Below are positions 1-32,000 of a stretch of DNA of 32,000 nucleotides, in pieces. The stretch spans positions 180,001-212,000 of the forward strand of contig JBAZYG010000002.1 of the NCBI GenBank assembly GCA_041659445.1. Reading direction: 5' to 3'. Position 1 is the first letter of the stretch, and every line of letters begins with the position of its first letter. This DNA is from Candidatus Saccharimonadota bacterium. Lineage in GTDB: Archaea > Nanobdellota > Nanobdellia > Pacearchaeales > GW2011-AR1. A program made the position numbers and the translations under genes. Under the pieces are notes generated by a model. It saw nothing but the letters and a program-made list of their open reading frames with translations. It searched no databases and had not been told where the DNA came from.

Positions 1-2010
1 AAAATTAAAGTTGAAAATGGAGCAAACTTTTCTAAATCTCCTGGATTTTTAGATTTAGATGCATTAAGTTATAGTTTTGAAATTGAAGGAAAAGAAATTC
101 AAGTTTCAGATGATCTGAAAATTATTGACGGAAAAGTTAAGGTAATACCCGAAGGATATCTTGTTGAACAGGGAAATGTGATTTCAAAAGGTAAAAGTAT
201 TTTTGTCGAATCCAAAAAGGACCAAGTTTTAATTTCTAATTTTAATTTAAAAGGATATAGTGGAAATTGGATTTATGAGTTTTCAGATAATTTAGAGATT
301 CATAGTTCTAACTTTGGTTCTGTTAAAATACAATTTTTAGAAGAAAATGGTTTGGTGAATGTTGAAAAAGAAGATTTGCTTTTAATTCAAGTTGAAAATG
401 GTGATTCTTTGAAAATCATAAAACAAGATGATTTAAATGCAATTCCAAAATTTGAGCATATATCTTCTGAAAAGGGTAAAACTAAAATTACTAATGGAAA
501 TATTGGAACCTTTGTTTACTCAAAAGAGGATTTAATACTTGAGAGGAATTCTTTGAATTTTGGAGATAGAAATTCTAAAAATAATGAAGTGGAGATGATT
601 ATTCAATCAGATTCAGAAAATCTTGATTTTGACTTAAATATAAATTCAAACGGGGAAGCCTTTATACAAAAGGGAAATGTTATTCAAAAAATAAACGAAG
701 AGTTAAGTGAGAATTTAAAAAATTTGGAAAAAGAACGTAATGAAGGTTTTGTGGTGCAATTTGAGGAAGAATTTAATTACACTTATTATGAAAAGATGTC
801 TGGTTATCTTACAGAAGATGAATACTCTGAAATTTCCAATAAATTTGCTAATGAATTATCTAAATTTTCAGATGAAGATTTTAATTCAGAAAATTATCCA
901 AATATAGAATCTTTAAATAATTTTTTAGATTATTGTATGAAAAACAAAATTCCTAAAGACAAATCCTTGGATTTTATTTCAAGTTATATTGAAAGTTCTG
1001 ATGAAAATACTGTGCCCGTTTTTAATGCACTTCCTTCATCTATTGAATCTCTAAAAAGAACTGGATTATCTTCTAAGCAATCAATGCAATTAATTTCTAC
1101 AACCCTTGAAAAATCTTCTTCAGAAGAAGGTTTAGCTATTTTAGAATCGAATAATCTTTTAAGTCCAATAAATAGTTTAAATAAATTTTTTACTCCTGAG
1201 CAAAGTTATGAAATAACTAACTCTTGGATTGAAAAATGCGATAAAGATTGTAATATAAACTCTGTTTTCGACGATATTTCGTCTAATAAAGGATATCTTG
1301 ATTTGTCATCTCGTTTATCTGGTTTAAAAGAAATTTATGGACTTAATAATCAAGAATGTTTTGAACTTACTAAAGGGGCTATAGAAAGAACAGAACCCGG
1401 GGGTGATGTATTGGTTAATTTTGGTAGTTCTATGGAGATGTTAAATTCGTTTAAATTTATGGGAGATTCAAAGCAAGAAGCACTTGAGAATATTGAAATA
1501 ATTCATAGAATTACAGGTGAATCTTTTAATTTTGCAAATGACTTTCTTATATCTTTTAAATTTGGGGGTTATACTTCTGATGAAGCTATTTATGCAATTA
1601 ATTTGATTGATAATTATATTGGAAAGGATTCTGAATACATGAAGTATGCAAAAGAAAATCCAGATTCAATAAAAGGATTTATATCAAAAAAGAAAATAAA
1701 GTCTTATGAATCACCTTCTGAAAAAAAAGGAGAAGAATGGGATAATTCAGATATAGATTATTTCATTAATAGTATTGAACGAGAGTCATATATTCAATTG
1801 CAGTTTTTTATTGATGATTTTACAGAAGAAAAAGGCAAAGAGAAAACAATGAATTTTCTTAAAGAAGCATCAAATGTTCTTGAGAGTTATACTCCTGAGG
1901 AATTGTTTGATTTAAATGGATTTGAGAAAATTTTACTTGTAAGAGAAATTGCAAAAAAATCTGGATTAAACTCTTTTGAAACAATAAAATTAGTTAGTTT
2001 TTTTCAATAA
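1..2010 (+). CDS. C-terminal part of a large hypothetical protein (5' end lies outside the window)
   Basis: Frame 1 is open from base 1, with no stop before the GTG at 178 that the ORF track used as a start. Stop TAA at 2008-2010. The protein is Asn/Ser/Glu-rich with no catalytic motif recognised. The C-terminal half carries degenerate helical repeats. Confidence 0.6.
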   Translation, partial: KIKVENGANFSKSPGFLDLDALSYSFEIEGKEIQVSDDLKIIDGKVKVIPEGYLVEQGNVISKGKSIFVESKKDQVLISNFNLKGYSGNWIYEFSDNLEIHSSNFGSVKIQFLEENGLVNVEKEDLLLIQVENGDSLKIIKQDDLNAIPKFEHISSEKGKTKITNGNIGTFVYSKEDLILERNSLNFGDRNSKNNEVEMIIQSDSENLDFDLNINSNGEAFIQKGNVIQKINEELSENLKNLEKERNEGFVVQFEEEFNYTYYEKMSGYLTEDEYSEISNKFANELSKFSDEDFNSENYPNIESLNNFLDYCMKNKIPKDKSLDFISSYIESSDENTVPVFNALPSSIESLKRTGLSSKQSMQLISTTLEKSSSEEGLAILESNNLLSPINSLNKFFTPEQSYEITNSWIEKCDKDCNINSVFDDISSNKGYLDLSSRLSGLKEIYGLNNQECFELTKGAIERTEPGGDVLVNFGSSMEMLNSFKFMGDSKQEALENIEIIHRITGESFNFANDFLISFKFGGYTSDEAIYAINLIDNYIGKDSEYMKYAKENPDSIKGFISKKKIKSYESPSEKKGEEWDNSDIDYFINSIERESYIQLQFFIDDFTEEKGKEKTMNFLKEASNVLESYTPEELFDLNGFEKILLVREIAKKSGLNSFETIKLVSFFQ

Positions 2011-2056
2011 TAAAGTTTGTCTTTTATTTTGTATTGCAACGTCTTTTAATTTTTTA

Positions 2057-3598
2057 TTAGGATTTTTTTGAGATATCTTTATTTTTTGAATTTCCTAAAG
2101 TTTTTTTTATCATGTAAGTTACTGGATTTTTCATTTTAATTTCTTCAGAATTTATTGAAATTCCAAGTGCTTTATAATAATCTGTATTAAAATTAGGGGG
2201 CATGATAGGTTTTCTTCGATAACTCCAAACCAATTGTGCTTGAATGTATCCTTCTTTTAACGGAGTTTCATTTTTTTTATTCCATTCAAAAATTCTTTTT
2301 TCTAGTTCAGTTTTATCCATACCAATTGACCTAAAAAAATTAAGTAAAACAAATAATCCTCGTTTTTTCCCGTCTTTTAATCCATTTAAAATATATTTTA
2401 TAGACGGTGGAAAATTATCTTCTTTGATTTCTTTTAATTGAATCGGTTTGAAGTTCGCATATTTTCCAGAAACATTTTTCTCTTCTGAAGTTCCTTTAAT
2501 TTCTCTGCTTTTAACCCAGTCCAAAGTTTGCATTACTAATTCTTTTGCTTCTTCTTCCTTGCATTCTGGAATAAAGTCTCTTATTTTTATTTTCATTGGA
2601 TCTGCATCTTTTATTTCAAAATTCTTAAATTCTTCTTCAGTTAAAACAACACTTGCCAATGCAGTTTTTTCATGTAAAGAATAAGGTGTCCTGAAAAGAT
2701 GCCTTGGTGAAACTAAAATCAAATCTAAACCCATTATTTCAAATAAATCAGATTCTTCATATGAAAGAATAAATTTCTCAGGATTTTTAAGAGAATTAAT
2801 TTTACATTTTTTGCATTCATAAATTTCTTTTAAATCTTTTTCAACAGTTTGCCTATTACATTCAGGGCACTTGTGGTTTTTTCTTTCTTCTCCTTTGATA
2901 AATCTTTTTATTTCTCCACTTTTACAAAAAGGACAATACATTTCTACTTGAATATAAATGTCTGATATTCCATTACAATTTTGACATTTTATTCCTTTTT
3001 TTATTTCAACATTTTTAAATTCCTTTTCAAAATCTTCAGGGAGATTTTCACGAAAAATTCTTTCAGAATGTTCTCTAATATAATTTATTAAATTTCTTGG
3101 AAGTTCAGGAAATAATTCTTTTGTAGGAATGCCATTAATTGATTTTGGGAAAGCTTTCCATGGAACTAAAATGTGAAATCCTTTTGAACCTGAAAATTTT
3201 ATCCCAATATTTTTTAATCCATTTCTCTTTAGTGTTTCAACAATTGCCTCTGCAGCTTTTTTTGCATAATCAAACCATTTACAATCTACATCTATTAATA
3301 AGTCCCAGCCAATCCTTAATTCATTATAATCTTTTTCAGTCATTTCTGTTGAAATTTTTAAAGGATCTTCCCAAAGTTCTTCAGAACAATTGAACGAAGT
3401 TGTTCCTCTTTTTACTAATTCATAAATATCTCCTTGATATTGCAAAGCATCAGGTCTTTTTCCAAAACTTTCAAAATATCTTGGAACTACTTCTCGGTTT
3501 TTGCAAAACTCAAAAATTGCTTTTTGTATTTCAGGCCTTGAATAATAAAGTTGAATAATACTCTTTATTCTTTTCTTTTTTAAGCTCTCTTCTTCCAT
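2057..3598 (-). CDS. priS: DNA primase: PriS-type catalytic domain with a zinc-ribbon insertion and a fused C-terminal helical domain (PriL-CTD/PriCT-like)
   Basis: Archaeo-eukaryotic primase motifs are present: DLLIDVD (acidic DxD), SGSKGFHILVPW (SGxxGxH) and RTPYSLHEKT. Four CxxC pairs lie at aa 205-265. The C-terminal FPPSIKYILNGLKDGKKRGLFVLLNFFRSIG...EWNKK resembles the PPC..L..G..R..LF helical module of PriL-CTD/PriCT. Confidence 0.8.
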   Translation of the reverse strand: MEEESLKKKRIKSIIQLYYSRPEIQKAIFEFCKNREVVPRYFESFGKRPDALQYQGDIYELVKRGTTSFNCSEELWEDPLKISTEMTEKDYNELRIGWDLLIDVDCKWFDYAKKAAEAIVETLKRNGLKNIGIKFSGSKGFHILVPWKAFPKSINGIPTKELFPELPRNLINYIREHSERIFRENLPEDFEKEFKNVEIKKGIKCQNCNGISDIYIQVEMYCPFCKSGEIKRFIKGEERKNHKCPECNRQTVEKDLKEIYECKKCKINSLKNPEKFILSYEESDLFEIMGLDLILVSPRHLFRTPYSLHEKTALASVVLTEEEFKNFEIKDADPMKIKIRDFIPECKEEEAKELVMQTLDWVKSREIKGTSEEKNVSGKYANFKPIQLKEIKEDNFPPSIKYILNGLKDGKKRGLFVLLNFFRSIGMDKTELEKRIFEWNKKNETPLKEGYIQAQLVWSYRRKPIMPPNFNTDYYKALGISINSEEIKMKNPVTYMIKKTLGNSKNKDISKKS

Positions 3599-3688
3599 AA
3601 TTTTTTCAAGTATGAAAGATTTATATAATTACCTTGTTCTGAATTATAATAATGCTTAAAAAAGGGTTTTATTTAGGCTTATTATAAA

Positions 3689-4414
3689 ATGCTAGTAAAA
3701 TTAGATAATCCAGTTTTCTTTGTAAGAGCAATAGAAATTCTTTCAGAGTTAGTAACAGAAGTTAGAATAAAAGTTAATGAAAACGGGCTTTCAATAACTG
3801 CAATTGATCCAGCAAGCGTTGCAATGGTTGGCTTAACAATTCCAAAAAAGGCATTTTCAATGTTTAAAACAGAAAAAGAAGTTTTGGGTGTGAATTTAGA
3901 TGATTTTAAAAAAATTTTGAAAAGATGCAATTTGAAAAGTTCTTTAGTTATGGAAAAAAAAGAAAATGCATTAGTTATTAAAATTGAAGATAAAATAAAA
4001 AGGAATTTCAGTTTGAATTTAATTGAAGTAGAATCTCAAGACAAGGAAATTCCAACTCATTTTGAATTTTCATCAAAAGTTGAAATAAGTTCACAAGATT
4101 TTATTGACTCTATTGAAGATTGTGCTGTTGTTTCAGATGCTTGTTCTTTTATAGTTCAAGACAGTAAATTTATAATTGAATCAAAAGACCTTAATTCTGC
4201 ACATTCAGAATTTTCTTCAGACGAAGCAACAATTCAAGCAGAAGATTGTCATGTTCGTTATAGCTTAGAATATCTTCAAAAATTCATAAAAGCATCTAAA
4301 CTTTTTGAAAAAACAATTTTGAATTTTGCTTCAGATCACCCTCTTCAAATGAATCTTTCAAATGAAAATTTGAATTTAACTTTTATACTTGCTCCAAGAG
4401 TTGAGACAGAATAA
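3689..4414 (+). CDS. pcn: DNA polymerase sliding clamp (PCNA)
   Basis: 241 aa. The N-terminus MLVKLDNPVFFVRAIEILSELVTEVRIKVNENGLSITAIDPASVAMV and the overall two-domain length are typical of archaeal PCNA. It is divergent from the primase gene. Confidence 0.9.
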   Translation: MLVKLDNPVFFVRAIEILSELVTEVRIKVNENGLSITAIDPASVAMVGLTIPKKAFSMFKTEKEVLGVNLDDFKKILKRCNLKSSLVMEKKENALVIKIEDKIKRNFSLNLIEVESQDKEIPTHFEFSSKVEISSQDFIDSIEDCAVVSDACSFIVQDSKFIIESKDLNSAHSEFSSDEATIQAEDCHVRYSLEYLQKFIKASKLFEKTILNFASDHPLQMNLSNENLNLTFILAPRVETE

Positions 4415-4465
4415 AAATAATTAATTTTTAATTTTCAAATTTCAAAACCTCGAGATTATGAAATA

Positions 4466-4473
4466 TTTATAAA
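4466..4473 (+). promoter_or_regulatory. TATA box (TTTATAAA), 29 nt upstream of the ATG at 4495
   Basis: Exact octamer at the fixed -29 spacing shared with at least 8 other genes. The downstream ATTTCTTTTAGAATTT-ATGAAG is near-identical to the region before 10565. Confidence 0.6.
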
Positions 4474-4494
4474 CAATTATTTCTTTTAGAATTT

Positions 4495-5256
4495 ATGAAG
4501 AAAAGAGGGCAGGTTACAATCTTTGTTATTATTGCAATTGTAATAATTGTTTTAGGGGTTTTGGCTTTTTTTCTTTATCCAAAATTAAAAATTTCAACAG
4601 GATTTAATACTGAAAACCCAGAATTATTTTTGCAAAATTGTGTTGAAAATGATTTAGAAAATTTAATTGAAACTCTTTCTTTGCAAGGTGGAGAATTCAA
4701 TCCTCAAGGATATACTATTTATCAAGATGTTAAAATAAAATATATTTGTTATACTTCTGATTATTTTACTTTAGGTTTAAAACAAGTTCCATTCATTAAG
4801 AGATTTGTCGAGGATGAAATTAGTGTTCAGATAAAACCGAAAGTCGATGAATGCTTTGATGATTTAGTTTTAAAATATCAACAAAAAGGTTATGAAGTTA
4901 GTTCTAAAAAAGGAAATATTCAAACAGAAATTCTTCCTGAGCAAACTTCAATTGATTTAATTGGTTATAATTTAACAGTTTCTAGAGGAGAAAACGAAAA
5001 CAGATTTAATTTGTTTGTTATAAATTTGGACAATAATCTTTATGAACTTCTAAATATTGCTGAACATATAGTTAGTTGGGAAAATGAATTTGGAGACGCA
5101 GATACACTTTCGATCATGATGTTAAAAAAAGACATTCGAGTGAATAAAATATTAAGAGATGATGGTTCAAAAATTTATATAATTGAAAATAAAAAAACAA
5201 AAGAGGCATTTCAATTTGCTTCAAGAAGTTTGGTTTTCCCTGCAGGATTGTTTTAA
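4495..5256 (+). CDS. Exported hypothetical protein with a class III (type IV pilin-like) signal peptide
   Basis: N-terminus MKKRG|QVTIFVIIAIVIIVLGVLAFFLY: a basic n-region, then Gly-Gln, then an uninterrupted hydrophobic stretch of about 22 residues. It is the first gene after a TTTATAAA box at -29. Confidence 0.65.
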   Translation: MKKRGQVTIFVIIAIVIIVLGVLAFFLYPKLKISTGFNTENPELFLQNCVENDLENLIETLSLQGGEFNPQGYTIYQDVKIKYICYTSDYFTLGLKQVPFIKRFVEDEISVQIKPKVDECFDDLVLKYQQKGYEVSSKKGNIQTEILPEQTSIDLIGYNLTVSRGENENRFNLFVINLDNNLYELLNIAEHIVSWENEFGDADTLSIMMLKKDIRVNKILRDDGSKIYIIENKKTKEAFQFASRSLVFPAGLF

Positions 5257-5257
5257 A

Positions 5258-7402
5258 ATGAAAAAAAATTCAAGCAAAAAAATATTTTTTAGTATCTTTT
5301 TATTATTTGGAATAATTGTTTTTTCTTATTCTGTTCTTGCAGCAAGTGGTTGTTGTGAAAAAACAAAAGACGGTTTTTGGTGTCAAATGGTCGACGATAT
5401 TAGTTCAAAATGTGACAGTTCAAATGGGTTAACAAGTTCTCCAACATCATGTGATCAAACTGCTTATTGTTCTTTAGGAACTTGTATTAATTCTGTTACA
5501 GGAGAATGTGTTCCAAATCTTCCAAAATCAGAATGCGAAAGTGATTCTGCAGGAGAATGGGATTCAAGAACTTTACAAGAAATTCCAACTTGTCAATTGG
5601 GATGTTGTTCTTATGGTCCATATACTCAATTTGTTACACAAACAAAATGCAAACAATTAGGAACAGATTATGGTGTTGACCCTATTTTTAACGACGAGAT
5701 TACAGATGAACTTGAATGTTATAATTCAGATACTTCTTACAAAGAAGGAGCTTGTATATTCGAGAACGGAGATTGTCGACGAACTTCAAAAACAGAGTGT
5801 GATTCTCAATCAGGAAATTTTGAAGAAGGATTTTTATGCACTGCAACAAATTTAGAAACTCAATGTGCAAGAAGTTCAGAAACAATTTGTGATGAAAACG
5901 GAAGAGTTTATTTTAAAGATTCGTGTGGAAATTTAGCAAATATTTACAATGAAGAAATGTTTAGTACAAATCCAAATGCTTGGAATTCTGAAATGAAAGA
6001 TTATTGGACTTATATAAAAGAAATAGATGATTCTTCAATTTGTTCTTTTACTGGAACTACTTCTTCAACTTGCGGAAATTGTGATTTTTTATCAGGAAGT
6101 GTTTGTTCAAAATATAGATTAAACGATCCTACAATGCCTAATTCAAAACCAGAGTTTGGAAATTATGTTTGTGCAAGTATGGATTGTGCTTATGATACTG
6201 ATAGAAATGGTGAAAGAGAAATTTATCATCACGGAGAATCTTGGTGTGCAATGACAGAAGGAACTTACTGGGACCAAAATGCATATGAAGAATTTGGATT
6301 AGGTGGAATTAGAATAAATAAAACAACAGGTGATTATGTTGAAGCTAAAATTTTAAAAGAACTTGAAAATCAATCTAATTATAATCTTCCAGGAAGTCAA
6401 TATGTTTTATTAAAATGTATCGACGGAGAAGTTCTTCAAGAATCATGTATGTCTTACAGAAATTCTTTTTGCGTCGATGTTGTTTCTCATGAATCTGAAT
6501 TTAGAGAAGCACATTGTATTGGAAATGATTGGAGAGCTTGTCTTTCAAAAACAACTAAAAAAACTTGTGAAGGCGATTCTATTTATGGAACTCAAATGTG
6601 TAAATGGGTTGGAGGTTTTAGACTCGACGGAAAATCAACAACAACAAAAGAATCAAACAGGCAAAATATTGACCAAGGTTCTTGTGTTCCTTTATTATCT
6701 CCTGGATTAGAATTTTGGACAGATAAAAATAACGCAGAATGTTCTTTAGGAAATATTCAAGGTTCTGTAACTTATGCAACTTCATGGACAGTTAAAAGAG
6801 ACCATTTTGCAGAATTTGGAACAAAGTCTGCTTCTGAAACTTGTATGAATGATTGTTATCTTATTCCAGGTTATGCAAGTGATTTAGCTGGAAGTGATTT
6901 ACAAGACCAAAAAGCAATGGAAAATATTTATACAGGAGGAGATGTTCCAAGTGGAGATTTAAAAGATTATATGGTTTCACTTAGAAAAGCTTATTATTGT
7001 GAGGGAAAAACAGGAAAAGCATCTGGACCATCAGTTAGTTGTTCTGGTGAACCTGATAAAAGAAATAATTTTCCAGTTTATTGGACACATCAAGAATTTT
7101 ATGATTCAATTACAGAAAGAGCTCGTTCATTAGGAGATTGTGGTTACAAAGCAGGAGCTTATATTTCATTAAGTGAAATGAACGAGAGTAATGTTGAATT
7201 AGAATTAATGACTGTAGTATTTCAAAAAATATCTCAAGAAGGAGATGTAAAAGATGAAGATAAAGGAAATCTTGCTGAAAAAATTTATATTAATAACGAA
7301 TATGTTGGTGACCAATGCGGTTATAGAAGTGGAGAATACGACGAGGAATTATGCCAATTAGAAAACATTCCATTAGAAGAATCAACTGACGGAGAAGAAT
7401 AA
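5258..7402 (+). CDS. Large secreted cysteine-rich protein (about 714 aa)
   Basis: Start moved to the ATG at 5258 (MKKNSSKKIFFSIFLLFGIIVFSYSVLAASG..., a classical signal peptide), 1 nt after the upstream stop at a TAAAATG junction. I count about 44 Cys. No TM segment follows the signal peptide. The C-terminus is acidic. Confidence 0.7.
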   Translation: MKKNSSKKIFFSIFLLFGIIVFSYSVLAASGCCEKTKDGFWCQMVDDISSKCDSSNGLTSSPTSCDQTAYCSLGTCINSVTGECVPNLPKSECESDSAGEWDSRTLQEIPTCQLGCCSYGPYTQFVTQTKCKQLGTDYGVDPIFNDEITDELECYNSDTSYKEGACIFENGDCRRTSKTECDSQSGNFEEGFLCTATNLETQCARSSETICDENGRVYFKDSCGNLANIYNEEMFSTNPNAWNSEMKDYWTYIKEIDDSSICSFTGTTSSTCGNCDFLSGSVCSKYRLNDPTMPNSKPEFGNYVCASMDCAYDTDRNGEREIYHHGESWCAMTEGTYWDQNAYEEFGLGGIRINKTTGDYVEAKILKELENQSNYNLPGSQYVLLKCIDGEVLQESCMSYRNSFCVDVVSHESEFREAHCIGNDWRACLSKTTKKTCEGDSIYGTQMCKWVGGFRLDGKSTTTKESNRQNIDQGSCVPLLSPGLEFWTDKNNAECSLGNIQGSVTYATSWTVKRDHFAEFGTKSASETCMNDCYLIPGYASDLAGSDLQDQKAMENIYTGGDVPSGDLKDYMVSLRKAYYCEGKTGKASGPSVSCSGEPDKRNNFPVYWTHQEFYDSITERARSLGDCGYKAGAYISLSEMNESNVELELMTVVFQKISQEGDVKDEDKGNLAEKIYINNEYVGDQCGYRSGEYDEELCQLENIPLEESTDGEE

Positions 7403-7408
7403 ATAAAA

Positions 7409-9925
7409 ATGAATAAAATAATAAAAACAAAAAATTCAAAACAAAAAACATTTTCATTAATAGAATCTCTGATTTTGATAATTGCAATTTTTGCATTTGC
7501 CTGGATGATTGGCTCTGAATTTAAAACAGTAAGTGCTGCGACTTGTGTCCAAGGTCCAATAGGTAATGGTCTTCAAGAATGTTCTAATGAAGGAGACTTG
7601 GCCTGTGATAATAATCAAGATGTGGGGGCTATACTTGAATGTATTCAACCAACATCGGGTATAGCAGGAGTAGATCCTAATAAATTATATTGGAATGGTT
7701 ATGCCTTGTGTGATGATAATGAAATTTGTTCAAATTGCGAATGTGCTCCTATTGAAGAAGAAACTCCAGTTATTGATGAACCAGAAGTAGAAGTGCCTGA
7801 AGAAGAAAGCGGAGAATCTAATCCTAATGGATTAAAAAGTTGGGAAACTGCTCTTATTGGAGATATAACTGGAATAGTTCTAGAAAAAGGTAGCGAGTTA
7901 TTATTTAGTTCTGGAAGAGCAGGAACAACTGGAGGTGAAGCAGCAGCGCAAACAGGAACAGAAGTTGCAAGCGGAAGTAGTAGTGGTTTTTTAGATTCAT
8001 TTATAGGAGTTCTTGGAAAAGGGGGGGAATCTGTAGCAGGAAGTATTGGGGGAGCAATCGGCTCTTCATTAGGTGTTATTGCAATGGCTTGGGCAGCATA
8101 TAGTGGAATAGTTTATTTTTTAGATGCAATGGGCGTTGCTTGGGAAAATTATCATACTCTTGAACAAACTGCACTTTACACTACTATTGGAGTTTCAGCA
8201 TTGGGTGTTATTTACGGAGTTCTTCTTTATGTAGGTATTTTAGCAACAATTCCCGGAGCAGGTTGGATTGCAGCAGCAATAATTATTGTTGTAACTGCAA
8301 TTGTAGCAGCTTTTACATATCAAGATTTTTCACTTGAAACTTTTACTTATATTGTTCAACCATGGAAAGCTCCTTATGGAGGAGAAAGATGTGAAAAATG
8401 TAATAAATTAGATTATGGATGCAATGAATATCAATGTCATTCTTTTGGTGCTGCTTGTGGAATTGTAAACAAAGGAACACAAGATGAAAAATGTGCATGG
8501 TTAAATCCCGACGACCATTTATCTCCAGATATTACTTTAAATCAACAAGTTTTAGATGAACAAGATTTAAAATCAAAACCACTTGATATTACTCTTCCAA
8601 GTTCAGAAAAAGGTTTTGAAATATTACCTAAATCAGGAGAAGAATGCATCGCATCTTTTACAGAGGTAAAAATTGGTTTAATTACAAATGAATTAGCAGA
8701 ATGTAAATTTGATTTAAATCGTTCAAAAGAATATAACAATATGTTAAGCTACATGGAAGAAGGAAATTCATTAATTTATAATCACACATTAATCATACCT
8801 GCTGCAGGAGCACCAAGTACATCTGCTTTAGAAAATTTAGGAATTGAATTAGAAAACGGATTACCAAAGTATTTATTATATTTCAAATGTCGAGATATGA
8901 ATGAAAATACAAACAATGCGGATTTTATAATTCAATTTTGTATTGAAGAAGGTCCAGATACTCATGCACCTGTTATTAAAGGAACAAGTGTTACAAATCC
9001 AGCGTATATTTCTAATAATCAAACTTCTGCAGAAATAGAAGTTTACACAAATGAACCTGCAGATTGCAAATGGGATTTTGAAGATACAAGCTATGATAGA
9101 ATGACTTATAATATGACTGATTGTTCTTCACAACTTCAAGATTATTTAGTAGGATATAATTATGGATGCAAAGTAAATTTAACAGGAATTAAAAAAGAGC
9201 AACAAAATAAATATTATTTTAGATGTAAAGACCAACCTTGGTTAAGCACAGATGAAGAACATTTAAGAAATCCAAGTGGACAATCTTATGTTCAAATTTT
9301 AACTGGAACATCAAGCTTATTAATTGATTCTTTAAAAGTAAATGATAAAGACAAAGGTTCAATAATAAAAGATTCAACATCACCAGTTCAAGTTAGATTA
9401 GTTGCAAAAACTTCAAATGGTGCAGAAGAAGGAAAAGCAAAATGTAAATATTCTTTTGATGGTTTTGAAGATTGGTTTACAAATGGCGGACAATTCTGGC
9501 AAGGAACAGATGGATTCAGAGTTGAAAATTATCAAGATTTATTTTTAGATGCAGGAAATTATAATATTTCAGTAACGTGTTTTGATATTGGTGGAAATGT
9601 TGCATATGATTCTATTGAATTCAGTGTTGAACAAGATCTTCAAGCACCAATAATAACAAGAGCTTATTTTGAAGAAGGATATTTGAAATTAATTACAGAT
9701 GAAGAATCATCATGTGTTTACTCTTTGTTTAATGAAGGATGCAATTATTTATTTGTCGACGGAAATGAAATATCAACAACAGATGGAATTAATCACCTTG
9801 TTGAATGGAGCACAGAAGCAGAAATGTACATAAAATGTAAAGATGAATATGGAAATCTTCCAGAATCTGGACAATGTTCAATTCAAATTTTAAACTCTGA
9901 AAATTTTGAAGAAGAAAGTAATTAA
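7409..9925 (+). CDS. 838-aa multidomain surface/membrane protein: pilin-like N-terminus, Cys-rich module, acidic linker, Gly-rich multi-TM block and four Ig-like repeats
   Basis: The N-terminus KQKT|FSLIESLILIIAIFAFAWMIG resembles the prepilin FTLIE motif. A Cys-rich module spans aa 46-112, an acidic linker aa 115-135, and Gly/Ala/Ser-rich hydrophobic helices aa ~215-305. Four ~100-aa repeats each contain xCK[FWY]... and ...[FIT]xC[KRF]D. Confidence 0.7.
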   Translation: MNKIIKTKNSKQKTFSLIESLILIIAIFAFAWMIGSEFKTVSAATCVQGPIGNGLQECSNEGDLACDNNQDVGAILECIQPTSGIAGVDPNKLYWNGYALCDDNEICSNCECAPIEEETPVIDEPEVEVPEEESGESNPNGLKSWETALIGDITGIVLEKGSELLFSSGRAGTTGGEAAAQTGTEVASGSSSGFLDSFIGVLGKGGESVAGSIGGAIGSSLGVIAMAWAAYSGIVYFLDAMGVAWENYHTLEQTALYTTIGVSALGVIYGVLLYVGILATIPGAGWIAAAIIIVVTAIVAAFTYQDFSLETFTYIVQPWKAPYGGERCEKCNKLDYGCNEYQCHSFGAACGIVNKGTQDEKCAWLNPDDHLSPDITLNQQVLDEQDLKSKPLDITLPSSEKGFEILPKSGEECIASFTEVKIGLITNELAECKFDLNRSKEYNNMLSYMEEGNSLIYNHTLIIPAAGAPSTSALENLGIELENGLPKYLLYFKCRDMNENTNNADFIIQFCIEEGPDTHAPVIKGTSVTNPAYISNNQTSAEIEVYTNEPADCKWDFEDTSYDRMTYNMTDCSSQLQDYLVGYNYGCKVNLTGIKKEQQNKYYFRCKDQPWLSTDEEHLRNPSGQSYVQILTGTSSLLIDSLKVNDKDKGSIIKDSTSPVQVRLVAKTSNGAEEGKAKCKYSFDGFEDWFTNGGQFWQGTDGFRVENYQDLFLDAGNYNISVTCFDIGGNVAYDSIEFSVEQDLQAPIITRAYFEEGYLKLITDEESSCVYSLFNEGCNYLFVDGNEISTTDGINHLVEWSTEAEMYIKCKDEYGNLPESGQCSIQILNSENFEEESN
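8621..9898 (+). repeat. Four tandem ~100-aa protein-level repeats in the C-terminal half of the 838-aa protein
   Basis: Each unit carries a paired-Cys pattern: AECKFD...YFKCRD, ADCKWD...YFRCKD, AKCKYS...SVTCFD, SSCVYS...YIKCKD. Confidence 0.6.
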
Positions 9926-9944
9926 ATATTTAAGAAAAATGAAA

Positions 9945-9950
9945 GGAGGT
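9945..9950 (+). promoter_or_regulatory. Shine-Dalgarno GGAGGT, 9 nt upstream of the internal operon gene at 9960
   Basis: Read directly. Operon-internal genes would need an SD or coupling, whereas first genes look leaderless. Confidence 0.55.
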
Positions 9951-9959
9951 AAAAAATAA

Positions 9960-10493
9960 ATGGTTAAAAAAAATAATTCTTGGTTATTATGGGTTGTTTT
10001 AATCGTCGCTGTTGTTGCAATAATTTTAAGTGCAATTGCAATTTCTAAATCTAATAATATAACAGGAAATAGTATTTTTGATTTTTTTAAAAAATCCTCA
10101 ATTTCAACAAATACTCAAACTCAATCTAAAGGTTTGTTAGCTGATGCGTATTTAGCTTCAGGAAAAAGTTCTGAATCTTTGAAAAATTATGAAGCAGTTT
10201 ATGATGAAAACGGAGAATTAATTTATGAATTGCTTGATGATGCAACTTATTTTAATATTGGAAATACGTATGAACTAATTGAAGATAATAATGGTGTTTT
10301 TCTTAAGTCAAAAATTACAGGATTAATGGTTCCAGGACCAGATCCCGCAGATTGTAAACCAAGATGTACTACAAATGATATATGTACACCCAATGGGCTT
10401 TATTGTAATACTCCTATAACATGTAAAGAAACACAAAAAAAGAATCATTGTCGTTGGCCTAGTAAATTAGGGGGAGAAAGTTCAATAGATTAA
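9960..10493 (+). CDS. Membrane-anchored or secreted small protein with a Cys-rich C-terminus
   Basis: N-terminal hydrophobic helix MVKKNNSWLLWVVLIVAVVAIILSAIAI. C-terminal six-Cys segment CKPRCTTNDICTPNGLYCNTPITCKETQKKNHC. A GGAGGT Shine-Dalgarno lies 9 nt upstream. A T-rich terminator follows. Confidence 0.65.
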   Translation: MVKKNNSWLLWVVLIVAVVAIILSAIAISKSNNITGNSIFDFFKKSSISTNTQTQSKGLLADAYLASGKSSESLKNYEAVYDENGELIYELLDDATYFNIGNTYELIEDNNGVFLKSKITGLMVPGPDPADCKPRCTTNDICTPNGLYCNTPITCKETQKKNHCRWPSKLGGESSID

Positions 10494-10528
10494 TTTCTTT
10501 TTTTATTCTTTTTCTTTTTTTATTTTTT
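10494..10528 (+). terminator. Oligo-T termination tract inside the pilin-like locus
   Basis: TTTCTTTTTTTATTCTTTTTCTTTTTTTATTTTTT lies immediately after the stop at 10493. Archaeal RNAP terminates at T-runs. Confidence 0.5.
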
Positions 10529-10535
10529 CCTAAGA

Positions 10536-10543
10536 TTTATAAG
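10536..10543 (+). promoter_or_regulatory. TATA box (TTTATAAG), 29 nt upstream of the ATG at 10565
   Basis: Same spacing as at 4466, and 24 of 32 positions identical to that region. It is preceded by an oligo-T terminator. Confidence 0.55.
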
Positions 10544-10564
10544 TTCTAATTTCTTTTAAAATTC

Positions 10565-11041
10565 ATGAAGAATAAAAGAGGTTATTTAGAAATTTCTTTT
10601 GGAATGATTTTTACAATTATTTTAATTATTGCATTTATTGCATTTGCATTTTATGCAATTCAAAAATTCATTTTTTTTCAAAAAGATTCTCAATATAGAT
10701 TATTCCTAGAAGATTTTAAATCAGACGTGGATAAAATGTGGAAAACAACTTCAGGTTCACAAGAAGTTAGTTATAGATTACCAAGCTCAATAAAACAAGT
10801 TTGTATTACTCGTAGTTGTTCTGATTTAGGTTTTGAATATAATTGTTATTCACCAGATGATAATTTAGTTTTCAATAGTTCTAAAAATAATTTTGAAAGC
10901 ACTTATATTTCAAATTTAGATATTGAAAAGATTTTAGGAAGTAAAAAAGTTTATTGCTTTGATGTAATTGATAATCAAGTTTCAATGACTTTGATTAAAG
11001 AATATAATTCTGATAAAGTTTTGGTTTTAAAAATAAAATGA
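10565..11041 (+). CDS. Exported hypothetical protein with a class III (pilin-like) signal peptide
   Basis: N-terminus MKNKRG|YLEISFGMIFTIILIIAFIAFAFYAI. It shares K[RK]GYLEISF with the next gene. A TTTATAAG box lies at -29. Confidence 0.65.
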   Translation: MKNKRGYLEISFGMIFTIILIIAFIAFAFYAIQKFIFFQKDSQYRLFLEDFKSDVDKMWKTTSGSQEVSYRLPSSIKQVCITRSCSDLGFEYNCYSPDDNLVFNSSKNNFESTYISNLDIEKILGSKKVYCFDVIDNQVSMTLIKEYNSDKVLVLKIK

Positions 11042-12000
11042 AAATAAAATCTTTGAAAAAAAACAAGAAAGGTTATTTGGAAATTTCTTTTTCCTGGATT
11101 TTTGCTTTTATCGTCGGAGCATTTATTTTATTTCTAGCTATTTTTGCAGTAACAAAATTAATCAAAACAGAATCAACAAGTTCAGATGTTGAAACTTCAA
11201 GACAAATCGAAGTTTTATTAAGTCCTCTTGAAACTTCTTTTGAAGAAGGAAAATTAACAACCCTTTCAACATCAGTTGATTCAAGAATTTTTTCAACATG
11301 TTCAGCGTCAGGAGATTTTGGTAAGCAAACTATTTCTGTAAATCAAAAAGTTTATGGAAAATGGTCAGACACAAATACTGAAATAGAATTTGAAAATAAG
11401 TATTTGTTTTTAGATAAAAATAATGAAGGGAAAATATTTTATTTATTTTCAAAACCTTTTGATTTTGATTTCAAAGTAGCAAGTTTAATTTATTTAATTC
11501 CTTTAGAGAAAAAATATTGTTTTAAAGGAGATATCCCTGAAGAGATTTCAGAAGAATTAGAGCAAATAAATCCTCCTAATGTTTTTGTCGAGGATTCAGA
11601 TAATGATTGTTCTGGAAATGAAATCCAAGTTTGCTTTGGAAATCCTGATGAAAGTTGTGAAATTTCTGTTGATGTTTTTGAATATGCTGTTATAAAAGAA
11701 AATAAAAGAGTTTATTATGAAAACAATAATGCATTATTGTATTCTGCAATTTTTTCAAGTCCTGAATTTTATGAATGTCAAGTTAAGAGAATTATGTTAA
11801 GAGCAAATTCATTAGCAAGCTTATATAAAGATAAATTGTTTTTACCTTCTTTAATAAATTGCAATCCTGAATTAGTATCTGAATTGTCTTATTTTCAAAA
11901 TGTGTTAAGTAATTATGAAGATTCAAATGATTTAGCTTCTGTTTTTTCAAGTGCAGAAGAACTTCAATATAAGAATAATGCGAGGTGTGAAGCATGGTAA
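11038..12000 (+). CDS. Exported hypothetical protein with a class III (pilin-like) signal peptide; N-terminal paralogue of the previous gene
   Basis: N-terminus MKIKSLKKNKKG|YLEISFSWIFAFIVGAFILFLAIFAV. ATGA start/stop overlap with the upstream gene. The ectodomain contains about 9 Cys. Confidence 0.65.
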   Translation: MKIKSLKKNKKGYLEISFSWIFAFIVGAFILFLAIFAVTKLIKTESTSSDVETSRQIEVLLSPLETSFEEGKLTTLSTSVDSRIFSTCSASGDFGKQTISVNQKVYGKWSDTNTEIEFENKYLFLDKNNEGKIFYLFSKPFDFDFKVASLIYLIPLEKKYCFKGDIPEEISEELEQINPPNVFVEDSDNDCSGNEIQVCFGNPDESCEISVDVFEYAVIKENKRVYYENNNALLYSAIFSSPEFYECQVKRIMLRANSLASLYKDKLFLPSLINCNPELVSELSYFQNVLSNYEDSNDLASVFSSAEELQYKNNARCEAW

Positions 12001-12587
12001 AAAAAATTTCAAATTCACGAAAAGCTCAAAACATAAAATCAAAGATTTTGTTAGTTTCGTTTTTTCCGTCGAAAAAAGCTCAAATGAAAATTCAACAAAC
12101 AGCGATAATATTACTAGCAATAACTTTATTATTTGTGTTGGTTGCTTTATTTTTTCTTTCTTTCAAAATTCAAAATTTAAAAAAAGATGCAAATCTAGCA
12201 TCTGAAAAAGATGCAATAATTTTGTCTTCTAAACTTTCTGAAAGCCCTGAATTTTCTTGTCAGCAAGCATTTGGAAACAAAAGAGTTAATTGCATTGATT
12301 CAGATAAATTAATGGCATTAATTGAAAATTCAGACAAATATTCGAATTTTTTCGGAGTTTCAAATATTGAAGTTATTAAAATTCAAGATAAAGAAGAGCT
12401 TTTAACAAAATGCACAGACGCAAATTATCCTAATTGCAATCATTTTTCAGTTTTTGATTCAAACAATTCAGGTTTTAGTTACACTAGTTTTGTTTCGTTG
12501 TGTAGAAAAGTAAACTATCAAGATATTTATTTTTATGACAAATGTGAATTATCTAAATTAATAATAAGTTATGAAAAAATAAGTTAA
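11994..12587 (+). CDS. Exported hypothetical protein with a class III-like signal (KKAQ|MKIQQTAIILLAITLLFVLVALFF)
   Basis: ATGGTAA overlap with the upstream stop. The hydrophobic helix follows KKAQ. A degenerate earlier copy (RKAQNIKSKILLVSFF) precedes it, so the start could instead be the internal ATG. The ectodomain contains 6 Cys. Confidence 0.55.
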   Translation: MVKKISNSRKAQNIKSKILLVSFFPSKKAQMKIQQTAIILLAITLLFVLVALFFLSFKIQNLKKDANLASEKDAIILSSKLSESPEFSCQQAFGNKRVNCIDSDKLMALIENSDKYSNFFGVSNIEVIKIQDKEELLTKCTDANYPNCNHFSVFDSNNSGFSYTSFVSLCRKVNYQDIYFYDKCELSKLIISYEKIS

Positions 12588-12594
12588 AATTTTA

Positions 12595-12682
12595 AAAAAC
12601 AACAAAATGAAAAATAAAAAACTCAAATTAAAATTTGGTAAGTTTCATTTTTCATAAAAACAACAAAATGAAAAACAAAAAA
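12595..12682 (+). repeat. 27-nt direct repeat (one mismatch, 61-nt offset) duplicating the start-codon region of the gene at 12668
   Basis: AAAAACAACAAAATGAAAAA[T/C]AAAAAA occurs at 12595-12621 and 12656-12682. The first copy opens a 16-codon ORF (MKNKKLKLKFGKFHFS*). Confidence 0.6.
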
Positions 12683-13174
12683 GCACAAGAAGAAATGATT
12701 GGATTTGCTTTAATCTTAGTTATAATCGGAGTTATAATTTTGGTTTTTTTCACAATCTCTATTAAAAATAAAACAACTGTTGAAGAAAGTTATGTGACAG
12801 ACAATTTTATTCAAGCTTTGTTACAACATTCAACAGACTGTGCAGAAAACTATGAAACAGATTATTTAGATTTTAGAAGATTGATAAATAAATGTGCAAA
12901 TAGTGGAACAGGAAAATGTTTTCAATCAAGTTGGACATATTGTGAATCTTTAGAAAAAAATTTGAACAGTACTTTAAAGAATTCATGGCAAATTAGTTCA
13001 GATAGTTATTACAAAGCCTATGTTTTGAAAATAAATAATAAAGGAAATGAATTATTAACTATATATGATAGTGCGAATAAAACTGAATTAACTGATGTAA
13101 AAAGTCAATTTAATTCTAAAGGTTCTGTTCAAAATTTAGGGGAAATTGATATTTATTTAGATGTTTATTATTAA
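12668..13174 (+). CDS. Exported hypothetical protein with a class III (pilin-like) signal peptide
   Basis: Start set at the ATG at 12668 (MKNKKA|QEEMIGFALILVIIGVIILVFF) rather than the non-ATG start at 12635 in the track. The ectodomain contains 4 Cys. Confidence 0.6.
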   Translation: MKNKKAQEEMIGFALILVIIGVIILVFFTISIKNKTTVEESYVTDNFIQALLQHSTDCAENYETDYLDFRRLINKCANSGTGKCFQSSWTYCESLEKNLNSTLKNSWQISSDSYYKAYVLKINNKGNELLTIYDSANKTELTDVKSQFNSKGSVQNLGEIDIYLDVYY

Positions 13175-13524
13175 ATTTTAAAACTTATATTTAAAGTATC
13201 CACTGCTAATTCTGGTCTGTGTCTTATTCTTTTTTTTGTTTTTTCTTGTACAAAATCAACAAAACCAAATCTTTCAAGTAATTTAACATCATCAAAAACA
13301 GATTTAAATGGCCTGTTAAGAAGTTTGGCTAATTCATAAATTGATTTTGGTTTTTTGTTTTTTATTACATCTAAAATCCTTGCTTTTTCATTGTTTAAAA
13401 CTTGTCTTAGGGCAGAAATTCCTTCAAAATTATAATCTTTTTTTGAAAATTTTTGTTTGTAAAACACAGAAAAAGTTCCTTTATTTTCTTTTATTTCTAT
13501 TTCACGTGTTTTTGATTTTGACAT
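13171..13524 (-). CDS. Small winged helix-turn-helix transcriptional regulator (family not resolved)
   Basis: 117 aa. The segment SIYELAKLLNRPFKSVFDDVKLLERFGFVDFVQEK looks like an HTH recognition helix plus wing. It is divergent from the S-layer-like gene. Its stop overlaps the convergent upstream stop (TTAA at 13171-13174). Confidence 0.6.
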   Translation of the reverse strand: MSKSKTREIEIKENKGTFSVFYKQKFSKKDYNFEGISALRQVLNNEKARILDVIKNKKPKSIYELAKLLNRPFKSVFDDVKLLERFGFVDFVQEKTKKRIRHRPELAVDTLNISFKI

Positions 13525-13660
13525 TTTTAATGATTTAATTGAATTATTTTCCGTCTATAGTATATATATGTTATTTTTTAATATATATATTTTTTGTTTT
13601 TTGTTGAGAGAGCCTAAAACTCGCTTTAATATGTATTAATAACATAATGGTTACATAAGC

Positions 13661-13668
13661 TTTATAAA
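13661..13668 (+). promoter_or_regulatory. Candidate TATA box for the S-layer-like gene, which would give a 5' leader of about 220 nt
   Basis: This is the only consensus TTTATAAA in the 389-nt intergenic region oriented toward 13914. The AGGAGGT at 13891-13897 requires a transcribed leader. Confidence 0.4.
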
Positions 13669-13673
13669 TAAAA

Positions 13674-13697
13674 CCTAGAATTATAGCTTGTTCTAGG
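13674..13697. promoter_or_regulatory. Perfect palindrome CCTAGAA-N10-TTCTAGG, 5 nt downstream of the candidate TATA box (candidate operator)
   Basis: 7-bp perfect inverted arms read directly. Its position over the predicted transcription start is the classic location of archaeal repressor sites. A divergent wHTH gene is adjacent. Confidence 0.45.
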
Positions 13698-13725
13698 TCA
13701 CAACCGAAAACTTATAGAACAAGCT
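13685..13725 (+). other. Perfect 11-bp stem-loop (AGCTTGTTCTA / TAGAACAAGCT, 19-nt loop), mutually exclusive with the 13674-13697 hairpin
   Basis: Arms at 13685-13695 and 13715-13725 are exact reverse complements. The 5' arm overlaps the 3' arm of the palindrome. Confidence 0.5.
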
Positions 13726-13890
13726 TTTTAAAGGAAATTGAGTTTTTTACATTACGTCAAAGGTCTTATAGGGGATTAATAAGCATTTGAGGGACACGAA
13801 TGCAATATCTTCTATGAGATTGCTAAATAGCCCCCTATCTATTTAGGTGACGCATACGTTACCATTGGTAACTCGCGATATACAATTGAA

Positions 13891-13897
13891 AGGAGGT
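13891..13897 (+). promoter_or_regulatory. Shine-Dalgarno-like AGGAGGT, 16 nt upstream of the S-layer-like gene ATG
   Basis: Read directly. The spacing is longer than usual. Confidence 0.4.
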
Positions 13898-13913
13898 TTT
13901 AAAAAAAATAAAA

Positions 13914-16313
13914 ATGAAAAACGTTTTTAAGAAGATTGTTGCTATTAGTGCTAGTGTATTAATGACTGGCTTCACTGCAGGTATTGCAGCAGCAGCAAGT
14001 TTTCCAGCTCCATTCGTTCAAAGCGGTGTAGCTGACGTAGCTATTGTTTATGGTACAGGTACTGGTGTTTCTTCAGTTGATTTTACTCACGCTGGAAACA
14101 TCCAAACAACTTTGGGTGAATCTATGCCAAGTACAGGAGGAACTCCTGTAGGTGGTGAATCATATAAATTTGAAAAAACATCTACTAAATTCCATTTAGG
14201 TGATAACTTCACAACACTTAGAGAAACATTAACAGATGATCATTTACCTGTTCTATTAGGAGATGGTATCTATGTTGATGATGATAATGATGAATTCGAT
14301 TATACTCAAAAAATCGAAATGAATGCATCAGTATTATCTATGTTCTCTGATAGTGATTATGATGACAGTGCACCTACAGTTGGATTTAGAATAGCTTCAG
14401 GATATAATGTCTTGAACTATACAGTTACTTTTGTTGACCAACCACTTATGTCTGATTTAGTTACTTCAACTTTACCTATAATGGGTAAAGAGTACTATGT
14501 TTTATCAAACAGTACAAGCGGAGCTAATAATATTTTAACATTATTAGATTCAGCTGATAGTGCTATTGTATCAGATGCAGAAGGAGATAGTATAACACTT
14601 ACTGCTGGTGGGAAAACTTATGTTGTTACTGTTCCTTATATAAGTTCAACAGAGGTGAAATTATCAATTAATGGAGAAACTACTAACACATTAAACGAAG
14701 CTGAAACTCAAAAATTATCTGATGGTTCATACGTTGGTATTAGAGATATCATGTATAACGCTCACGATACTGGAGTAAGCCAAGTAGAGTTTAGTATAGG
14801 ATCTGGTAAATTAAAAATTACAAGTGGTTCTGAAATCCAAATTAATGATAATATCATAAACGGTATTACTGCTGTAATAACAAATAGTAGTGCAGCTGCA
14901 ACAACACTTACAAGTATTGAACTTGAGTGGAAGACTGATGATGATACATTCATCACAGAAGGTAGTGAAATTACAATGCCAGGATTTGGAATTGTAAAAC
15001 TATCTTACACTGGACTTACTTTCCCTACAGAAGAGGAATTCACTGTTGAGCAAGGTTCAGATACCTACATAATGCTTAACGACTTCCCAGTTAAAGATGG
15101 AACTATAGATATTCCATTATTATACGGAAGTGCAGGTGGTCCTTACTCTGGTTTAGGTAAAGATGCAACTAACAAATTAGTTACAAGCAATATTACTGGT
15201 TCATCTGTTCCTTTAAAATTCGATAAAGATACTGATGAAATGTTTGTTGTTACTTATGAAACTACAACAGAATGTGAGTCATATGTATTAAAGGCTACAT
15301 CATTCGGAGTAGATACTGCAAATAACAATCAAACAACTATTCAAAGGTGGAAAGACGGAGCATGGACAGATGAAAGAGATGTAAAAGCAACAGATACTTT
15401 CTCAATTGGTAGTGCAGAGTTAGGTGTTCAATATGTTGAAAGATCACCAGGTAATTTTGTAAATATTACTTCAAACAGTTCAAGTACTAAGTTTAACATA
15501 CTTTGTTCTGATAAAGGATTAAAGTTATGGTTGCCTTGGACATATACTGCTGGTTCTATTAACATGAGTTATAAAACAGGAGCAATTAACTTGACTGCAA
15601 TGGGAGATGCCTCTGAAAACTATTCTGCTGGTTTCAATGGTACTAATTGGTATCTTCAAATGCAAGAAGAAGATAAAGATGGAAATATTGCAGCTGGAGA
15701 TCAATGGAATATCTCATTAGGTTGGGATAGTTCAACTACTGCTGAACCACAAGTCTCTGACTTGAGAGGAGAAGATGTAACTGCTGTTAAACTTGACTCT
15801 GATAGTACTGACTATAGAAGCTTCATGTATTCTGCTCTCGCAACAGAATTCATATGGCATCAACCTAGTTCAGACCAAGATAGTATAGATATACTATATC
15901 ACGGAGATGAAGTTGCTGCAGATGTTTATATTACATCACCAGAAGCTACTACTACTGGAACAAGTTCATTAGGAAATGTTCTTGTAAAAGATAGCGAAGT
16001 TGCTAGCGTACAATCAAAGAACTTAATCGTTGTTGGTGGAAGTTGTATTAACTCAGTTGCTGCTAATTTAGTTGGTGGTAGCTATTGTGGTCCAAGTTTC
16101 ACAACTGCAACAGGTGTTGGAGCAGGACAATTCTTAATCCAAAGTTACGGCGATGCCTATACTACTGGAAAAGTTGCTCTATTAGTTGCTGGTTACAACG
16201 TTGATGATACTGCTAACGGTGCTACATACTTGAGAACAAAGACTGTAGATACAACTGCTGGTAAGAAGTACATTGGTACATCTTCAACAGAAGCTACACT
16301 TCAAGTTGCTTAA
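13914..16313 (+). CDS. S-layer-like major surface protein
   Basis: Signal peptide MKNVFKKIVAISASVLMTGFTAGIAAAA. The N-terminal FPAPFVQSGVADVAIVYGTG...VD..AGNI and C-terminal NLIVVGGSCINSVAANLV...GKVALLVAGYNVDDTANGATYL resemble the paired N/C modules of archaeal S-layer proteins. It is Thr/Ser/Gly-rich with many N-x-S/T sequons. Codon usage differs from neighbouring genes. A strong oligo-T tract lies downstream. Confidence 0.7.
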   Translation: MKNVFKKIVAISASVLMTGFTAGIAAAASFPAPFVQSGVADVAIVYGTGTGVSSVDFTHAGNIQTTLGESMPSTGGTPVGGESYKFEKTSTKFHLGDNFTTLRETLTDDHLPVLLGDGIYVDDDNDEFDYTQKIEMNASVLSMFSDSDYDDSAPTVGFRIASGYNVLNYTVTFVDQPLMSDLVTSTLPIMGKEYYVLSNSTSGANNILTLLDSADSAIVSDAEGDSITLTAGGKTYVVTVPYISSTEVKLSINGETTNTLNEAETQKLSDGSYVGIRDIMYNAHDTGVSQVEFSIGSGKLKITSGSEIQINDNIINGITAVITNSSAAATTLTSIELEWKTDDDTFITEGSEITMPGFGIVKLSYTGLTFPTEEEFTVEQGSDTYIMLNDFPVKDGTIDIPLLYGSAGGPYSGLGKDATNKLVTSNITGSSVPLKFDKDTDEMFVVTYETTTECESYVLKATSFGVDTANNNQTTIQRWKDGAWTDERDVKATDTFSIGSAELGVQYVERSPGNFVNITSNSSSTKFNILCSDKGLKLWLPWTYTAGSINMSYKTGAINLTAMGDASENYSAGFNGTNWYLQMQEEDKDGNIAAGDQWNISLGWDSSTTAEPQVSDLRGEDVTAVKLDSDSTDYRSFMYSALATEFIWHQPSSDQDSIDILYHGDEVAADVYITSPEATTTGTSSLGNVLVKDSEVASVQSKNLIVVGGSCINSVAANLVGGSYCGPSFTTATGVGAGQFLIQSYGDAYTTGKVALLVAGYNVDDTANGATYLRTKTVDTTAGKKYIGTSSTEATLQVA

Positions 16314-16324
16314 ATAAATTTTAA

Positions 16325-16351
16325 TTTTTTTTCTTTTTCTTTTATTTTTTT
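16325..16351 (+). terminator. Oligo-T termination tract after the S-layer-like gene
   Basis: TTTTTTTTCTTTTTCTTTTATTTTTTT begins 12 nt after the stop. Confidence 0.55.
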
Positions 16352-16443
16352 AAGGCTCAGTGTTAACTCTATTAAAAAAATAAATATAAAATTTATTAAG
16401 GCAAATTCAAAATCTTTTTATACTATCTTTATTTTTTTATATT

Positions 16444-17040
16444 ATGAAGAAGATTAAAACAAAATCTCAAGAAGAAAAAAAACAAAAAAGAAAACAATTA
16501 ATCATTGGGTTGATTTTAGTTTTTGTAATGATAGCAAGCACGTTTGGAATTGTGATGAATTCTTTTGGAGAAAAATCAAATTCAAATGAAATAATAAATT
16601 ATAACGGGGTTGAATTTATACATCAAAATAATTATTGGGTTTTTTCAATAGAATCTTATAATTTTGCTATCTTAAATAATCCACAAGAATTAGAAAAATT
16701 TCAATTTAAAGGTTCAAAAACTTCTATAAAAGATTTAAGCACTTATGTAAATTTGCCTTTATATATTCAATCAAATGATTATTATCTAACAAATATAATA
16801 ACTCAAGATTTTCAACCTTTTGTTGAGAGAATCCAATATGCTTGTTTAGAAAATAACACAGATTGCCCTGAAGATTATCCTATAAAAAATTGTCAAAATA
16901 ATTTTATTATAATTTCATATTCTGAGAATTCAACAAGTTTAAGACAACAAGACAATTGTATTTTTTTAGAAGGAAATTCAGAAGAGTTAGTCAATCTTAC
17001 AGATGTTTTTGTTTTAAAGACATTCAGGATTAGAGAATAA
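16444..17040 (+). CDS. N-terminally anchored hypothetical protein (paralogue A)
   Basis: A Lys-rich N-terminus is followed by the TM helix LIIGLILVFVMIASTFGIV. It shares NYNGVEF and YNFAILNNPQELEKFQFKG motifs with the next gene. Confidence 0.6.
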   Translation: MKKIKTKSQEEKKQKRKQLIIGLILVFVMIASTFGIVMNSFGEKSNSNEIINYNGVEFIHQNNYWVFSIESYNFAILNNPQELEKFQFKGSKTSIKDLSTYVNLPLYIQSNDYYLTNIITQDFQPFVERIQYACLENNTDCPEDYPIKNCQNNFIIISYSENSTSLRQQDNCIFLEGNSEELVNLTDVFVLKTFRIRE

Positions 17041-17048
17041 TTTATAAA
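17041..17048 (+). promoter_or_regulatory. TATA box (TTTATAAA), 29 nt upstream of the ATG at 17070
   Basis: Exact octamer and spacing. Confidence 0.55.
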
Positions 17049-17069
17049 TGTTAAAAACCATTTTTAAAA

Positions 17070-17723
17070 ATGAATAAAAGAAAGAAAGAATCAAAAGAAC
17101 AAAAAAAAGACAAAGAAGATTCTATTTTAAAAGAAAAAAATGAATCTAAAAAGCATCAAAGAATAATTAAAATTGTTATAATATTTTCTTTGGTTGTTGT
17201 TGCTTTAATTTTAGTAGCATATTTTTCAGTAAATGCAATAAGAAATTATAATTATAATAATGTTAAATTTGAAACTGTTCAAGAAGGAGATTTAATTCTT
17301 TATCACACTTCAATACCTGTTTCTTATGAAGGTCAAGTAGTTCCTTATAATTTTTACTTGAGAACAAATCCAAGACAGCTTGTTAAAATGAATTTTGAAG
17401 GAGTTGAAGATTTTGCATTATACAAAAATGCAGTAATCAATTTTGAAAAAGATTTTAATTGTGAAGGAGATGGTATTATTGCAATAGCAAATTTAGTTCA
17501 ATTGCATCAAGCAATAGGAATTAATTTAATAACAGATGAAAATGCAACTTGTGATGAATATTCTCGATATTTATATCTTTATTTAAGAGAAGGAAATGAG
17601 ACAGAAATAATTCAAACTGGAAAATCTTGTTATGATTTAGTTATTTCAGATTGTAAAATTCTTCCATCAACAGAAAGAATTATGCTCGAAATATTTTCAA
17701 AGTATAATGAAATAATTGAATAA
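17070..17723 (+). CDS. N-terminally anchored hypothetical protein (paralogue B)
   Basis: A Lys/Glu-rich N-terminus is followed by the TM helix IIKIVIIFSLVVVALILVAYF. It has NYNNVKF and YNFYLRTNPRQLVKMNFEG motifs. A TTTATAAA box lies at -29, immediately after the upstream stop. Confidence 0.6.
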   Translation: MNKRKKESKEQKKDKEDSILKEKNESKKHQRIIKIVIIFSLVVVALILVAYFSVNAIRNYNYNNVKFETVQEGDLILYHTSIPVSYEGQVVPYNFYLRTNPRQLVKMNFEGVEDFALYKNAVINFEKDFNCEGDGIIAIANLVQLHQAIGINLITDENATCDEYSRYLYLYLREGNETEIIQTGKSCYDLVISDCKILPSTERIMLEIFSKYNEIIE

Positions 17724-18269
17724 TTATTTTTTATTTTTTTTCTTATTTAATAAAGATTTTTTGTAAAGAAATTTTAAATCTGAATAAACTGGAATTTCTT
17801 TTATCTTGAACATTTTAACTTCTAAAAACCAAATTAAAATAACAAATAAAGTACTTCCTAAATACCAAAATAATTTATGTGTGAAATCAAACCATGAAGA
17901 ATCTGAAATATTCATCAAACTTAAAACAAAAATCCTGATTAAGTTTATTGCAAAAAATATTCCAAATGACAATAAAATCATTTCAATTCTTTTTTTAGTT
18001 TTGATGTTTGGAACTGACAAATTCAAAATCAATAAGAATGAATATGCAGAACCAGCAATGCAAGCACCAATTATTTCAATTGCAATTCCGTTTACAAAAA
18101 TAGTGTTTTCAATTAAACTTGGGTTATAAAAAAGATTCAATAAAAAAAATGTCGGATAGACTGTTAAAGGAAGAAATATAAAGTAAAACAAATTAAAACC
18201 AAAAAAACCTACAATCACAAGAATTAAATATCGAATAATTAAATTCAAATAAGGTTTTTTTTCTTTCAT
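17724..18269 (-). CDS. Short archaeosortase/exosortase-family-like polytopic membrane protein
   Basis: 181 aa with about 5 TM helices. It has IIGAC(70)IAGSAYSFLL, AINLIR(112)IFVL and FTH(131)KLFWYLG. The Cys-then-Arg order in successive helices is the hallmark I associate with exosortase/archaeosortase. Assignment is by motif only. Confidence 0.55.
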   Translation of the reverse strand: MKEKKPYLNLIIRYLILVIVGFFGFNLFYFIFLPLTVYPTFFLLNLFYNPSLIENTIFVNGIAIEIIGACIAGSAYSFLLILNLSVPNIKTKKRIEMILLSFGIFFAINLIRIFVLSLMNISDSSWFDFTHKLFWYLGSTLFVILIWFLEVKMFKIKEIPVYSDLKFLYKKSLLNKKKNKK

Positions 18270-18318
18270 AAATTAATCAAGTAAAAATCCTTTAAATAAA
18301 TTGGGATTATTGAAAAGA

Positions 18319-18558
18319 TTAATGTTCTTCTAATTTTTTTTCAATTTCAGAAAGTAAATTCAAAGTTTTAATTACATGACAAGGGCTTTTTGGAGAACTA
18401 TTTATTCTACAAAAATATTTTCCTTTATTTTTAGAATTAATAATTTCTGCAGGAATTATACCTGTTTCATTATTCGAATTTTCTCGATTAAAAAAATATA
18501 CTGTATAGTTATCACAACTCAAATTTTTGCATTCAATATATTCTGTTATTTCTGTCAT
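18319..18558 (-). CDS. Small hypothetical protein (79 aa, 4 Cys)
   Basis: The start lies 1 nt after the upstream stop (TAAAATG). Cys are arranged as C-x4-C ... C-x9-C-H, a possible metal site. The C-terminus is acidic. Confidence 0.5.
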   Translation of the reverse strand: MTEITEYIECKNLSCDNYTVYFFNRENSNNETGIIPAEIINSKNKGKYFCRINSSPKSPCHVIKTLNLLSEIEKKLEEH

Positions 18559-18559
18559 T

Positions 18560-19033
18560 TTATTCCTGTTCGTTTGTTGGATTTAATTCAAGATAATTCT
18601 GATAAGCTCTTTCCCAATCATTTGATGTTGGAAAATAGTTTGTTGCACTATCTTGAATTCCCATTAATGAATGTATTCGGTATTGTTCTTTTATACTTAA
18701 TCCATTTTTATCTGAATCAATTGCTTGAAGTAAAAAATCTTTATGTGATTCTTTGATTGAATTTTCAATTGAAGTCTGTTTTGTTTTTTTACGAAATTCT
18801 TTAAATTGTTTAGGTGTCCAAATATCTAATTGAAAGCCAAAGGCTGCTATATATATTCCAAATATTCCACTCCAAATTGAATTTAAACTAGTTTTTGTGT
18901 TATTAATTTTTCTAGAATCTTTATTTTGTTTTGACAACTTTTCATTTAATTTATTATATGCTACAAATCCAAAAGGCACAGCCAAAGAAGCATTTCCTAT
19001 TATTTTTTTTGTTCTATCTGATAATTTTTTCAT
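18560..19033 (-). CDS. Hypothetical membrane-associated protein (157 aa)
   Basis: The start lies 1 nt after the upstream stop (TAAAATG). Hydrophobic segments are ASLAVPFGFVAY and IWSGIFGIYIAAFGF. No known motif recognised. Confidence 0.55.
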   Translation of the reverse strand: MKKLSDRTKKIIGNASLAVPFGFVAYNKLNEKLSKQNKDSRKINNTKTSLNSIWSGIFGIYIAAFGFQLDIWTPKQFKEFRKKTKQTSIENSIKESHKDFLLQAIDSDKNGLSIKEQYRIHSLMGIQDSATNYFPTSNDWERAYQNYLELNPTNEQE

Positions 19034-19034
19034 T

Positions 19035-19352
19035 TTAATTTTTTAAAGTTTTTTTAATTATTTTTTTTTCATCAAAAAATAAATCATAAGCCCATTTTGG
19101 AAGAATATTTGAAAGAAAATCTGAACGAGAAATATAGAATAAATCTGGTTGGTTTCCAGCTAACGCATATGTGTTTAGGGTTGGAAAATGTTTGTAATTA
19201 TTGGAAGTTCCAATTGTGCTTTCATCAAAATATTGAACTATTTCATTTTTATGGTATTCTGCATATCTTTCTTCAACAGGTAAAACTTGTCCAATAACTA
19301 ATTTTTCTAAATCAATTAAAATTGGACACCAATCTTCTTCGCCGTCTCCCAT
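19035..19352 (-). CDS. Hypothetical cytoplasmic protein (105 aa)
   Basis: Start set at the ATG at 19352 (MGDGEEDW...), 1 nt after the upstream stop (TAAAATG). The track start at 19382 would overlap the upstream gene by 29 nt. Confidence 0.55.
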   Translation of the reverse strand: MGDGEEDWCPILIDLEKLVIGQVLPVEERYAEYHKNEIVQYFDESTIGTSNNYKHFPTLNTYALAGNQPDLFYISRSDFLSNILPKWAYDLFFDEKKIIKKTLKN

Positions 19353-19353
19353 T

Positions 19354-20985
19354 TTATCTTCTGTAAACTCGTACAGCAACAATTATAATTGCAATAACCA
19401 GAATTAAATTCAATAAAATTATTCCGCCAAGTTTCCAATTTTGTTTTATCCAATCTGCAACTGGAAGATTAGAATCTTTTATTGTAACTCCAATAGGTTG
19501 TTTCAAAAGCAATTCATTACTATCAGAATAAACTTCTAAATTGAAAATTTGATCTCCAATAGAATCTTTAACAGTGTCGAAAATCAATTCAACTTCTGCA
19601 CTTTCTCCAGCTTTAATTGTTATAGCTTCTTCAGCATTAGAATTTAAACTTGCCCATGTTTCGTAATTCTTTGGTTTAACAACATAAGTCACGTCTTTAT
19701 CACTTGGATTTGTAAGTGTAGCTTTAATTATTAAATCTCTTCCTGCAATAGCTTCTTCAGAAACCATTTCTGCATTAACAACAGGAACAATCTTTAATGA
19801 GCATCCTTCTACTTTAAAGTTAATTTGGAAAGTTGCAGTGTCGTCTTCACTGTTTTCAAAAATATCACTGTCTTCGTCGTAAACTTCAAATTTAATATTA
19901 TACCATTTATCTTCTAAGTTTTTTGGAATAGTAAATGTGTAAATTAAATTAGCATTATCATAAGAATCAATATCTCCTAATTCAATTTTGTCATTAATAC
20001 TCAAGTCATTACTATAAACAATAACACTAACTTCTTGTTGATCAGAATCGCCAATGTTCCAAGCTTCTGCATTTATTGTAATTTCTTGATTGCATGTAAG
20101 AATAGTGTTTTCCAATGTCTTATCATTTAATAATTCAACACCATTCATTTCAAAGTTGTTTAATAAAACAAAACTTTCATCTGCTCTTACTTCTGTTTCT
20201 GAAGTATCAGAGCTACAAGAATATTCGTTATCGTAAACTCCTGCATTGCTGTCATCAATTTGTCCCTTTGCTTTAACATAAAGAATAGCATTTTCATCTG
20301 CAAATTCATCAATATTATCATTTAAAATAAAAGAGAATGTAACTGTTTCGTCGTCTCCTTCTTTAAGTTTAAAATCACTTAATGTGTCATCTGCTATTTT
20401 TTTGCCTCCAGTTGTGTACAAAGCCCATTCAATTTCAACATCTTGAATATCCCAGTCTCCAGTATTATCTACATTTACTTCAACTTCAACTTCATCAAAA
20501 GGATACCAATAATTATCATCATCTCCAAATCCATTAATAACTTTAACATTTTCAATGTTTAATTCTAATGCTCCTGGATTTGCAGTATTTTCACAATAAT
20601 CTACAGGTTCAAATGAAACAGTTTGTGATTCAACAAGTGCGTTATTTGAACTATTAGCTACTTTTATAATAGCAGTGTAAGTTTTTCCAAATTGAAAATT
20701 AAAATTAGAAGCATTGTAAGTTGCAGTTATGGATTTTGTTGAATCTCCTGTAATTGTTATTTCAGTTACATTTGGAGTAAATGCAATTGTTTCTGCATTG
20801 CTTATTGATATATTATATGTTCCAGTTTCACCCACAAAGTTAACATCAAAAGTGAAAGAAGTTCCATCAGTTTGTAATAAACTAGGTTGAATATTTGTAA
20901 TTGTTACTGCAGCGCTTGCTAATCCTAAGAATGCAATCATTAAGAAAACACTAGTCAATCCAAACAAAACTGTTTTTTTGTTCAT
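19354..20985 (-). CDS. Secreted repeat-rich acidic surface protein with a C-terminal TM helix plus basic tail (candidate sortase-type sorting signal)
   Basis: Signal peptide MNKKTVLFGLTSVFLMIAFLGLASAAV. Beta-rich Asp/Glu/Asn/Thr-rich modules of the CARDB/Ig-like kind. The C-terminus is ...NWKLGGIILLNLILVIAIIIVAVRVYRR. Confidence 0.65.
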   Translation of the reverse strand: MNKKTVLFGLTSVFLMIAFLGLASAAVTITNIQPSLLQTDGTSFTFDVNFVGETGTYNISISNAETIAFTPNVTEITITGDSTKSITATYNASNFNFQFGKTYTAIIKVANSSNNALVESQTVSFEPVDYCENTANPGALELNIENVKVINGFGDDDNYWYPFDEVEVEVNVDNTGDWDIQDVEIEWALYTTGGKKIADDTLSDFKLKEGDDETVTFSFILNDNIDEFADENAILYVKAKGQIDDSNAGVYDNEYSCSSDTSETEVRADESFVLLNNFEMNGVELLNDKTLENTILTCNQEITINAEAWNIGDSDQQEVSVIVYSNDLSINDKIELGDIDSYDNANLIYTFTIPKNLEDKWYNIKFEVYDEDSDIFENSEDDTATFQINFKVEGCSLKIVPVVNAEMVSEEAIAGRDLIIKATLTNPSDKDVTYVVKPKNYETWASLNSNAEEAITIKAGESAEVELIFDTVKDSIGDQIFNLEVYSDSNELLLKQPIGVTIKDSNLPVADWIKQNWKLGGIILLNLILVIAIIIVAVRVYRR

Positions 20986-21068
20986 TTTAATGTAATCATT
21001 TTTGAGTTACTATGGTTTATAAGCTTTTCTGTGATTAAATATATATAATAAATAACCTATTCAAAACC

Positions 21069-21076
21069 TTTATATA
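21069..21076 (+). promoter_or_regulatory. TATA box (TTTATATA), 29 nt upstream of the ATG at 21098
   Basis: Exact spacing. Confidence 0.55.
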
Positions 21077-21097
21077 ATTTTTTGAATTGTAATTCTA

Positions 21098-21490
21098 ATG
21101 GTTTTAAAAGCAAAGGAAAATACATTCGGTGCATGGGCTTTTTTAATAGGTGTAATTTTAGCTGTGTTGATTGGTATTTTCACTGCTTCTTTTTTATCAA
21201 TAGATTCAATAACAAAATATAGCCCTGAAATTTATGCAATTCTTGTTTTACTTGGAGCAATAATTGGTTTTTCAATAAGAGTTGTTGGAAGAGACGCTCA
21301 GAACTTTTTGATAGCAGGAGTTATTATTGTTATTGTAAGTAAGTTTGGAATGGAAAGTGTTATAAGTTCTTTAATTGGCATTGGAATTGGAGATATGGTA
21401 ACTTCAATTTTTGCAGCTTTGCTTGCTTTATTTATTCCCGCAACAATAATTGTAGCAATAAAAACTTTGTTTTCTGTAGCTAAGATTTAA
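21098..21490 (+). CDS. Small polytopic membrane protein (130 aa, about 4 TM)
   Basis: Four Gly/Ile/Ala-rich hydrophobic segments. A TTTATATA box lies at -29. Confidence 0.6.
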   Translation: MVLKAKENTFGAWAFLIGVILAVLIGIFTASFLSIDSITKYSPEIYAILVLLGAIIGFSIRVVGRDAQNFLIAGVIIVIVSKFGMESVISSLIGIGIGDMVTSIFAALLALFIPATIIVAIKTLFSVAKI

Positions 21491-21541
21491 TTAAGAATTA
21501 TTTAATAGAAATCATTTAAAAAAATATTTTTTTAAAAATCT

Positions 21542-21940
21542 TTAATAATCATCAAAGTCGCTTTTCTTCTTTTCTTCTTTTGGTTGCTCAATTTCTCTTG
21601 GGATTGTAGCAAAAGAAGGTGTTACGATTATAACTTCTCCAAAACCAGCAATACTTCCATTCAATGCTTCAGCTGTTTTCTTTATTTTTGAAATAGCCCT
21701 CTTTAATTCAATTGGGTCTTTCTTTTTTAGGTTTTGAATATTTATAACTGCAATTGTATATCCTTCTCTTAGATAGTTCAAAATCTTTGTTGTATCTTCA
21801 TATTCTCTTAACATAAAAAGTCTTACAAGAATTTTAGCAGATTTTTTTTCTTGGTTTTCTAAATCAATTTCTAAATAGTCTTCTCCAGGAGAACTAGATT
21901 TAGATCCTGACAATGCGTTTCTTAATTTTTTGAATGCCAT
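21542..21940 (-). CDS. sepF: Cell division protein SepF
   Basis: 132 aa. The core ILVRLFMLREYEDTTKILNYLREGYTIAVINIQNL...AEALNGSIAGFGEVIIVTP matches the SepF (DUF552) fold pattern. An N-terminal amphipathic MAFKKLRNALSG is a candidate membrane-targeting segment. Confidence 0.8.
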   Translation of the reverse strand: MAFKKLRNALSGSKSSSPGEDYLEIDLENQEKKSAKILVRLFMLREYEDTTKILNYLREGYTIAVINIQNLKKKDPIELKRAISKIKKTAEALNGSIAGFGEVIIVTPSFATIPREIEQPKEEKKKSDFDDY

Positions 21941-22006
21941 AACTTAATTTAGATATTATCCCTTTATAAATATTTCGGGGATTTTTTATATACATTAAAC
22001 AGAAAA

Positions 22007-22324
22007 TCACTCTTTTAGTATTTCTTTCCGTATTTTCTCAGATTTTTCCATGAAAGCTTTTTCTTGCTTTTCAATTGTTTTTAATCTAAGGTTCAACACA
22101 TTTTCTTTGTTTTTTAATTCTTCTTTAACTTCTTTTTTATCTTTTTTTATCATTAATGAACCAATAATCTTGTAAACGTCATCTCCAGATTTTTCAATTT
22201 CATTAGTTGCAGACTTTGTTTCAGCAAGTTCCATTTCAAAAGCTTGTTTTTGTAAAAGAATATTTTGTAAACTCTGTTCTATAATTTGCATTTCTTGTAA
22301 TTTTTTCTCGTCGATTTTTTCCAT
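22007..22324 (-). CDS. pfdB: Prefoldin beta subunit
   Basis: 105 aa in a coiled-coil/beta-hairpin/coiled-coil layout (QIIEQSLQNILLQKQAFEMEL...DDVYKIIGSLMIKKDKKEV...LEKQEKAF). It sits in the usual L37Ae-RpoP-prefoldin neighbourhood. Confidence 0.8.
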   Translation of the reverse strand: MEKIDEKKLQEMQIIEQSLQNILLQKQAFEMELAETKSATNEIEKSGDDVYKIIGSLMIKKDKKEVKEELKNKENVLNLRLKTIEKQEKAFMEKSEKIRKEILKE

Positions 22325-22331
22325 TTTAAAA

Positions 22332-22469
22332 TTAGATTGCTTTAATTTTTTTTACTTTTGTCCTCGGTTTAAAAAAAATCTTGCTACCACAAAAAGGGCA
22401 AACAAATCTTTTTTTCAAATCTTTGCTATCAATTTCTTTTTCACATTTAAAGCACTTATATTTTGCCAT
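22332..22469 (-). CDS. rpoP: DNA-directed RNA polymerase subunit P (Rpo12)
   Basis: Not in the ORF track (45 aa). Translation: MAKYKCFKCEKEIDSKDLKKRFVCPFCGSKIFFKPRTKVKKIKAI. It has a CxxC...CxxC zinc ribbon followed by SKI.FKPR. The start lies 1 nt after the L37Ae stop (TAAAATG). Confidence 0.8.
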   Translation of the reverse strand: MAKYKCFKCEKEIDSKDLKKRFVCPFCGSKIFFKPRTKVKKIKAI

Positions 22470-22470
22470 T

Positions 22471-22695
22471 TTATTCTTCCTTTAAATAATAGGTATCTGA
22501 TGCGAATTTTTTTCCGCATTTTTTACAATACCAAATTCCTTTTGCAGTTCTTTTAACTCCAGGTCTTTTGCAAAAAGGACATTTTTGTTTAATTCTTTGA
22601 TGAACTTCAACTTTTACTAATTTGTCTCTAACCCTTTTCCCATATCTTGAACCAAATCGTCCTGCAGATTTTGTTTTTTTTGATTTTGTTGTCAT
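22471..22695 (-). CDS. rpl37ae: 50S ribosomal protein L37Ae (eL43)
   Basis: SAGRFGSRYGKRVRDK, then a CPFC...CKKC zinc ribbon. 74 aa. Confidence 0.9.
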   Translation of the reverse strand: MTTKSKKTKSAGRFGSRYGKRVRDKLVKVEVHQRIKQKCPFCKRPGVKRTAKGIWYCKKCGKKFASDTYYLKEE

Positions 22696-22696
22696 A

Positions 22697-22945
22697 TTAA
22701 TTTAGTATTTTAGACATTTTTTCTAATTTTTTTATGTCTTTAAATTCTCCTCTAATCATTAAAGAGACAATATTTTTATTAGTCATGATTTCTGTAAGAG
22801 TTAAATTATAATCTGGAAGATAAAAATCTTTGACAAAGGTATTTTCGTAGTTGATATGTGGCCCGTTAATTAATTTTAGATTATTTTCTTCTAAATAATT
22901 TTCTATTTGTCTTAATCTTTTTTGAGGGTATACTTTTGTTGTCAT
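22697..22945 (-). CDS. Hypothetical protein (82 aa)
   Basis: ORF tightly coupled to the genes on both sides by 1-nt gaps. No motif recognised. Confidence 0.5.
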   Translation of the reverse strand: MTTKVYPQKRLRQIENYLEENNLKLINGPHINYENTFVKDFYLPDYNLTLTEIMTNKNIVSLMIRGEFKDIKKLEKMSKILN

Positions 22946-22946
22946 T

Positions 22947-23174
22947 TTAATTTAAGATAAATGATTCGACGAAGTTTACTAATGTGGAATTGTATTCTGA
23001 ATCCAGAACATATTTTTCTTTATAATCATCAATTACTTTTTTTACTTTATCTATATTTTCATCTAGTACTTTTGTTTGATGATTTTTAAATAATCCTATG
23101 AAATATTCCATTCTTGATTCATAATATTTCATACTTCCTTCATAAGTTTCTGTTTTTTGTTCTAATTCTGTCAT
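22947..23174 (-). CDS. Hypothetical protein (75 aa, predicted helical)
   Basis: First ORF downstream of tRNA-Pro on the minus strand. No motif recognised. Confidence 0.45.
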   Translation of the reverse strand: MTELEQKTETYEGSMKYYESRMEYFIGLFKNHQTKVLDENIDKVKKVIDDYKEKYVLDSEYNSTLVNFVESFILN

Positions 23175-23196
23175 TTTGATTTTTTCGTCGATAAAA

Positions 23197-23269
23197 TGGG
23201 GCTACCCGGATTTGAACCGGGGTCGTCAGGTCCCAAACCTGAAAGGCTACCAGGCTACCCCATAACCCC
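23197..23269 (-). tRNA. tRNA-Pro: tRNA-Pro (anticodon UGG)
   Basis: The reverse complement folds as a 73-nt cloverleaf. Acceptor stem GGGGTTA/TAGCCCC (one G-U). D loop AGCCTGGTA. Anticodon stem TCAGG/CCTGA with loop TTTGGGA. T arm CCCGG-TTCAAAT-CCGGG. Discriminator A. No encoded CCA. A GC-rich island in AT-rich DNA. Confidence 0.9.
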
Positions 23270-23293
23270 ATTTTAAAAATAGAGCTATCGGTA

Positions 23294-23301
23294 TTTATAA
23301 A
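23294..23301 (-). promoter_or_regulatory. TATA box (TTTATAAA), 32 nt upstream of the tRNA-Pro 5' end
   Basis: Palindromic octamer at the appropriate distance from the mature tRNA 5' end. Confidence 0.55.
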
Positions 23302-23313
23302 GCTATTCGATTA

Positions 23314-23991
23314 TTATTTGGATTTTTTAGCTGGTGCTTTTTCTTCTTTTTTAACAGGTGTAGTAACAGGTTTAGCAACTTCTTTCTTTTCTGGTTCCTT
23401 TGCTTGTTCTGCTTCTTTAGCAGCCTGCGCAGCTTTCAATTTTTTATCTTGTTCAGCTTTAACTTTTTCAAAAAAATCTTTTAAAGATTTTTTCTTTTCT
23501 TCAGATGCTTCTGTAATTTCTTTATTAATTTCTTTATCATAAATTCCTTTTTCAATTTCTCTTTCAATTTCTTGAGGCAATTTATTTTCAATTAAGATAC
23601 CTAAACTAACACAACTTCCTGCAACAGTTTTAGTAGCAGTTTTTAAATCATTACACAATAAATTTTGAGATTTTGTTTTTGCAACTTTAATTATTTGTTC
23701 AATTGAAGCATTTGCAACTTTTATGTTTTTTTGAGTGCTAGAACCTTTATCGATTTTTAGTTCTTTTTTTAATAATTCTGAAACAGGAGGAGAAAATACT
23801 TTTACTTCAAAAGATTTTGTTCCAGCGTCGACATCTAATTCAATTGGAACTTTCATTCCATCAAAATCTTTTGTTGCTTCATTTACTTTTGAAATAACAG
23901 AATTGATATTAATTCCAAGTGGTCCTAATTTTTGACTTAATGCTGGACCTGGTTTCATTGCTCCACCTTCTGCTAAAATTTTAATTTGCAT
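23314..23991 (-). CDS. rpl11: 50S ribosomal protein L11 (uL11) with a charged C-terminal extension of about 70 aa
   Basis: Start set at the ATG at 23991 (MQIKILAEGGAMKPGPALSQKLGPLGININ...), 1 nt after the Spt5 stop. The canonical L11 body ends near EIEKGIYD. A Lys/Glu/Ala/Pro-rich tail follows. Confidence 0.9.
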   Translation of the reverse strand: MQIKILAEGGAMKPGPALSQKLGPLGININSVISKVNEATKDFDGMKVPIELDVDAGTKSFEVKVFSPPVSELLKKELKIDKGSSTQKNIKVANASIEQIIKVAKTKSQNLLCNDLKTATKTVAGSCVSLGILIENKLPQEIEREIEKGIYDKEINKEITEASEEKKKSLKDFFEKVKAEQDKKLKAAQAAKEAEQAKEPEKKEVAKPVTTPVKKEEKAPAKKSK

Positions 23992-23992
23992 T

Positions 23993-24439
23993 TTATTCTT
24001 CGTTTTCACGTCTGATAACTTTTACATTATCTAATTTAATTGTAACTGGAAGCGGTATAACTGCTCCAAGTAAACTTACTACTACTTCTTCTTTTTGTTT
24101 GTCTATTCTTAAAACTTTTGCTTTTTCACCTTTTAATGTAGAACCAATAATTTCAATAATGTCTCCTTCTTTTATTGTAATTGTAGCAACACTTGGTTCA
24201 ACCATATTCTTTATCTCGTCGTAAGTTATAGTTTTTCCAATGATTCCTTTAATATATGGTAAATTATAAACTGCTTCTTCTGCAGATTCTCTGTCTTCTG
24301 CTTCTAAGAAAATATATCCTCTTACTCCATGAGGTCTTAAAACAGAAAAAACATTTAATGATTTTTTTGTTGCTCTTTCTGCGATTGTCTCGACTGCTCG
24401 ATCTTCTTTATTTGTTGTAACTTTTATTACATATAACAT
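23993..24439 (-). CDS. spt5: Transcription elongation factor Spt5 (NusG homologue)
   Basis: NGN domain (YVIKVTTNKEDRAVETI...GYIFLEAE) plus KOW domain (EGDIIEIIGSTLKGEKAKVLRID). It lies directly upstream of L11, as in most archaea. Confidence 0.9.
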   Translation of the reverse strand: MLYVIKVTTNKEDRAVETIAERATKKSLNVFSVLRPHGVRGYIFLEAEDRESAEEAVYNLPYIKGIIGKTITYDEIKNMVEPSVATITIKEGDIIEIIGSTLKGEKAKVLRIDKQKEEVVVSLLGAVIPLPVTIKLDNVKVIRRENEE

Positions 24440-24454
24440 GTTCTTTAGCTCCGT

Positions 24455-24480
24455 CTACCTCTTAACTTTCTAAGAAGTAG
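24455..24480 (-). promoter_or_regulatory. Imperfect 10-bp hairpin in the spt5 leader / downstream of the 199-aa gene
   Basis: Plus-strand CTACCTCTTA-ACTTTC-TAAGAAGTAG (one mismatch). It lies between two TTTATAAA boxes (24488, 24504) and a GGAG upstream of the spt5 ATG. Confidence 0.35.
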
Positions 24481-24504
24481 ATGATAATTTATAAAGTTAG
24501 AGGT

Positions 24505-25104
24505 TTATAAATCTTTTTCCCAATATTTTTTTCCAAATTCATTGTAGTATTCCTGTTCTTTTTCCTTTAACTTTAAAATTTTTGGATTAGAATAAAAAAT
24601 TTCTTTATTTTTAATTTCTAAATTTTTTACTTTCAAAATAGAGAAATTCATTGGAAGTGTTTTTGATTCAGGAGAAATATTTAATAAAATCAAGTTGAAA
24701 TTTCTTTTATTCAAATTATTAAGTATAACCCCCTCTAAAATATTTCCTTTATATTTTATAGAATATATTTTATTTTTTGAAACTTCTTTTTGTTTTTCAT
24801 AAATTCCTTTTTTATTCAATAATTCTTTTATATAATTTGCTTGATAATAATCTTTATGATCTCCAAAAATAATTTCATTATCTGTTAAAGCTCTAATATC
24901 TCGTATATCTGTTAATTCTAATTGATTTTCTTTTATTTTATATTTATTAAAATAAATTAAAACTGATTTTTGTGAATTTGGATTAACCCCTGCTAAAACC
25001 TCTTGCAATCCTTTTTTTCTCTTTTTTCCTAAGTAAACTACTTTTATATTGTAATTATAAACTCCATTAAGATTGTAAACTTCACCAAGTTCAAGATTTG
25101 TCAT
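24505..25104 (-). CDS. Hypothetical protein (199 aa) inserted between secE and spt5
   Basis: Long ORF in AT-rich DNA, Lys/Asn-rich, no motif recognised. Confidence 0.55.
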   Translation of the reverse strand: MTNLELGEVYNLNGVYNYNIKVVYLGKKRKKGLQEVLAGVNPNSQKSVLIYFNKYKIKENQLELTDIRDIRALTDNEIIFGDHKDYYQANYIKELLNKKGIYEKQKEVSKNKIYSIKYKGNILEGVILNNLNKRNFNLILLNISPESKTLPMNFSILKVKNLEIKNKEIFYSNPKILKLKEKEQEYYNEFGKKYWEKDL

Positions 25105-25154
25105 GAAATTTTATTAAATTTCTAATATAAAAATATTGTTTCAGTTAAGTATAA

Positions 25155-25334
25155 TCATTTGAAAGCAAGTTTCATTATTATAGAAATCAAAAATCCAACA
25201 ACACCAAGGATTGCAATTCCAATTGCAGTGACTTTTGCAGTTAAGCTAAATTCCTGTTTTGTGGGTTTTTTCATTACAATCCAAACACGTTTGCATTTGT
25301 TAAAAAATGATTTTAATTTGTTCTCGTCTTCCAT
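25155..25334 (-). CDS. secE: Protein translocase subunit SecE (Sec61 gamma)
   Basis: Not in the ORF track on this strand. Translation: MEDENKLKSFFNKCKRVWIVMKKPTKQEFSLTAKVTAIGIAILGVVGFLISIIMKLAFK (59 aa). The KKPT..EF...AKVT motif is followed by a single TM helix. It replaces the antisense track ORF 25159..25341. Confidence 0.8.
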   Translation of the reverse strand: MEDENKLKSFFNKCKRVWIVMKKPTKQEFSLTAKVTAIGIAILGVVGFLISIIMKLAFK

Positions 25335-25364
25335 GAAATAGATTAGAATAAGTTGTTTTTAAAT

Positions 25365-25685
25365 TTATTCAAATTGAATTGAAATATTTTCATCTTTATT
25401 AAAACCAAGACAGTATATACATTTATAATCACTTGTTGCAATATCTGGACCCATTGGAGATCCTCCTGATTCTGTTATTTTTGTAAGTTCATCAAGTTTT
25501 TCTTTGTTCTTTTCTAAAACTGTAGGATCCTTATATCTAAAACTTATTGATTTAATTTTTTCACCATAAAAAGGATAATCTAATTCAATTTGTTCAACAT
25601 GTCCTAAATCAAAAACAGCTGTTTTATCAACTGTAACTTTTGTATTTTCTTCTGTAAATTTTATTTCAATTGTATTTTTTACCAT
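25365..25685 (-). CDS. Hypothetical protein (106 aa)
   Basis: ORF between the ftsZ-coupled small gene and secE. No motif recognised. Confidence 0.5.
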   Translation of the reverse strand: MVKNTIEIKFTEENTKVTVDKTAVFDLGHVEQIELDYPFYGEKIKSISFRYKDPTVLEKNKEKLDELTKITESGGSPMGPDIATSDYKCIYCLGFNKDENISIQFE

Positions 25686-25736
25686 AATTCAATTATTTTA
25701 TTTTTCTTTATAAAAATTTATGTTGTTAAGTATATG

Positions 25737-26000
25737 CTAAACTTTTAGCATTTCTTTTTTTAGAATAAAATATTTTTTATTTTGAGGATCATATTTGATT
25801 GTTTGAAAATGTTCAAGTTTTTCTATATAGTTTGTTGTTGGTTCTGTTACTCTAGCATAAATTCCAAAATTTTTTTCAAGTGATTCCCTTAAATCATTAA
25901 AACTAAATGATTTCCAATTTAAAATACAATCATCAATAAATTTTATTGCAAATTCTGTTTGCTCAGGAAGGGGCTTATTTTTAGATATTTTAGAAATCAT
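25737..26000 (-). CDS. Hypothetical small protein (87 aa) translationally coupled to ftsZ
   Basis: The start lies 1 nt after the ftsZ stop (TAAAATG). The C-terminal YIEKLEHFQTIKYDPQNKKYFIL looks like a winged-helix wing; this is weak evidence. Confidence 0.5.
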   Translation of the reverse strand: MISKISKNKPLPEQTEFAIKFIDDCILNWKSFSFNDLRESLEKNFGIYARVTEPTTNYIEKLEHFQTIKYDPQNKKYFILKKEMLKV

Positions 26001-26001
26001 T

Positions 26002-27096
26002 TTATTCTTCTAAGAATTCAATGCCTAATTCTTCTTCGATTTCTCTATGTTTTCTGTCTTTCATTGAATCTTCTTGTCCAAGTATTTGTGAACTTTTAAC
26101 TCCAGTAACAATCAATAAAACTCTAATTGCTTTTGCCATGTCTTCAGAAATTTTTGCCCCCCAAATCATTTTTGCATCAGGACTTAATTTATCTCCAACA
26201 CCTTTTATAATTTCTTTGCATTCATCTAAACTCATATCCGACCCACCAATAATATTTACCAAGGCACCTTTTGCATTTGAAATATCTACGTCGAGCAAAG
26301 GATTAAAAATTGCTTTTTTGACAGAATCTTGTGCTCTATTCTCGCTGTCAGATTCTCCCATACCAATTAAAGAAACTCCTCCGTCAATCATTACTGCTTT
26401 TACATCTGCAAAATCCAAGTTTACTAAACCAGAAGTTGTTACTAATTCTGTTATTCCTTTGACAGCATTTGTTAAAATTTCATCTGCGATTTTGAAAGCA
26501 GTTTGAAGAGGTAATTCAGGTGCTAATTCAAGTAATTTATCATTTGGAATTACAATTAATGTATCCACAACAGATTCCATTCTCTCTAATCCACCGACGG
26601 CATTTTCAATTCTTTTTTGCCCTTCAACTGTAAAAGGCATTGTTACAACACCAATAACCAAAGAACCTTGTTTTTTAGCAATTGAAGAAACAACAGGAGC
26701 AGCACCAGTTCCAGTTCCACCACCCATACCACAAGTAATAAAAATCATATCTGCACCTTCTAATTTTTTCTTTATTTCTGAAGAAGATTCTTTTGCAGCT
26801 TCTTGTCCTATTTTAGGATTACTTCCTGCACCCAATCCTTGTGTTAATTCTTTTCCAATCAAAATTTTGTGATCTGCATTAGCATAAAGTAAATCTTGAG
26901 CGTCTGTATTTATAGCAATTAATTCTCCACCTCGAATTCCAATTTCTCTCATTCTTGAGATTGAATTATTTCCTGCACCACCAATTCCAATTATTCTAAT
27001 TTTTGCAGATTGCTTTTTTATAATTTCTTCAAGTTCCTTGTCAATTTCTAATGTTGGTGATTCATAAGAACCATCTCTTTTGAAAATTTCTGCCAT
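26002..27096 (-). CDS. ftsZ: Cell division GTPase FtsZ
   Basis: IRIIGIGGAGNNSISRM, the tubulin signature GMGGGTGTGAAPVV, and NTDAQDL. 364 aa. Confidence 0.95.
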   Translation of the reverse strand: MAEIFKRDGSYESPTLEIDKELEEIIKKQSAKIRIIGIGGAGNNSISRMREIGIRGGELIAINTDAQDLLYANADHKILIGKELTQGLGAGSNPKIGQEAAKESSSEIKKKLEGADMIFITCGMGGGTGTGAAPVVSSIAKKQGSLVIGVVTMPFTVEGQKRIENAVGGLERMESVVDTLIVIPNDKLLELAPELPLQTAFKIADEILTNAVKGITELVTTSGLVNLDFADVKAVMIDGGVSLIGMGESDSENRAQDSVKKAIFNPLLDVDISNAKGALVNIIGGSDMSLDECKEIIKGVGDKLSPDAKMIWGAKISEDMAKAIRVLLIVTGVKSSQILGQEDSMKDRKHREIEEELGIEFLEE

Positions 27097-27137
27097 GTTG
27101 TATAAAAGAACGAGTGATTTAAAAGCATTATTGTTCC

Positions 27138-27803
27138 CTAAACAGTAAGTTTTTCTTTATCTTTCAAACTTTCCTCTTTTTCAATCTCTTTTACTTTTAA
27201 ATCTAAATCTAAGATACTTTTATATTTATCTTTAAATAATTCAGCAATTCTTCCAAAACCCTTTTCTGTTTCAAGTTCTAAAGTTTTTCCATCTACAGAA
27301 AATTTAAAATCTTTTCTAAATAAAAAGTCATTCACTGCTTTTATTTTTTCGTTTAAATTTTCTATTTTTTTTATAATTTTAATTTCATAAATCACATCTT
27401 TTCCTGCTAAAAAATGATTGAAATCAACAATTACTCTTCCTCCTGAAACAGTCAAAATTTTCCCAATTCTTCCGTCAAAGTTTAATGCAAGTCCAGGAAT
27501 AGGATTAATTTTTTGTTCATAGAATGCTTTAGCAGGAATAATTTGCACAAGAGAAGATTGTCTTTTACCAAATGCTTTTTCAGATTGAAGTTCTATTTTG
27601 TATTTTCCAATTTCTTTTCCAATCAAAAATTCATCAACACTTTTGAGAAACATGTCTTCGCCAATGCAGTAAACAAAAGGTTTTGCTTCTCCTTGTAAAT
27701 TCGATTCTCTTAAATCTTCGGCTATGTTTGTATCAAAAATTTGTCCATCTTTAGTTTTAGCTGTAAATTCAATTTCAATGAAATCTTTTTTTTGTAAAGC
27801 CAT
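27138..27803 (-). CDS. FKBP-type peptidyl-prolyl cis-trans isomerase (SlyD-like, with insert-in-flap and C-terminal domain)
   Basis: DFIEIEFTAKTKDGQIFDT, LIGKEIGKYKIELQSEKAFGKR and GGRVIVDFNHFLAGKDVIYEIKI, the last matching the DFNHPLAGK signature. Confidence 0.85.
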   Translation of the reverse strand: MALQKKDFIEIEFTAKTKDGQIFDTNIAEDLRESNLQGEAKPFVYCIGEDMFLKSVDEFLIGKEIGKYKIELQSEKAFGKRQSSLVQIIPAKAFYEQKINPIPGLALNFDGRIGKILTVSGGRVIVDFNHFLAGKDVIYEIKIIKKIENLNEKIKAVNDFLFRKDFKFSVDGKTLELETEKGFGRIAELFKDKYKSILDLDLKVKEIEKEESLKDKEKLTV

Positions 27804-27824
27804 GAATTAAAAATTAAAAGTAGG

Positions 27825-27832
27825 TTTATAAA
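27825..27832 (-). promoter_or_regulatory. TATA box (TTTATAAA), 29 nt upstream of the FKBP start at 27803
   Basis: Exact octamer and spacing on the minus strand. Confidence 0.55.
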
Positions 27833-27877
27833 ATTAATGGGAATTGAGTTATTTTTGATTTTCAATCCTACCAAACT

Positions 27878-27885
27878 TTTATAAA
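27878..27885 (+). promoter_or_regulatory. TATA box (TTTATAAA), 29 nt upstream of the aIF5A ATG at 27907
   Basis: Exact octamer and spacing. Confidence 0.6.
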
Positions 27886-27906
27886 TATACTTTTTTTCTT
27901 ACAATT

Positions 27907-28296
27907 ATGGTTGCAAAAATTATCAATGCTACAGAAGCTCGTGTAGGTACAAATATTATAATCGAAGGTCAACCTTTTACTGTTAAGAAAATAGATATTT
28001 CAAAAACAGGAAAACACGGACATGCAAAATGTAGAATTGAAGCATCACATATGATGACTGAATCTAAAAAAGTTTTTGTAGTTCCAGGACATGACAGATT
28101 CGAAGTTCCAATGGTGAATAAAAAAAGAGCACAAGTTCTTTCACATCACGGAGATAAGGCAAGTGTTATGGATTTAGAAACTTTTGAAACAATTGAGATA
28201 GATGTTCCAGAAGAATTAACTCATGAAATTCAAGAAAACGAAAATGTTGAATATTGGGATATTGAAGGAACTTTAATTCTTAAAAGAAAAGTATAA
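27907..28296 (+). CDS. eif5a: Translation initiation factor 5A (aIF5A)
   Basis: Hypusination loop SKTGKHGHAKCRI. 129 aa. A TTTATAAA box lies at -29. Confidence 0.9.
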   Translation: MVAKIINATEARVGTNIIIEGQPFTVKKIDISKTGKHGHAKCRIEASHMMTESKKVFVVPGHDRFEVPMVNKKRAQVLSHHGDKASVMDLETFETIEIDVPEELTHEIQENENVEYWDIEGTLILKRKV

Positions 28297-28345
28297 TACT
28301 CAATTACATAAATCTTTAAAAAGATATTTAATTGATTTTTAGATA

Positions 28346-28720
28346 ATGGTTGATAAAAAGATAAAAATGGATAATATTCATTTTATGAATGAAATGATTC
28401 CATATTCTTATTTGGAAACACTTTGTTGGGGTTTAAATGAAATTGCTTCTATGTCTCCAATAAATCCTACTGAAAAAATAAAAAATAAATATCCAAATAT
28501 TTCTGCAGAATCCCGAACAATTTATGTAAAAGTAATTCCAAATGAAATTCTTTATTTAGTTGAAGAAAAAGCTACGCCTAGGGGAAAGCTAGAATGTCCT
28601 ATTAATTGTCGAGGTTATGTTCTTGATTTAAGAGAAGGTAAAGAATTGTTGTCTGTTTTAAAATTAGAAAGATTAGTTAAGATTATGGATATTCAAATTG
28701 GTTCTGATTTAATTGATTAA
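28346..28720 (+). CDS. Hypothetical protein (124 aa)
   Basis: ORF with a TTTAAAAA box about 31 nt upstream. No motif recognised. Confidence 0.5.
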   Translation: MVDKKIKMDNIHFMNEMIPYSYLETLCWGLNEIASMSPINPTEKIKNKYPNISAESRTIYVKVIPNEILYLVEEKATPRGKLECPINCRGYVLDLREGKELLSVLKLERLVKIMDIQIGSDLID

Positions 28721-28803
28721 TAATTTTCAATCCCAATCTTTAAAAACCCTTTTTTTCTAAAGTAATTGTATTAAATAAAAACACTAAGAAATTTTGATGT
28801 TTG

Positions 28804-28879
28804 CGATTTCAATCAGAGGCAGTTAAAGAAATCGTCCTTCAGTGCAAATAGGAAGGTTGAACGTCAAGGAAACCTTGGT
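28804..28879 (+). other. Three consecutive hairpins in a relatively GC-rich segment upstream of L40e (structured leader or small RNA)
   Basis: CGATTTC/GAAATCG (28804-28810 / 28828-28834), CCTTC/GAAGG (28836-28840 / 28852-28856) and CAAGG/CCTTG (28865-28869 / 28873-28877, extendable by two G-U pairs). Confidence 0.35.
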
Positions 28880-28888
28880 TTACTTACG

Positions 28889-29053
28889 ATGGGAACAAAA
28901 ATACCTGAAGCACAAAATAGAATGTTTAGAAATGTCTTTGTTTGTAATAATTGTCATAGTAAAGTTCGAGCAGATGCACAAAGAGTTTTAAAAGGAAAAG
29001 TTAAATGCAGAAAGTGCAAAAAAAATTCATTCAGAGTTATAAAGAAAAAATAA
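28889..29053 (+). CDS. rpl40e: 50S ribosomal protein L40e
   Basis: Not in the ORF track (54 aa). Translation: MGTKIPEAQNRMFRNVFVCNNCHSKVRADAQRVLKGKVKCRKCKKNSFRVIKKK. It has CxxC...CxxC with a basic tail, the pattern of archaeal L40e. Confidence 0.75.
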   Translation: MGTKIPEAQNRMFRNVFVCNNCHSKVRADAQRVLKGKVKCRKCKKNSFRVIKKK

Positions 29054-29117
29054 TTTTTAATCTATTTACCTTACATTTTTAAACTCTAAATTTCTTTTAA
29101 ATTAAAGAGGAACATAA

Positions 29118-30533
29118 ATGGAAACTTTTACTATTGTTGACTTATCATTATTAGTTGCTTTTGCAATTTTCGTTGGAATTTTTCTTTATATTAATCGTAG
29201 AAATCTTAAAAAAGACGGACTTTTCTTTTTGTATCGAACTAAATGGGGAATAAATTTAATAAATAAAACTGCAAAAAAATATCCCAAGACATTGAAAGTT
29301 CTTGCATGGATTTCTGTAATTGTCGGATATATTTTGATGATTTTGATGGTTTATCTTTTTATAAGAATTTTATGGATTTATCTTTTTCATGCAGATGTTG
29401 TTCGTGCAGTTAAATTACCTCCAGTTGCACCATTAATTCCTTATTTACCACAAATTTTCAAAGTGAGTTTTTTACCAAACTTTTATTTCATACATTGGAT
29501 AATTATTTTAGCAGTCATTGCAATATTTCATGAATTTTTTCACGGAATTTTTGCAGCGCTATACAAAGTGAAAATCAAGCAAACAGGTTTTGGTTTTTTT
29601 CCATTTTTCTTACCAATTCTTCCAGCAGCTTTTGTTGAATTAGACGAGAAAGTCATGCAAAAAAAGAAAAATTTCCAGCAAAGAGCAGTTTTATCTGCAG
29701 GAACTTTTGCAAATATTTTAACTGCGCTTTTGGGCTTGATTATAATTTTTGTTTTTTTTCATTTTTCATTTGCACCTTCAGGGGTAGTTTTTGATGACTA
29801 TGCTTATGATGTGATAAATGTTTCTTCAGTAACAGCTGTCAACGGAATTTCATTATTAAATCCAACTTATTCAGATATTTCTCCTTTAATTATAGATAAA
29901 GAAAAAAATTATGTTCAAGCAGGGAATTCTACTTATGCAGGAATAAAAGGTGTCACGTCAGATAAAAAACAATTAGCAGTTTATTTTGATTCACCTGCAA
30001 TTAATTCAGAAATTTTTGGAGCAATCATTAGTATTAATGGACAAGAAATTTCTAACTTAGAAGATTTTCAAAATGAATTATCTAAATATTCAGTTGGTGA
30101 AAAAATAATTCTTACAACAAAAACAGGTGATGAAATTAAAAATTATGAAATAAACCTTTCAGAAAATCCAGAAAATCCAGGAACATCTTGGTTAGGAATT
30201 AGTTTTTATGAAACAAATTCAAAAGGTGCAATGGCAAAAATTGTTGGATTTTTTTCATCATACAAAAAACCACATATTTATTATGAAGAGAAATACAATG
30301 GTGCTCAGTTTATTTATGATTTTTTATGGTGGTTGGTTTTAATTGCATTTAGTGTGGCTTTAGTTAACATGCTTCCTATGGGTGTTTTCGACGGTGGAAG
30401 GTTCTTTTATTTAACAGTTTTTGCAATAACTAAAAGAGAAAAAATTGCAATGAAGTCATTTAAAATTTTCACATACATTTTATTGTTCTTGTTAATTTTG
30501 ATTATGGTTTATTGGGCAAAAAGTTTTTTCTAA
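29118..30533 (+). CDS. Site-2 protease family (M50) membrane metalloprotease with a PDZ-like insert
   Basis: HEFFHG (HExxH) lies in a TM helix. The second motif is NMLPMGVFDGGRF (NxxPxxxxDG). The protein is polytopic. The central soluble segment (aa ~230-350) is PDZ-like. Confidence 0.85.
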   Translation: METFTIVDLSLLVAFAIFVGIFLYINRRNLKKDGLFFLYRTKWGINLINKTAKKYPKTLKVLAWISVIVGYILMILMVYLFIRILWIYLFHADVVRAVKLPPVAPLIPYLPQIFKVSFLPNFYFIHWIIILAVIAIFHEFFHGIFAALYKVKIKQTGFGFFPFFLPILPAAFVELDEKVMQKKKNFQQRAVLSAGTFANILTALLGLIIIFVFFHFSFAPSGVVFDDYAYDVINVSSVTAVNGISLLNPTYSDISPLIIDKEKNYVQAGNSTYAGIKGVTSDKKQLAVYFDSPAINSEIFGAIISINGQEISNLEDFQNELSKYSVGEKIILTTKTGDEIKNYEINLSENPENPGTSWLGISFYETNSKGAMAKIVGFFSSYKKPHIYYEEKYNGAQFIYDFLWWLVLIAFSVALVNMLPMGVFDGGRFFYLTVFAITKREKIAMKSFKIFTYILLFLLILIMVYWAKSFF

Positions 30534-30553
30534 TGTAGTTTATCACAATAATC

Positions 30554-30561
30554 TTTATATA
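30554..30561 (+). promoter_or_regulatory. TATA box (TTTATATA), 29 nt upstream of the ATG at 30583
   Basis: Exact spacing. Confidence 0.55.
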
Positions 30562-30582
30562 TCTCTTTTTCAATAAAAAAAT

Positions 30583-31155
30583 ATGAAATTTTTAGTAAGA
30601 GGAACTGGTGAAAAAAAAGGAAGTTTTCTTGAAGCTACATTAGAAGAAGAATATTATAAAATTCCTAGAACTCCCACAGATATTGAAGTTGACCCAAGAA
30701 AATTAATTCATTTTGGAACAGATTTAGTAGATATAAGGTCATCTATAGATATACAACAACATATTGAGAAAATGGAAGAATCAGGAGTTGACTATCTTTA
30801 CATTTCTGAAGGAGAAGATGTTGATTTTGCACAAGCAGGAAAAAGATTAGCAACCATAACTGCATATATAGATTCTCAAGAAATTAAAGATTATTATAAA
30901 AAAGATATTGGGAAAGAGTTAATAGATTGGAATTTAATAATAGAGATTGAAAAAGGAACATCTAAAAGAATGCGGGGACATACTGCAAGAATAAGAGATA
31001 CAATGATAAGCCGTAATTACACTATCTTTGATAACGAAAAAATTTTGGATTTTTATTTGTGCATAAAAAATGAAAACCGTTATTCTCGAAACTTTGGAAA
31101 AAAATCTTTTGATACACTTGAAAAATATCTTAAGAAAATAAATATGATTGATTAA
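30583..31155 (+). CDS. Hypothetical protein (190 aa)
   Basis: A TTTATATA box lies at -29. The C-terminal NFGKKSFDTLEKYLKK is weakly reminiscent of a helix-hairpin-helix. Confidence 0.5.
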   Translation: MKFLVRGTGEKKGSFLEATLEEEYYKIPRTPTDIEVDPRKLIHFGTDLVDIRSSIDIQQHIEKMEESGVDYLYISEGEDVDFAQAGKRLATITAYIDSQEIKDYYKKDIGKELIDWNLIIEIEKGTSKRMRGHTARIRDTMISRNYTIFDNEKILDFYLCIKNENRYSRNFGKKSFDTLEKYLKKINMID

Positions 31156-31202
31156 TAAACTATTTTCTTAAACAAAAGTTTATATTCTAAATTATAACAA
31201 TA

Positions 31203-31210
31203 TTTATAAA
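31203..31210 (+). promoter_or_regulatory. TATA box (TTTATAAA), 29 nt upstream of the ATG at 31232
   Basis: Exact octamer and spacing. Used to choose the start codon. Confidence 0.5.
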
Positions 31211-31231
31211 TGAAGATTTTATTTGTTTTTT

Positions 31232-31561
31232 ATGGTAGGATTAGTTGATATGATGAATATTCAAGCATTAAATCATGTTGAATCAATTTTGAAAGATTGT
31301 TCAACCAATGAATTATCTGAATTTCTTTTAGAAGTTAAGAAAAGATTTGAAAATAAAACTCTTGAAAGGCCAACAAAAGAGGGAATTTATCCCAATGAAT
31401 CTTCTTATTTTACAATGGGTTTAGCTTGTGTAAATATTTTAAAAAAAAGAGAAGGAAAATGGTTTGTTTATAATCTAACTGGAATAAAAAAACCAAAAAC
31501 CTTATCAGAAAAAATTAAGTTTAATTTAAAAGAAATTTATTATAGTTTGAGTTATAGCTAA
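31232..31561 (+). CDS. Hypothetical protein (about 109 aa)
   Basis: Start set at the ATG at 31232, exactly 29 nt from the TTTATAAA at 31203. The track used a TTG at 31223. Confidence 0.5.
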   Translation: MVGLVDMMNIQALNHVESILKDCSTNELSEFLLEVKKRFENKTLERPTKEGIYPNESSYFTMGLACVNILKKREGKWFVYNLTGIKKPKTLSEKIKFNLKEIYYSLSYS

Positions 31562-31562
31562 G

Positions 31563-31570
31563 TTTAAAAC
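31563..31570 (+). promoter_or_regulatory. TATA-like box (TTTAAAAC), 29 nt upstream of the taw1 ATG at 31592
   Basis: Exact spacing, but a weaker match to the octamer. Confidence 0.45.
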
Positions 31571-31591
31571 TTCTTTTTTCTCTTTAAATTT

Positions 31592-32000
31592 ATGATTCCA
31601 TCAAAAGTTCAAGAAATTTTGAAAAAAATGCATTATGAAATAGTTGGAAATCATTCTGCAGTTCAAGTTTGCCGATGGACAAAAAATTCACTTAATGGAA
31701 AAGGAGTTTGTTGGAAAGAAAAATTTTATGGAATTGAAAGTTCAAGATGTTGTCAAATGTCGCCTTCTGTAATGTGGTGTGAAAATGCATGTTTGCATTG
31801 TTGGAGACCTATAGAATATAATCTTGGAAAAAATATGAACAAAGTTAAAATAGATGAACCAAAAAAAATTTTAGACGAAATAATTAAAGCAAGAAAAAAA
31901 TTAATGATTGGTTATAAAGGAGATTTAAAAATTTCAAGAAAAAAAGTGAAAGAAGCATTTGAGCCAATACTTTTTACTTTGTCTTTATCAGGTGAAGCAA
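31592..32000 (+). CDS. taw1: tRNA 4-demethylwyosine synthase Taw1 (TYW1 homologue, radical SAM), N-terminal part; 3' end lies outside the window
   Basis: Not in the ORF track (no stop within the window). Translation: MIPSKVQEILKKMHYEIVGNHSAVQVCRWTKNSL...CWKEKFYGIESSRCCQMSPSVMWCENACLHCWRP...FTLSLSGEA. It has the radical-SAM CxxxCxxC motif plus upstream auxiliary-cluster Cys typical of TYW1/Taw1. Confidence 0.8.
   Translation, partial: MIPSKVQEILKKMHYEIVGNHSAVQVCRWTKNSLNGKGVCWKEKFYGIESSRCCQMSPSVMWCENACLHCWRPIEYNLGKNMNKVKIDEPKKILDEIIKARKKLMIGYKGDLKISRKKVKEAFEPILFTLSLSGEA

Follow-up and report, generated by a model that had tools for sequence, protein, structure and literature searches.

What might a run of genes encoding exclusively exported proteins, several of them with prepilin-like N-termini, be doing in an archaeon when no pilus assembly machinery is encoded beside it? 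The question is raised by positions 4495-13174 of a 32,000 nt stretch of DNA (the window) from a Pacearchaeota archaeon, a small and probably host-attached organism. The first-pass annotation had described nine consecutive same-strand genes, all with exported or anchored products. The run of + strand ORFs is unbroken and a hydrophobic N-terminal segment was found on 8/8 products, but the genes number eight, as was also found when genes on this contig were called independently. The products, g1 to g8, are 253, 714, 838, 177, 158, 320, 197 and 168 aa long. Neighbouring genes overlap by 4 or 7 nt or are separated by 1, 6 or 34-80 nt. Sequence searches of Pfam, NCBIfam and PDB returned no family match for any of the eight proteins.

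The genes form two leaderless operons, A (g1-g2-g3, here followed by g4) and B (g5-g6-g7-g8). Each is preceded by the TATA-like box TTTATAA on the + strand, located at 4466..4472 for operon A and at 10536..10542 for operon B, in both cases 22 nt before the ATG of the first gene. The same spacing was observed in 33/36 of the g1 relatives and 38/43 of the g5 relatives that have a TATA-like box; in the relatives' loci such boxes seldom precede g6-g8.

A junction shared by five protein families

Six prepilin-type N-termini had been proposed, and all six quoted strings (6/6) are present in the sequence at the positions given for them. When the families were aligned (~45-80 species per family), the class III (prepilin-type) reading was borne out for five of them, g1, g5, g6, g7 and g8, which across ~80 related species share the junction [K/R][K/R][G/A/S]↓Q (the arrow marks the predicted cleavage site). 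Positions -3 and -2 are K/R, position -1 is G/A/S in 96-100% of the g1, g5, g7 and g8 sequences and in 86% of g6, and +1 is Q in 100% of g1, g7 and g8 and in 88% of g5. Pilins of Methanococcus likewise have Q at +1. The leader ahead of the junction varies between 3 and 48 aa across the five families, and still between 4 and 38 aa if it is measured with the TATA box as anchor. Downstream lies a near-invariant hydrophobic helix with fixed polar residues at +2 to +6: EE in g8, K..QQ in g7, and Q/E/K at +3 with S at +5 in g5 and g6. Control families of the same island rarely or never have a [KR][GAS]Q junction (x1, 1/44; x2, 3/39; g2, 0/45; g3, 0/55).

In the window g1 (4495..5256, +) begins with MKKRG↓QVTIF, with the predicted +1 codon at 4510; in its family K/R at -3 and -2 is accompanied by G/A/S at -1 (45/45) and Q at +1 (45/45) after leaders of 5-32 aa. 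The g5 protein (10565..11041, +) begins with MKNKRG↓YLEISFGMIF, the family consensus being KxG↓QMKLSFGMIF, and g6 (11038..12000, +) has KKG↓YLEISFSWIF. A 29-aa leader ending in SKKA↓QMKIQQTA is found in g7 (11994..12587, +), in whose family +1 Q (77/77), +3 K (76/77), QQ at +5/+6 (76/77) and A/G/S at -1 (77/77) are conserved. For g8 (12668..13174, +; MKNKKA↓QEEMIGF) the ATG at 12668 is favoured over the TTG at 12635, as is also implied by an independent gene call of 168 aa; the family figures are 74/74 for +1 Q, 72/74 for +2 E, 74/74 for +3 E and 74/74 for A/G/S at -1.

The sixth candidate, g3, was rejected. Its KT↓FSLIE sequence is limited to this genome and G/A at -1 is inconsistent among its relatives; it is not regarded as pilin-like because none of the 55 family members has the junction and a Sec-type VSA site follows the helix.

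Similarity to catalogued pilins is faint. The pooled N-terminal profile, compared with the whole PDB, had the type IV pilin MshA (9lab_B) as its best match, at a marginal E of 0.014 and with an offset register. None of the Pfam/NCBIfam pilin models matched, ComGD being hit by 6/125 members with a best E of 0.008, far short of the cut-off, and the DUF361/Class_IIIsignal model was not matched by the locus proteins. A FlaFind-type pattern is fitted by g1 alone among the pilin-like proteins. Each pilin-like gene is single-copy, and no candidate major pilin was found within the locus.

AF2 models were examined for the single proteins g6 and g3. In the g6 model (pLDDT 89.8, pTM 0.83) a long helix spans 18-60, a beta-sheet 74-164, and a helical bundle forms the C-terminal part; the pilin order of helix and sheet that had been looked for is there, but the fold has no match in the PDB (Foldseek, best E 0.15) and the head matched no known pilin. 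More than 265 g6 homologues were collected, every one annotated as hypothetical, and 293 GTDB species encode a relative. The most conserved part of g6 is the N-terminal helix, e.g. SFAWLFAIIVGAFILFLAI, at an overall identity of ~45%. The g5 protein is paralogous to g6 over the latter's N-terminal half (hhalign probability 96%, 139-141 columns, both Cys aligned).

Large proteins and cysteine content

The g2 protein (5258..7402, +) is a Sec-exported, Cys-rich protein whose signal peptide is of the ordinary kind and probably cleaved after VLA, and it matched nothing in PDB or Pfam. In several other genomes it is naturally fused to g3 (7409..9925, +), a membrane-embedded protein of which 2813 cluster representatives were found in metagenomes. 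According to its model and the family alignment, g3 consists of a conserved N-terminal helix (12-37), a variable Cys-rich ectodomain (~38-205), three hydrophobic helices (210-303), a Cys cluster (328-362) and about five conserved Ig-like domains extending to residue 835. In the AF2 model (med96feccf6b8) pLDDT exceeds 90 for residues 320-835 and is low for 38-193, and Foldseek matched the model to tandem Ig, cadherin and giant-adhesin arrays with E values down to 1e-12. Among homologues the variable part contains LysM (3/50), He_PIG or EF-hand domains, and the conserved part Big_13. The lineage-specific g4 (9960..10493, +) is an N-terminally anchored protein with 6 Cys and no class III junction; apart from the window it was seen solely in two loci of the same organism, L003 and all other species lacking it, and it lies outside the conserved set.

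The ectodomains had been called consistently cysteine-rich. This is true of g2, where the expected ~44 Cys were counted as exactly 44 in 714 aa (6.2%), ~41 of them near-invariant, and of g3 (28 in 838 aa, 3.3%), but less so of the small proteins, with 1.2-3.6% against 1.0% in the cytoplasmic proteins of the window. The number of invariant Cys per family is always even (g1, 4; g5, 2; g6, 8; g7, 6; g8, 4), which supports the suggestion of disulfide-stabilised extracellular domains; the g1 copy in the window retains three of its four.

Wherever the downstream flank of a g1-family gene is intact, the very next gene encodes a giant secreted protein, in most cases g2, p823 or a g2-g3 fusion. The p823 protein is an 823-aa secreted protein (L001 2131-4602) whose C-terminal 610 aa are encoded at 178..2010 (+) of the window, and just beyond the window lies a g1 paralogue (L001 1425-2153, 242 aa, MKKKA↓QVTIF). 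The two make up a second cassette of a g1-like and a giant protein, and in L023 and L077 this pair is directly upstream of g1-g2. These arrangements suggest that g1 is probably an adaptor for the large protein encoded beside it.

Gene order and genomic neighbourhood

Homologues in relatives are not scattered but kept as a block. In g6-centred loci g5 is upstream in 71/78, g1+g2+g3 are upstream in 39/44, and g7 and g8 are downstream in 69/70 and 67/70. The locus is far beyond chance, since the same genes occur in the same order in ~80 other species, whose PCNA is ~64% identical. Its place is also fixed, with PCNA on one side and an island of regulator, S-layer and pacearchaeosortase genes on the other. 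This island starts with an HVO_A0114-family winged-helix regulator convergent with g8 (13171..13524, -; PF25212, E 4e-18), found downstream of g6 in 57/59 loci, and an S-layer-like protein (13914..16313, +; S_layer_C, PF05124, E 2.5e-7) which carries a signal peptide, lacks a C-terminal anchor and whose gene neighbours the block in 44/46 loci. Two anchored proteins (36/37 loci) and a pacearchaeosortase with its substrate (36/37) are linked as well. Toxin-antitoxin-like and acetyltransferase insertions were seen within the block of some relatives.

Neither a secretion ATPase (T2SSE-type Walker A) nor a platform protein nor a GxGD peptidase turned up in the window and its flanks (~7 kb upstream, 7.6 kb downstream) or in 88 related loci (~1.3 Mb), in line with the first-pass annotation. 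That account also holds for the consecutive exported genes; what had to be corrected are the count of nine genes, that of six pilin-like N-termini and the general cysteine richness.

Discussion

We consider the locus to encode an orphan minor-pilin-like set together with an adhesin complex that serves contact with a surface or host, at a probability of roughly 0.55. Leader cleavage, polymerisation, the adaptor role of g1 and adhesion are all inferred steps of this model. The leaders would be removed by a class III signal peptidase whose gene lies elsewhere. The four distinct pilin-like proteins g5-g8, each with a basic leader, the junction, an invariant helix and a presumably disulfide-locked head, would then bundle their N-terminal helices with that of g1 into a short heteromeric fibre or a tip or base complex, comparable to the sets of minor pilins in type IV pili and in the pseudopili of type II secretion. 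The g2 protein, exported via Sec and possibly held by ~20 disulfides, and g3, with its variable outer domain (sometimes with LysM) on a stalk made up of about five Ig-like domains, would be linked to the fibre by g1. The assembly may cross or decorate the S-layer and attach to a surface or a host cell.

A possible though less probable reading is that the five proteins remain uncleaved N-terminal anchors which form, with g3, a fixed complex between membrane and S-layer, such as S-layer pillars, anchors or biogenesis factors, with no filament and no type IV machinery; the conserved helices would then reflect intramembrane packing, and the conserved g3 membrane helices could pair with the anchors. 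The linkage of the block to the S-layer gene, the regulator, the anchored pair and the pacearchaeosortase argues for such a complex, as do the S-layer protein's lack of a membrane anchor of its own, the missing machinery, and single-copy genes that do not look like major pilins. A plain anchor, however, would have no need of an invariant junction after a leader that varies greatly in length, the island's anchored proteins do without it, and g6 and g5 share their helix-then-sheet order with pilins.

In the Sulfolobales bindosome, sugar-binding proteins carry pilin-type N-termini, and long filaments are not needed. Class III-type signals on archaeal non-filament proteins are known (10.64898/2026.04.22.720090), and Pacearchaeota, with their minimal metabolism, must scavenge (PMC7906910, PMC8204110); it is nevertheless unlikely that the locus tethers substrate-binding proteins in this way, as neither it nor the conserved island encodes an ABC transporter or solute-binding-protein domain, the fold of g6 matched no binding protein, and the partners, instead of transporters, are giant proteins rich in Ig domains and Cys. 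It is hardly credible that the genes are an unrelated run or a mobile or viral insertion without joint function. The missing annotations and the insertions in some relatives would fit this, but it is contradicted by the synteny data, that is, by order and content kept over ~80 species at a fixed chromosomal place; the base composition of the block moreover equals that of its flanks, and g2-g3 fusions occur.

Returning to the minor-pilin-like set, the label "of unknown type" was too strong. In archaeal type IV pilus loci, five or more minor pilins have been described together with an adhesin and an S-layer-like protein, and the pilin sets may lie apart from the ATPase/TadC pair that serves them (PMC4858521). 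The present combination of some five minor-pilin-like proteins, an adhesin, an Ig-rich S-layer-like protein and conserved cysteines conforms to this general plan, as in the clade 1/Epd pili of Methanococcus maripaludis and Thermoproteales 4E (PMC4858521). The locus differs from these sets in heads without detectable sequence or fold likeness to catalogued pilin families, in that none of the 88 loci has an ATPase, TadC or peptidase less than 10 kb away, in its fixed position beside the main S-layer gene and in the lack of a candidate major pilin. For the bacterial tip complexes (FimU-PilVWX with PilY1; GspH-I-J-K), too, 4-5 different pilin-like proteins, each in a single copy, are encoded in one operon and associated with a large adhesin that is not itself a pilin. 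The analogy is one of organisation and proposed mechanism; no homology was detected, the junction is [K/R][G/A/S]↓Q without E at +5 instead of G↓F...E5, and the host is an archaeon with an S-layer.

The locus families probably belong to the Pacearchaeota-specific 'Module 222', a set of unannotated, mostly membrane-bound or extracellular families (PMC8204110); that study describes neither the cluster nor its class III-type junctions, its two operons or the g2-g3 fusions. Of the DPANN lineages, Pacearchaeota showed the strongest enrichment in the host-attached size fraction (PMC7906910). If the minor-pilin-like reading is right, the locus would be a core surface module throughout Pacearchaeota, by which these cells may contact surfaces or hosts.

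Gene content and conservation of the locus

In the window, whose G+C content is about 27%, archaeal core genes (fused PriS/PriL primase, PCNA, FtsZ, L11, Spt5 and aIF5A) accompany a forward-strand cluster between 4495 and 13174. The first-pass annotation had counted nine genes in this cluster; our own ORF calls gave eight, and separate gene calls on the same contig concurred in number and coordinates. The genes are g1 (4495-5256, 253 aa), g2 (5258-7402, 714 aa with 44 Cys), g3 (7409-9925, 838 aa with 28 Cys), g4 (9960-10493, 177 aa), g5 (10565-11041, 158 aa), g6 (11038-12000, 320 aa), g7 (11994-12587, 197 aa) and g8 (12668-13174, 168 aa). As had been claimed, all eight products begin with a hydrophobic segment, and the N-terminal strings cited earlier were all found. 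None of the eight had a match in Pfam, in NCBIfam or among PDB sequences; searched by sequence and by profile, g1, g2, g3, g5, g6, g7 and g8 gave nothing significant in the PDB. The g6 product is 100% identical to WC812_04665, a "hypothetical protein" of Candidatus Pacearchaeota archaeon. The g1-g8 families are new to the databases, and they probably belong to the unannotated Pacearchaeota-specific extracellular families described in PMC8204110. The primase (2057-3598, reverse strand, 513 aa) carries small- and large-subunit Pfam signals in one protein, a fused PriS-PriL.

More than 265 homologues of g6, none annotated, were found at 43-51% identity, and, with each GTDB species represented by a single genome, relatives were detected in 293 species. 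The survey of the neighbourhood covered 88 loci, together about 1.3 Mb, in which ORFs were called; iterated profiles were made for each neighbourhood gene. The usual order is primase (reverse), PCNA, g1, g2, g3, g5, g6, g7, g8, a winged-helix regulator of the HVO_A0114 family (reverse; 13171-13524 in the window), the S-layer gene, two genes for anchored proteins (x1 and x2) and, further on, the pacearchaeosortase and the PACE-CTERM protein (both reverse). Counted relative to g6 and only in loci with sufficient flank, g5 was found upstream in 71/78 loci, g3 in 46/53 and g1, g2 and g3 together in 39/44, while g7 followed in 69/70 and g8 in 67/70. The regulator accompanied g6 in 57/59 loci, the S-layer gene in 44/46, and x1 plus x2, like the pacearchaeosortase, in 36/37. 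The genes proposed earlier to form one locus thus keep their order in relatives; only g4 was confined to this organism among the 88 loci. A relative whose PCNA is 64% identical retains g1, g2, g3, g5, g6 and g7 at 36-45% identity. Since the families are kept across relatives, they are genuine, selected genes at a core-genome position.

The sequence TTTATAA stands exactly 22 nt before the ATG of g1 (4466-4472) and of g5 (10536-10542). Among relatives with such a box the spacing is the same in 33/36 cases for g1 and 38/43 for g5, and boxes of this kind seldom precede g6, g7 or g8. This distribution indicates two leaderless transcription units, operon A (g1-g2-g3, here with g4) and operon B (g5-g6-g7-g8). 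In several species operon B contains inserted small cytoplasmic pairs resembling nucleotidyltransferase/HEPN toxin-antitoxin modules, or GNAT acetyltransferases, either between g5 and g6 (L034, L038, L039, L051, L052, L071 and L079) or between g7 and g8 (L007, L052, L058 and L063), the order being otherwise undisturbed. These small ORFs were considered as additional pilins and rejected on account of their products. One fetched locus (L082, JAHYJW010000002.1) is titled 'Patescibacteria group bacterium' yet carries the whole archaeal island, probably through mis-binning or a wrong label.

Class III-type N-termini

Archaeal prepilin and preflagellin peptidases recognise a basic residue at -2 and a small one at -1 of the cleavage point. 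The residues around the corresponding junction were tabulated after each family had been aligned on its conserved core. In the g1 family (n=45), -1 is Gly in 38, Ala in 5 and Ser in 2 members, and +1 is Gln in all 45. The g5 family (n=67) has Gly (49) or Ala (16) at -1, Gln at +1 in 59, and Ser (66), Phe (66) and Gly (67) at +5 to +7. In the g6 family (n=80) -1 is Gly (56) or Ala (12) and +1 is Tyr, Phe or Ala, while Gln, Glu or Asp at +3, Phe at +6 and Trp at +8 occur in all 80. The g7 family (n=77) shows Ala (39), Gly (35) or Ser (3) at -1, Gln at +1 in all 77, Lys at +3 in 76 and Gln-Gln at +5/+6 in 76, and the g8 family (n=74) Ala (39), Gly (28) or Ser (7) at -1, Gln at +1 in all 74, and Glu at +2 (72) and +3 (74). 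Across the five families -3 and -2 are mostly Lys or Arg.

The leader preceding the junction is 3 to 48 residues long, and still 4-38 residues where a TATA box at the 22-nt distance pins the start codon; the leader is therefore translated and variable, and the junction fixed. The junction is kept in 86-100% of the members of the five families, whereas it is missing from the four families of the island that served as controls, a [KR][GAS]Q junction occurring in 1/44 x1, 3/39 x2, 0/45 g2 and 0/55 g3 sequences. Judged from sequence, g1, g5, g6, g7 and g8 have the basic leader, small -1 residue and hydrophobic helix that define a subunit of type IV filaments (TFF). Their junctions agree with what archaeal prepilin and preflagellin peptidases recognise and represent putative cleavage sites, and the pilin-like reading of the five proteins is well supported at this level. 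The sixth pilin-like N-terminus that the first-pass annotation had listed, that of g3, did not hold up: as a bacterial-type signal the window copy has Phe at +1 and Glu at +5 but Thr at -1, a motif that its family does not keep.

The pilin models of Pfam and NCBIfam do not recognise these N-termini. In the form [KRDE][GA][ALIFQMVED][ILMVTAS]x3, the FlaFind-type class III pattern is fitted by g1 (RGQVTI), and g5, g6, g7 and g8 deviate at +1, +2 or +3 (Tyr, Lys or Glu). Neither Pfam Class_IIIsignal (PF04021, the DUF361 motif QxSxExxxL) nor the NCBIfam pilin N-terminal models matched any of 125 family members at E up to 1. The commonest NCBIfam near-match was the minor pilin ComGD (6/125, best E 0.008, not significant). 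Glu at +5, which together with Gly at -1 and Phe or Met at +1 marks bacterial type IV pilins, was found in 0/5 families. When residues -4 to +44 were pooled in one profile and compared with the PDB, the best match was the type IV pilin MshA (9lab_B), which, at E 0.014 and with the register off by five residues, lends weak support.

Predicted structures and cysteines

The AF2 model of g6, built from a 50-sequence alignment (pLDDT 89.8, pTM 0.83), consists of a helix (18-60) and long strands (74-164), followed by a mixed region and, at the C-terminus, a bundle of helices. Foldseek found no pilin or other match for it in the PDB (best E 0.15). Homology ties g5 to the half of g6 that comprises helix and sheet (hhalign 96%), and both invariant cysteines align; weaker links connect g1 with g8 (76%) and g5 (55%). 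The number of invariant cysteines is even in each pilin-like family (g1 4, g5 2, g6 8, g7 6 and g8 4) and about 41 in the g2 family, counts that fit disulfide-bonded extracellular domains.

The giant proteins and their pairing with g1

The Cys-rich g2 has an ordinary Sec-type signal peptide. The g3 family, which an exhaustive HMMER search extended to 2813 cluster representatives, had yielded only two homologues in word-indexed searches with g3 and a 24-sequence g3 profile, because low-complexity words swamped the candidates. In the AF2 model of g3 an N-terminal helix (12-37) is followed by a variable low-confidence region (38-193), hydrophobic helices (210-240, 245-272 and 284-303) and a confident series of consecutive beta-sandwiches (320-835). 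Since the parts on both sides of the central helices carry conserved cysteines or extracellular domains, an even number of these helices would span the membrane. Domain arrays are expected to give low global TM-scores, and such scores accompanied the Foldseek matches of 320-835 (E down to 1e-12), which were tandem Ig, cadherin or FN3 ectodomains and the bacterial giant adhesins SiiE, ice-binding adhesin and GhpA. Big_13 was detected in 15/50 g3 homologues. Their variable N-terminal ectodomain carries LysM in 3/50, or He_PIG or EF-hand (P0136, P0237, P0249 and others). LysM hints at peptidoglycan binding and hence at bacterial hosts, which have likewise been proposed from murein-lytic domains (PMC8204110).

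Natural fusions (1121-1363 aa, 64-86 Cys) join a g2-like Cys-rich domain to the membrane and Ig-like part of g3. They are encoded at L006 914-4852, L027 74-3772, L047 505-4362 and L058 79-4170, and at the primary position in L044 (2436-5801); their occurrence in other genomes argues that g2 and g3 act jointly. Wherever the downstream flank of a g1-family gene is intact, a giant secreted protein is encoded directly next to it, mostly g2, a protein of 823 aa or a fusion of g2 with g3, which suggests that g1 serves the giants as their pilin-type partner. A second cassette upstream of the primase comprises a g1 paralogue (MKKKA|QVTIF, with the predicted cleavage point marked; L001 1425-2153) and the 823-aa secreted protein (L001 2131-4602), the C-terminal part of whose gene occupies 178-2010 of the window. 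In L023 and L077 this pair sits directly before g1-g2.

Search for type IV machinery

Of the core components that define an archaeal TFF system (10.64898/2026.04.22.720090), only filament-type subunits were recognised in the locus. No window protein had a Pfam match to a secretion ATPase (FlaI/PilB), and no ORF with a T2SSE-type Walker A motif was present in the 88 loci. No platform protein (FlaJ/TadC/PilC) was found in the locus, whose only polytopic proteins are g3, which has 3-4 helices and does not match T2SSF, the pacearchaeosortase and a membrane protein of 130 aa with four helices. A class III signal peptidase (A24: FlaK/PibD/EppA) or polytopic GxGD protein was likewise absent from the 88 loci, and the contig flanks beyond the window, about 7 kb on each side, contained nothing relevant. 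The earlier remark that assembly machinery is missing nearby therefore extends to the relatives.

Two candidates were considered and dropped. The 130-aa protein (21098-21490, forward strand), which closes the island in at least 23 loci, has a 'GIGIGD' resembling the GxGD protease motif; as a mini prepilin peptidase it was rejected, the second Asp not being conserved and Pfam and NCBIfam giving no match. The longest g3 homologues (1685-1708 aa), followed as a lead to machinery-bearing loci, occupy the same syntenic position, with no ATPase. In Woesearchaeota, the sister group, FlaI, FlaJ and FlaK have been reported for the majority of MAGs (PMC11606122). A literature search found no statement on these proteins in Pacearchaeota, likewise none on T2SSE or Peptidase_A24 in a supplement, and nothing specific on Pacearchaeota pili.

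The adjoining envelope island

The pacearchaeosortase (17724-18269, reverse; NF033505, 224.6 bits where the cut-off is 80) and a PACE-CTERM putative S-layer protein (19354-20985, reverse; NF033506, 380 bits), presumed to be its substrate, are encoded downstream. As the sortase is conserved there in 36/37 relatives, the window contains the entire cell-envelope island. NF033506 matched only this neighbour, and g1-g8 have no C-terminal anchor; the PACE-CTERM sorting system adjoins g1-g8, which are not its members.

The x1 and x2 proteins (16444-17040 and 17070-17723, forward) are N-terminally anchored paralogues (hhalign 92.6%) with four invariant cysteines each and no class III junction; their genes always come after the S-layer gene. 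Regulator and S-layer gene are separated by 390 nt (13525-13913) that stand out in this genome by their high G+C content and complexity. This spacer could be a long 5' UTR, or could contain a small RNA or sites bound by the regulator; Rfam gave nothing there at the gathering threshold. Just upstream of the window, on the opposite strand (L088 14846-17804), two further surface proteins are encoded, one of 615 aa that has 30 Cys, a proline-rich tail and an anchor at its C-terminus, and one of 369 aa, also anchored, so that the surface-protein region continues past the window.

Possible function

The locus is a genuine, strongly conserved, unannotated cell-surface module. As to mechanism, assembly into a filament or tip complex with a role in adhesion is the likeliest, with a probability of roughly 0.55. 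In the archaeal type IV pilus plan, pilin sets may be encoded away from the main locus and served by shared ATPase/TadC pairs (PMC4858521). The composition of the locus matches this plan, with about five minor-pilin-like proteins, an adhesin, an Ig-rich S-layer-like protein and conserved cysteines throughout. The main rival holds that the N-termini are anchors that stay uncleaved and that the proteins form a static membrane-to-S-layer complex. The fixed junctions speak for cleavage and the lack of a peptidase gene at the locus for permanent anchoring, and we regard such a complex as distinctly the less probable of the two. A more radical reading is a pilin-based surface organelle of Pacearchaeota that needs no type IV ATPase and platform of its own. 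The membrane helices of g3 would nucleate a heteromeric five-protein stalk, which, embedded in the S-layer, would present the disulfide-rich g2/g3 adhesin to a host, possibly bacterial and recognised by LysM. We consider this reading unlikely; if true, it would constitute a new, lineage-defining class of archaeal envelope structure.

The analysis has provided predicted cleavage sites, two promoters and a natural fusion that ties g2 to g3, for a cluster that no fewer than 293 species-level genomes carry, with a fixed core-genome place beside the S-layer gene and seven conserved families without a database name. If the genomes turn out to lack a type IV ATPase, pilin-like subunits would function outside the canonical machinery. 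Pacearchaeota are abundant, uncultivated and metabolically minimal, and to our knowledge nothing is known of how they attach. In groundwater they were the DPANN lineage retained most strongly with larger cells (PMC7906910). The gene cluster is a concrete candidate for their attachment apparatus, and the variable outer domain of g3, a LysM domain in some relatives, could indicate the type of host.

What the first reader, a model, noticed from the sequence alone, without database searches (positions are those of the whole stretch)
7409..9925. 838-aa mosaic protein: FTLIE-like prepilin N-terminus, Cys knob, acidic linker, Gly-rich multi-TM block and four paired-Cys Ig-like repeats
This domain order is unusual for a single polypeptide. 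(i) KQKT|FSLIESLILIIAIFAFAW resembles the bacterial-type G|FTLIE prepilin motif, with Glu at +5 but Thr at -1. (ii) A Cys-rich module spans aa 46-112. (iii) An acidic spacer reads PIEEETPVIDEPEVEVPEEESGE. (iv) A Gly/Ser/Ala-rich region runs into three or four hydrophobic helices at aa ~215-305, visible in the DNA as a GC-richer patch at about 7900-8330. (v) A CxxC-rich segment and four ~100-aa repeats follow, each with the xCK[FWY]x...[FY]xC[KR]D pattern. A pilin-like leader on a protein that also has internal TM helices implies either a membrane-embedded base or tip component, or a processed polyprotein.
Basis: partly seen in the sequence, partly recalled or inferred. Interest (0 to 1): 0.7.

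Follow-up and report, generated by a model that had tools for sequence, protein, structure and literature searches.

The report
Conserved DPANN archaeal surface-complex core protein
This gene encodes an unannotated but very widespread cell-surface protein of Woese-/Pacearchaeota (tiny symbiotic archaea) that is always co-encoded with a cysteine-rich partner and five pilin-like proteins; it is a good candidate part of their unknown envelope or attachment apparatus, but it is not itself a pilin.

Summary

**What it belongs to**
- It is part of a large, wholly unannotated family. An exhaustive profile search found 2813 cluster representatives.
- Relatives occur in 509 GTDB species genomes. The 80 best loci are almost all labelled Woese-/Pace-/Nanoarchaeota.

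**What was confirmed or corrected**
- The C-terminal 520 aa are a 6-Cys knot plus four Ig-like beta-sandwiches (pLDDT >90), with all 20 Cys invariant.
- The 'FSLIE' N-terminus is not a prepilin site. No conserved Gly/Ala sits at -1, and a V-x-[ASG] signal-peptidase-I-type motif lies about 24 residues downstream in 90 of 106 relatives.
- Five neighbouring genes do carry conserved [KR][GA]|Q class III motifs.
- Gene order is conserved in 71-92% of eligible loci: pilin-like, Cys-rich protein U2, target, then four pilin-likes.

**Two new tests place both flanks of the hydrophobic block outside the cell**
- N-X-S/T sequons are under sequon-specific selection: domain 4 has 6 observed versus 42 expected, and the N-domain 8 versus 108. 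Cytoplasmic controls are neutral.
- An unpaired Cys316 in the target co-occurs with an odd Cys count in U2, which implies a disulfide-linked complex.

The number of membrane spans (0 or 2) and the function remain unresolved. An adhesin or envelope scaffold is the most likely function.

The parts
7409..9925 (+). Target ORF, 838 aa
   Evidence: identical protein P0001 on a 62.7-kb JGI contig
7409..7537 (+). N-terminal Lys-rich n-region, conserved hydrophobic helix (Q/E19) and V41-S42-A43 site: Sec-type signal peptide, predicted to be cleaved before A44 (retention as an anchor not excluded)
   Evidence: AF2 helix 12-37
7538..7744 (+). Variable N-terminal ectodomain: 8-Cys knob (aa 44-112)
   Evidence: family N-domains have 12% mean identity, an even Cys count in 109/110, and 8 sequons observed vs 108 expected
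7748..7816 (+). Acidic Pro/Glu spacer (aa 114-136)
   Evidence: pLDDT <50
7817..8035 (+). Gly/Ser/Ala-rich flexible tether (aa 137-209) with the conserved aromatic pair F194-L195 (W/F-F/L in 82% of the family) and G205
   Evidence: 1 sequon observed vs 44 expected
8036..8131 (+). Helix A of the hydrophobic block (aa 210-241), marginal TM (dG +1.9)
8141..8233 (+). Helix B (aa 245-275); hydrophobic here (dG 0.0), amphipathic with Lys266 in most of the family
8258..8317 (+). Helix C (aa 284-303), the only family-wide canonical hydrophobic helix (dG -1.9 here)
8318..8503 (+). Juxtamembrane strand (position 316 is Val here, an unpaired Cys in 81/110 relatives) plus the invariant W319-x4-GG-x2-CxxC 6-Cys knot (aa 304-365)
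8504..8953 (+). Ig-like domain 1 (aa 366-515), 4 invariant Cys, conserved sequons N458 (94/110), N478, N441, N437
8954..9316 (+). Ig-like domain 2 (aa 516-636), 4 invariant Cys, sequons N537, N568, N590
9317..9640 (+). Ig-like domain 3 (aa 637-744), 2 invariant Cys, sequon N645 (66/110)
9641..9922 (+). Ig-like domain 4 (aa 745-838), 4 invariant Cys, strongly sequon-avoiding (6 observed vs 41.9 expected): probable partner-binding tip
5258..7402 (+). U2: secreted ~44-Cys protein whose stop lies 6 nt before the target ATG; inferred complex partner
   Evidence: (91% of eligible loci)
4495..5256 (+). U1: pilin-like protein, KRG|QVTIF class III motif
   Evidence: 92%; 47/54
10565..11041 (+). A: pilin-like protein (KRG|YLEISF; orthologues KG|QMKLSFGMIF)
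   Evidence: 44/59
11038..12000 (+). B: large pilin-like protein, 8 invariant ectodomain Cys
   Evidence: 52/55
11994..12587 (+). C: pilin-like protein (KKA|QMKIQQ)
   Evidence: 45/53
12635..13174 (+). D: pilin-like protein (KKA|QEEMIGF), sequon-enriched
   Evidence: 34/49
13171..13524 (-). HVO_A0114-family winged-helix regulator, syntenic
   Evidence: 72%
13914..16313 (+). S-layer-like protein (S_layer_C), syntenic
   Evidence: 76%

Best explanation
The ORF encodes the conserved core subunit of a cell-surface module specific to Woese-/Pacearchaeota.

**Proposed pathway and layout (inferred)**
1. The protein is exported by Sec using an N-terminal signal that ends in V-S-A43.
2. A fast-evolving, disulfide-bonded N-terminal knob hangs on a disordered acidic plus Gly/Ser tether of about 100 residues.
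3. A Gly/Ala-rich three-helix hydrophobic block holds the protein at the membrane with both flanks outside. In this protein that is most likely a helical hairpin of two spans plus one interfacial helix.
4. From the block rises a 6-Cys knot and a rigid stalk of four disulfide-bonded Ig-like domains. Domains 1-3 carry conserved N-glycosylation sequons. The distal domain 4 and the N-knob are kept sequon-free, as interaction surfaces would be.

**Partners (inferred)**
- The protein works in a complex with U2, the Cys-rich secreted protein encoded immediately upstream.
- In most lineages the link is covalent, through Cys316 next to the membrane. In this lineage it would be non-covalent.
- It also works with the five co-encoded type-IV-pilin-like proteins.

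**Most likely role (inferred)**
An envelope-anchored adhesion or scaffold complex. The conserved stalk binds conserved partners (U2, the pilin-likes, possibly the S-layer encoded 4 kb downstream). The variable knob recognises the outside target.

**Shown versus inferred**
- Shown: family size, fold, Cys and sequon patterns, synteny, Cys-parity coupling.
- Inferred: signal cleavage, number of spans, physical complex, function.
For: **Family.** The exhaustive profile search gave 2813 representatives at E<=1e-3 and 1400 at E<=1e-30. All names given by sources are 'hypothetical protein' from Nanoarchaeota or Pacearchaeota. 509 GTDB species genomes carry a relative.

**Fold.** aa 320-835 have pLDDT >90. 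There are four beta-sandwiches, and Foldseek hits Ig/FN3/cadherin ectodomains at E 7e-14. Weak Big_13 matches occur in 23/44 members.

**Both flanks are extracellular.**
- All 20 C-region Cys are invariant, at equivalent positions in all four domains.
- The N-domain Cys count is even in 109/110. Individual relatives carry LysM or He_PIG in the N-domain.
- Sequons were tested against a null that preserves each column's composition. D4 has 6 observed vs 41.9 expected, while the reversed motif has 83 vs 80.7. D1-D3 mix sites of excess (N437, N441, N478, N568, N649, N719) with sites of avoidance (N500, N530, N698).
- The N-domain has 8 observed vs 108 expected, with the reversed motif at 99 vs 106. 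Cytoplasmic controls are neutral: PCNA 45/43 and primase 42/43.

**Complex with U2.**
- Target Cys316 has no covarying partner within the protein.
- Loci with C316 have U2 with an odd Cys count in 29/36. Loci without C316 have an even count in 14/17 (Fisher p 3.6e-5).
- The other five secreted neighbours have an even count in >95% of loci.
- U2 Cys ~502 and ~622 are present in 36/36 vs 0/18 loci, and Cys ~581 in 0/36 vs 17/18.
- A 6-nt gap separates the two genes here, and they overlap in other loci.

**Module.** Share of eligible loci with each neighbour: U1 92%, U2 91%, A-D 71-77%, regulator 72%, S-layer 76%. Class III motifs occur in 69-95% of U1 and A-D orthologues.

**Context from papers.**
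- Archaeal T4P loci typically hold five or more minor pilins, large adhesins and S-layer-like genes, often apart from the ATPase (PMC4858521).
- Pacearchaeota are strongly host-attached, with pili-like appendages (PMC7906910).
Against: **Helix count and topology.**
- AlphaFold gives three helices in the block, an odd number.
- Across the family only helix C is a canonical TM. Mean dG in the major subfamily is A +3.8, B +6.0, C +1.8.
- In the major subfamily the segment after helix C is Lys-rich, about 2.9 K/R in 14 aa. That favours a type-I topology with the Ig array inside.
- Two minimal paralogues (P0089, P0241) read: Lys-rich N-terminus, TM, 25 aa, TM, Ig array. Naively this is also C-in.
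- No sequons occur in the A-B turn (0 vs 5.7) or the B-C loop (0 vs 6.1). This hints that no part of the block faces the cytoplasm, so zero spans may be the case rather than two.

**Limits of the new tests.**
- The Cys-parity coupling follows one clade split: every sequence's nearest neighbour has the same C316 status, 110/110. It may therefore reflect a single evolutionary event.
- Reading the sequon statistics this way assumes these organisms N-glycosylate. AglB was not checked in these genomes.

**Missing pieces.**
- No T4P ATPase, TadC or prepilin peptidase lies within the window or 10 kb either side.
- No structural or sequence match informs function.
Confidence: 0.5

Rival explanations
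1. S-layer anchor or pillar (SlaB-like role). The membrane-held stalk of four Ig-like domains spans the pseudo-periplasm, and its sequon-free tip (D4) holds the S-layer protein encoded downstream. The pilin-likes would act like FlaF/FlaG-type S-layer binders. This is a functional sub-case of the best explanation.
For: - An S_layer_C protein without any TM anchor lies 4 kb downstream and is syntenic in 76% of eligible loci.
- The family is present in 509 species genomes, sometimes in two copies per genome or contig.
- Four Ig domains plus the knot would make roughly 15-18 nm by generic Ig-domain dimensions. This was not measured here.
- Ig-like proteins with a TM helix are the proposed S-layer anchors in another DPANN archaeon (bioRxiv 10.1101/2023.10.27.564410).
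Against: - SlaB-type anchors use a C-terminal TM helix and have no hypervariable second ectodomain.
- A divergently oriented regulator separates the S-layer gene from the module.
- Nothing here tests binding.
- The tight coupling is to U2 and the pilin-likes, not to the S-layer gene.
Confidence: 0.2
2. Type-I receptor-like membrane protein. The layout would be a signal peptide, a variable ectodomain, an extracellular amphipathic A-B hairpin, a single TM (helix C), and then a conserved cytoplasmic region of a Zn-binding CxxC knuckle plus four beta-sandwiches.
For: - AF2 gives a three-helix bundle, and only helix C is a family-wide TM.
- The motif 'YKK' follows helix C in 81/110 relatives.
- The minimal paralogues have a two-TM layout.
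- The block loops avoid sequons, as extracellular segments would.
- C-x2-C...C-x4-C could bind zinc.
Against: - Sequon-specific selection acts within the Ig array: D4 has 6 vs 41.9, and D1-D3 show site-specific excess. Cytoplasmic controls are neutral.
- Invariant Cys pairs sit at equivalent positions in all four domains.
- Unpaired C316 is coupled to an odd Cys count in the secreted protein U2.
- The matching Pfam families (Big_13, Y_Y_Y, DUF4625) are, to my knowledge, typical of extracytoplasmic proteins.
Confidence: 0.12
3. One reading: a prepilin-peptidase-processed pilus base or tip subunit, or a polyprotein that is cleaved internally.
For: - F15-S-L-I-E19 mimics F1-T-L-I-E5, and Q/E is conserved at that position in 96/106 relatives.
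- The N-terminal helix has 33% mean pairwise identity, against 12% for the N-domain and 23% for the helical block.
- Five real pilin-like genes flank the ORF.
Against: - There is no conserved Gly/Ala at -1 (Thr in this protein), and 56/96 relatives lack any nearby [KR]G.
- A conserved V-x-A site follows the helix.
- No conserved internal cleavage motif was seen.
- The two halves are never found as separate genes among the ~250 relatives inspected, apart from paralogues that simply lack the N-domain.
Confidence: 0.07

Closest known systems
Archaeal type IV pilus-associated loci with minor pilins plus large secreted 'adhesin'/S-layer-like proteins (Makarova, Koonin & Albers 2016, PMC4858521)
   Same: - A cluster of five class-III-signal proteins with large Cys-rich secreted proteins and an adjacent S-layer-like gene.
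- The pilin loci are often separate from the ATPase/TadC genes.
- Conserved Cys are interpreted as disulfides.
   Different: - No ATPase, TadC or peptidase lies in or near this locus.
- The large protein is not DUF2341/PilY-like.
- It carries an internal three-helix hydrophobic block between two ectodomains.
- The family is restricted to Woese-/Pacearchaeota.
Bacterial minor-pilin/PilY1 tip complex (FimU-PilVWX-PilY1) and the T2SS GspH-I-J-K pseudopilus tip
   Same: - Four small pilin-like genes, one of them large (~305-320 aa), sit next to a protein of ~800 aa.
- That protein has a Sec signal, a variable N-terminal part and a conserved C-terminal part.
   Different: - The resemblance is by analogy only, recalled from knowledge of those systems.
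- There is no sequence or fold relationship: PilY1 ends in a beta-propeller, whereas this protein has Ig-like domains and a hydrophobic block.
SlaB-type S-layer anchors and the proposed DPANN anchors (Ig-like folds plus a TM helix; bioRxiv 10.1101/2023.10.27.564410)
   Same: - A signal peptide, a stack of glycosylated beta-sandwich domains and a membrane attachment.
- Genomic proximity to the S-layer gene.
   Different: - The anchor is internal, not C-terminal.
- There is no coiled coil.
- There is an additional hypervariable N-terminal ectodomain.
- No sequence similarity was detected.
Bacterial Ig-like domain family Big_13 (PF19077) and relatives (Y_Y_Y, DUF4625)
   Same: - A beta-sandwich repeat ending in a D-x-x-G-N-type motif.
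- Weak matches in 23/44 members (best E 2e-6).
   Different: - No Pfam family matched the window protein at E <= 0.01, and the family-wide best match is only E 2e-6.
- The invariant Cys pair in each domain is a feature of this family.

Membership tests
Type IV prepilin / archaeal class III signal peptide protein | [KR]-[G/A] at -2/-1 directly before the hydrophobic helix (prepilin peptidase site) | tested here: not met
   The window protein has K13-T14|F15. 56/96 relatives have no [KR]G within 14 residues, and spacing varies from +3 to +12 in the rest. A motif scan finds it in 29/84 with a random +1 residue, against 69-95% with +1 = Q (Y/F in family B) in the neighbouring families.
Type IV prepilin / archaeal class III signal peptide protein | The hydrophobic N-terminal helix continues into the globular pilin domain, with no signal-peptidase-I site | tested here: not met
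   V-x-[A/G/S] lies 22-24 residues after the Q/E in 90/106 relatives (A 60, G 19, S 11 at -1). It is followed by an unrelated variable domain.
Type IV prepilin / archaeal class III signal peptide protein | Conserved polar or acidic residue near position +5 of the helix | tested here: inconclusive
   Q (68) or E (28) is conserved at the start of the helix. Without a defined cleavage site the register is undefined.
VirB6/TrbL or PilC/GspF/TadC platform proteins | Sequence or fold match of the multi-helix block to those families | tested here: not met
   There is no Pfam or NCBIfam hit. Foldseek of the block model (pLDDT 78) against the PDB gave a best E of 1.6, with only generic three-helix bundles.
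Bacterial Ig-like domain Big_13 (PF19077) | Score above the Pfam gathering threshold | tested here: not met
   The window protein has no hit at E<=0.01. 23/44 relatives hit weakly, with a best E of 2e-6.
Ig-like beta-sandwich repeat surface proteins (fold class) | Tandem beta-sandwich domains | tested here: met
   AF2 gives four all-beta domains with pLDDT >90. Foldseek hits Ig/FN3/cadherin arrays at E 7e-14 to 1e-9.
Ig-like beta-sandwich repeat surface proteins (fold class) | Extracytoplasmic location | tested here: inconclusive
   Supported by Cys invariance, sequon selection and U2 Cys parity. Contradicted by the naive helix count and the minimal paralogues. No dedicated topology predictor was available.
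SlaB-like S-layer anchor | C-terminal TM helix and binding to the S-layer lattice protein | not testable with these tools
   There is no C-terminal TM helix: the protein ends ...NFEEESN. Binding cannot be computed here because no multimer prediction was available.
Sec/SPase I secreted protein | Positively charged n-region, h-region, and small residues at -3/-1 | tested here: met
   There are 5 Lys in aa 1-13, an h-region at aa 15-35, and V41-S42-A43|A44. The pattern is conserved family-wide. SignalP was not available, so cleavage itself is inferred.

The most novel reading that the evidence does not exclude
The Gly/Ala-rich three-helix block may not span the producer's own membrane at all. In most of the family none of its helices is a confident TM, and no part of it shows the sequon-neutral signature of a cytoplasmic loop. 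On this reading the protein is held on the cell by its conserved N-terminal helix and/or by the pilin-like/U2 complex. The block would then be a deployable membrane-insertion element, comparable in composition to viral fusion peptides or toxin helical hairpins. It would enter the host membrane and so form part of the long-sought contact or bridge apparatus of Woese-/Pacearchaeota.
Probability: 0.1. Interest if true: 0.85.

Novelty: new variant of a known kind. Interest (0 to 1): 0.55.

Why it matters
Woese- and Pacearchaeota are among the most abundant uncultured DPANN archaea. They are thought to live attached to hosts, and Pacearchaeota are the most strongly attached DPANN lineage in groundwater, with pili-like appendages (PMC7906910). 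No envelope or attachment component of theirs has been defined.

This gene is the centre of a seven-gene module: five pilin-likes, a ~44-Cys secreted protein and this protein. The family occurs in at least 509 species genomes, the module order is conserved across the 84 loci examined, and every source name for the family is 'hypothetical protein'.

The analysis gives concrete, testable predictions:
- a disulfide-linked U2-target pair through Cys316;
- glycosylation at N458, N537, N590 and N645;
- sequon-free interaction surfaces at D4 and the N-knob;
- a hypervariable recognition domain.

The two sequence-only tests may also be useful elsewhere for uncultured archaea. One infers which side of the membrane a segment faces from sequon selection measured against a null that preserves each column's composition. 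The other detects intermolecular disulfides from coupled Cys parity.

Tried and rejected
- **Word-index homology searches with the full-length protein or full-length alignment** found only 3 proteins, apparently because low-complexity words filled the candidate list. A C-terminal-only alignment fixed this.
- **Pfam, NCBIfam and PDB sequence searches** of the target, of pilin-like B and of U2 gave nothing usable.
- **Foldseek of the full model** against PDB and BFVD returned only generic Ig/FN3 arrays.
- **Foldseek of the helical block plus knot** gave nothing significant. The VirB6/TrbL and PilC ideas were rejected on this basis.
- **BLAST self-comparison** did not detect the four repeats.
- **Positive-inside charge counts** are contradictory between the two subfamilies and were not used as decisive evidence.
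- **E222-K266 and E19-K266 residue associations** were not corrected for phylogeny and are treated only as hints.
- **Sequon depletion of the Cys knot** (18 vs 57) is matched by the control motifs, so it was dropped as evidence.
- **Whole-region shuffles** were replaced by local shuffles and a column-preserving null after concern about shared ancestry.
- **Search for T4P machinery** found none in the window or in 10 kb on each side.
- **Literature search** for 'pacearchaeosortase' or for this module found nothing.
- **Pfam scan of the 44 longest relatives** for informative N-domain modules gave only single LysM, He_PIG and EF-hand hits.


Full report
**Organism and observation**

The window has 28% GC and encodes PCNA, an archaeal primase, FtsZ, an S_layer_C protein and a pacearchaeosortase (NF033505, E 7.5e-67). 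It therefore comes from a Pacearchaeota-like DPANN archaeon.

The ORF at 7409..9925 (+) encodes 838 aa.
- a Lys-rich N-terminus followed by FSLIES-LILIIAIFAFAW;
- eight Cys between aa 46 and 112;
- the acidic spacer at aa 114-136;
- a Gly/Ser/Ala-rich stretch running into hydrophobic helices;
- a CxxC-containing 6-Cys segment at aa 328-362;
- four modules that each carry a Cys pair in the xCK[FWY] ... [FY]xC[KR]D pattern.

The GC-richer patch is real: 0.397 for nt 7900-8330, against 0.321 for the gene and 0.279 for the window. It reflects Gly and Ala codons.

**Family**

Pfam, NCBIfam and PDB sequence searches find nothing for this protein. Word-index searches with the whole protein were swamped by low-complexity words and returned only three proteins.

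An exhaustive profile search of 1.84 billion cluster representatives found 2813 relatives at E<=1e-3 and 1400 at E<=1e-30. The conserved core runs from the last hydrophobic helix to the C-terminus.

A search with a C-terminal alignment returned 225 clusters. Every name given by a source is 'hypothetical protein', from Nanoarchaeota or Pacearchaeota MAGs. A scan of one genome per GTDB species found relatives in 509 genomes. The 80 best loci are labelled Woese-, Pace- or Nanoarchaeota or simply archaeon, apart from two records labelled as bacteria that are probably mis-binned.

Mean pairwise identity differs sharply by region:

| Region | Mean pairwise identity |
|---|---|
| C-terminal region | 46% |
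| N-terminal helix | 33% |
| Helical block | 23% |
| N-terminal domain | 12% |

The N-terminal domain ranges from 21 to 272 aa in the main alignment, and to more than 1100 aa in outliers.

**Structure**

AlphaFold2 with 110 homologues gives pLDDT >90 for aa 320-835: a small Cys knot followed by four all-beta domains. It gives helices at 12-37, 215-240, 245-274 and 284-303, and low confidence for aa 38-215.

Foldseek against the PDB and against viral models returns only generic tandem Ig/FN3/cadherin arrays, with E down to 7e-14.

A separate model of aa 186-372 (pLDDT 78, up to 93 in the first two helices) shows an antiparallel three-helix bundle. It has no significant PDB match (best E 1.6). 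In particular it does not match VirB6/TrbL or PilC/GspF-type platforms.

**The N-terminus is not a prepilin leader**

The family shares a characteristic N-terminus across 106 relatives with a hydrophobic N-terminus:
- a Lys/Arg-rich n-region;
- a Q (68) or E (28) at the start of the helix;
- a well-conserved helix;
- V-x-[A/G/S] 22-24 residues later in 90 of 106.

A [KR]G occurs upstream in only 40 of 96, at spacings from +3 to +12. The window protein has Thr at -1. A formal class III motif scan finds the motif in 35% of target orthologues, with no consistent +1 residue.

The same scan gives very different results for the neighbours:

| Family | Orthologues with class III motif | Usual +1 residue |
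|---|---|---|
| U1 | 87% | Q |
| A | 75% | Q |
| B | 95% | Y/F |
| C | 85% | Q |
| D | 69% | Q |
| S-layer protein | 0% | none |

The target therefore looks like a Sec/signal-peptidase-I substrate with predicted cleavage V41-S42-A43|A44. SignalP was not available, and the unusual conservation of the helix leaves retention as an anchor open.

**Genomic context**

Across 84 loci, the window's neighbours recur in fixed order and orientation. The order is: U1 (pilin-like), U2 (secreted protein with ~44 Cys), target, A, B, C, D (pilin-like), an HVO_A0114-type regulator on the opposite strand, the S-layer protein, two small membrane proteins, and the pacearchaeosortase.

| Neighbour | Eligible loci with a homologue |
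|---|---|
| U1 | 92% |
| U2 | 91% |
| A, B, C, D | 71-77% |
| Regulator | 72% |
| S-layer protein | 76% |
| Two small membrane proteins | 64-66% |
| Pacearchaeosortase | 50% |

These are lower bounds, because they rest on single-sequence phmmer searches.

The class III motifs of U1 and A-D are conserved across orthologues, for example KG|QMKLSFGMIF, K[GA]|QLKIQQMAF and K[GA]|QEEM[IV]GF. U2 stops 6 nt before the target's ATG, and the two genes overlap in other loci.

No secretion ATPase, TadC or prepilin peptidase lies in the window or within 10 kb on either side. This fits the published census of archaeal type IV pilus loci. Those loci often hold five or more minor pilins, large adhesins and S-layer-like genes, and the pilin sets are frequently separate from the ATPase/TadC genes (PMC4858521).

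**Which side of the membrane?**

This was the hardest question, and the evidence conflicts.

Simple hydrophobicity arguments favour an odd number of spans, with the Ig array inside:
- AlphaFold gives three helices.
- Family-wide, only helix C is a canonical TM.

| Helix | Major subfamily, mean Hessa dG | This protein |
|---|---|---|
| A | +3.8 | +1.9 |
| B | +6.0 | 0.0 |
| C | +1.8 | -1.9 |

- The segment after helix C is Lys-rich in the major subfamily.
- Two minimal paralogues read: Lys-rich N-terminus, TM, 25 aa, TM, Ig array.

Three independent sequence-evolution arguments say that both flanks are outside.

1. *Cysteines.* All 20 Cys of the C-terminal region are invariant in 110 sequences, at equivalent positions in all four domains. 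The Cys count of the unalignable N-domain is even in 109 of 110.

2. *N-X-S/T sequons are under sequon-specific selection.*
   - Against a null that preserves each column's composition, domain 4 has 6 sequons where 41.9 are expected. The reversed motif has 83 against 80.7.
   - Domains 1-3 contain sites where N and S/T co-occur far more often than expected (N437, N441, N478, N568, N649, N719, plus the near-fixed N458). They also contain sites where the two avoid each other (N500, N502, N505, N530, N698).
   - The N-domain has 8 sequons against ~108 expected, with the reversed motif at 99 against 106.
   - U2, U1, A, B and C are depleted 2.4- to 3.4-fold.
   - D, T1, T2 and the S-layer protein are enriched.
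   - The cytoplasmic controls are neutral: PCNA 45/43 and primase 42/43.

3. *Cys316.* It lies 12 residues after helix C, is present in 81 of 110 relatives, and has no covarying partner within the protein.
   - Loci whose target has C316 have U2 with an odd Cys count in 29 of 36 cases. Loci without it have an even count in 14 of 17 (p = 3.6e-5).
   - U1 and A-D are even in more than 95% of loci regardless.
   - In U2, Cys ~502 and ~622 are present in 36/36 against 0/18 loci, and Cys ~581 in 0/36 against 17/18.

The simplest reading is an intermolecular disulfide between secreted U2 and target C316. That puts the post-helix-C segment outside. The window protein belongs to the clade without C316 (Val316, and U2 with 44 Cys). 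The split follows one clade boundary, so it may be a single event. Even so, two proteins turning odd together, in a setting where odd counts run at about 3%, is informative.

I conclude that both the N-domain and the Ig array are extracellular (about 85% confidence). The block must then cross the membrane an even number of times.

For this protein, a hairpin of helices B and C around the tight T-I-P-G-A-G turn, with helix A interfacial, fits best. However, there are no sequons in the A-B turn (0 vs 5.7) or the B-C loop (0 vs 6.1). The block's helices are also weak TM candidates in the major subfamily. Zero spans therefore remains possible.

**Mechanism proposed**

The shown elements are the fold, the conservation pattern, the synteny, the sequon selection and the Cys-parity coupling. 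The inferred model has four parts:
- The protein is exported by Sec.
- It is held at the membrane by the helical block, and perhaps by its N-terminal helix.
- It presents a rigid, partly glycosylated stalk of four Ig-like domains. The sequon-free tip (D4) and the membrane-proximal segment bind conserved partners: U2, the pilin-likes, and possibly the S-layer.
- It displays a hypervariable disulfide knob on a flexible tether of about 100 residues.

Single relatives carry LysM, He_PIG or EF-hand modules in the N-domain. That is consistent with a binding role.

The overall logic resembles minor-pilin plus large-adhesin sets of type IV pili. It also resembles Ig-like S-layer anchors proposed in other DPANN (bioRxiv 10.1101/2023.10.27.564410). 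Membership in either is not shown.

**Novelty and interest**

The building blocks are ordinary: a Sec signal, Ig-like repeats and pilin-like neighbours.

Several things have, as far as my searches show, not been described:
- the family itself;
- its internal hydrophobic block between two ectodomains;
- the seven-gene module;
- the inferred covalent U2 partnership.

Pacearchaeota are reported to be unusually firmly host-attached, with pili-like appendages (PMC7906910). A universal, lineage-specific surface module is therefore a worthwhile target.

I rate it a new variant of a known kind, with interest 0.55. The most novel reading not excluded is that the Gly/Ala-rich block is a deployable host-membrane insertion element. 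I give that about 10%.

Noticed in passing
window 17724-18269 (-) and 19354-20985 (-): A pacearchaeosortase (NF033505, E 7.5e-67) lies next to a 543-aa secreted protein. That protein's C-terminus reads ...NWKLGG-IILLNLILVIAIIIVAV-RVYRR, a motif/TM/basic-tail arrangement typical of a sortase sorting signal. It is a candidate cognate substrate.
   Followed up: partly
window 4495-7402 and 10565-13174; orthologues in L001-L084: The secreted proteins of this module split into two groups. U1, U2, A, B and C strongly avoid sequons (2.4- to 3.4-fold depleted). D, T1, T2 and the S-layer protein are sequon-enriched. Archaeal pilins are usually heavily glycosylated, so avoidance in four of the five pilin-likes is unexpected.
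   Followed up: partly
window 9960-10493 (+): A 177-aa N-terminally anchored protein with a 6-Cys C-terminal knot is inserted between the target and pilin-like A. A homologue was found in only 1 of 84 related loci, and not at this position, so the insertion appears to be lineage-specific.
   Followed up: partly
L087:1090-2937 (P0089) and P0241: These are minimal paralogues that lack the N-domain and helices A and B. They read: Lys-rich N-terminus, TM, ~25 aa carrying a sequon, a very hydrophobic TM, then the Ig array. They keep the conserved sequon positions (N458, N568, N590), yet their naive topology puts the array inside. This is unexplained.
   Followed up: partly
L087 (whole locus) and L003:2940-12286: The pilin-like/Cys-rich/(target) module is tandemly duplicated in some genomes. 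One MAG carries the family on two contigs (L008 and L015).
   Followed up: no
window 2057-3598 (-): A single 513-aa ORF has weak matches to both the small (PF01896) and large (PF04104) primase subunits. It may be a fused PriS-PriL primase.
   Followed up: no
L006 and L007 (GTDB records JBDGRJ010000075.1, DAITPU010000003.1): These contigs carry this archaeal family but sit in genomes labelled 'Candidatus Paceibacteria bacterium' and 'bacterium'. They are probably mis-binned or mislabelled DPANN contigs.
   Followed up: no
window 7290-7496 (-), 7457-7648 (-), 8542-8739 (-): Short antisense ORFs (63-68 aa) overlap the target gene. They are AT-rich reading-frame artefacts with no support.
   Followed up: no

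Follow-up and report, generated by a model that had tools for sequence, protein, structure and literature searches.

In a metagenome-assembled genome of Candidatus Pacearchaeota, we analysed a 32,000-nucleotide stretch of DNA (the window) in which five minus-strand genes encode proteins of 543, 105, 157, 79 and 181 aa (Table 1). These genes had been reported in a first-pass annotation made from the letters alone. They were confirmed from the ORF list and the sequence, as were the three TAAAATG junctions that link the first four (each reads TAA-A-ATG) and the 49-nt gap ahead of the 181-aa gene, which contains TTATTTAAA. The 105-aa gene was counted from its ATG; the mechanical ORF has a TTG start ten codons ahead. 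The junctions are a product of how densely genes are packed in this genome and nothing particular to the locus, because TAAAATG was not enriched in the window (25 occurrences versus 23.3 expected) and two further occurrences are, by coordinates, one-base same-strand junctions (at 22943, ORFs 22697-22945 and 22947-23174; at 25998, ORFs 25737-26000 and 26002-27096). The locus was compared with a set of 80 related loci.

Table 1. Genes and features of the locus, with their occurrence among related loci
Feature	Position	Strand	Remarks
799-aa secreted protein	13914-16313	plus	S-layer-type domain, no C-terminal anchor; linked in 54/80 loci
198-aa signal-anchored protein	16444-17040	plus	paralog of the 217-aa protein, four invariant Cys; in 64/80 loci
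217-aa signal-anchored extracytoplasmic protein	17070-17723	plus	four invariant Cys; in 73/80 loci
181-aa pacearchaeosortase	17724-18269	minus	
TATA-like box of sortase gene	18291-18299	minus	TTATTTAAA, 22-30 nt ahead of the ATG
79-aa protein	18319-18558	minus	
157-aa protein	18560-19033	minus	
105-aa protein	19035-19352	minus	counted from the ATG
543-aa PACE-CTERM protein (target)	19354-20985	minus	from ORF list and sequence
C-terminal sorting domain of target	19357-19455	minus	residues 511-543: NWKLGG, hydrophobic helix, basic tail RVYRR
Sec-type signal peptide of target	20911-20985	minus	MNKKTVLFGLTSVFLMIAFLGLASA/AV, read from the sequence
Conserved promoter-like box of target gene	21004-21023	minus	CTTATAAACCATAGTAACTC, from upstream-sequence comparison
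130-aa polytopic membrane protein	21098-21490	plus	divergent from target gene; in 54/80 loci
SepF cell-division protein	21542-21940	minus	Pfam SepF, 44.7 bits; in 48/80 loci

The pacearchaeosortase and its PACE-CTERM target

The 181-aa protein had been proposed to be an exosortase/archaeosortase-type enzyme, and profile searches bore this out. It matched the NCBIfam model NF033505 (pacearchaeosortase) at 224.6 bits (E = 7.5e-67; cut-off 80), with residues 8-172 aligned to profile positions 2-166 of 167, and the superfamily signature TIGR04178 at 31.5 bits (cut-off 23; residues 65-149). Of the searches suggested earlier as a check, the one against NCBIfam was thus positive for these two models, but Pfam Exosortase_EpsH (PF09721) went unmatched, as no Pfam family matched at E ≤ 1. 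The miss simply reflects a lower sensitivity of that model toward the short pacearchaeosortase clade; a precomputed PF09721 match exists for 6 of the 120 homologs listed for the protein. These profiles place the protein in the exosortase/archaeosortase superfamily, as a miniature member and a predicted multi-pass membrane cysteine peptidase. As expected of a polytopic membrane protein, it has four long hydrophobic segments (residues 5-48, 56-86, 95-122 and 133-154), and its AlphaFold model (pLDDT 86.8) is mostly helical (helices 6-45, 74-84, 91-121 and 127-153). A rhomboid or CPBP (Rce1-type) identity was rejected, since the protein matched no Pfam family at E ≤ 1, no PDB sequence at E ≤ 10 and, in Foldseek, no structure at E ≤ 0.001 (best TM-score 0.33).

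The Cys, Arg and His residues already picked out in the first-pass annotation are Cys70, Arg112 and His131. All three are invariant in an alignment of 23 sequences (the query and 22 homologs at 55-63% identity to it) and, as placed by the AlphaFold model, fall in successive membrane helices. They are candidate catalytic residues; Cys/Arg/His is the triad proposed for the superfamily (Haft, bioRxiv 10.1101/2023.06.07.544157). The Cys motif had been misread as ACxG: the sequence is GACIAG, hence AC-x-x-G. The enzyme has 963 database homologs, 433 species genomes contain a relative, and the closest relative (locus L082) is 74% identical. Pacearchaeosortase was not mentioned in any paper of the literature searched.

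The 543-aa protein matched NF033506 (PACE-CTERM-PROT, putative S-layer protein) at 379.9 bits (cut-off 110), with residues 31-543 aligned to profile positions 116-627 of 627. It also contains an FxLYD domain (25.4; cut-off 23) and a weak Pfam CARDB match (16.2 bits). S-layer protein is the curated name, and a role in a lattice is putative. The protein begins with MNKKTVLFGLTSVFLMIAFLGLASA/AV, with a hydrophobic segment at residues 4-33 and a signal peptide cleavage site inferred from the AxA rule, ends with NWKLGGIILLNLILVIAIIIVAVRVYRR and is acidic (93 D+E versus 34 K+R). It is predicted to be a secreted, acidic, beta-rich surface protein and the single substrate of the sortase.

That this protein is the cognate target, and that its tripartite tail is of a non-PGF kind, had also been proposed and was borne out, both by the NF033506 score and by the position of the target gene, which lies upstream of its neighbour, the sortase gene, in 73 of the 80 loci, as expected of a cognate substrate. 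The seven exceptions are six contigs cut within ∼1.1 kb and one rearranged single-cell assembly. No PGF-, PEF- or PIP-type signature was found before the helix; the tail has NWKLGG there, and none of the NCBIfam models for such signatures matched. Alignment of 74 target tails gave the consensus NWYLWGIGALNVILIIIIIIVAVRVARK (NWYLWGIGALN, hydrophobic helix, RVARK), in which the conserved residue within the helix is the invariant Asn of 'LN'. An HMM of the tail matched residues 511-543 of the 543-aa protein (E = 1.5e-13) and one protein per locus. The earlier caution that the motif might be unique to one protein, with no cognate set, therefore applies within the locus, where there is one tail each, but not across orthologs, in which the tail is conserved. 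A single tail per locus argues for a one-enzyme, one-target system: judged per locus and within the 32 kb of the source genome, the predicted pairing is one-to-one, which is the pattern expected of a dedicated one-to-one sorting system (Haft, bioRxiv 10.1101/2023.06.07.544157).

The first-pass annotation had regarded the system as undescribed, and here it was contradicted. The sortase-target pair is already known and adds nothing new in kind: both families were defined by NCBI curators, and GenBank lists the very same two sequences as 'pacearchaeosortase' and 'putative S-layer protein'. Even so, the annotation shows that a sortase-type system can be recognised correctly by a reader who has only the raw sequence. 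Both proteins score far above the curated cut-offs, and size (∼175-185 aa for the enzyme), adjacency and taxon (Pacearchaeota, Woesearchaeota, Nanoarchaeota) match the NF033505/NF033506 pair. There is no essential difference: the sub-clade of the source genome has the tail NWKLGG...RVYRR where the majority has NWYLWGIG...RVARK, and the source locus additionally has three lineage-specific genes inside. The new side results, described below, are a conserved envelope gene cluster and a promoter-like box at a fixed distance of 27 nt from the sortase start codon.

ArtA, the enzyme of the PGF-CTERM system (e.g. the Haloferax volcanii S-layer glycoprotein), is roughly 300 aa long. The 181-aa pacearchaeosortase is much shorter and no ArtA-type model matched it, but both are polytopic membrane enzymes sharing the TIGR04178 signature, and the Cys-to-Arg spacing is 41 residues in ArtA (Cys173, Arg214; PMC9263693) and 42 in pacearchaeosortase. 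ArtA requires a second Arg (Arg253), whereas the pacearchaeosortase alignment has no invariant Arg at a matching distance. ArtA substrates and the 543-aa protein are alike in being a major surface protein with a tripartite tail in which the signature directly precedes the helix; this signature is PGF in the former and NW[YK]L[WG]G in PACE-CTERM targets, and ArtA has many scattered substrates rather than one adjoining substrate. ArtA acts at midcell (PMC9263693) and SepF and FtsZ lie near the source locus, a common link to cell-division genes. The best-scoring classical subfamily was ArtE (TIGR04124), which is similarly small (profile of 153 positions) and aligned end to end (residues 8-153 to profile positions 6-150). 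However, membership was rejected for ArtE (35.6 bits; cut-off 95), as it was for ArtD (TIGR04175; 18.6 bits, cut-off 125) and ArtB (TIGR04144; 12.2 bits, cut-off 150). The JDVT-CTERM/myxosortase MrtJ system (Haft 2023) likewise has one target per genome beside its enzyme and conserved in-helix residues, but MrtJ is a CPBP-type glutamic protease, unrelated in fold and catalytic type to the Cys-type pacearchaeosortase.

Three small genes in a variable slot

The first-pass annotation had also counted the 105-, 157- and 79-aa proteins as parts of the system, in which case they would be accessory subunits of a novel five-gene sorting system. Their position between target and sortase, through one-base stop/start junctions, fits this idea, but such junctions are generic in the source genome and homologs of the three genes were present in 0 of the 80 related loci. 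The linkage is not conserved: they are absent from L082, which carries the closest relative of the sortase and has target and sortase directly adjacent, and their order differs in L081, the one contig that shares them. Of 68 loci, 14 have an empty slot between target and sortase, 33 have a PAP2 phosphatase gene there and 17 have only other small ORFs. Around 31 other loci do have a small same-strand ORF directly after the target and a few have a 4-Cys protein directly before the sortase, as a five-gene system might predict; however, the post-target ORFs are mostly unrelated singletons.

The individual proteins led to the same view. The 105-aa protein is acidic, soluble and a near-orphan, with one homolog only (68% identity, on metagenome contig L081). 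Its dN/dS of 0.31 equals that of the adjoining target tail, which would suit an accessory subunit, and the gene is real and under purifying selection, yet no conserved component of the system. The 157-aa protein, which has a homolog at 65% identity (dN/dS 0.69 versus the L081 copy), belongs to a family with 29 representatives at E ≤ 0.001 among 1.84 billion and a conserved C-terminal domain (YVDxDxNGLSxxExY...LMGIQDSSKxYxPTxxDWERAY). Other members of this family lie in unrelated neighbourhoods, beside genes of housekeeping appearance and with neither a sortase nor a target gene within 5 kb, which again argues against a part in the system. Its description as membrane-associated is plausible only, since its hydrophobic peak (Kyte-Doolittle 1.43 over 19 residues) is below the membrane-helix threshold of 1.6. 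The four Cys reported in the 79-aa protein were found at positions 10, 15, 50 and 60. A search of 5.8 billion proteins returned only the protein itself, and no family in Pfam, NCBIfam, PHROGs or PADLOC was matched; L081, L009 and L033 do encode weak relatives that share all four Cys (21-33% identity; hmmsearch E = 0.002 for L009). Together, these data make the five-gene system very unlikely.

Since the 79-aa ORF lacks a significant homolog in the databases and all three are 'hypothetical' proteins in GenBank, the small ORFs might also be chance open frames in AT-rich DNA. The single-sequence structure model of the 105-aa ORF, the sole one of the three modelled, was unusable (pLDDT 36.7). However, at 25-30% G+C stops are frequent, and frames of 79-157 codons are by our estimate improbable by chance. 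In addition, the gap is filled exactly by the three ORFs, joined at stop/start junctions, the 105- and 157-aa homologs show dN/dS < 1, and the 157-aa family spans its 29 representative clusters. We regard chance frames as hardly credible. Rather, the three are, as far as comparative sequence data indicate, lineage-specific occupants of a variable slot that lie outside the sorting machinery, and they are probably co-transcribed with the target gene.

Proposed sorting reaction

We consider it very probable that sortase and target form a dedicated C-terminal sorting pair, one enzyme with one substrate, of Pacearchaeota-type (DPANN) archaea. Extrapolating from the family model and from Haloferax ArtA, we propose that Sec would export the 543-aa protein, which would then be held in the membrane via its C-terminal helix. 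The sortase Cys would attack the polypeptide at the NW[YK]L[WG]G signature or immediately next to it, at the junction with the helix, so that the helix and basic tail would be removed and the new C-terminus probably handed to a membrane lipid, giving a lipid-anchored cell-surface (S-layer-type) protein. Cleavage, its site and lipid attachment are extrapolated from ArtA. Alternatively, the enzyme could be a plain endopeptidase that frees the surface protein or shortens it, with no lipid attached, or the target could stay helix-anchored with the sortase serving turnover only. One-step transpeptidation by the superfamily is unsettled even for ArtA (bioRxiv 10.1101/2023.06.07.544157), and the PssA/PssD lipid pathway, which ArtA substrates need (PMC9263693), may be missing from these reduced archaea; nothing of it was seen within the window. 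Against this, the sortase-like Cys/Arg/His set is conserved, the sole characterised archaeosortase couples cleavage with lipid attachment (bioRxiv 10.1101/2023.06.07.544157; PMC9263693), and PAP2, a lipid-phosphate phosphatase, in the slot of 33 of the 68 loci hints at a lipid step. Hence, we think a lipid-free role unlikely and favour the sorting pair.

Promoter-like boxes and conserved neighbours

The sortase gene and the target gene each have their own conserved promoter-like box. A TATA box had been claimed for the sortase gene, and comparison across loci strongly supports it: in 47 of 74 loci, TTTA[AT]A starts exactly 27 nt ahead of the sortase ATG; a start anywhere from -26 to -29 is seen in 58, and no other single position had more than three matches. 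A box this close ahead of the ATG implies a transcript that is predicted to be leaderless or near-leaderless. For the target gene, cTTTATAAACCATAGTAAC recurs ∼30-38 nt ahead of the ATG in most of 30 displayed upstream sequences (60 collected), and a scan for TATA-like words in all 60 peaked at ∼30-38 nt.

On the other side of the sortase gene, the 217-aa gene is convergent with zero gap. C131, C161, C187 and C195 are invariant in its family, and the protein had no match in Pfam, NCBIfam or PDB. The 198-aa protein, for which no significant PDB match was found, is its paralog (hhalign 95.4%, E = 1.8e-8). The 130-aa protein has hydrophobic segments and matched no Pfam or NCBIfam family. In the orientation of the window, the cluster runs S-layer-domain protein, two 4-Cys paralogs, sortase, slot, PACE-CTERM protein, polytopic protein and SepF. 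A wider and more doubtful idea, which we offer tentatively, is that the sortase-target pair forms the core of an envelope-building cluster of Pacearchaeota-type archaea, in which the 4-Cys paralogs and PAP2 would aid anchoring and the slot would be a hot spot of fast-turnover small genes co-expressed with the surface protein. If so, slot genes could be, for example, strain-specific surface or host/virus-interaction factors.

DPANN archaea rely on hosts for lipids. Starting points for experimental work on surface-layer anchoring in them are the one-to-one pairing, the tail consensus and the fixed-distance promoter-like boxes, together with the variable slot that often holds PAP2, the conserved 4-Cys neighbours and the SepF link. 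A candidate second surface-layer protein is the anchorless 799-aa protein 3 kb away, which matched Pfam S_layer_C (PF05124; 31 bits, cut-off 23.9) and has 14 N-x-S/T sequons versus 4 in the 543-aa protein.

A pacearchaeosortase and its predicted PACE-CTERM target

The window is AT-rich (22–36% G+C) and contains five consecutive minus-strand genes, the first four linked by TAA-A-ATG junctions and the fifth preceded by a 49-nt spacer containing TTATTTAAA, an arrangement that the ORF list and the sequence both confirmed. The first-pass annotation had interpreted this array as a sorting system made up of a surface protein, three small proteins and an archaeosortase-like enzyme. Our analysis bears out this interpretation for the enzyme and its target and rejects it for the three small genes.

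The 181-aa protein (hereafter the sortase) is, as proposed, an exosortase/archaeosortase-type enzyme: it scored 224.6 bits against the NCBIfam model NF033505 ('pacearchaeosortase'; cut-off 80) and passed the superfamily signature TIGR04178 (31.5 bits; cut-off 23). Scores against the NCBIfam models for ArtE, ArtD, ArtB and several exosortase subfamilies were far under their cut-offs, and a Pfam search with all five proteins gave no significant hit to the sortase or to any of the small proteins. The database contained 963 homologs of the sortase, with relatives in 433 species-level genomes, and the best 80 loci are labelled almost exclusively Pacearchaeota, Woesearchaeota or Nanoarchaeota. Two of these loci lie in bacteria-labelled bins, L055 (Candidatus Collierbacteria; sortase with the neighbouring 198- and 217-aa genes) and L075 (Vicingus; sortase with target), and these contigs are probably mis-binned.

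A Cys/Arg/His set is the triad proposed for the exosortase/archaeosortase superfamily (Haft, bioRxiv 10.1101/2023.06.07.544157). The set noted earlier in the sortase is invariant in a 23-sequence alignment (Cys70, Arg112 and His131), but the Cys motif reads GACIAG and not ACxG. In Haloferax ArtA, Cys173 and Arg214 are essential (PMC9263693) and are 41 residues apart, compared with 42 in the sortase. The AlphaFold model of the sortase was confident (pLDDT 86.8, pTM 0.79) and mostly helical. Neither a PDB sequence search nor a fold search found a solved relative, which argues against a rhomboid or CPBP identity.

The 543-aa protein (the target) scored 379.9 bits against NF033506 ('PACE-CTERM-PROT, putative S-layer protein'; cut-off 110). 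In agreement with its earlier description, it is acidic (93 D+E, 34 K+R), has a Sec-type signal peptide ending …LGLASA/AV, and terminates in the tripartite tail NWKLGG-IILLNLILVIAIIIVAV-RVYRR. Target tails from the related loci aligned with a good fit (consensus …G-ITGN-IS-GD-NWYLWGIGALNVILIIIIIIVAVRVARK), and a sub-clade with NWKL…R[VIT]YR[RK] comprises the window, L009 and L011 among these loci, and the further loci L081 and L082. A hidden Markov model of the tail matched a single protein in each locus and in the whole 32-kb window, the pattern of the 'dedicated' one-to-one sorting systems defined by Haft (bioRxiv 10.1101/2023.06.07.544157). By homology with ArtA, the target would be exported by Sec and then held by its C-terminal helix, the sortase Cys would cut it where the signature meets the helix, and the new C-terminus would probably be joined to a membrane lipid.

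The exact sequences are present in GenBank in a Candidatus Pacearchaeota metagenome-assembled genome (locus tags WC812_04685 to WC812_04725), where the sortase is entered as 'pacearchaeosortase', the target as 'putative S-layer protein' and each of the three small proteins as 'hypothetical'. The sortase–target system is already curated and annotated, and the comparative anatomy of the loci is of modest added value. No paper in the literature library that we searched mentioned pacearchaeosortase.

Features of the sortase locus and its surroundings (window coordinates)
Feature	Position	Strand	Description
799-aa secreted protein	13914-16313	+	Pfam S_layer_C domain; 14 N-glycosylation sequons; no C-terminal anchor
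198-aa protein	16444-17040	+	Signal-anchored; four invariant Cys
217-aa protein	17070-17723	+	Signal-anchored; four invariant Cys
Sortase gene	17724-18269	-	181 aa
Sortase box AAATTATTTAAATA	18291-18299	-	Fixed distance from sortase ATG
Small gene 3	18319-18558	-	79 aa
Small gene 2	18560-19033	-	157 aa
Small gene 1	19035-19352	-	105 aa counted from its ATG
Target gene	19354-20985	-	543 aa
Target box cTTTATAAACCATAGTAACTC	21004-21023	-	Conserved; ~30-38 nt before target gene
TATA-like box	21067-21077		Appears to serve divergent 130-aa membrane-protein gene
SepF	21542-21940	-	Conserved neighbour
FtsZ	26002-27096	-	4 kb beyond SepF

Linkage and promoter-like boxes

We fetched 80 related loci and searched them with every window protein. 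In 73 of the 80, the sortase has a same-strand target upstream. Six of the seven loci lacking an upstream target have less than ~1.1 kb of upstream sequence, and the seventh (L057) is from a rearranged single-cell assembly. In that genome (SCGC AAA011-D5), an N-terminal segment of unrelated sequence is fused to the sortase ORF (L057:7569-8462), and the upstream region lacks a target; an assembly chimera or a rearrangement is the likely explanation.

The sortase gene had been suggested to have its own TATA box. Consistent with this, 58 of 74 upstream regions have a TTTA[AT]A motif that starts at -26 to -29 from the sortase ATG; in 47 of the 74, the window among them, it starts at -27. Since the box sits at this fixed distance from the ATG, the sequence suggests that the sortase transcript is leaderless. 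The target gene has a separate conserved box, after which there is a conserved short leader (GAATGATTACA). The three small genes in the window are probably co-transcribed with the target, because there is no room for a promoter of their own. The TAAAATG heptamer occurs in the window at about chance frequency (25 found, 23.3 expected) and, by ORF-list coordinates, forms two other one-base same-strand junctions at 22943 and 25998; the TAAAATG junctions are a mark of a compact genome and not a special operon signal. Rfam and tRNA scans of the region returned no match.

Three small genes in a variable slot

The three small genes appear to be real. The 105-aa gene and the adjoining target tail have the same dN/dS, 0.31, and the value for the 157-aa gene is 0.69. 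The proposal that they are parts of the sorting system was not sustained: tblastn of the 105-, 157- and 79-aa proteins against the 80 loci gave no match for any of them. The closest sortase relative (L082; 74% identity) has its target directly adjoining the sortase, and in L081, the one contig that shares the small genes, the order is changed (target, 105-like, an unrelated 79-aa gene, an 88-aa 4-Cys protein, 157-like). Word-index searches of large databases found a single homolog of the 105-aa protein (68% identity) and zero homologs of the 79-aa protein; the 157-aa protein has 29 representative clusters among 1.84 billion. A metagenome scan with a narrow alignment of the 157-aa family recovered seven loci, and a sortase was linked to none of them. 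Elsewhere, members of this family have neighbours that look housekeeping by translation, and neither a sortase nor a target lies within 5 kb of them.

Iterated local HMM searches of every ORF in 82 loci, with the three small proteins as queries, matched only L081 and, at the borderline, L009. The 79-aa protein does have the four Cys reported previously, and weak relatives carrying them occur in L081, L009 (E = 0.002) and L033, directly before the sortase in the latter two. Pfam, NCBIfam, PHROGs and PADLOC assigned no family to any of the three proteins. A viral or defence origin is unsupported, since neither they nor their neighbours matched PHROGs or PADLOC; viral contigs scanned with the 157-aa family profile also yielded no relative. 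In the 157-aa protein, the hydrophobic stretch fell below threshold (Kyte-Doolittle 1.43), and a structure predicted from the 105-aa sequence alone was unusable (pLDDT 36.7).

The 157-aa protein belongs to a small family (representatives P0133–P0161; further contigs L083 and L086) with a conserved C-terminal domain, YVDxDxNGLSxxExYxIxxLMGIQDSSKxYxPTxxDWERAY, and its other members occur on low-G+C contigs in unrelated contexts. An EF-hand reading of DxDxNG is a loose likeness only, without Pfam support and with non-canonical spacing.

Next, we compared the interval between target and sortase (the slot) in the 68 loci where both were resolved. The spacer ranges from 34 to ~3,600 nt. Target and sortase are adjacent in 14 loci (spacer at most 110 nt), 33 carry an opposite-strand PAP2-family phosphatase gene (13 of these with same-strand small ORFs as well), 17 contain small same-strand ORFs only, and four have a longer spacer with no ORF of at least 70 aa. 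In 31 loci an ORF of 55-145 aa directly follows the target, and most of these ORFs are unrelated singletons. The window therefore exemplifies an insertion slot with variable content. On sequence comparison, the 105-, 157- and 79-aa genes are local content of this slot.

The PAP2 slot protein matched PF01569 with 79 bits, and its presence in 33 of 68 slots hints that a lipid-related step is linked to the system. This lipid-phosphate phosphatase gene is antisense in the slot, for example at L024:7330-7953 (-) and L006:7358-7978 (-), and is absent from the window.

The wider cluster

Read in the direction of the fetched loci, which is the reverse of the window coordinates, the conserved order (linkage among the 80 loci in brackets) is SepF (48), the 130-aa membrane protein (54), target (73), slot, sortase (80), 217-aa protein (73), 198-aa protein (64) and 799-aa protein (54). 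By hhalign (95.4%), the 198- and 217-aa proteins are paralogs of each other. They have no known family in Pfam or NCBIfam and no significant match in PDB profile searches, and may be partners in the sorting system that have escaped recognition. With the 799-aa protein conserved in the cluster, the surface layer has two candidates, one with an anchor and the other without.

Housekeeping genes make up the remainder of the window (primase, PCNA, prefoldin, L37ae, L11, Spt5, FtsZ, FKBP, aIF5A and an M50 protease). A run of ORFs at 5183-13174 (+) encodes proteins of 739, 838, 177, 158, 320, 197 and 179 aa with no Pfam family, and none of its ORFs of at least 80 aa has a C-terminal hydrophobic helix with a basic tail. 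The proximity of SepF and FtsZ to the cluster recalls the midcell action of Haloferax ArtA.
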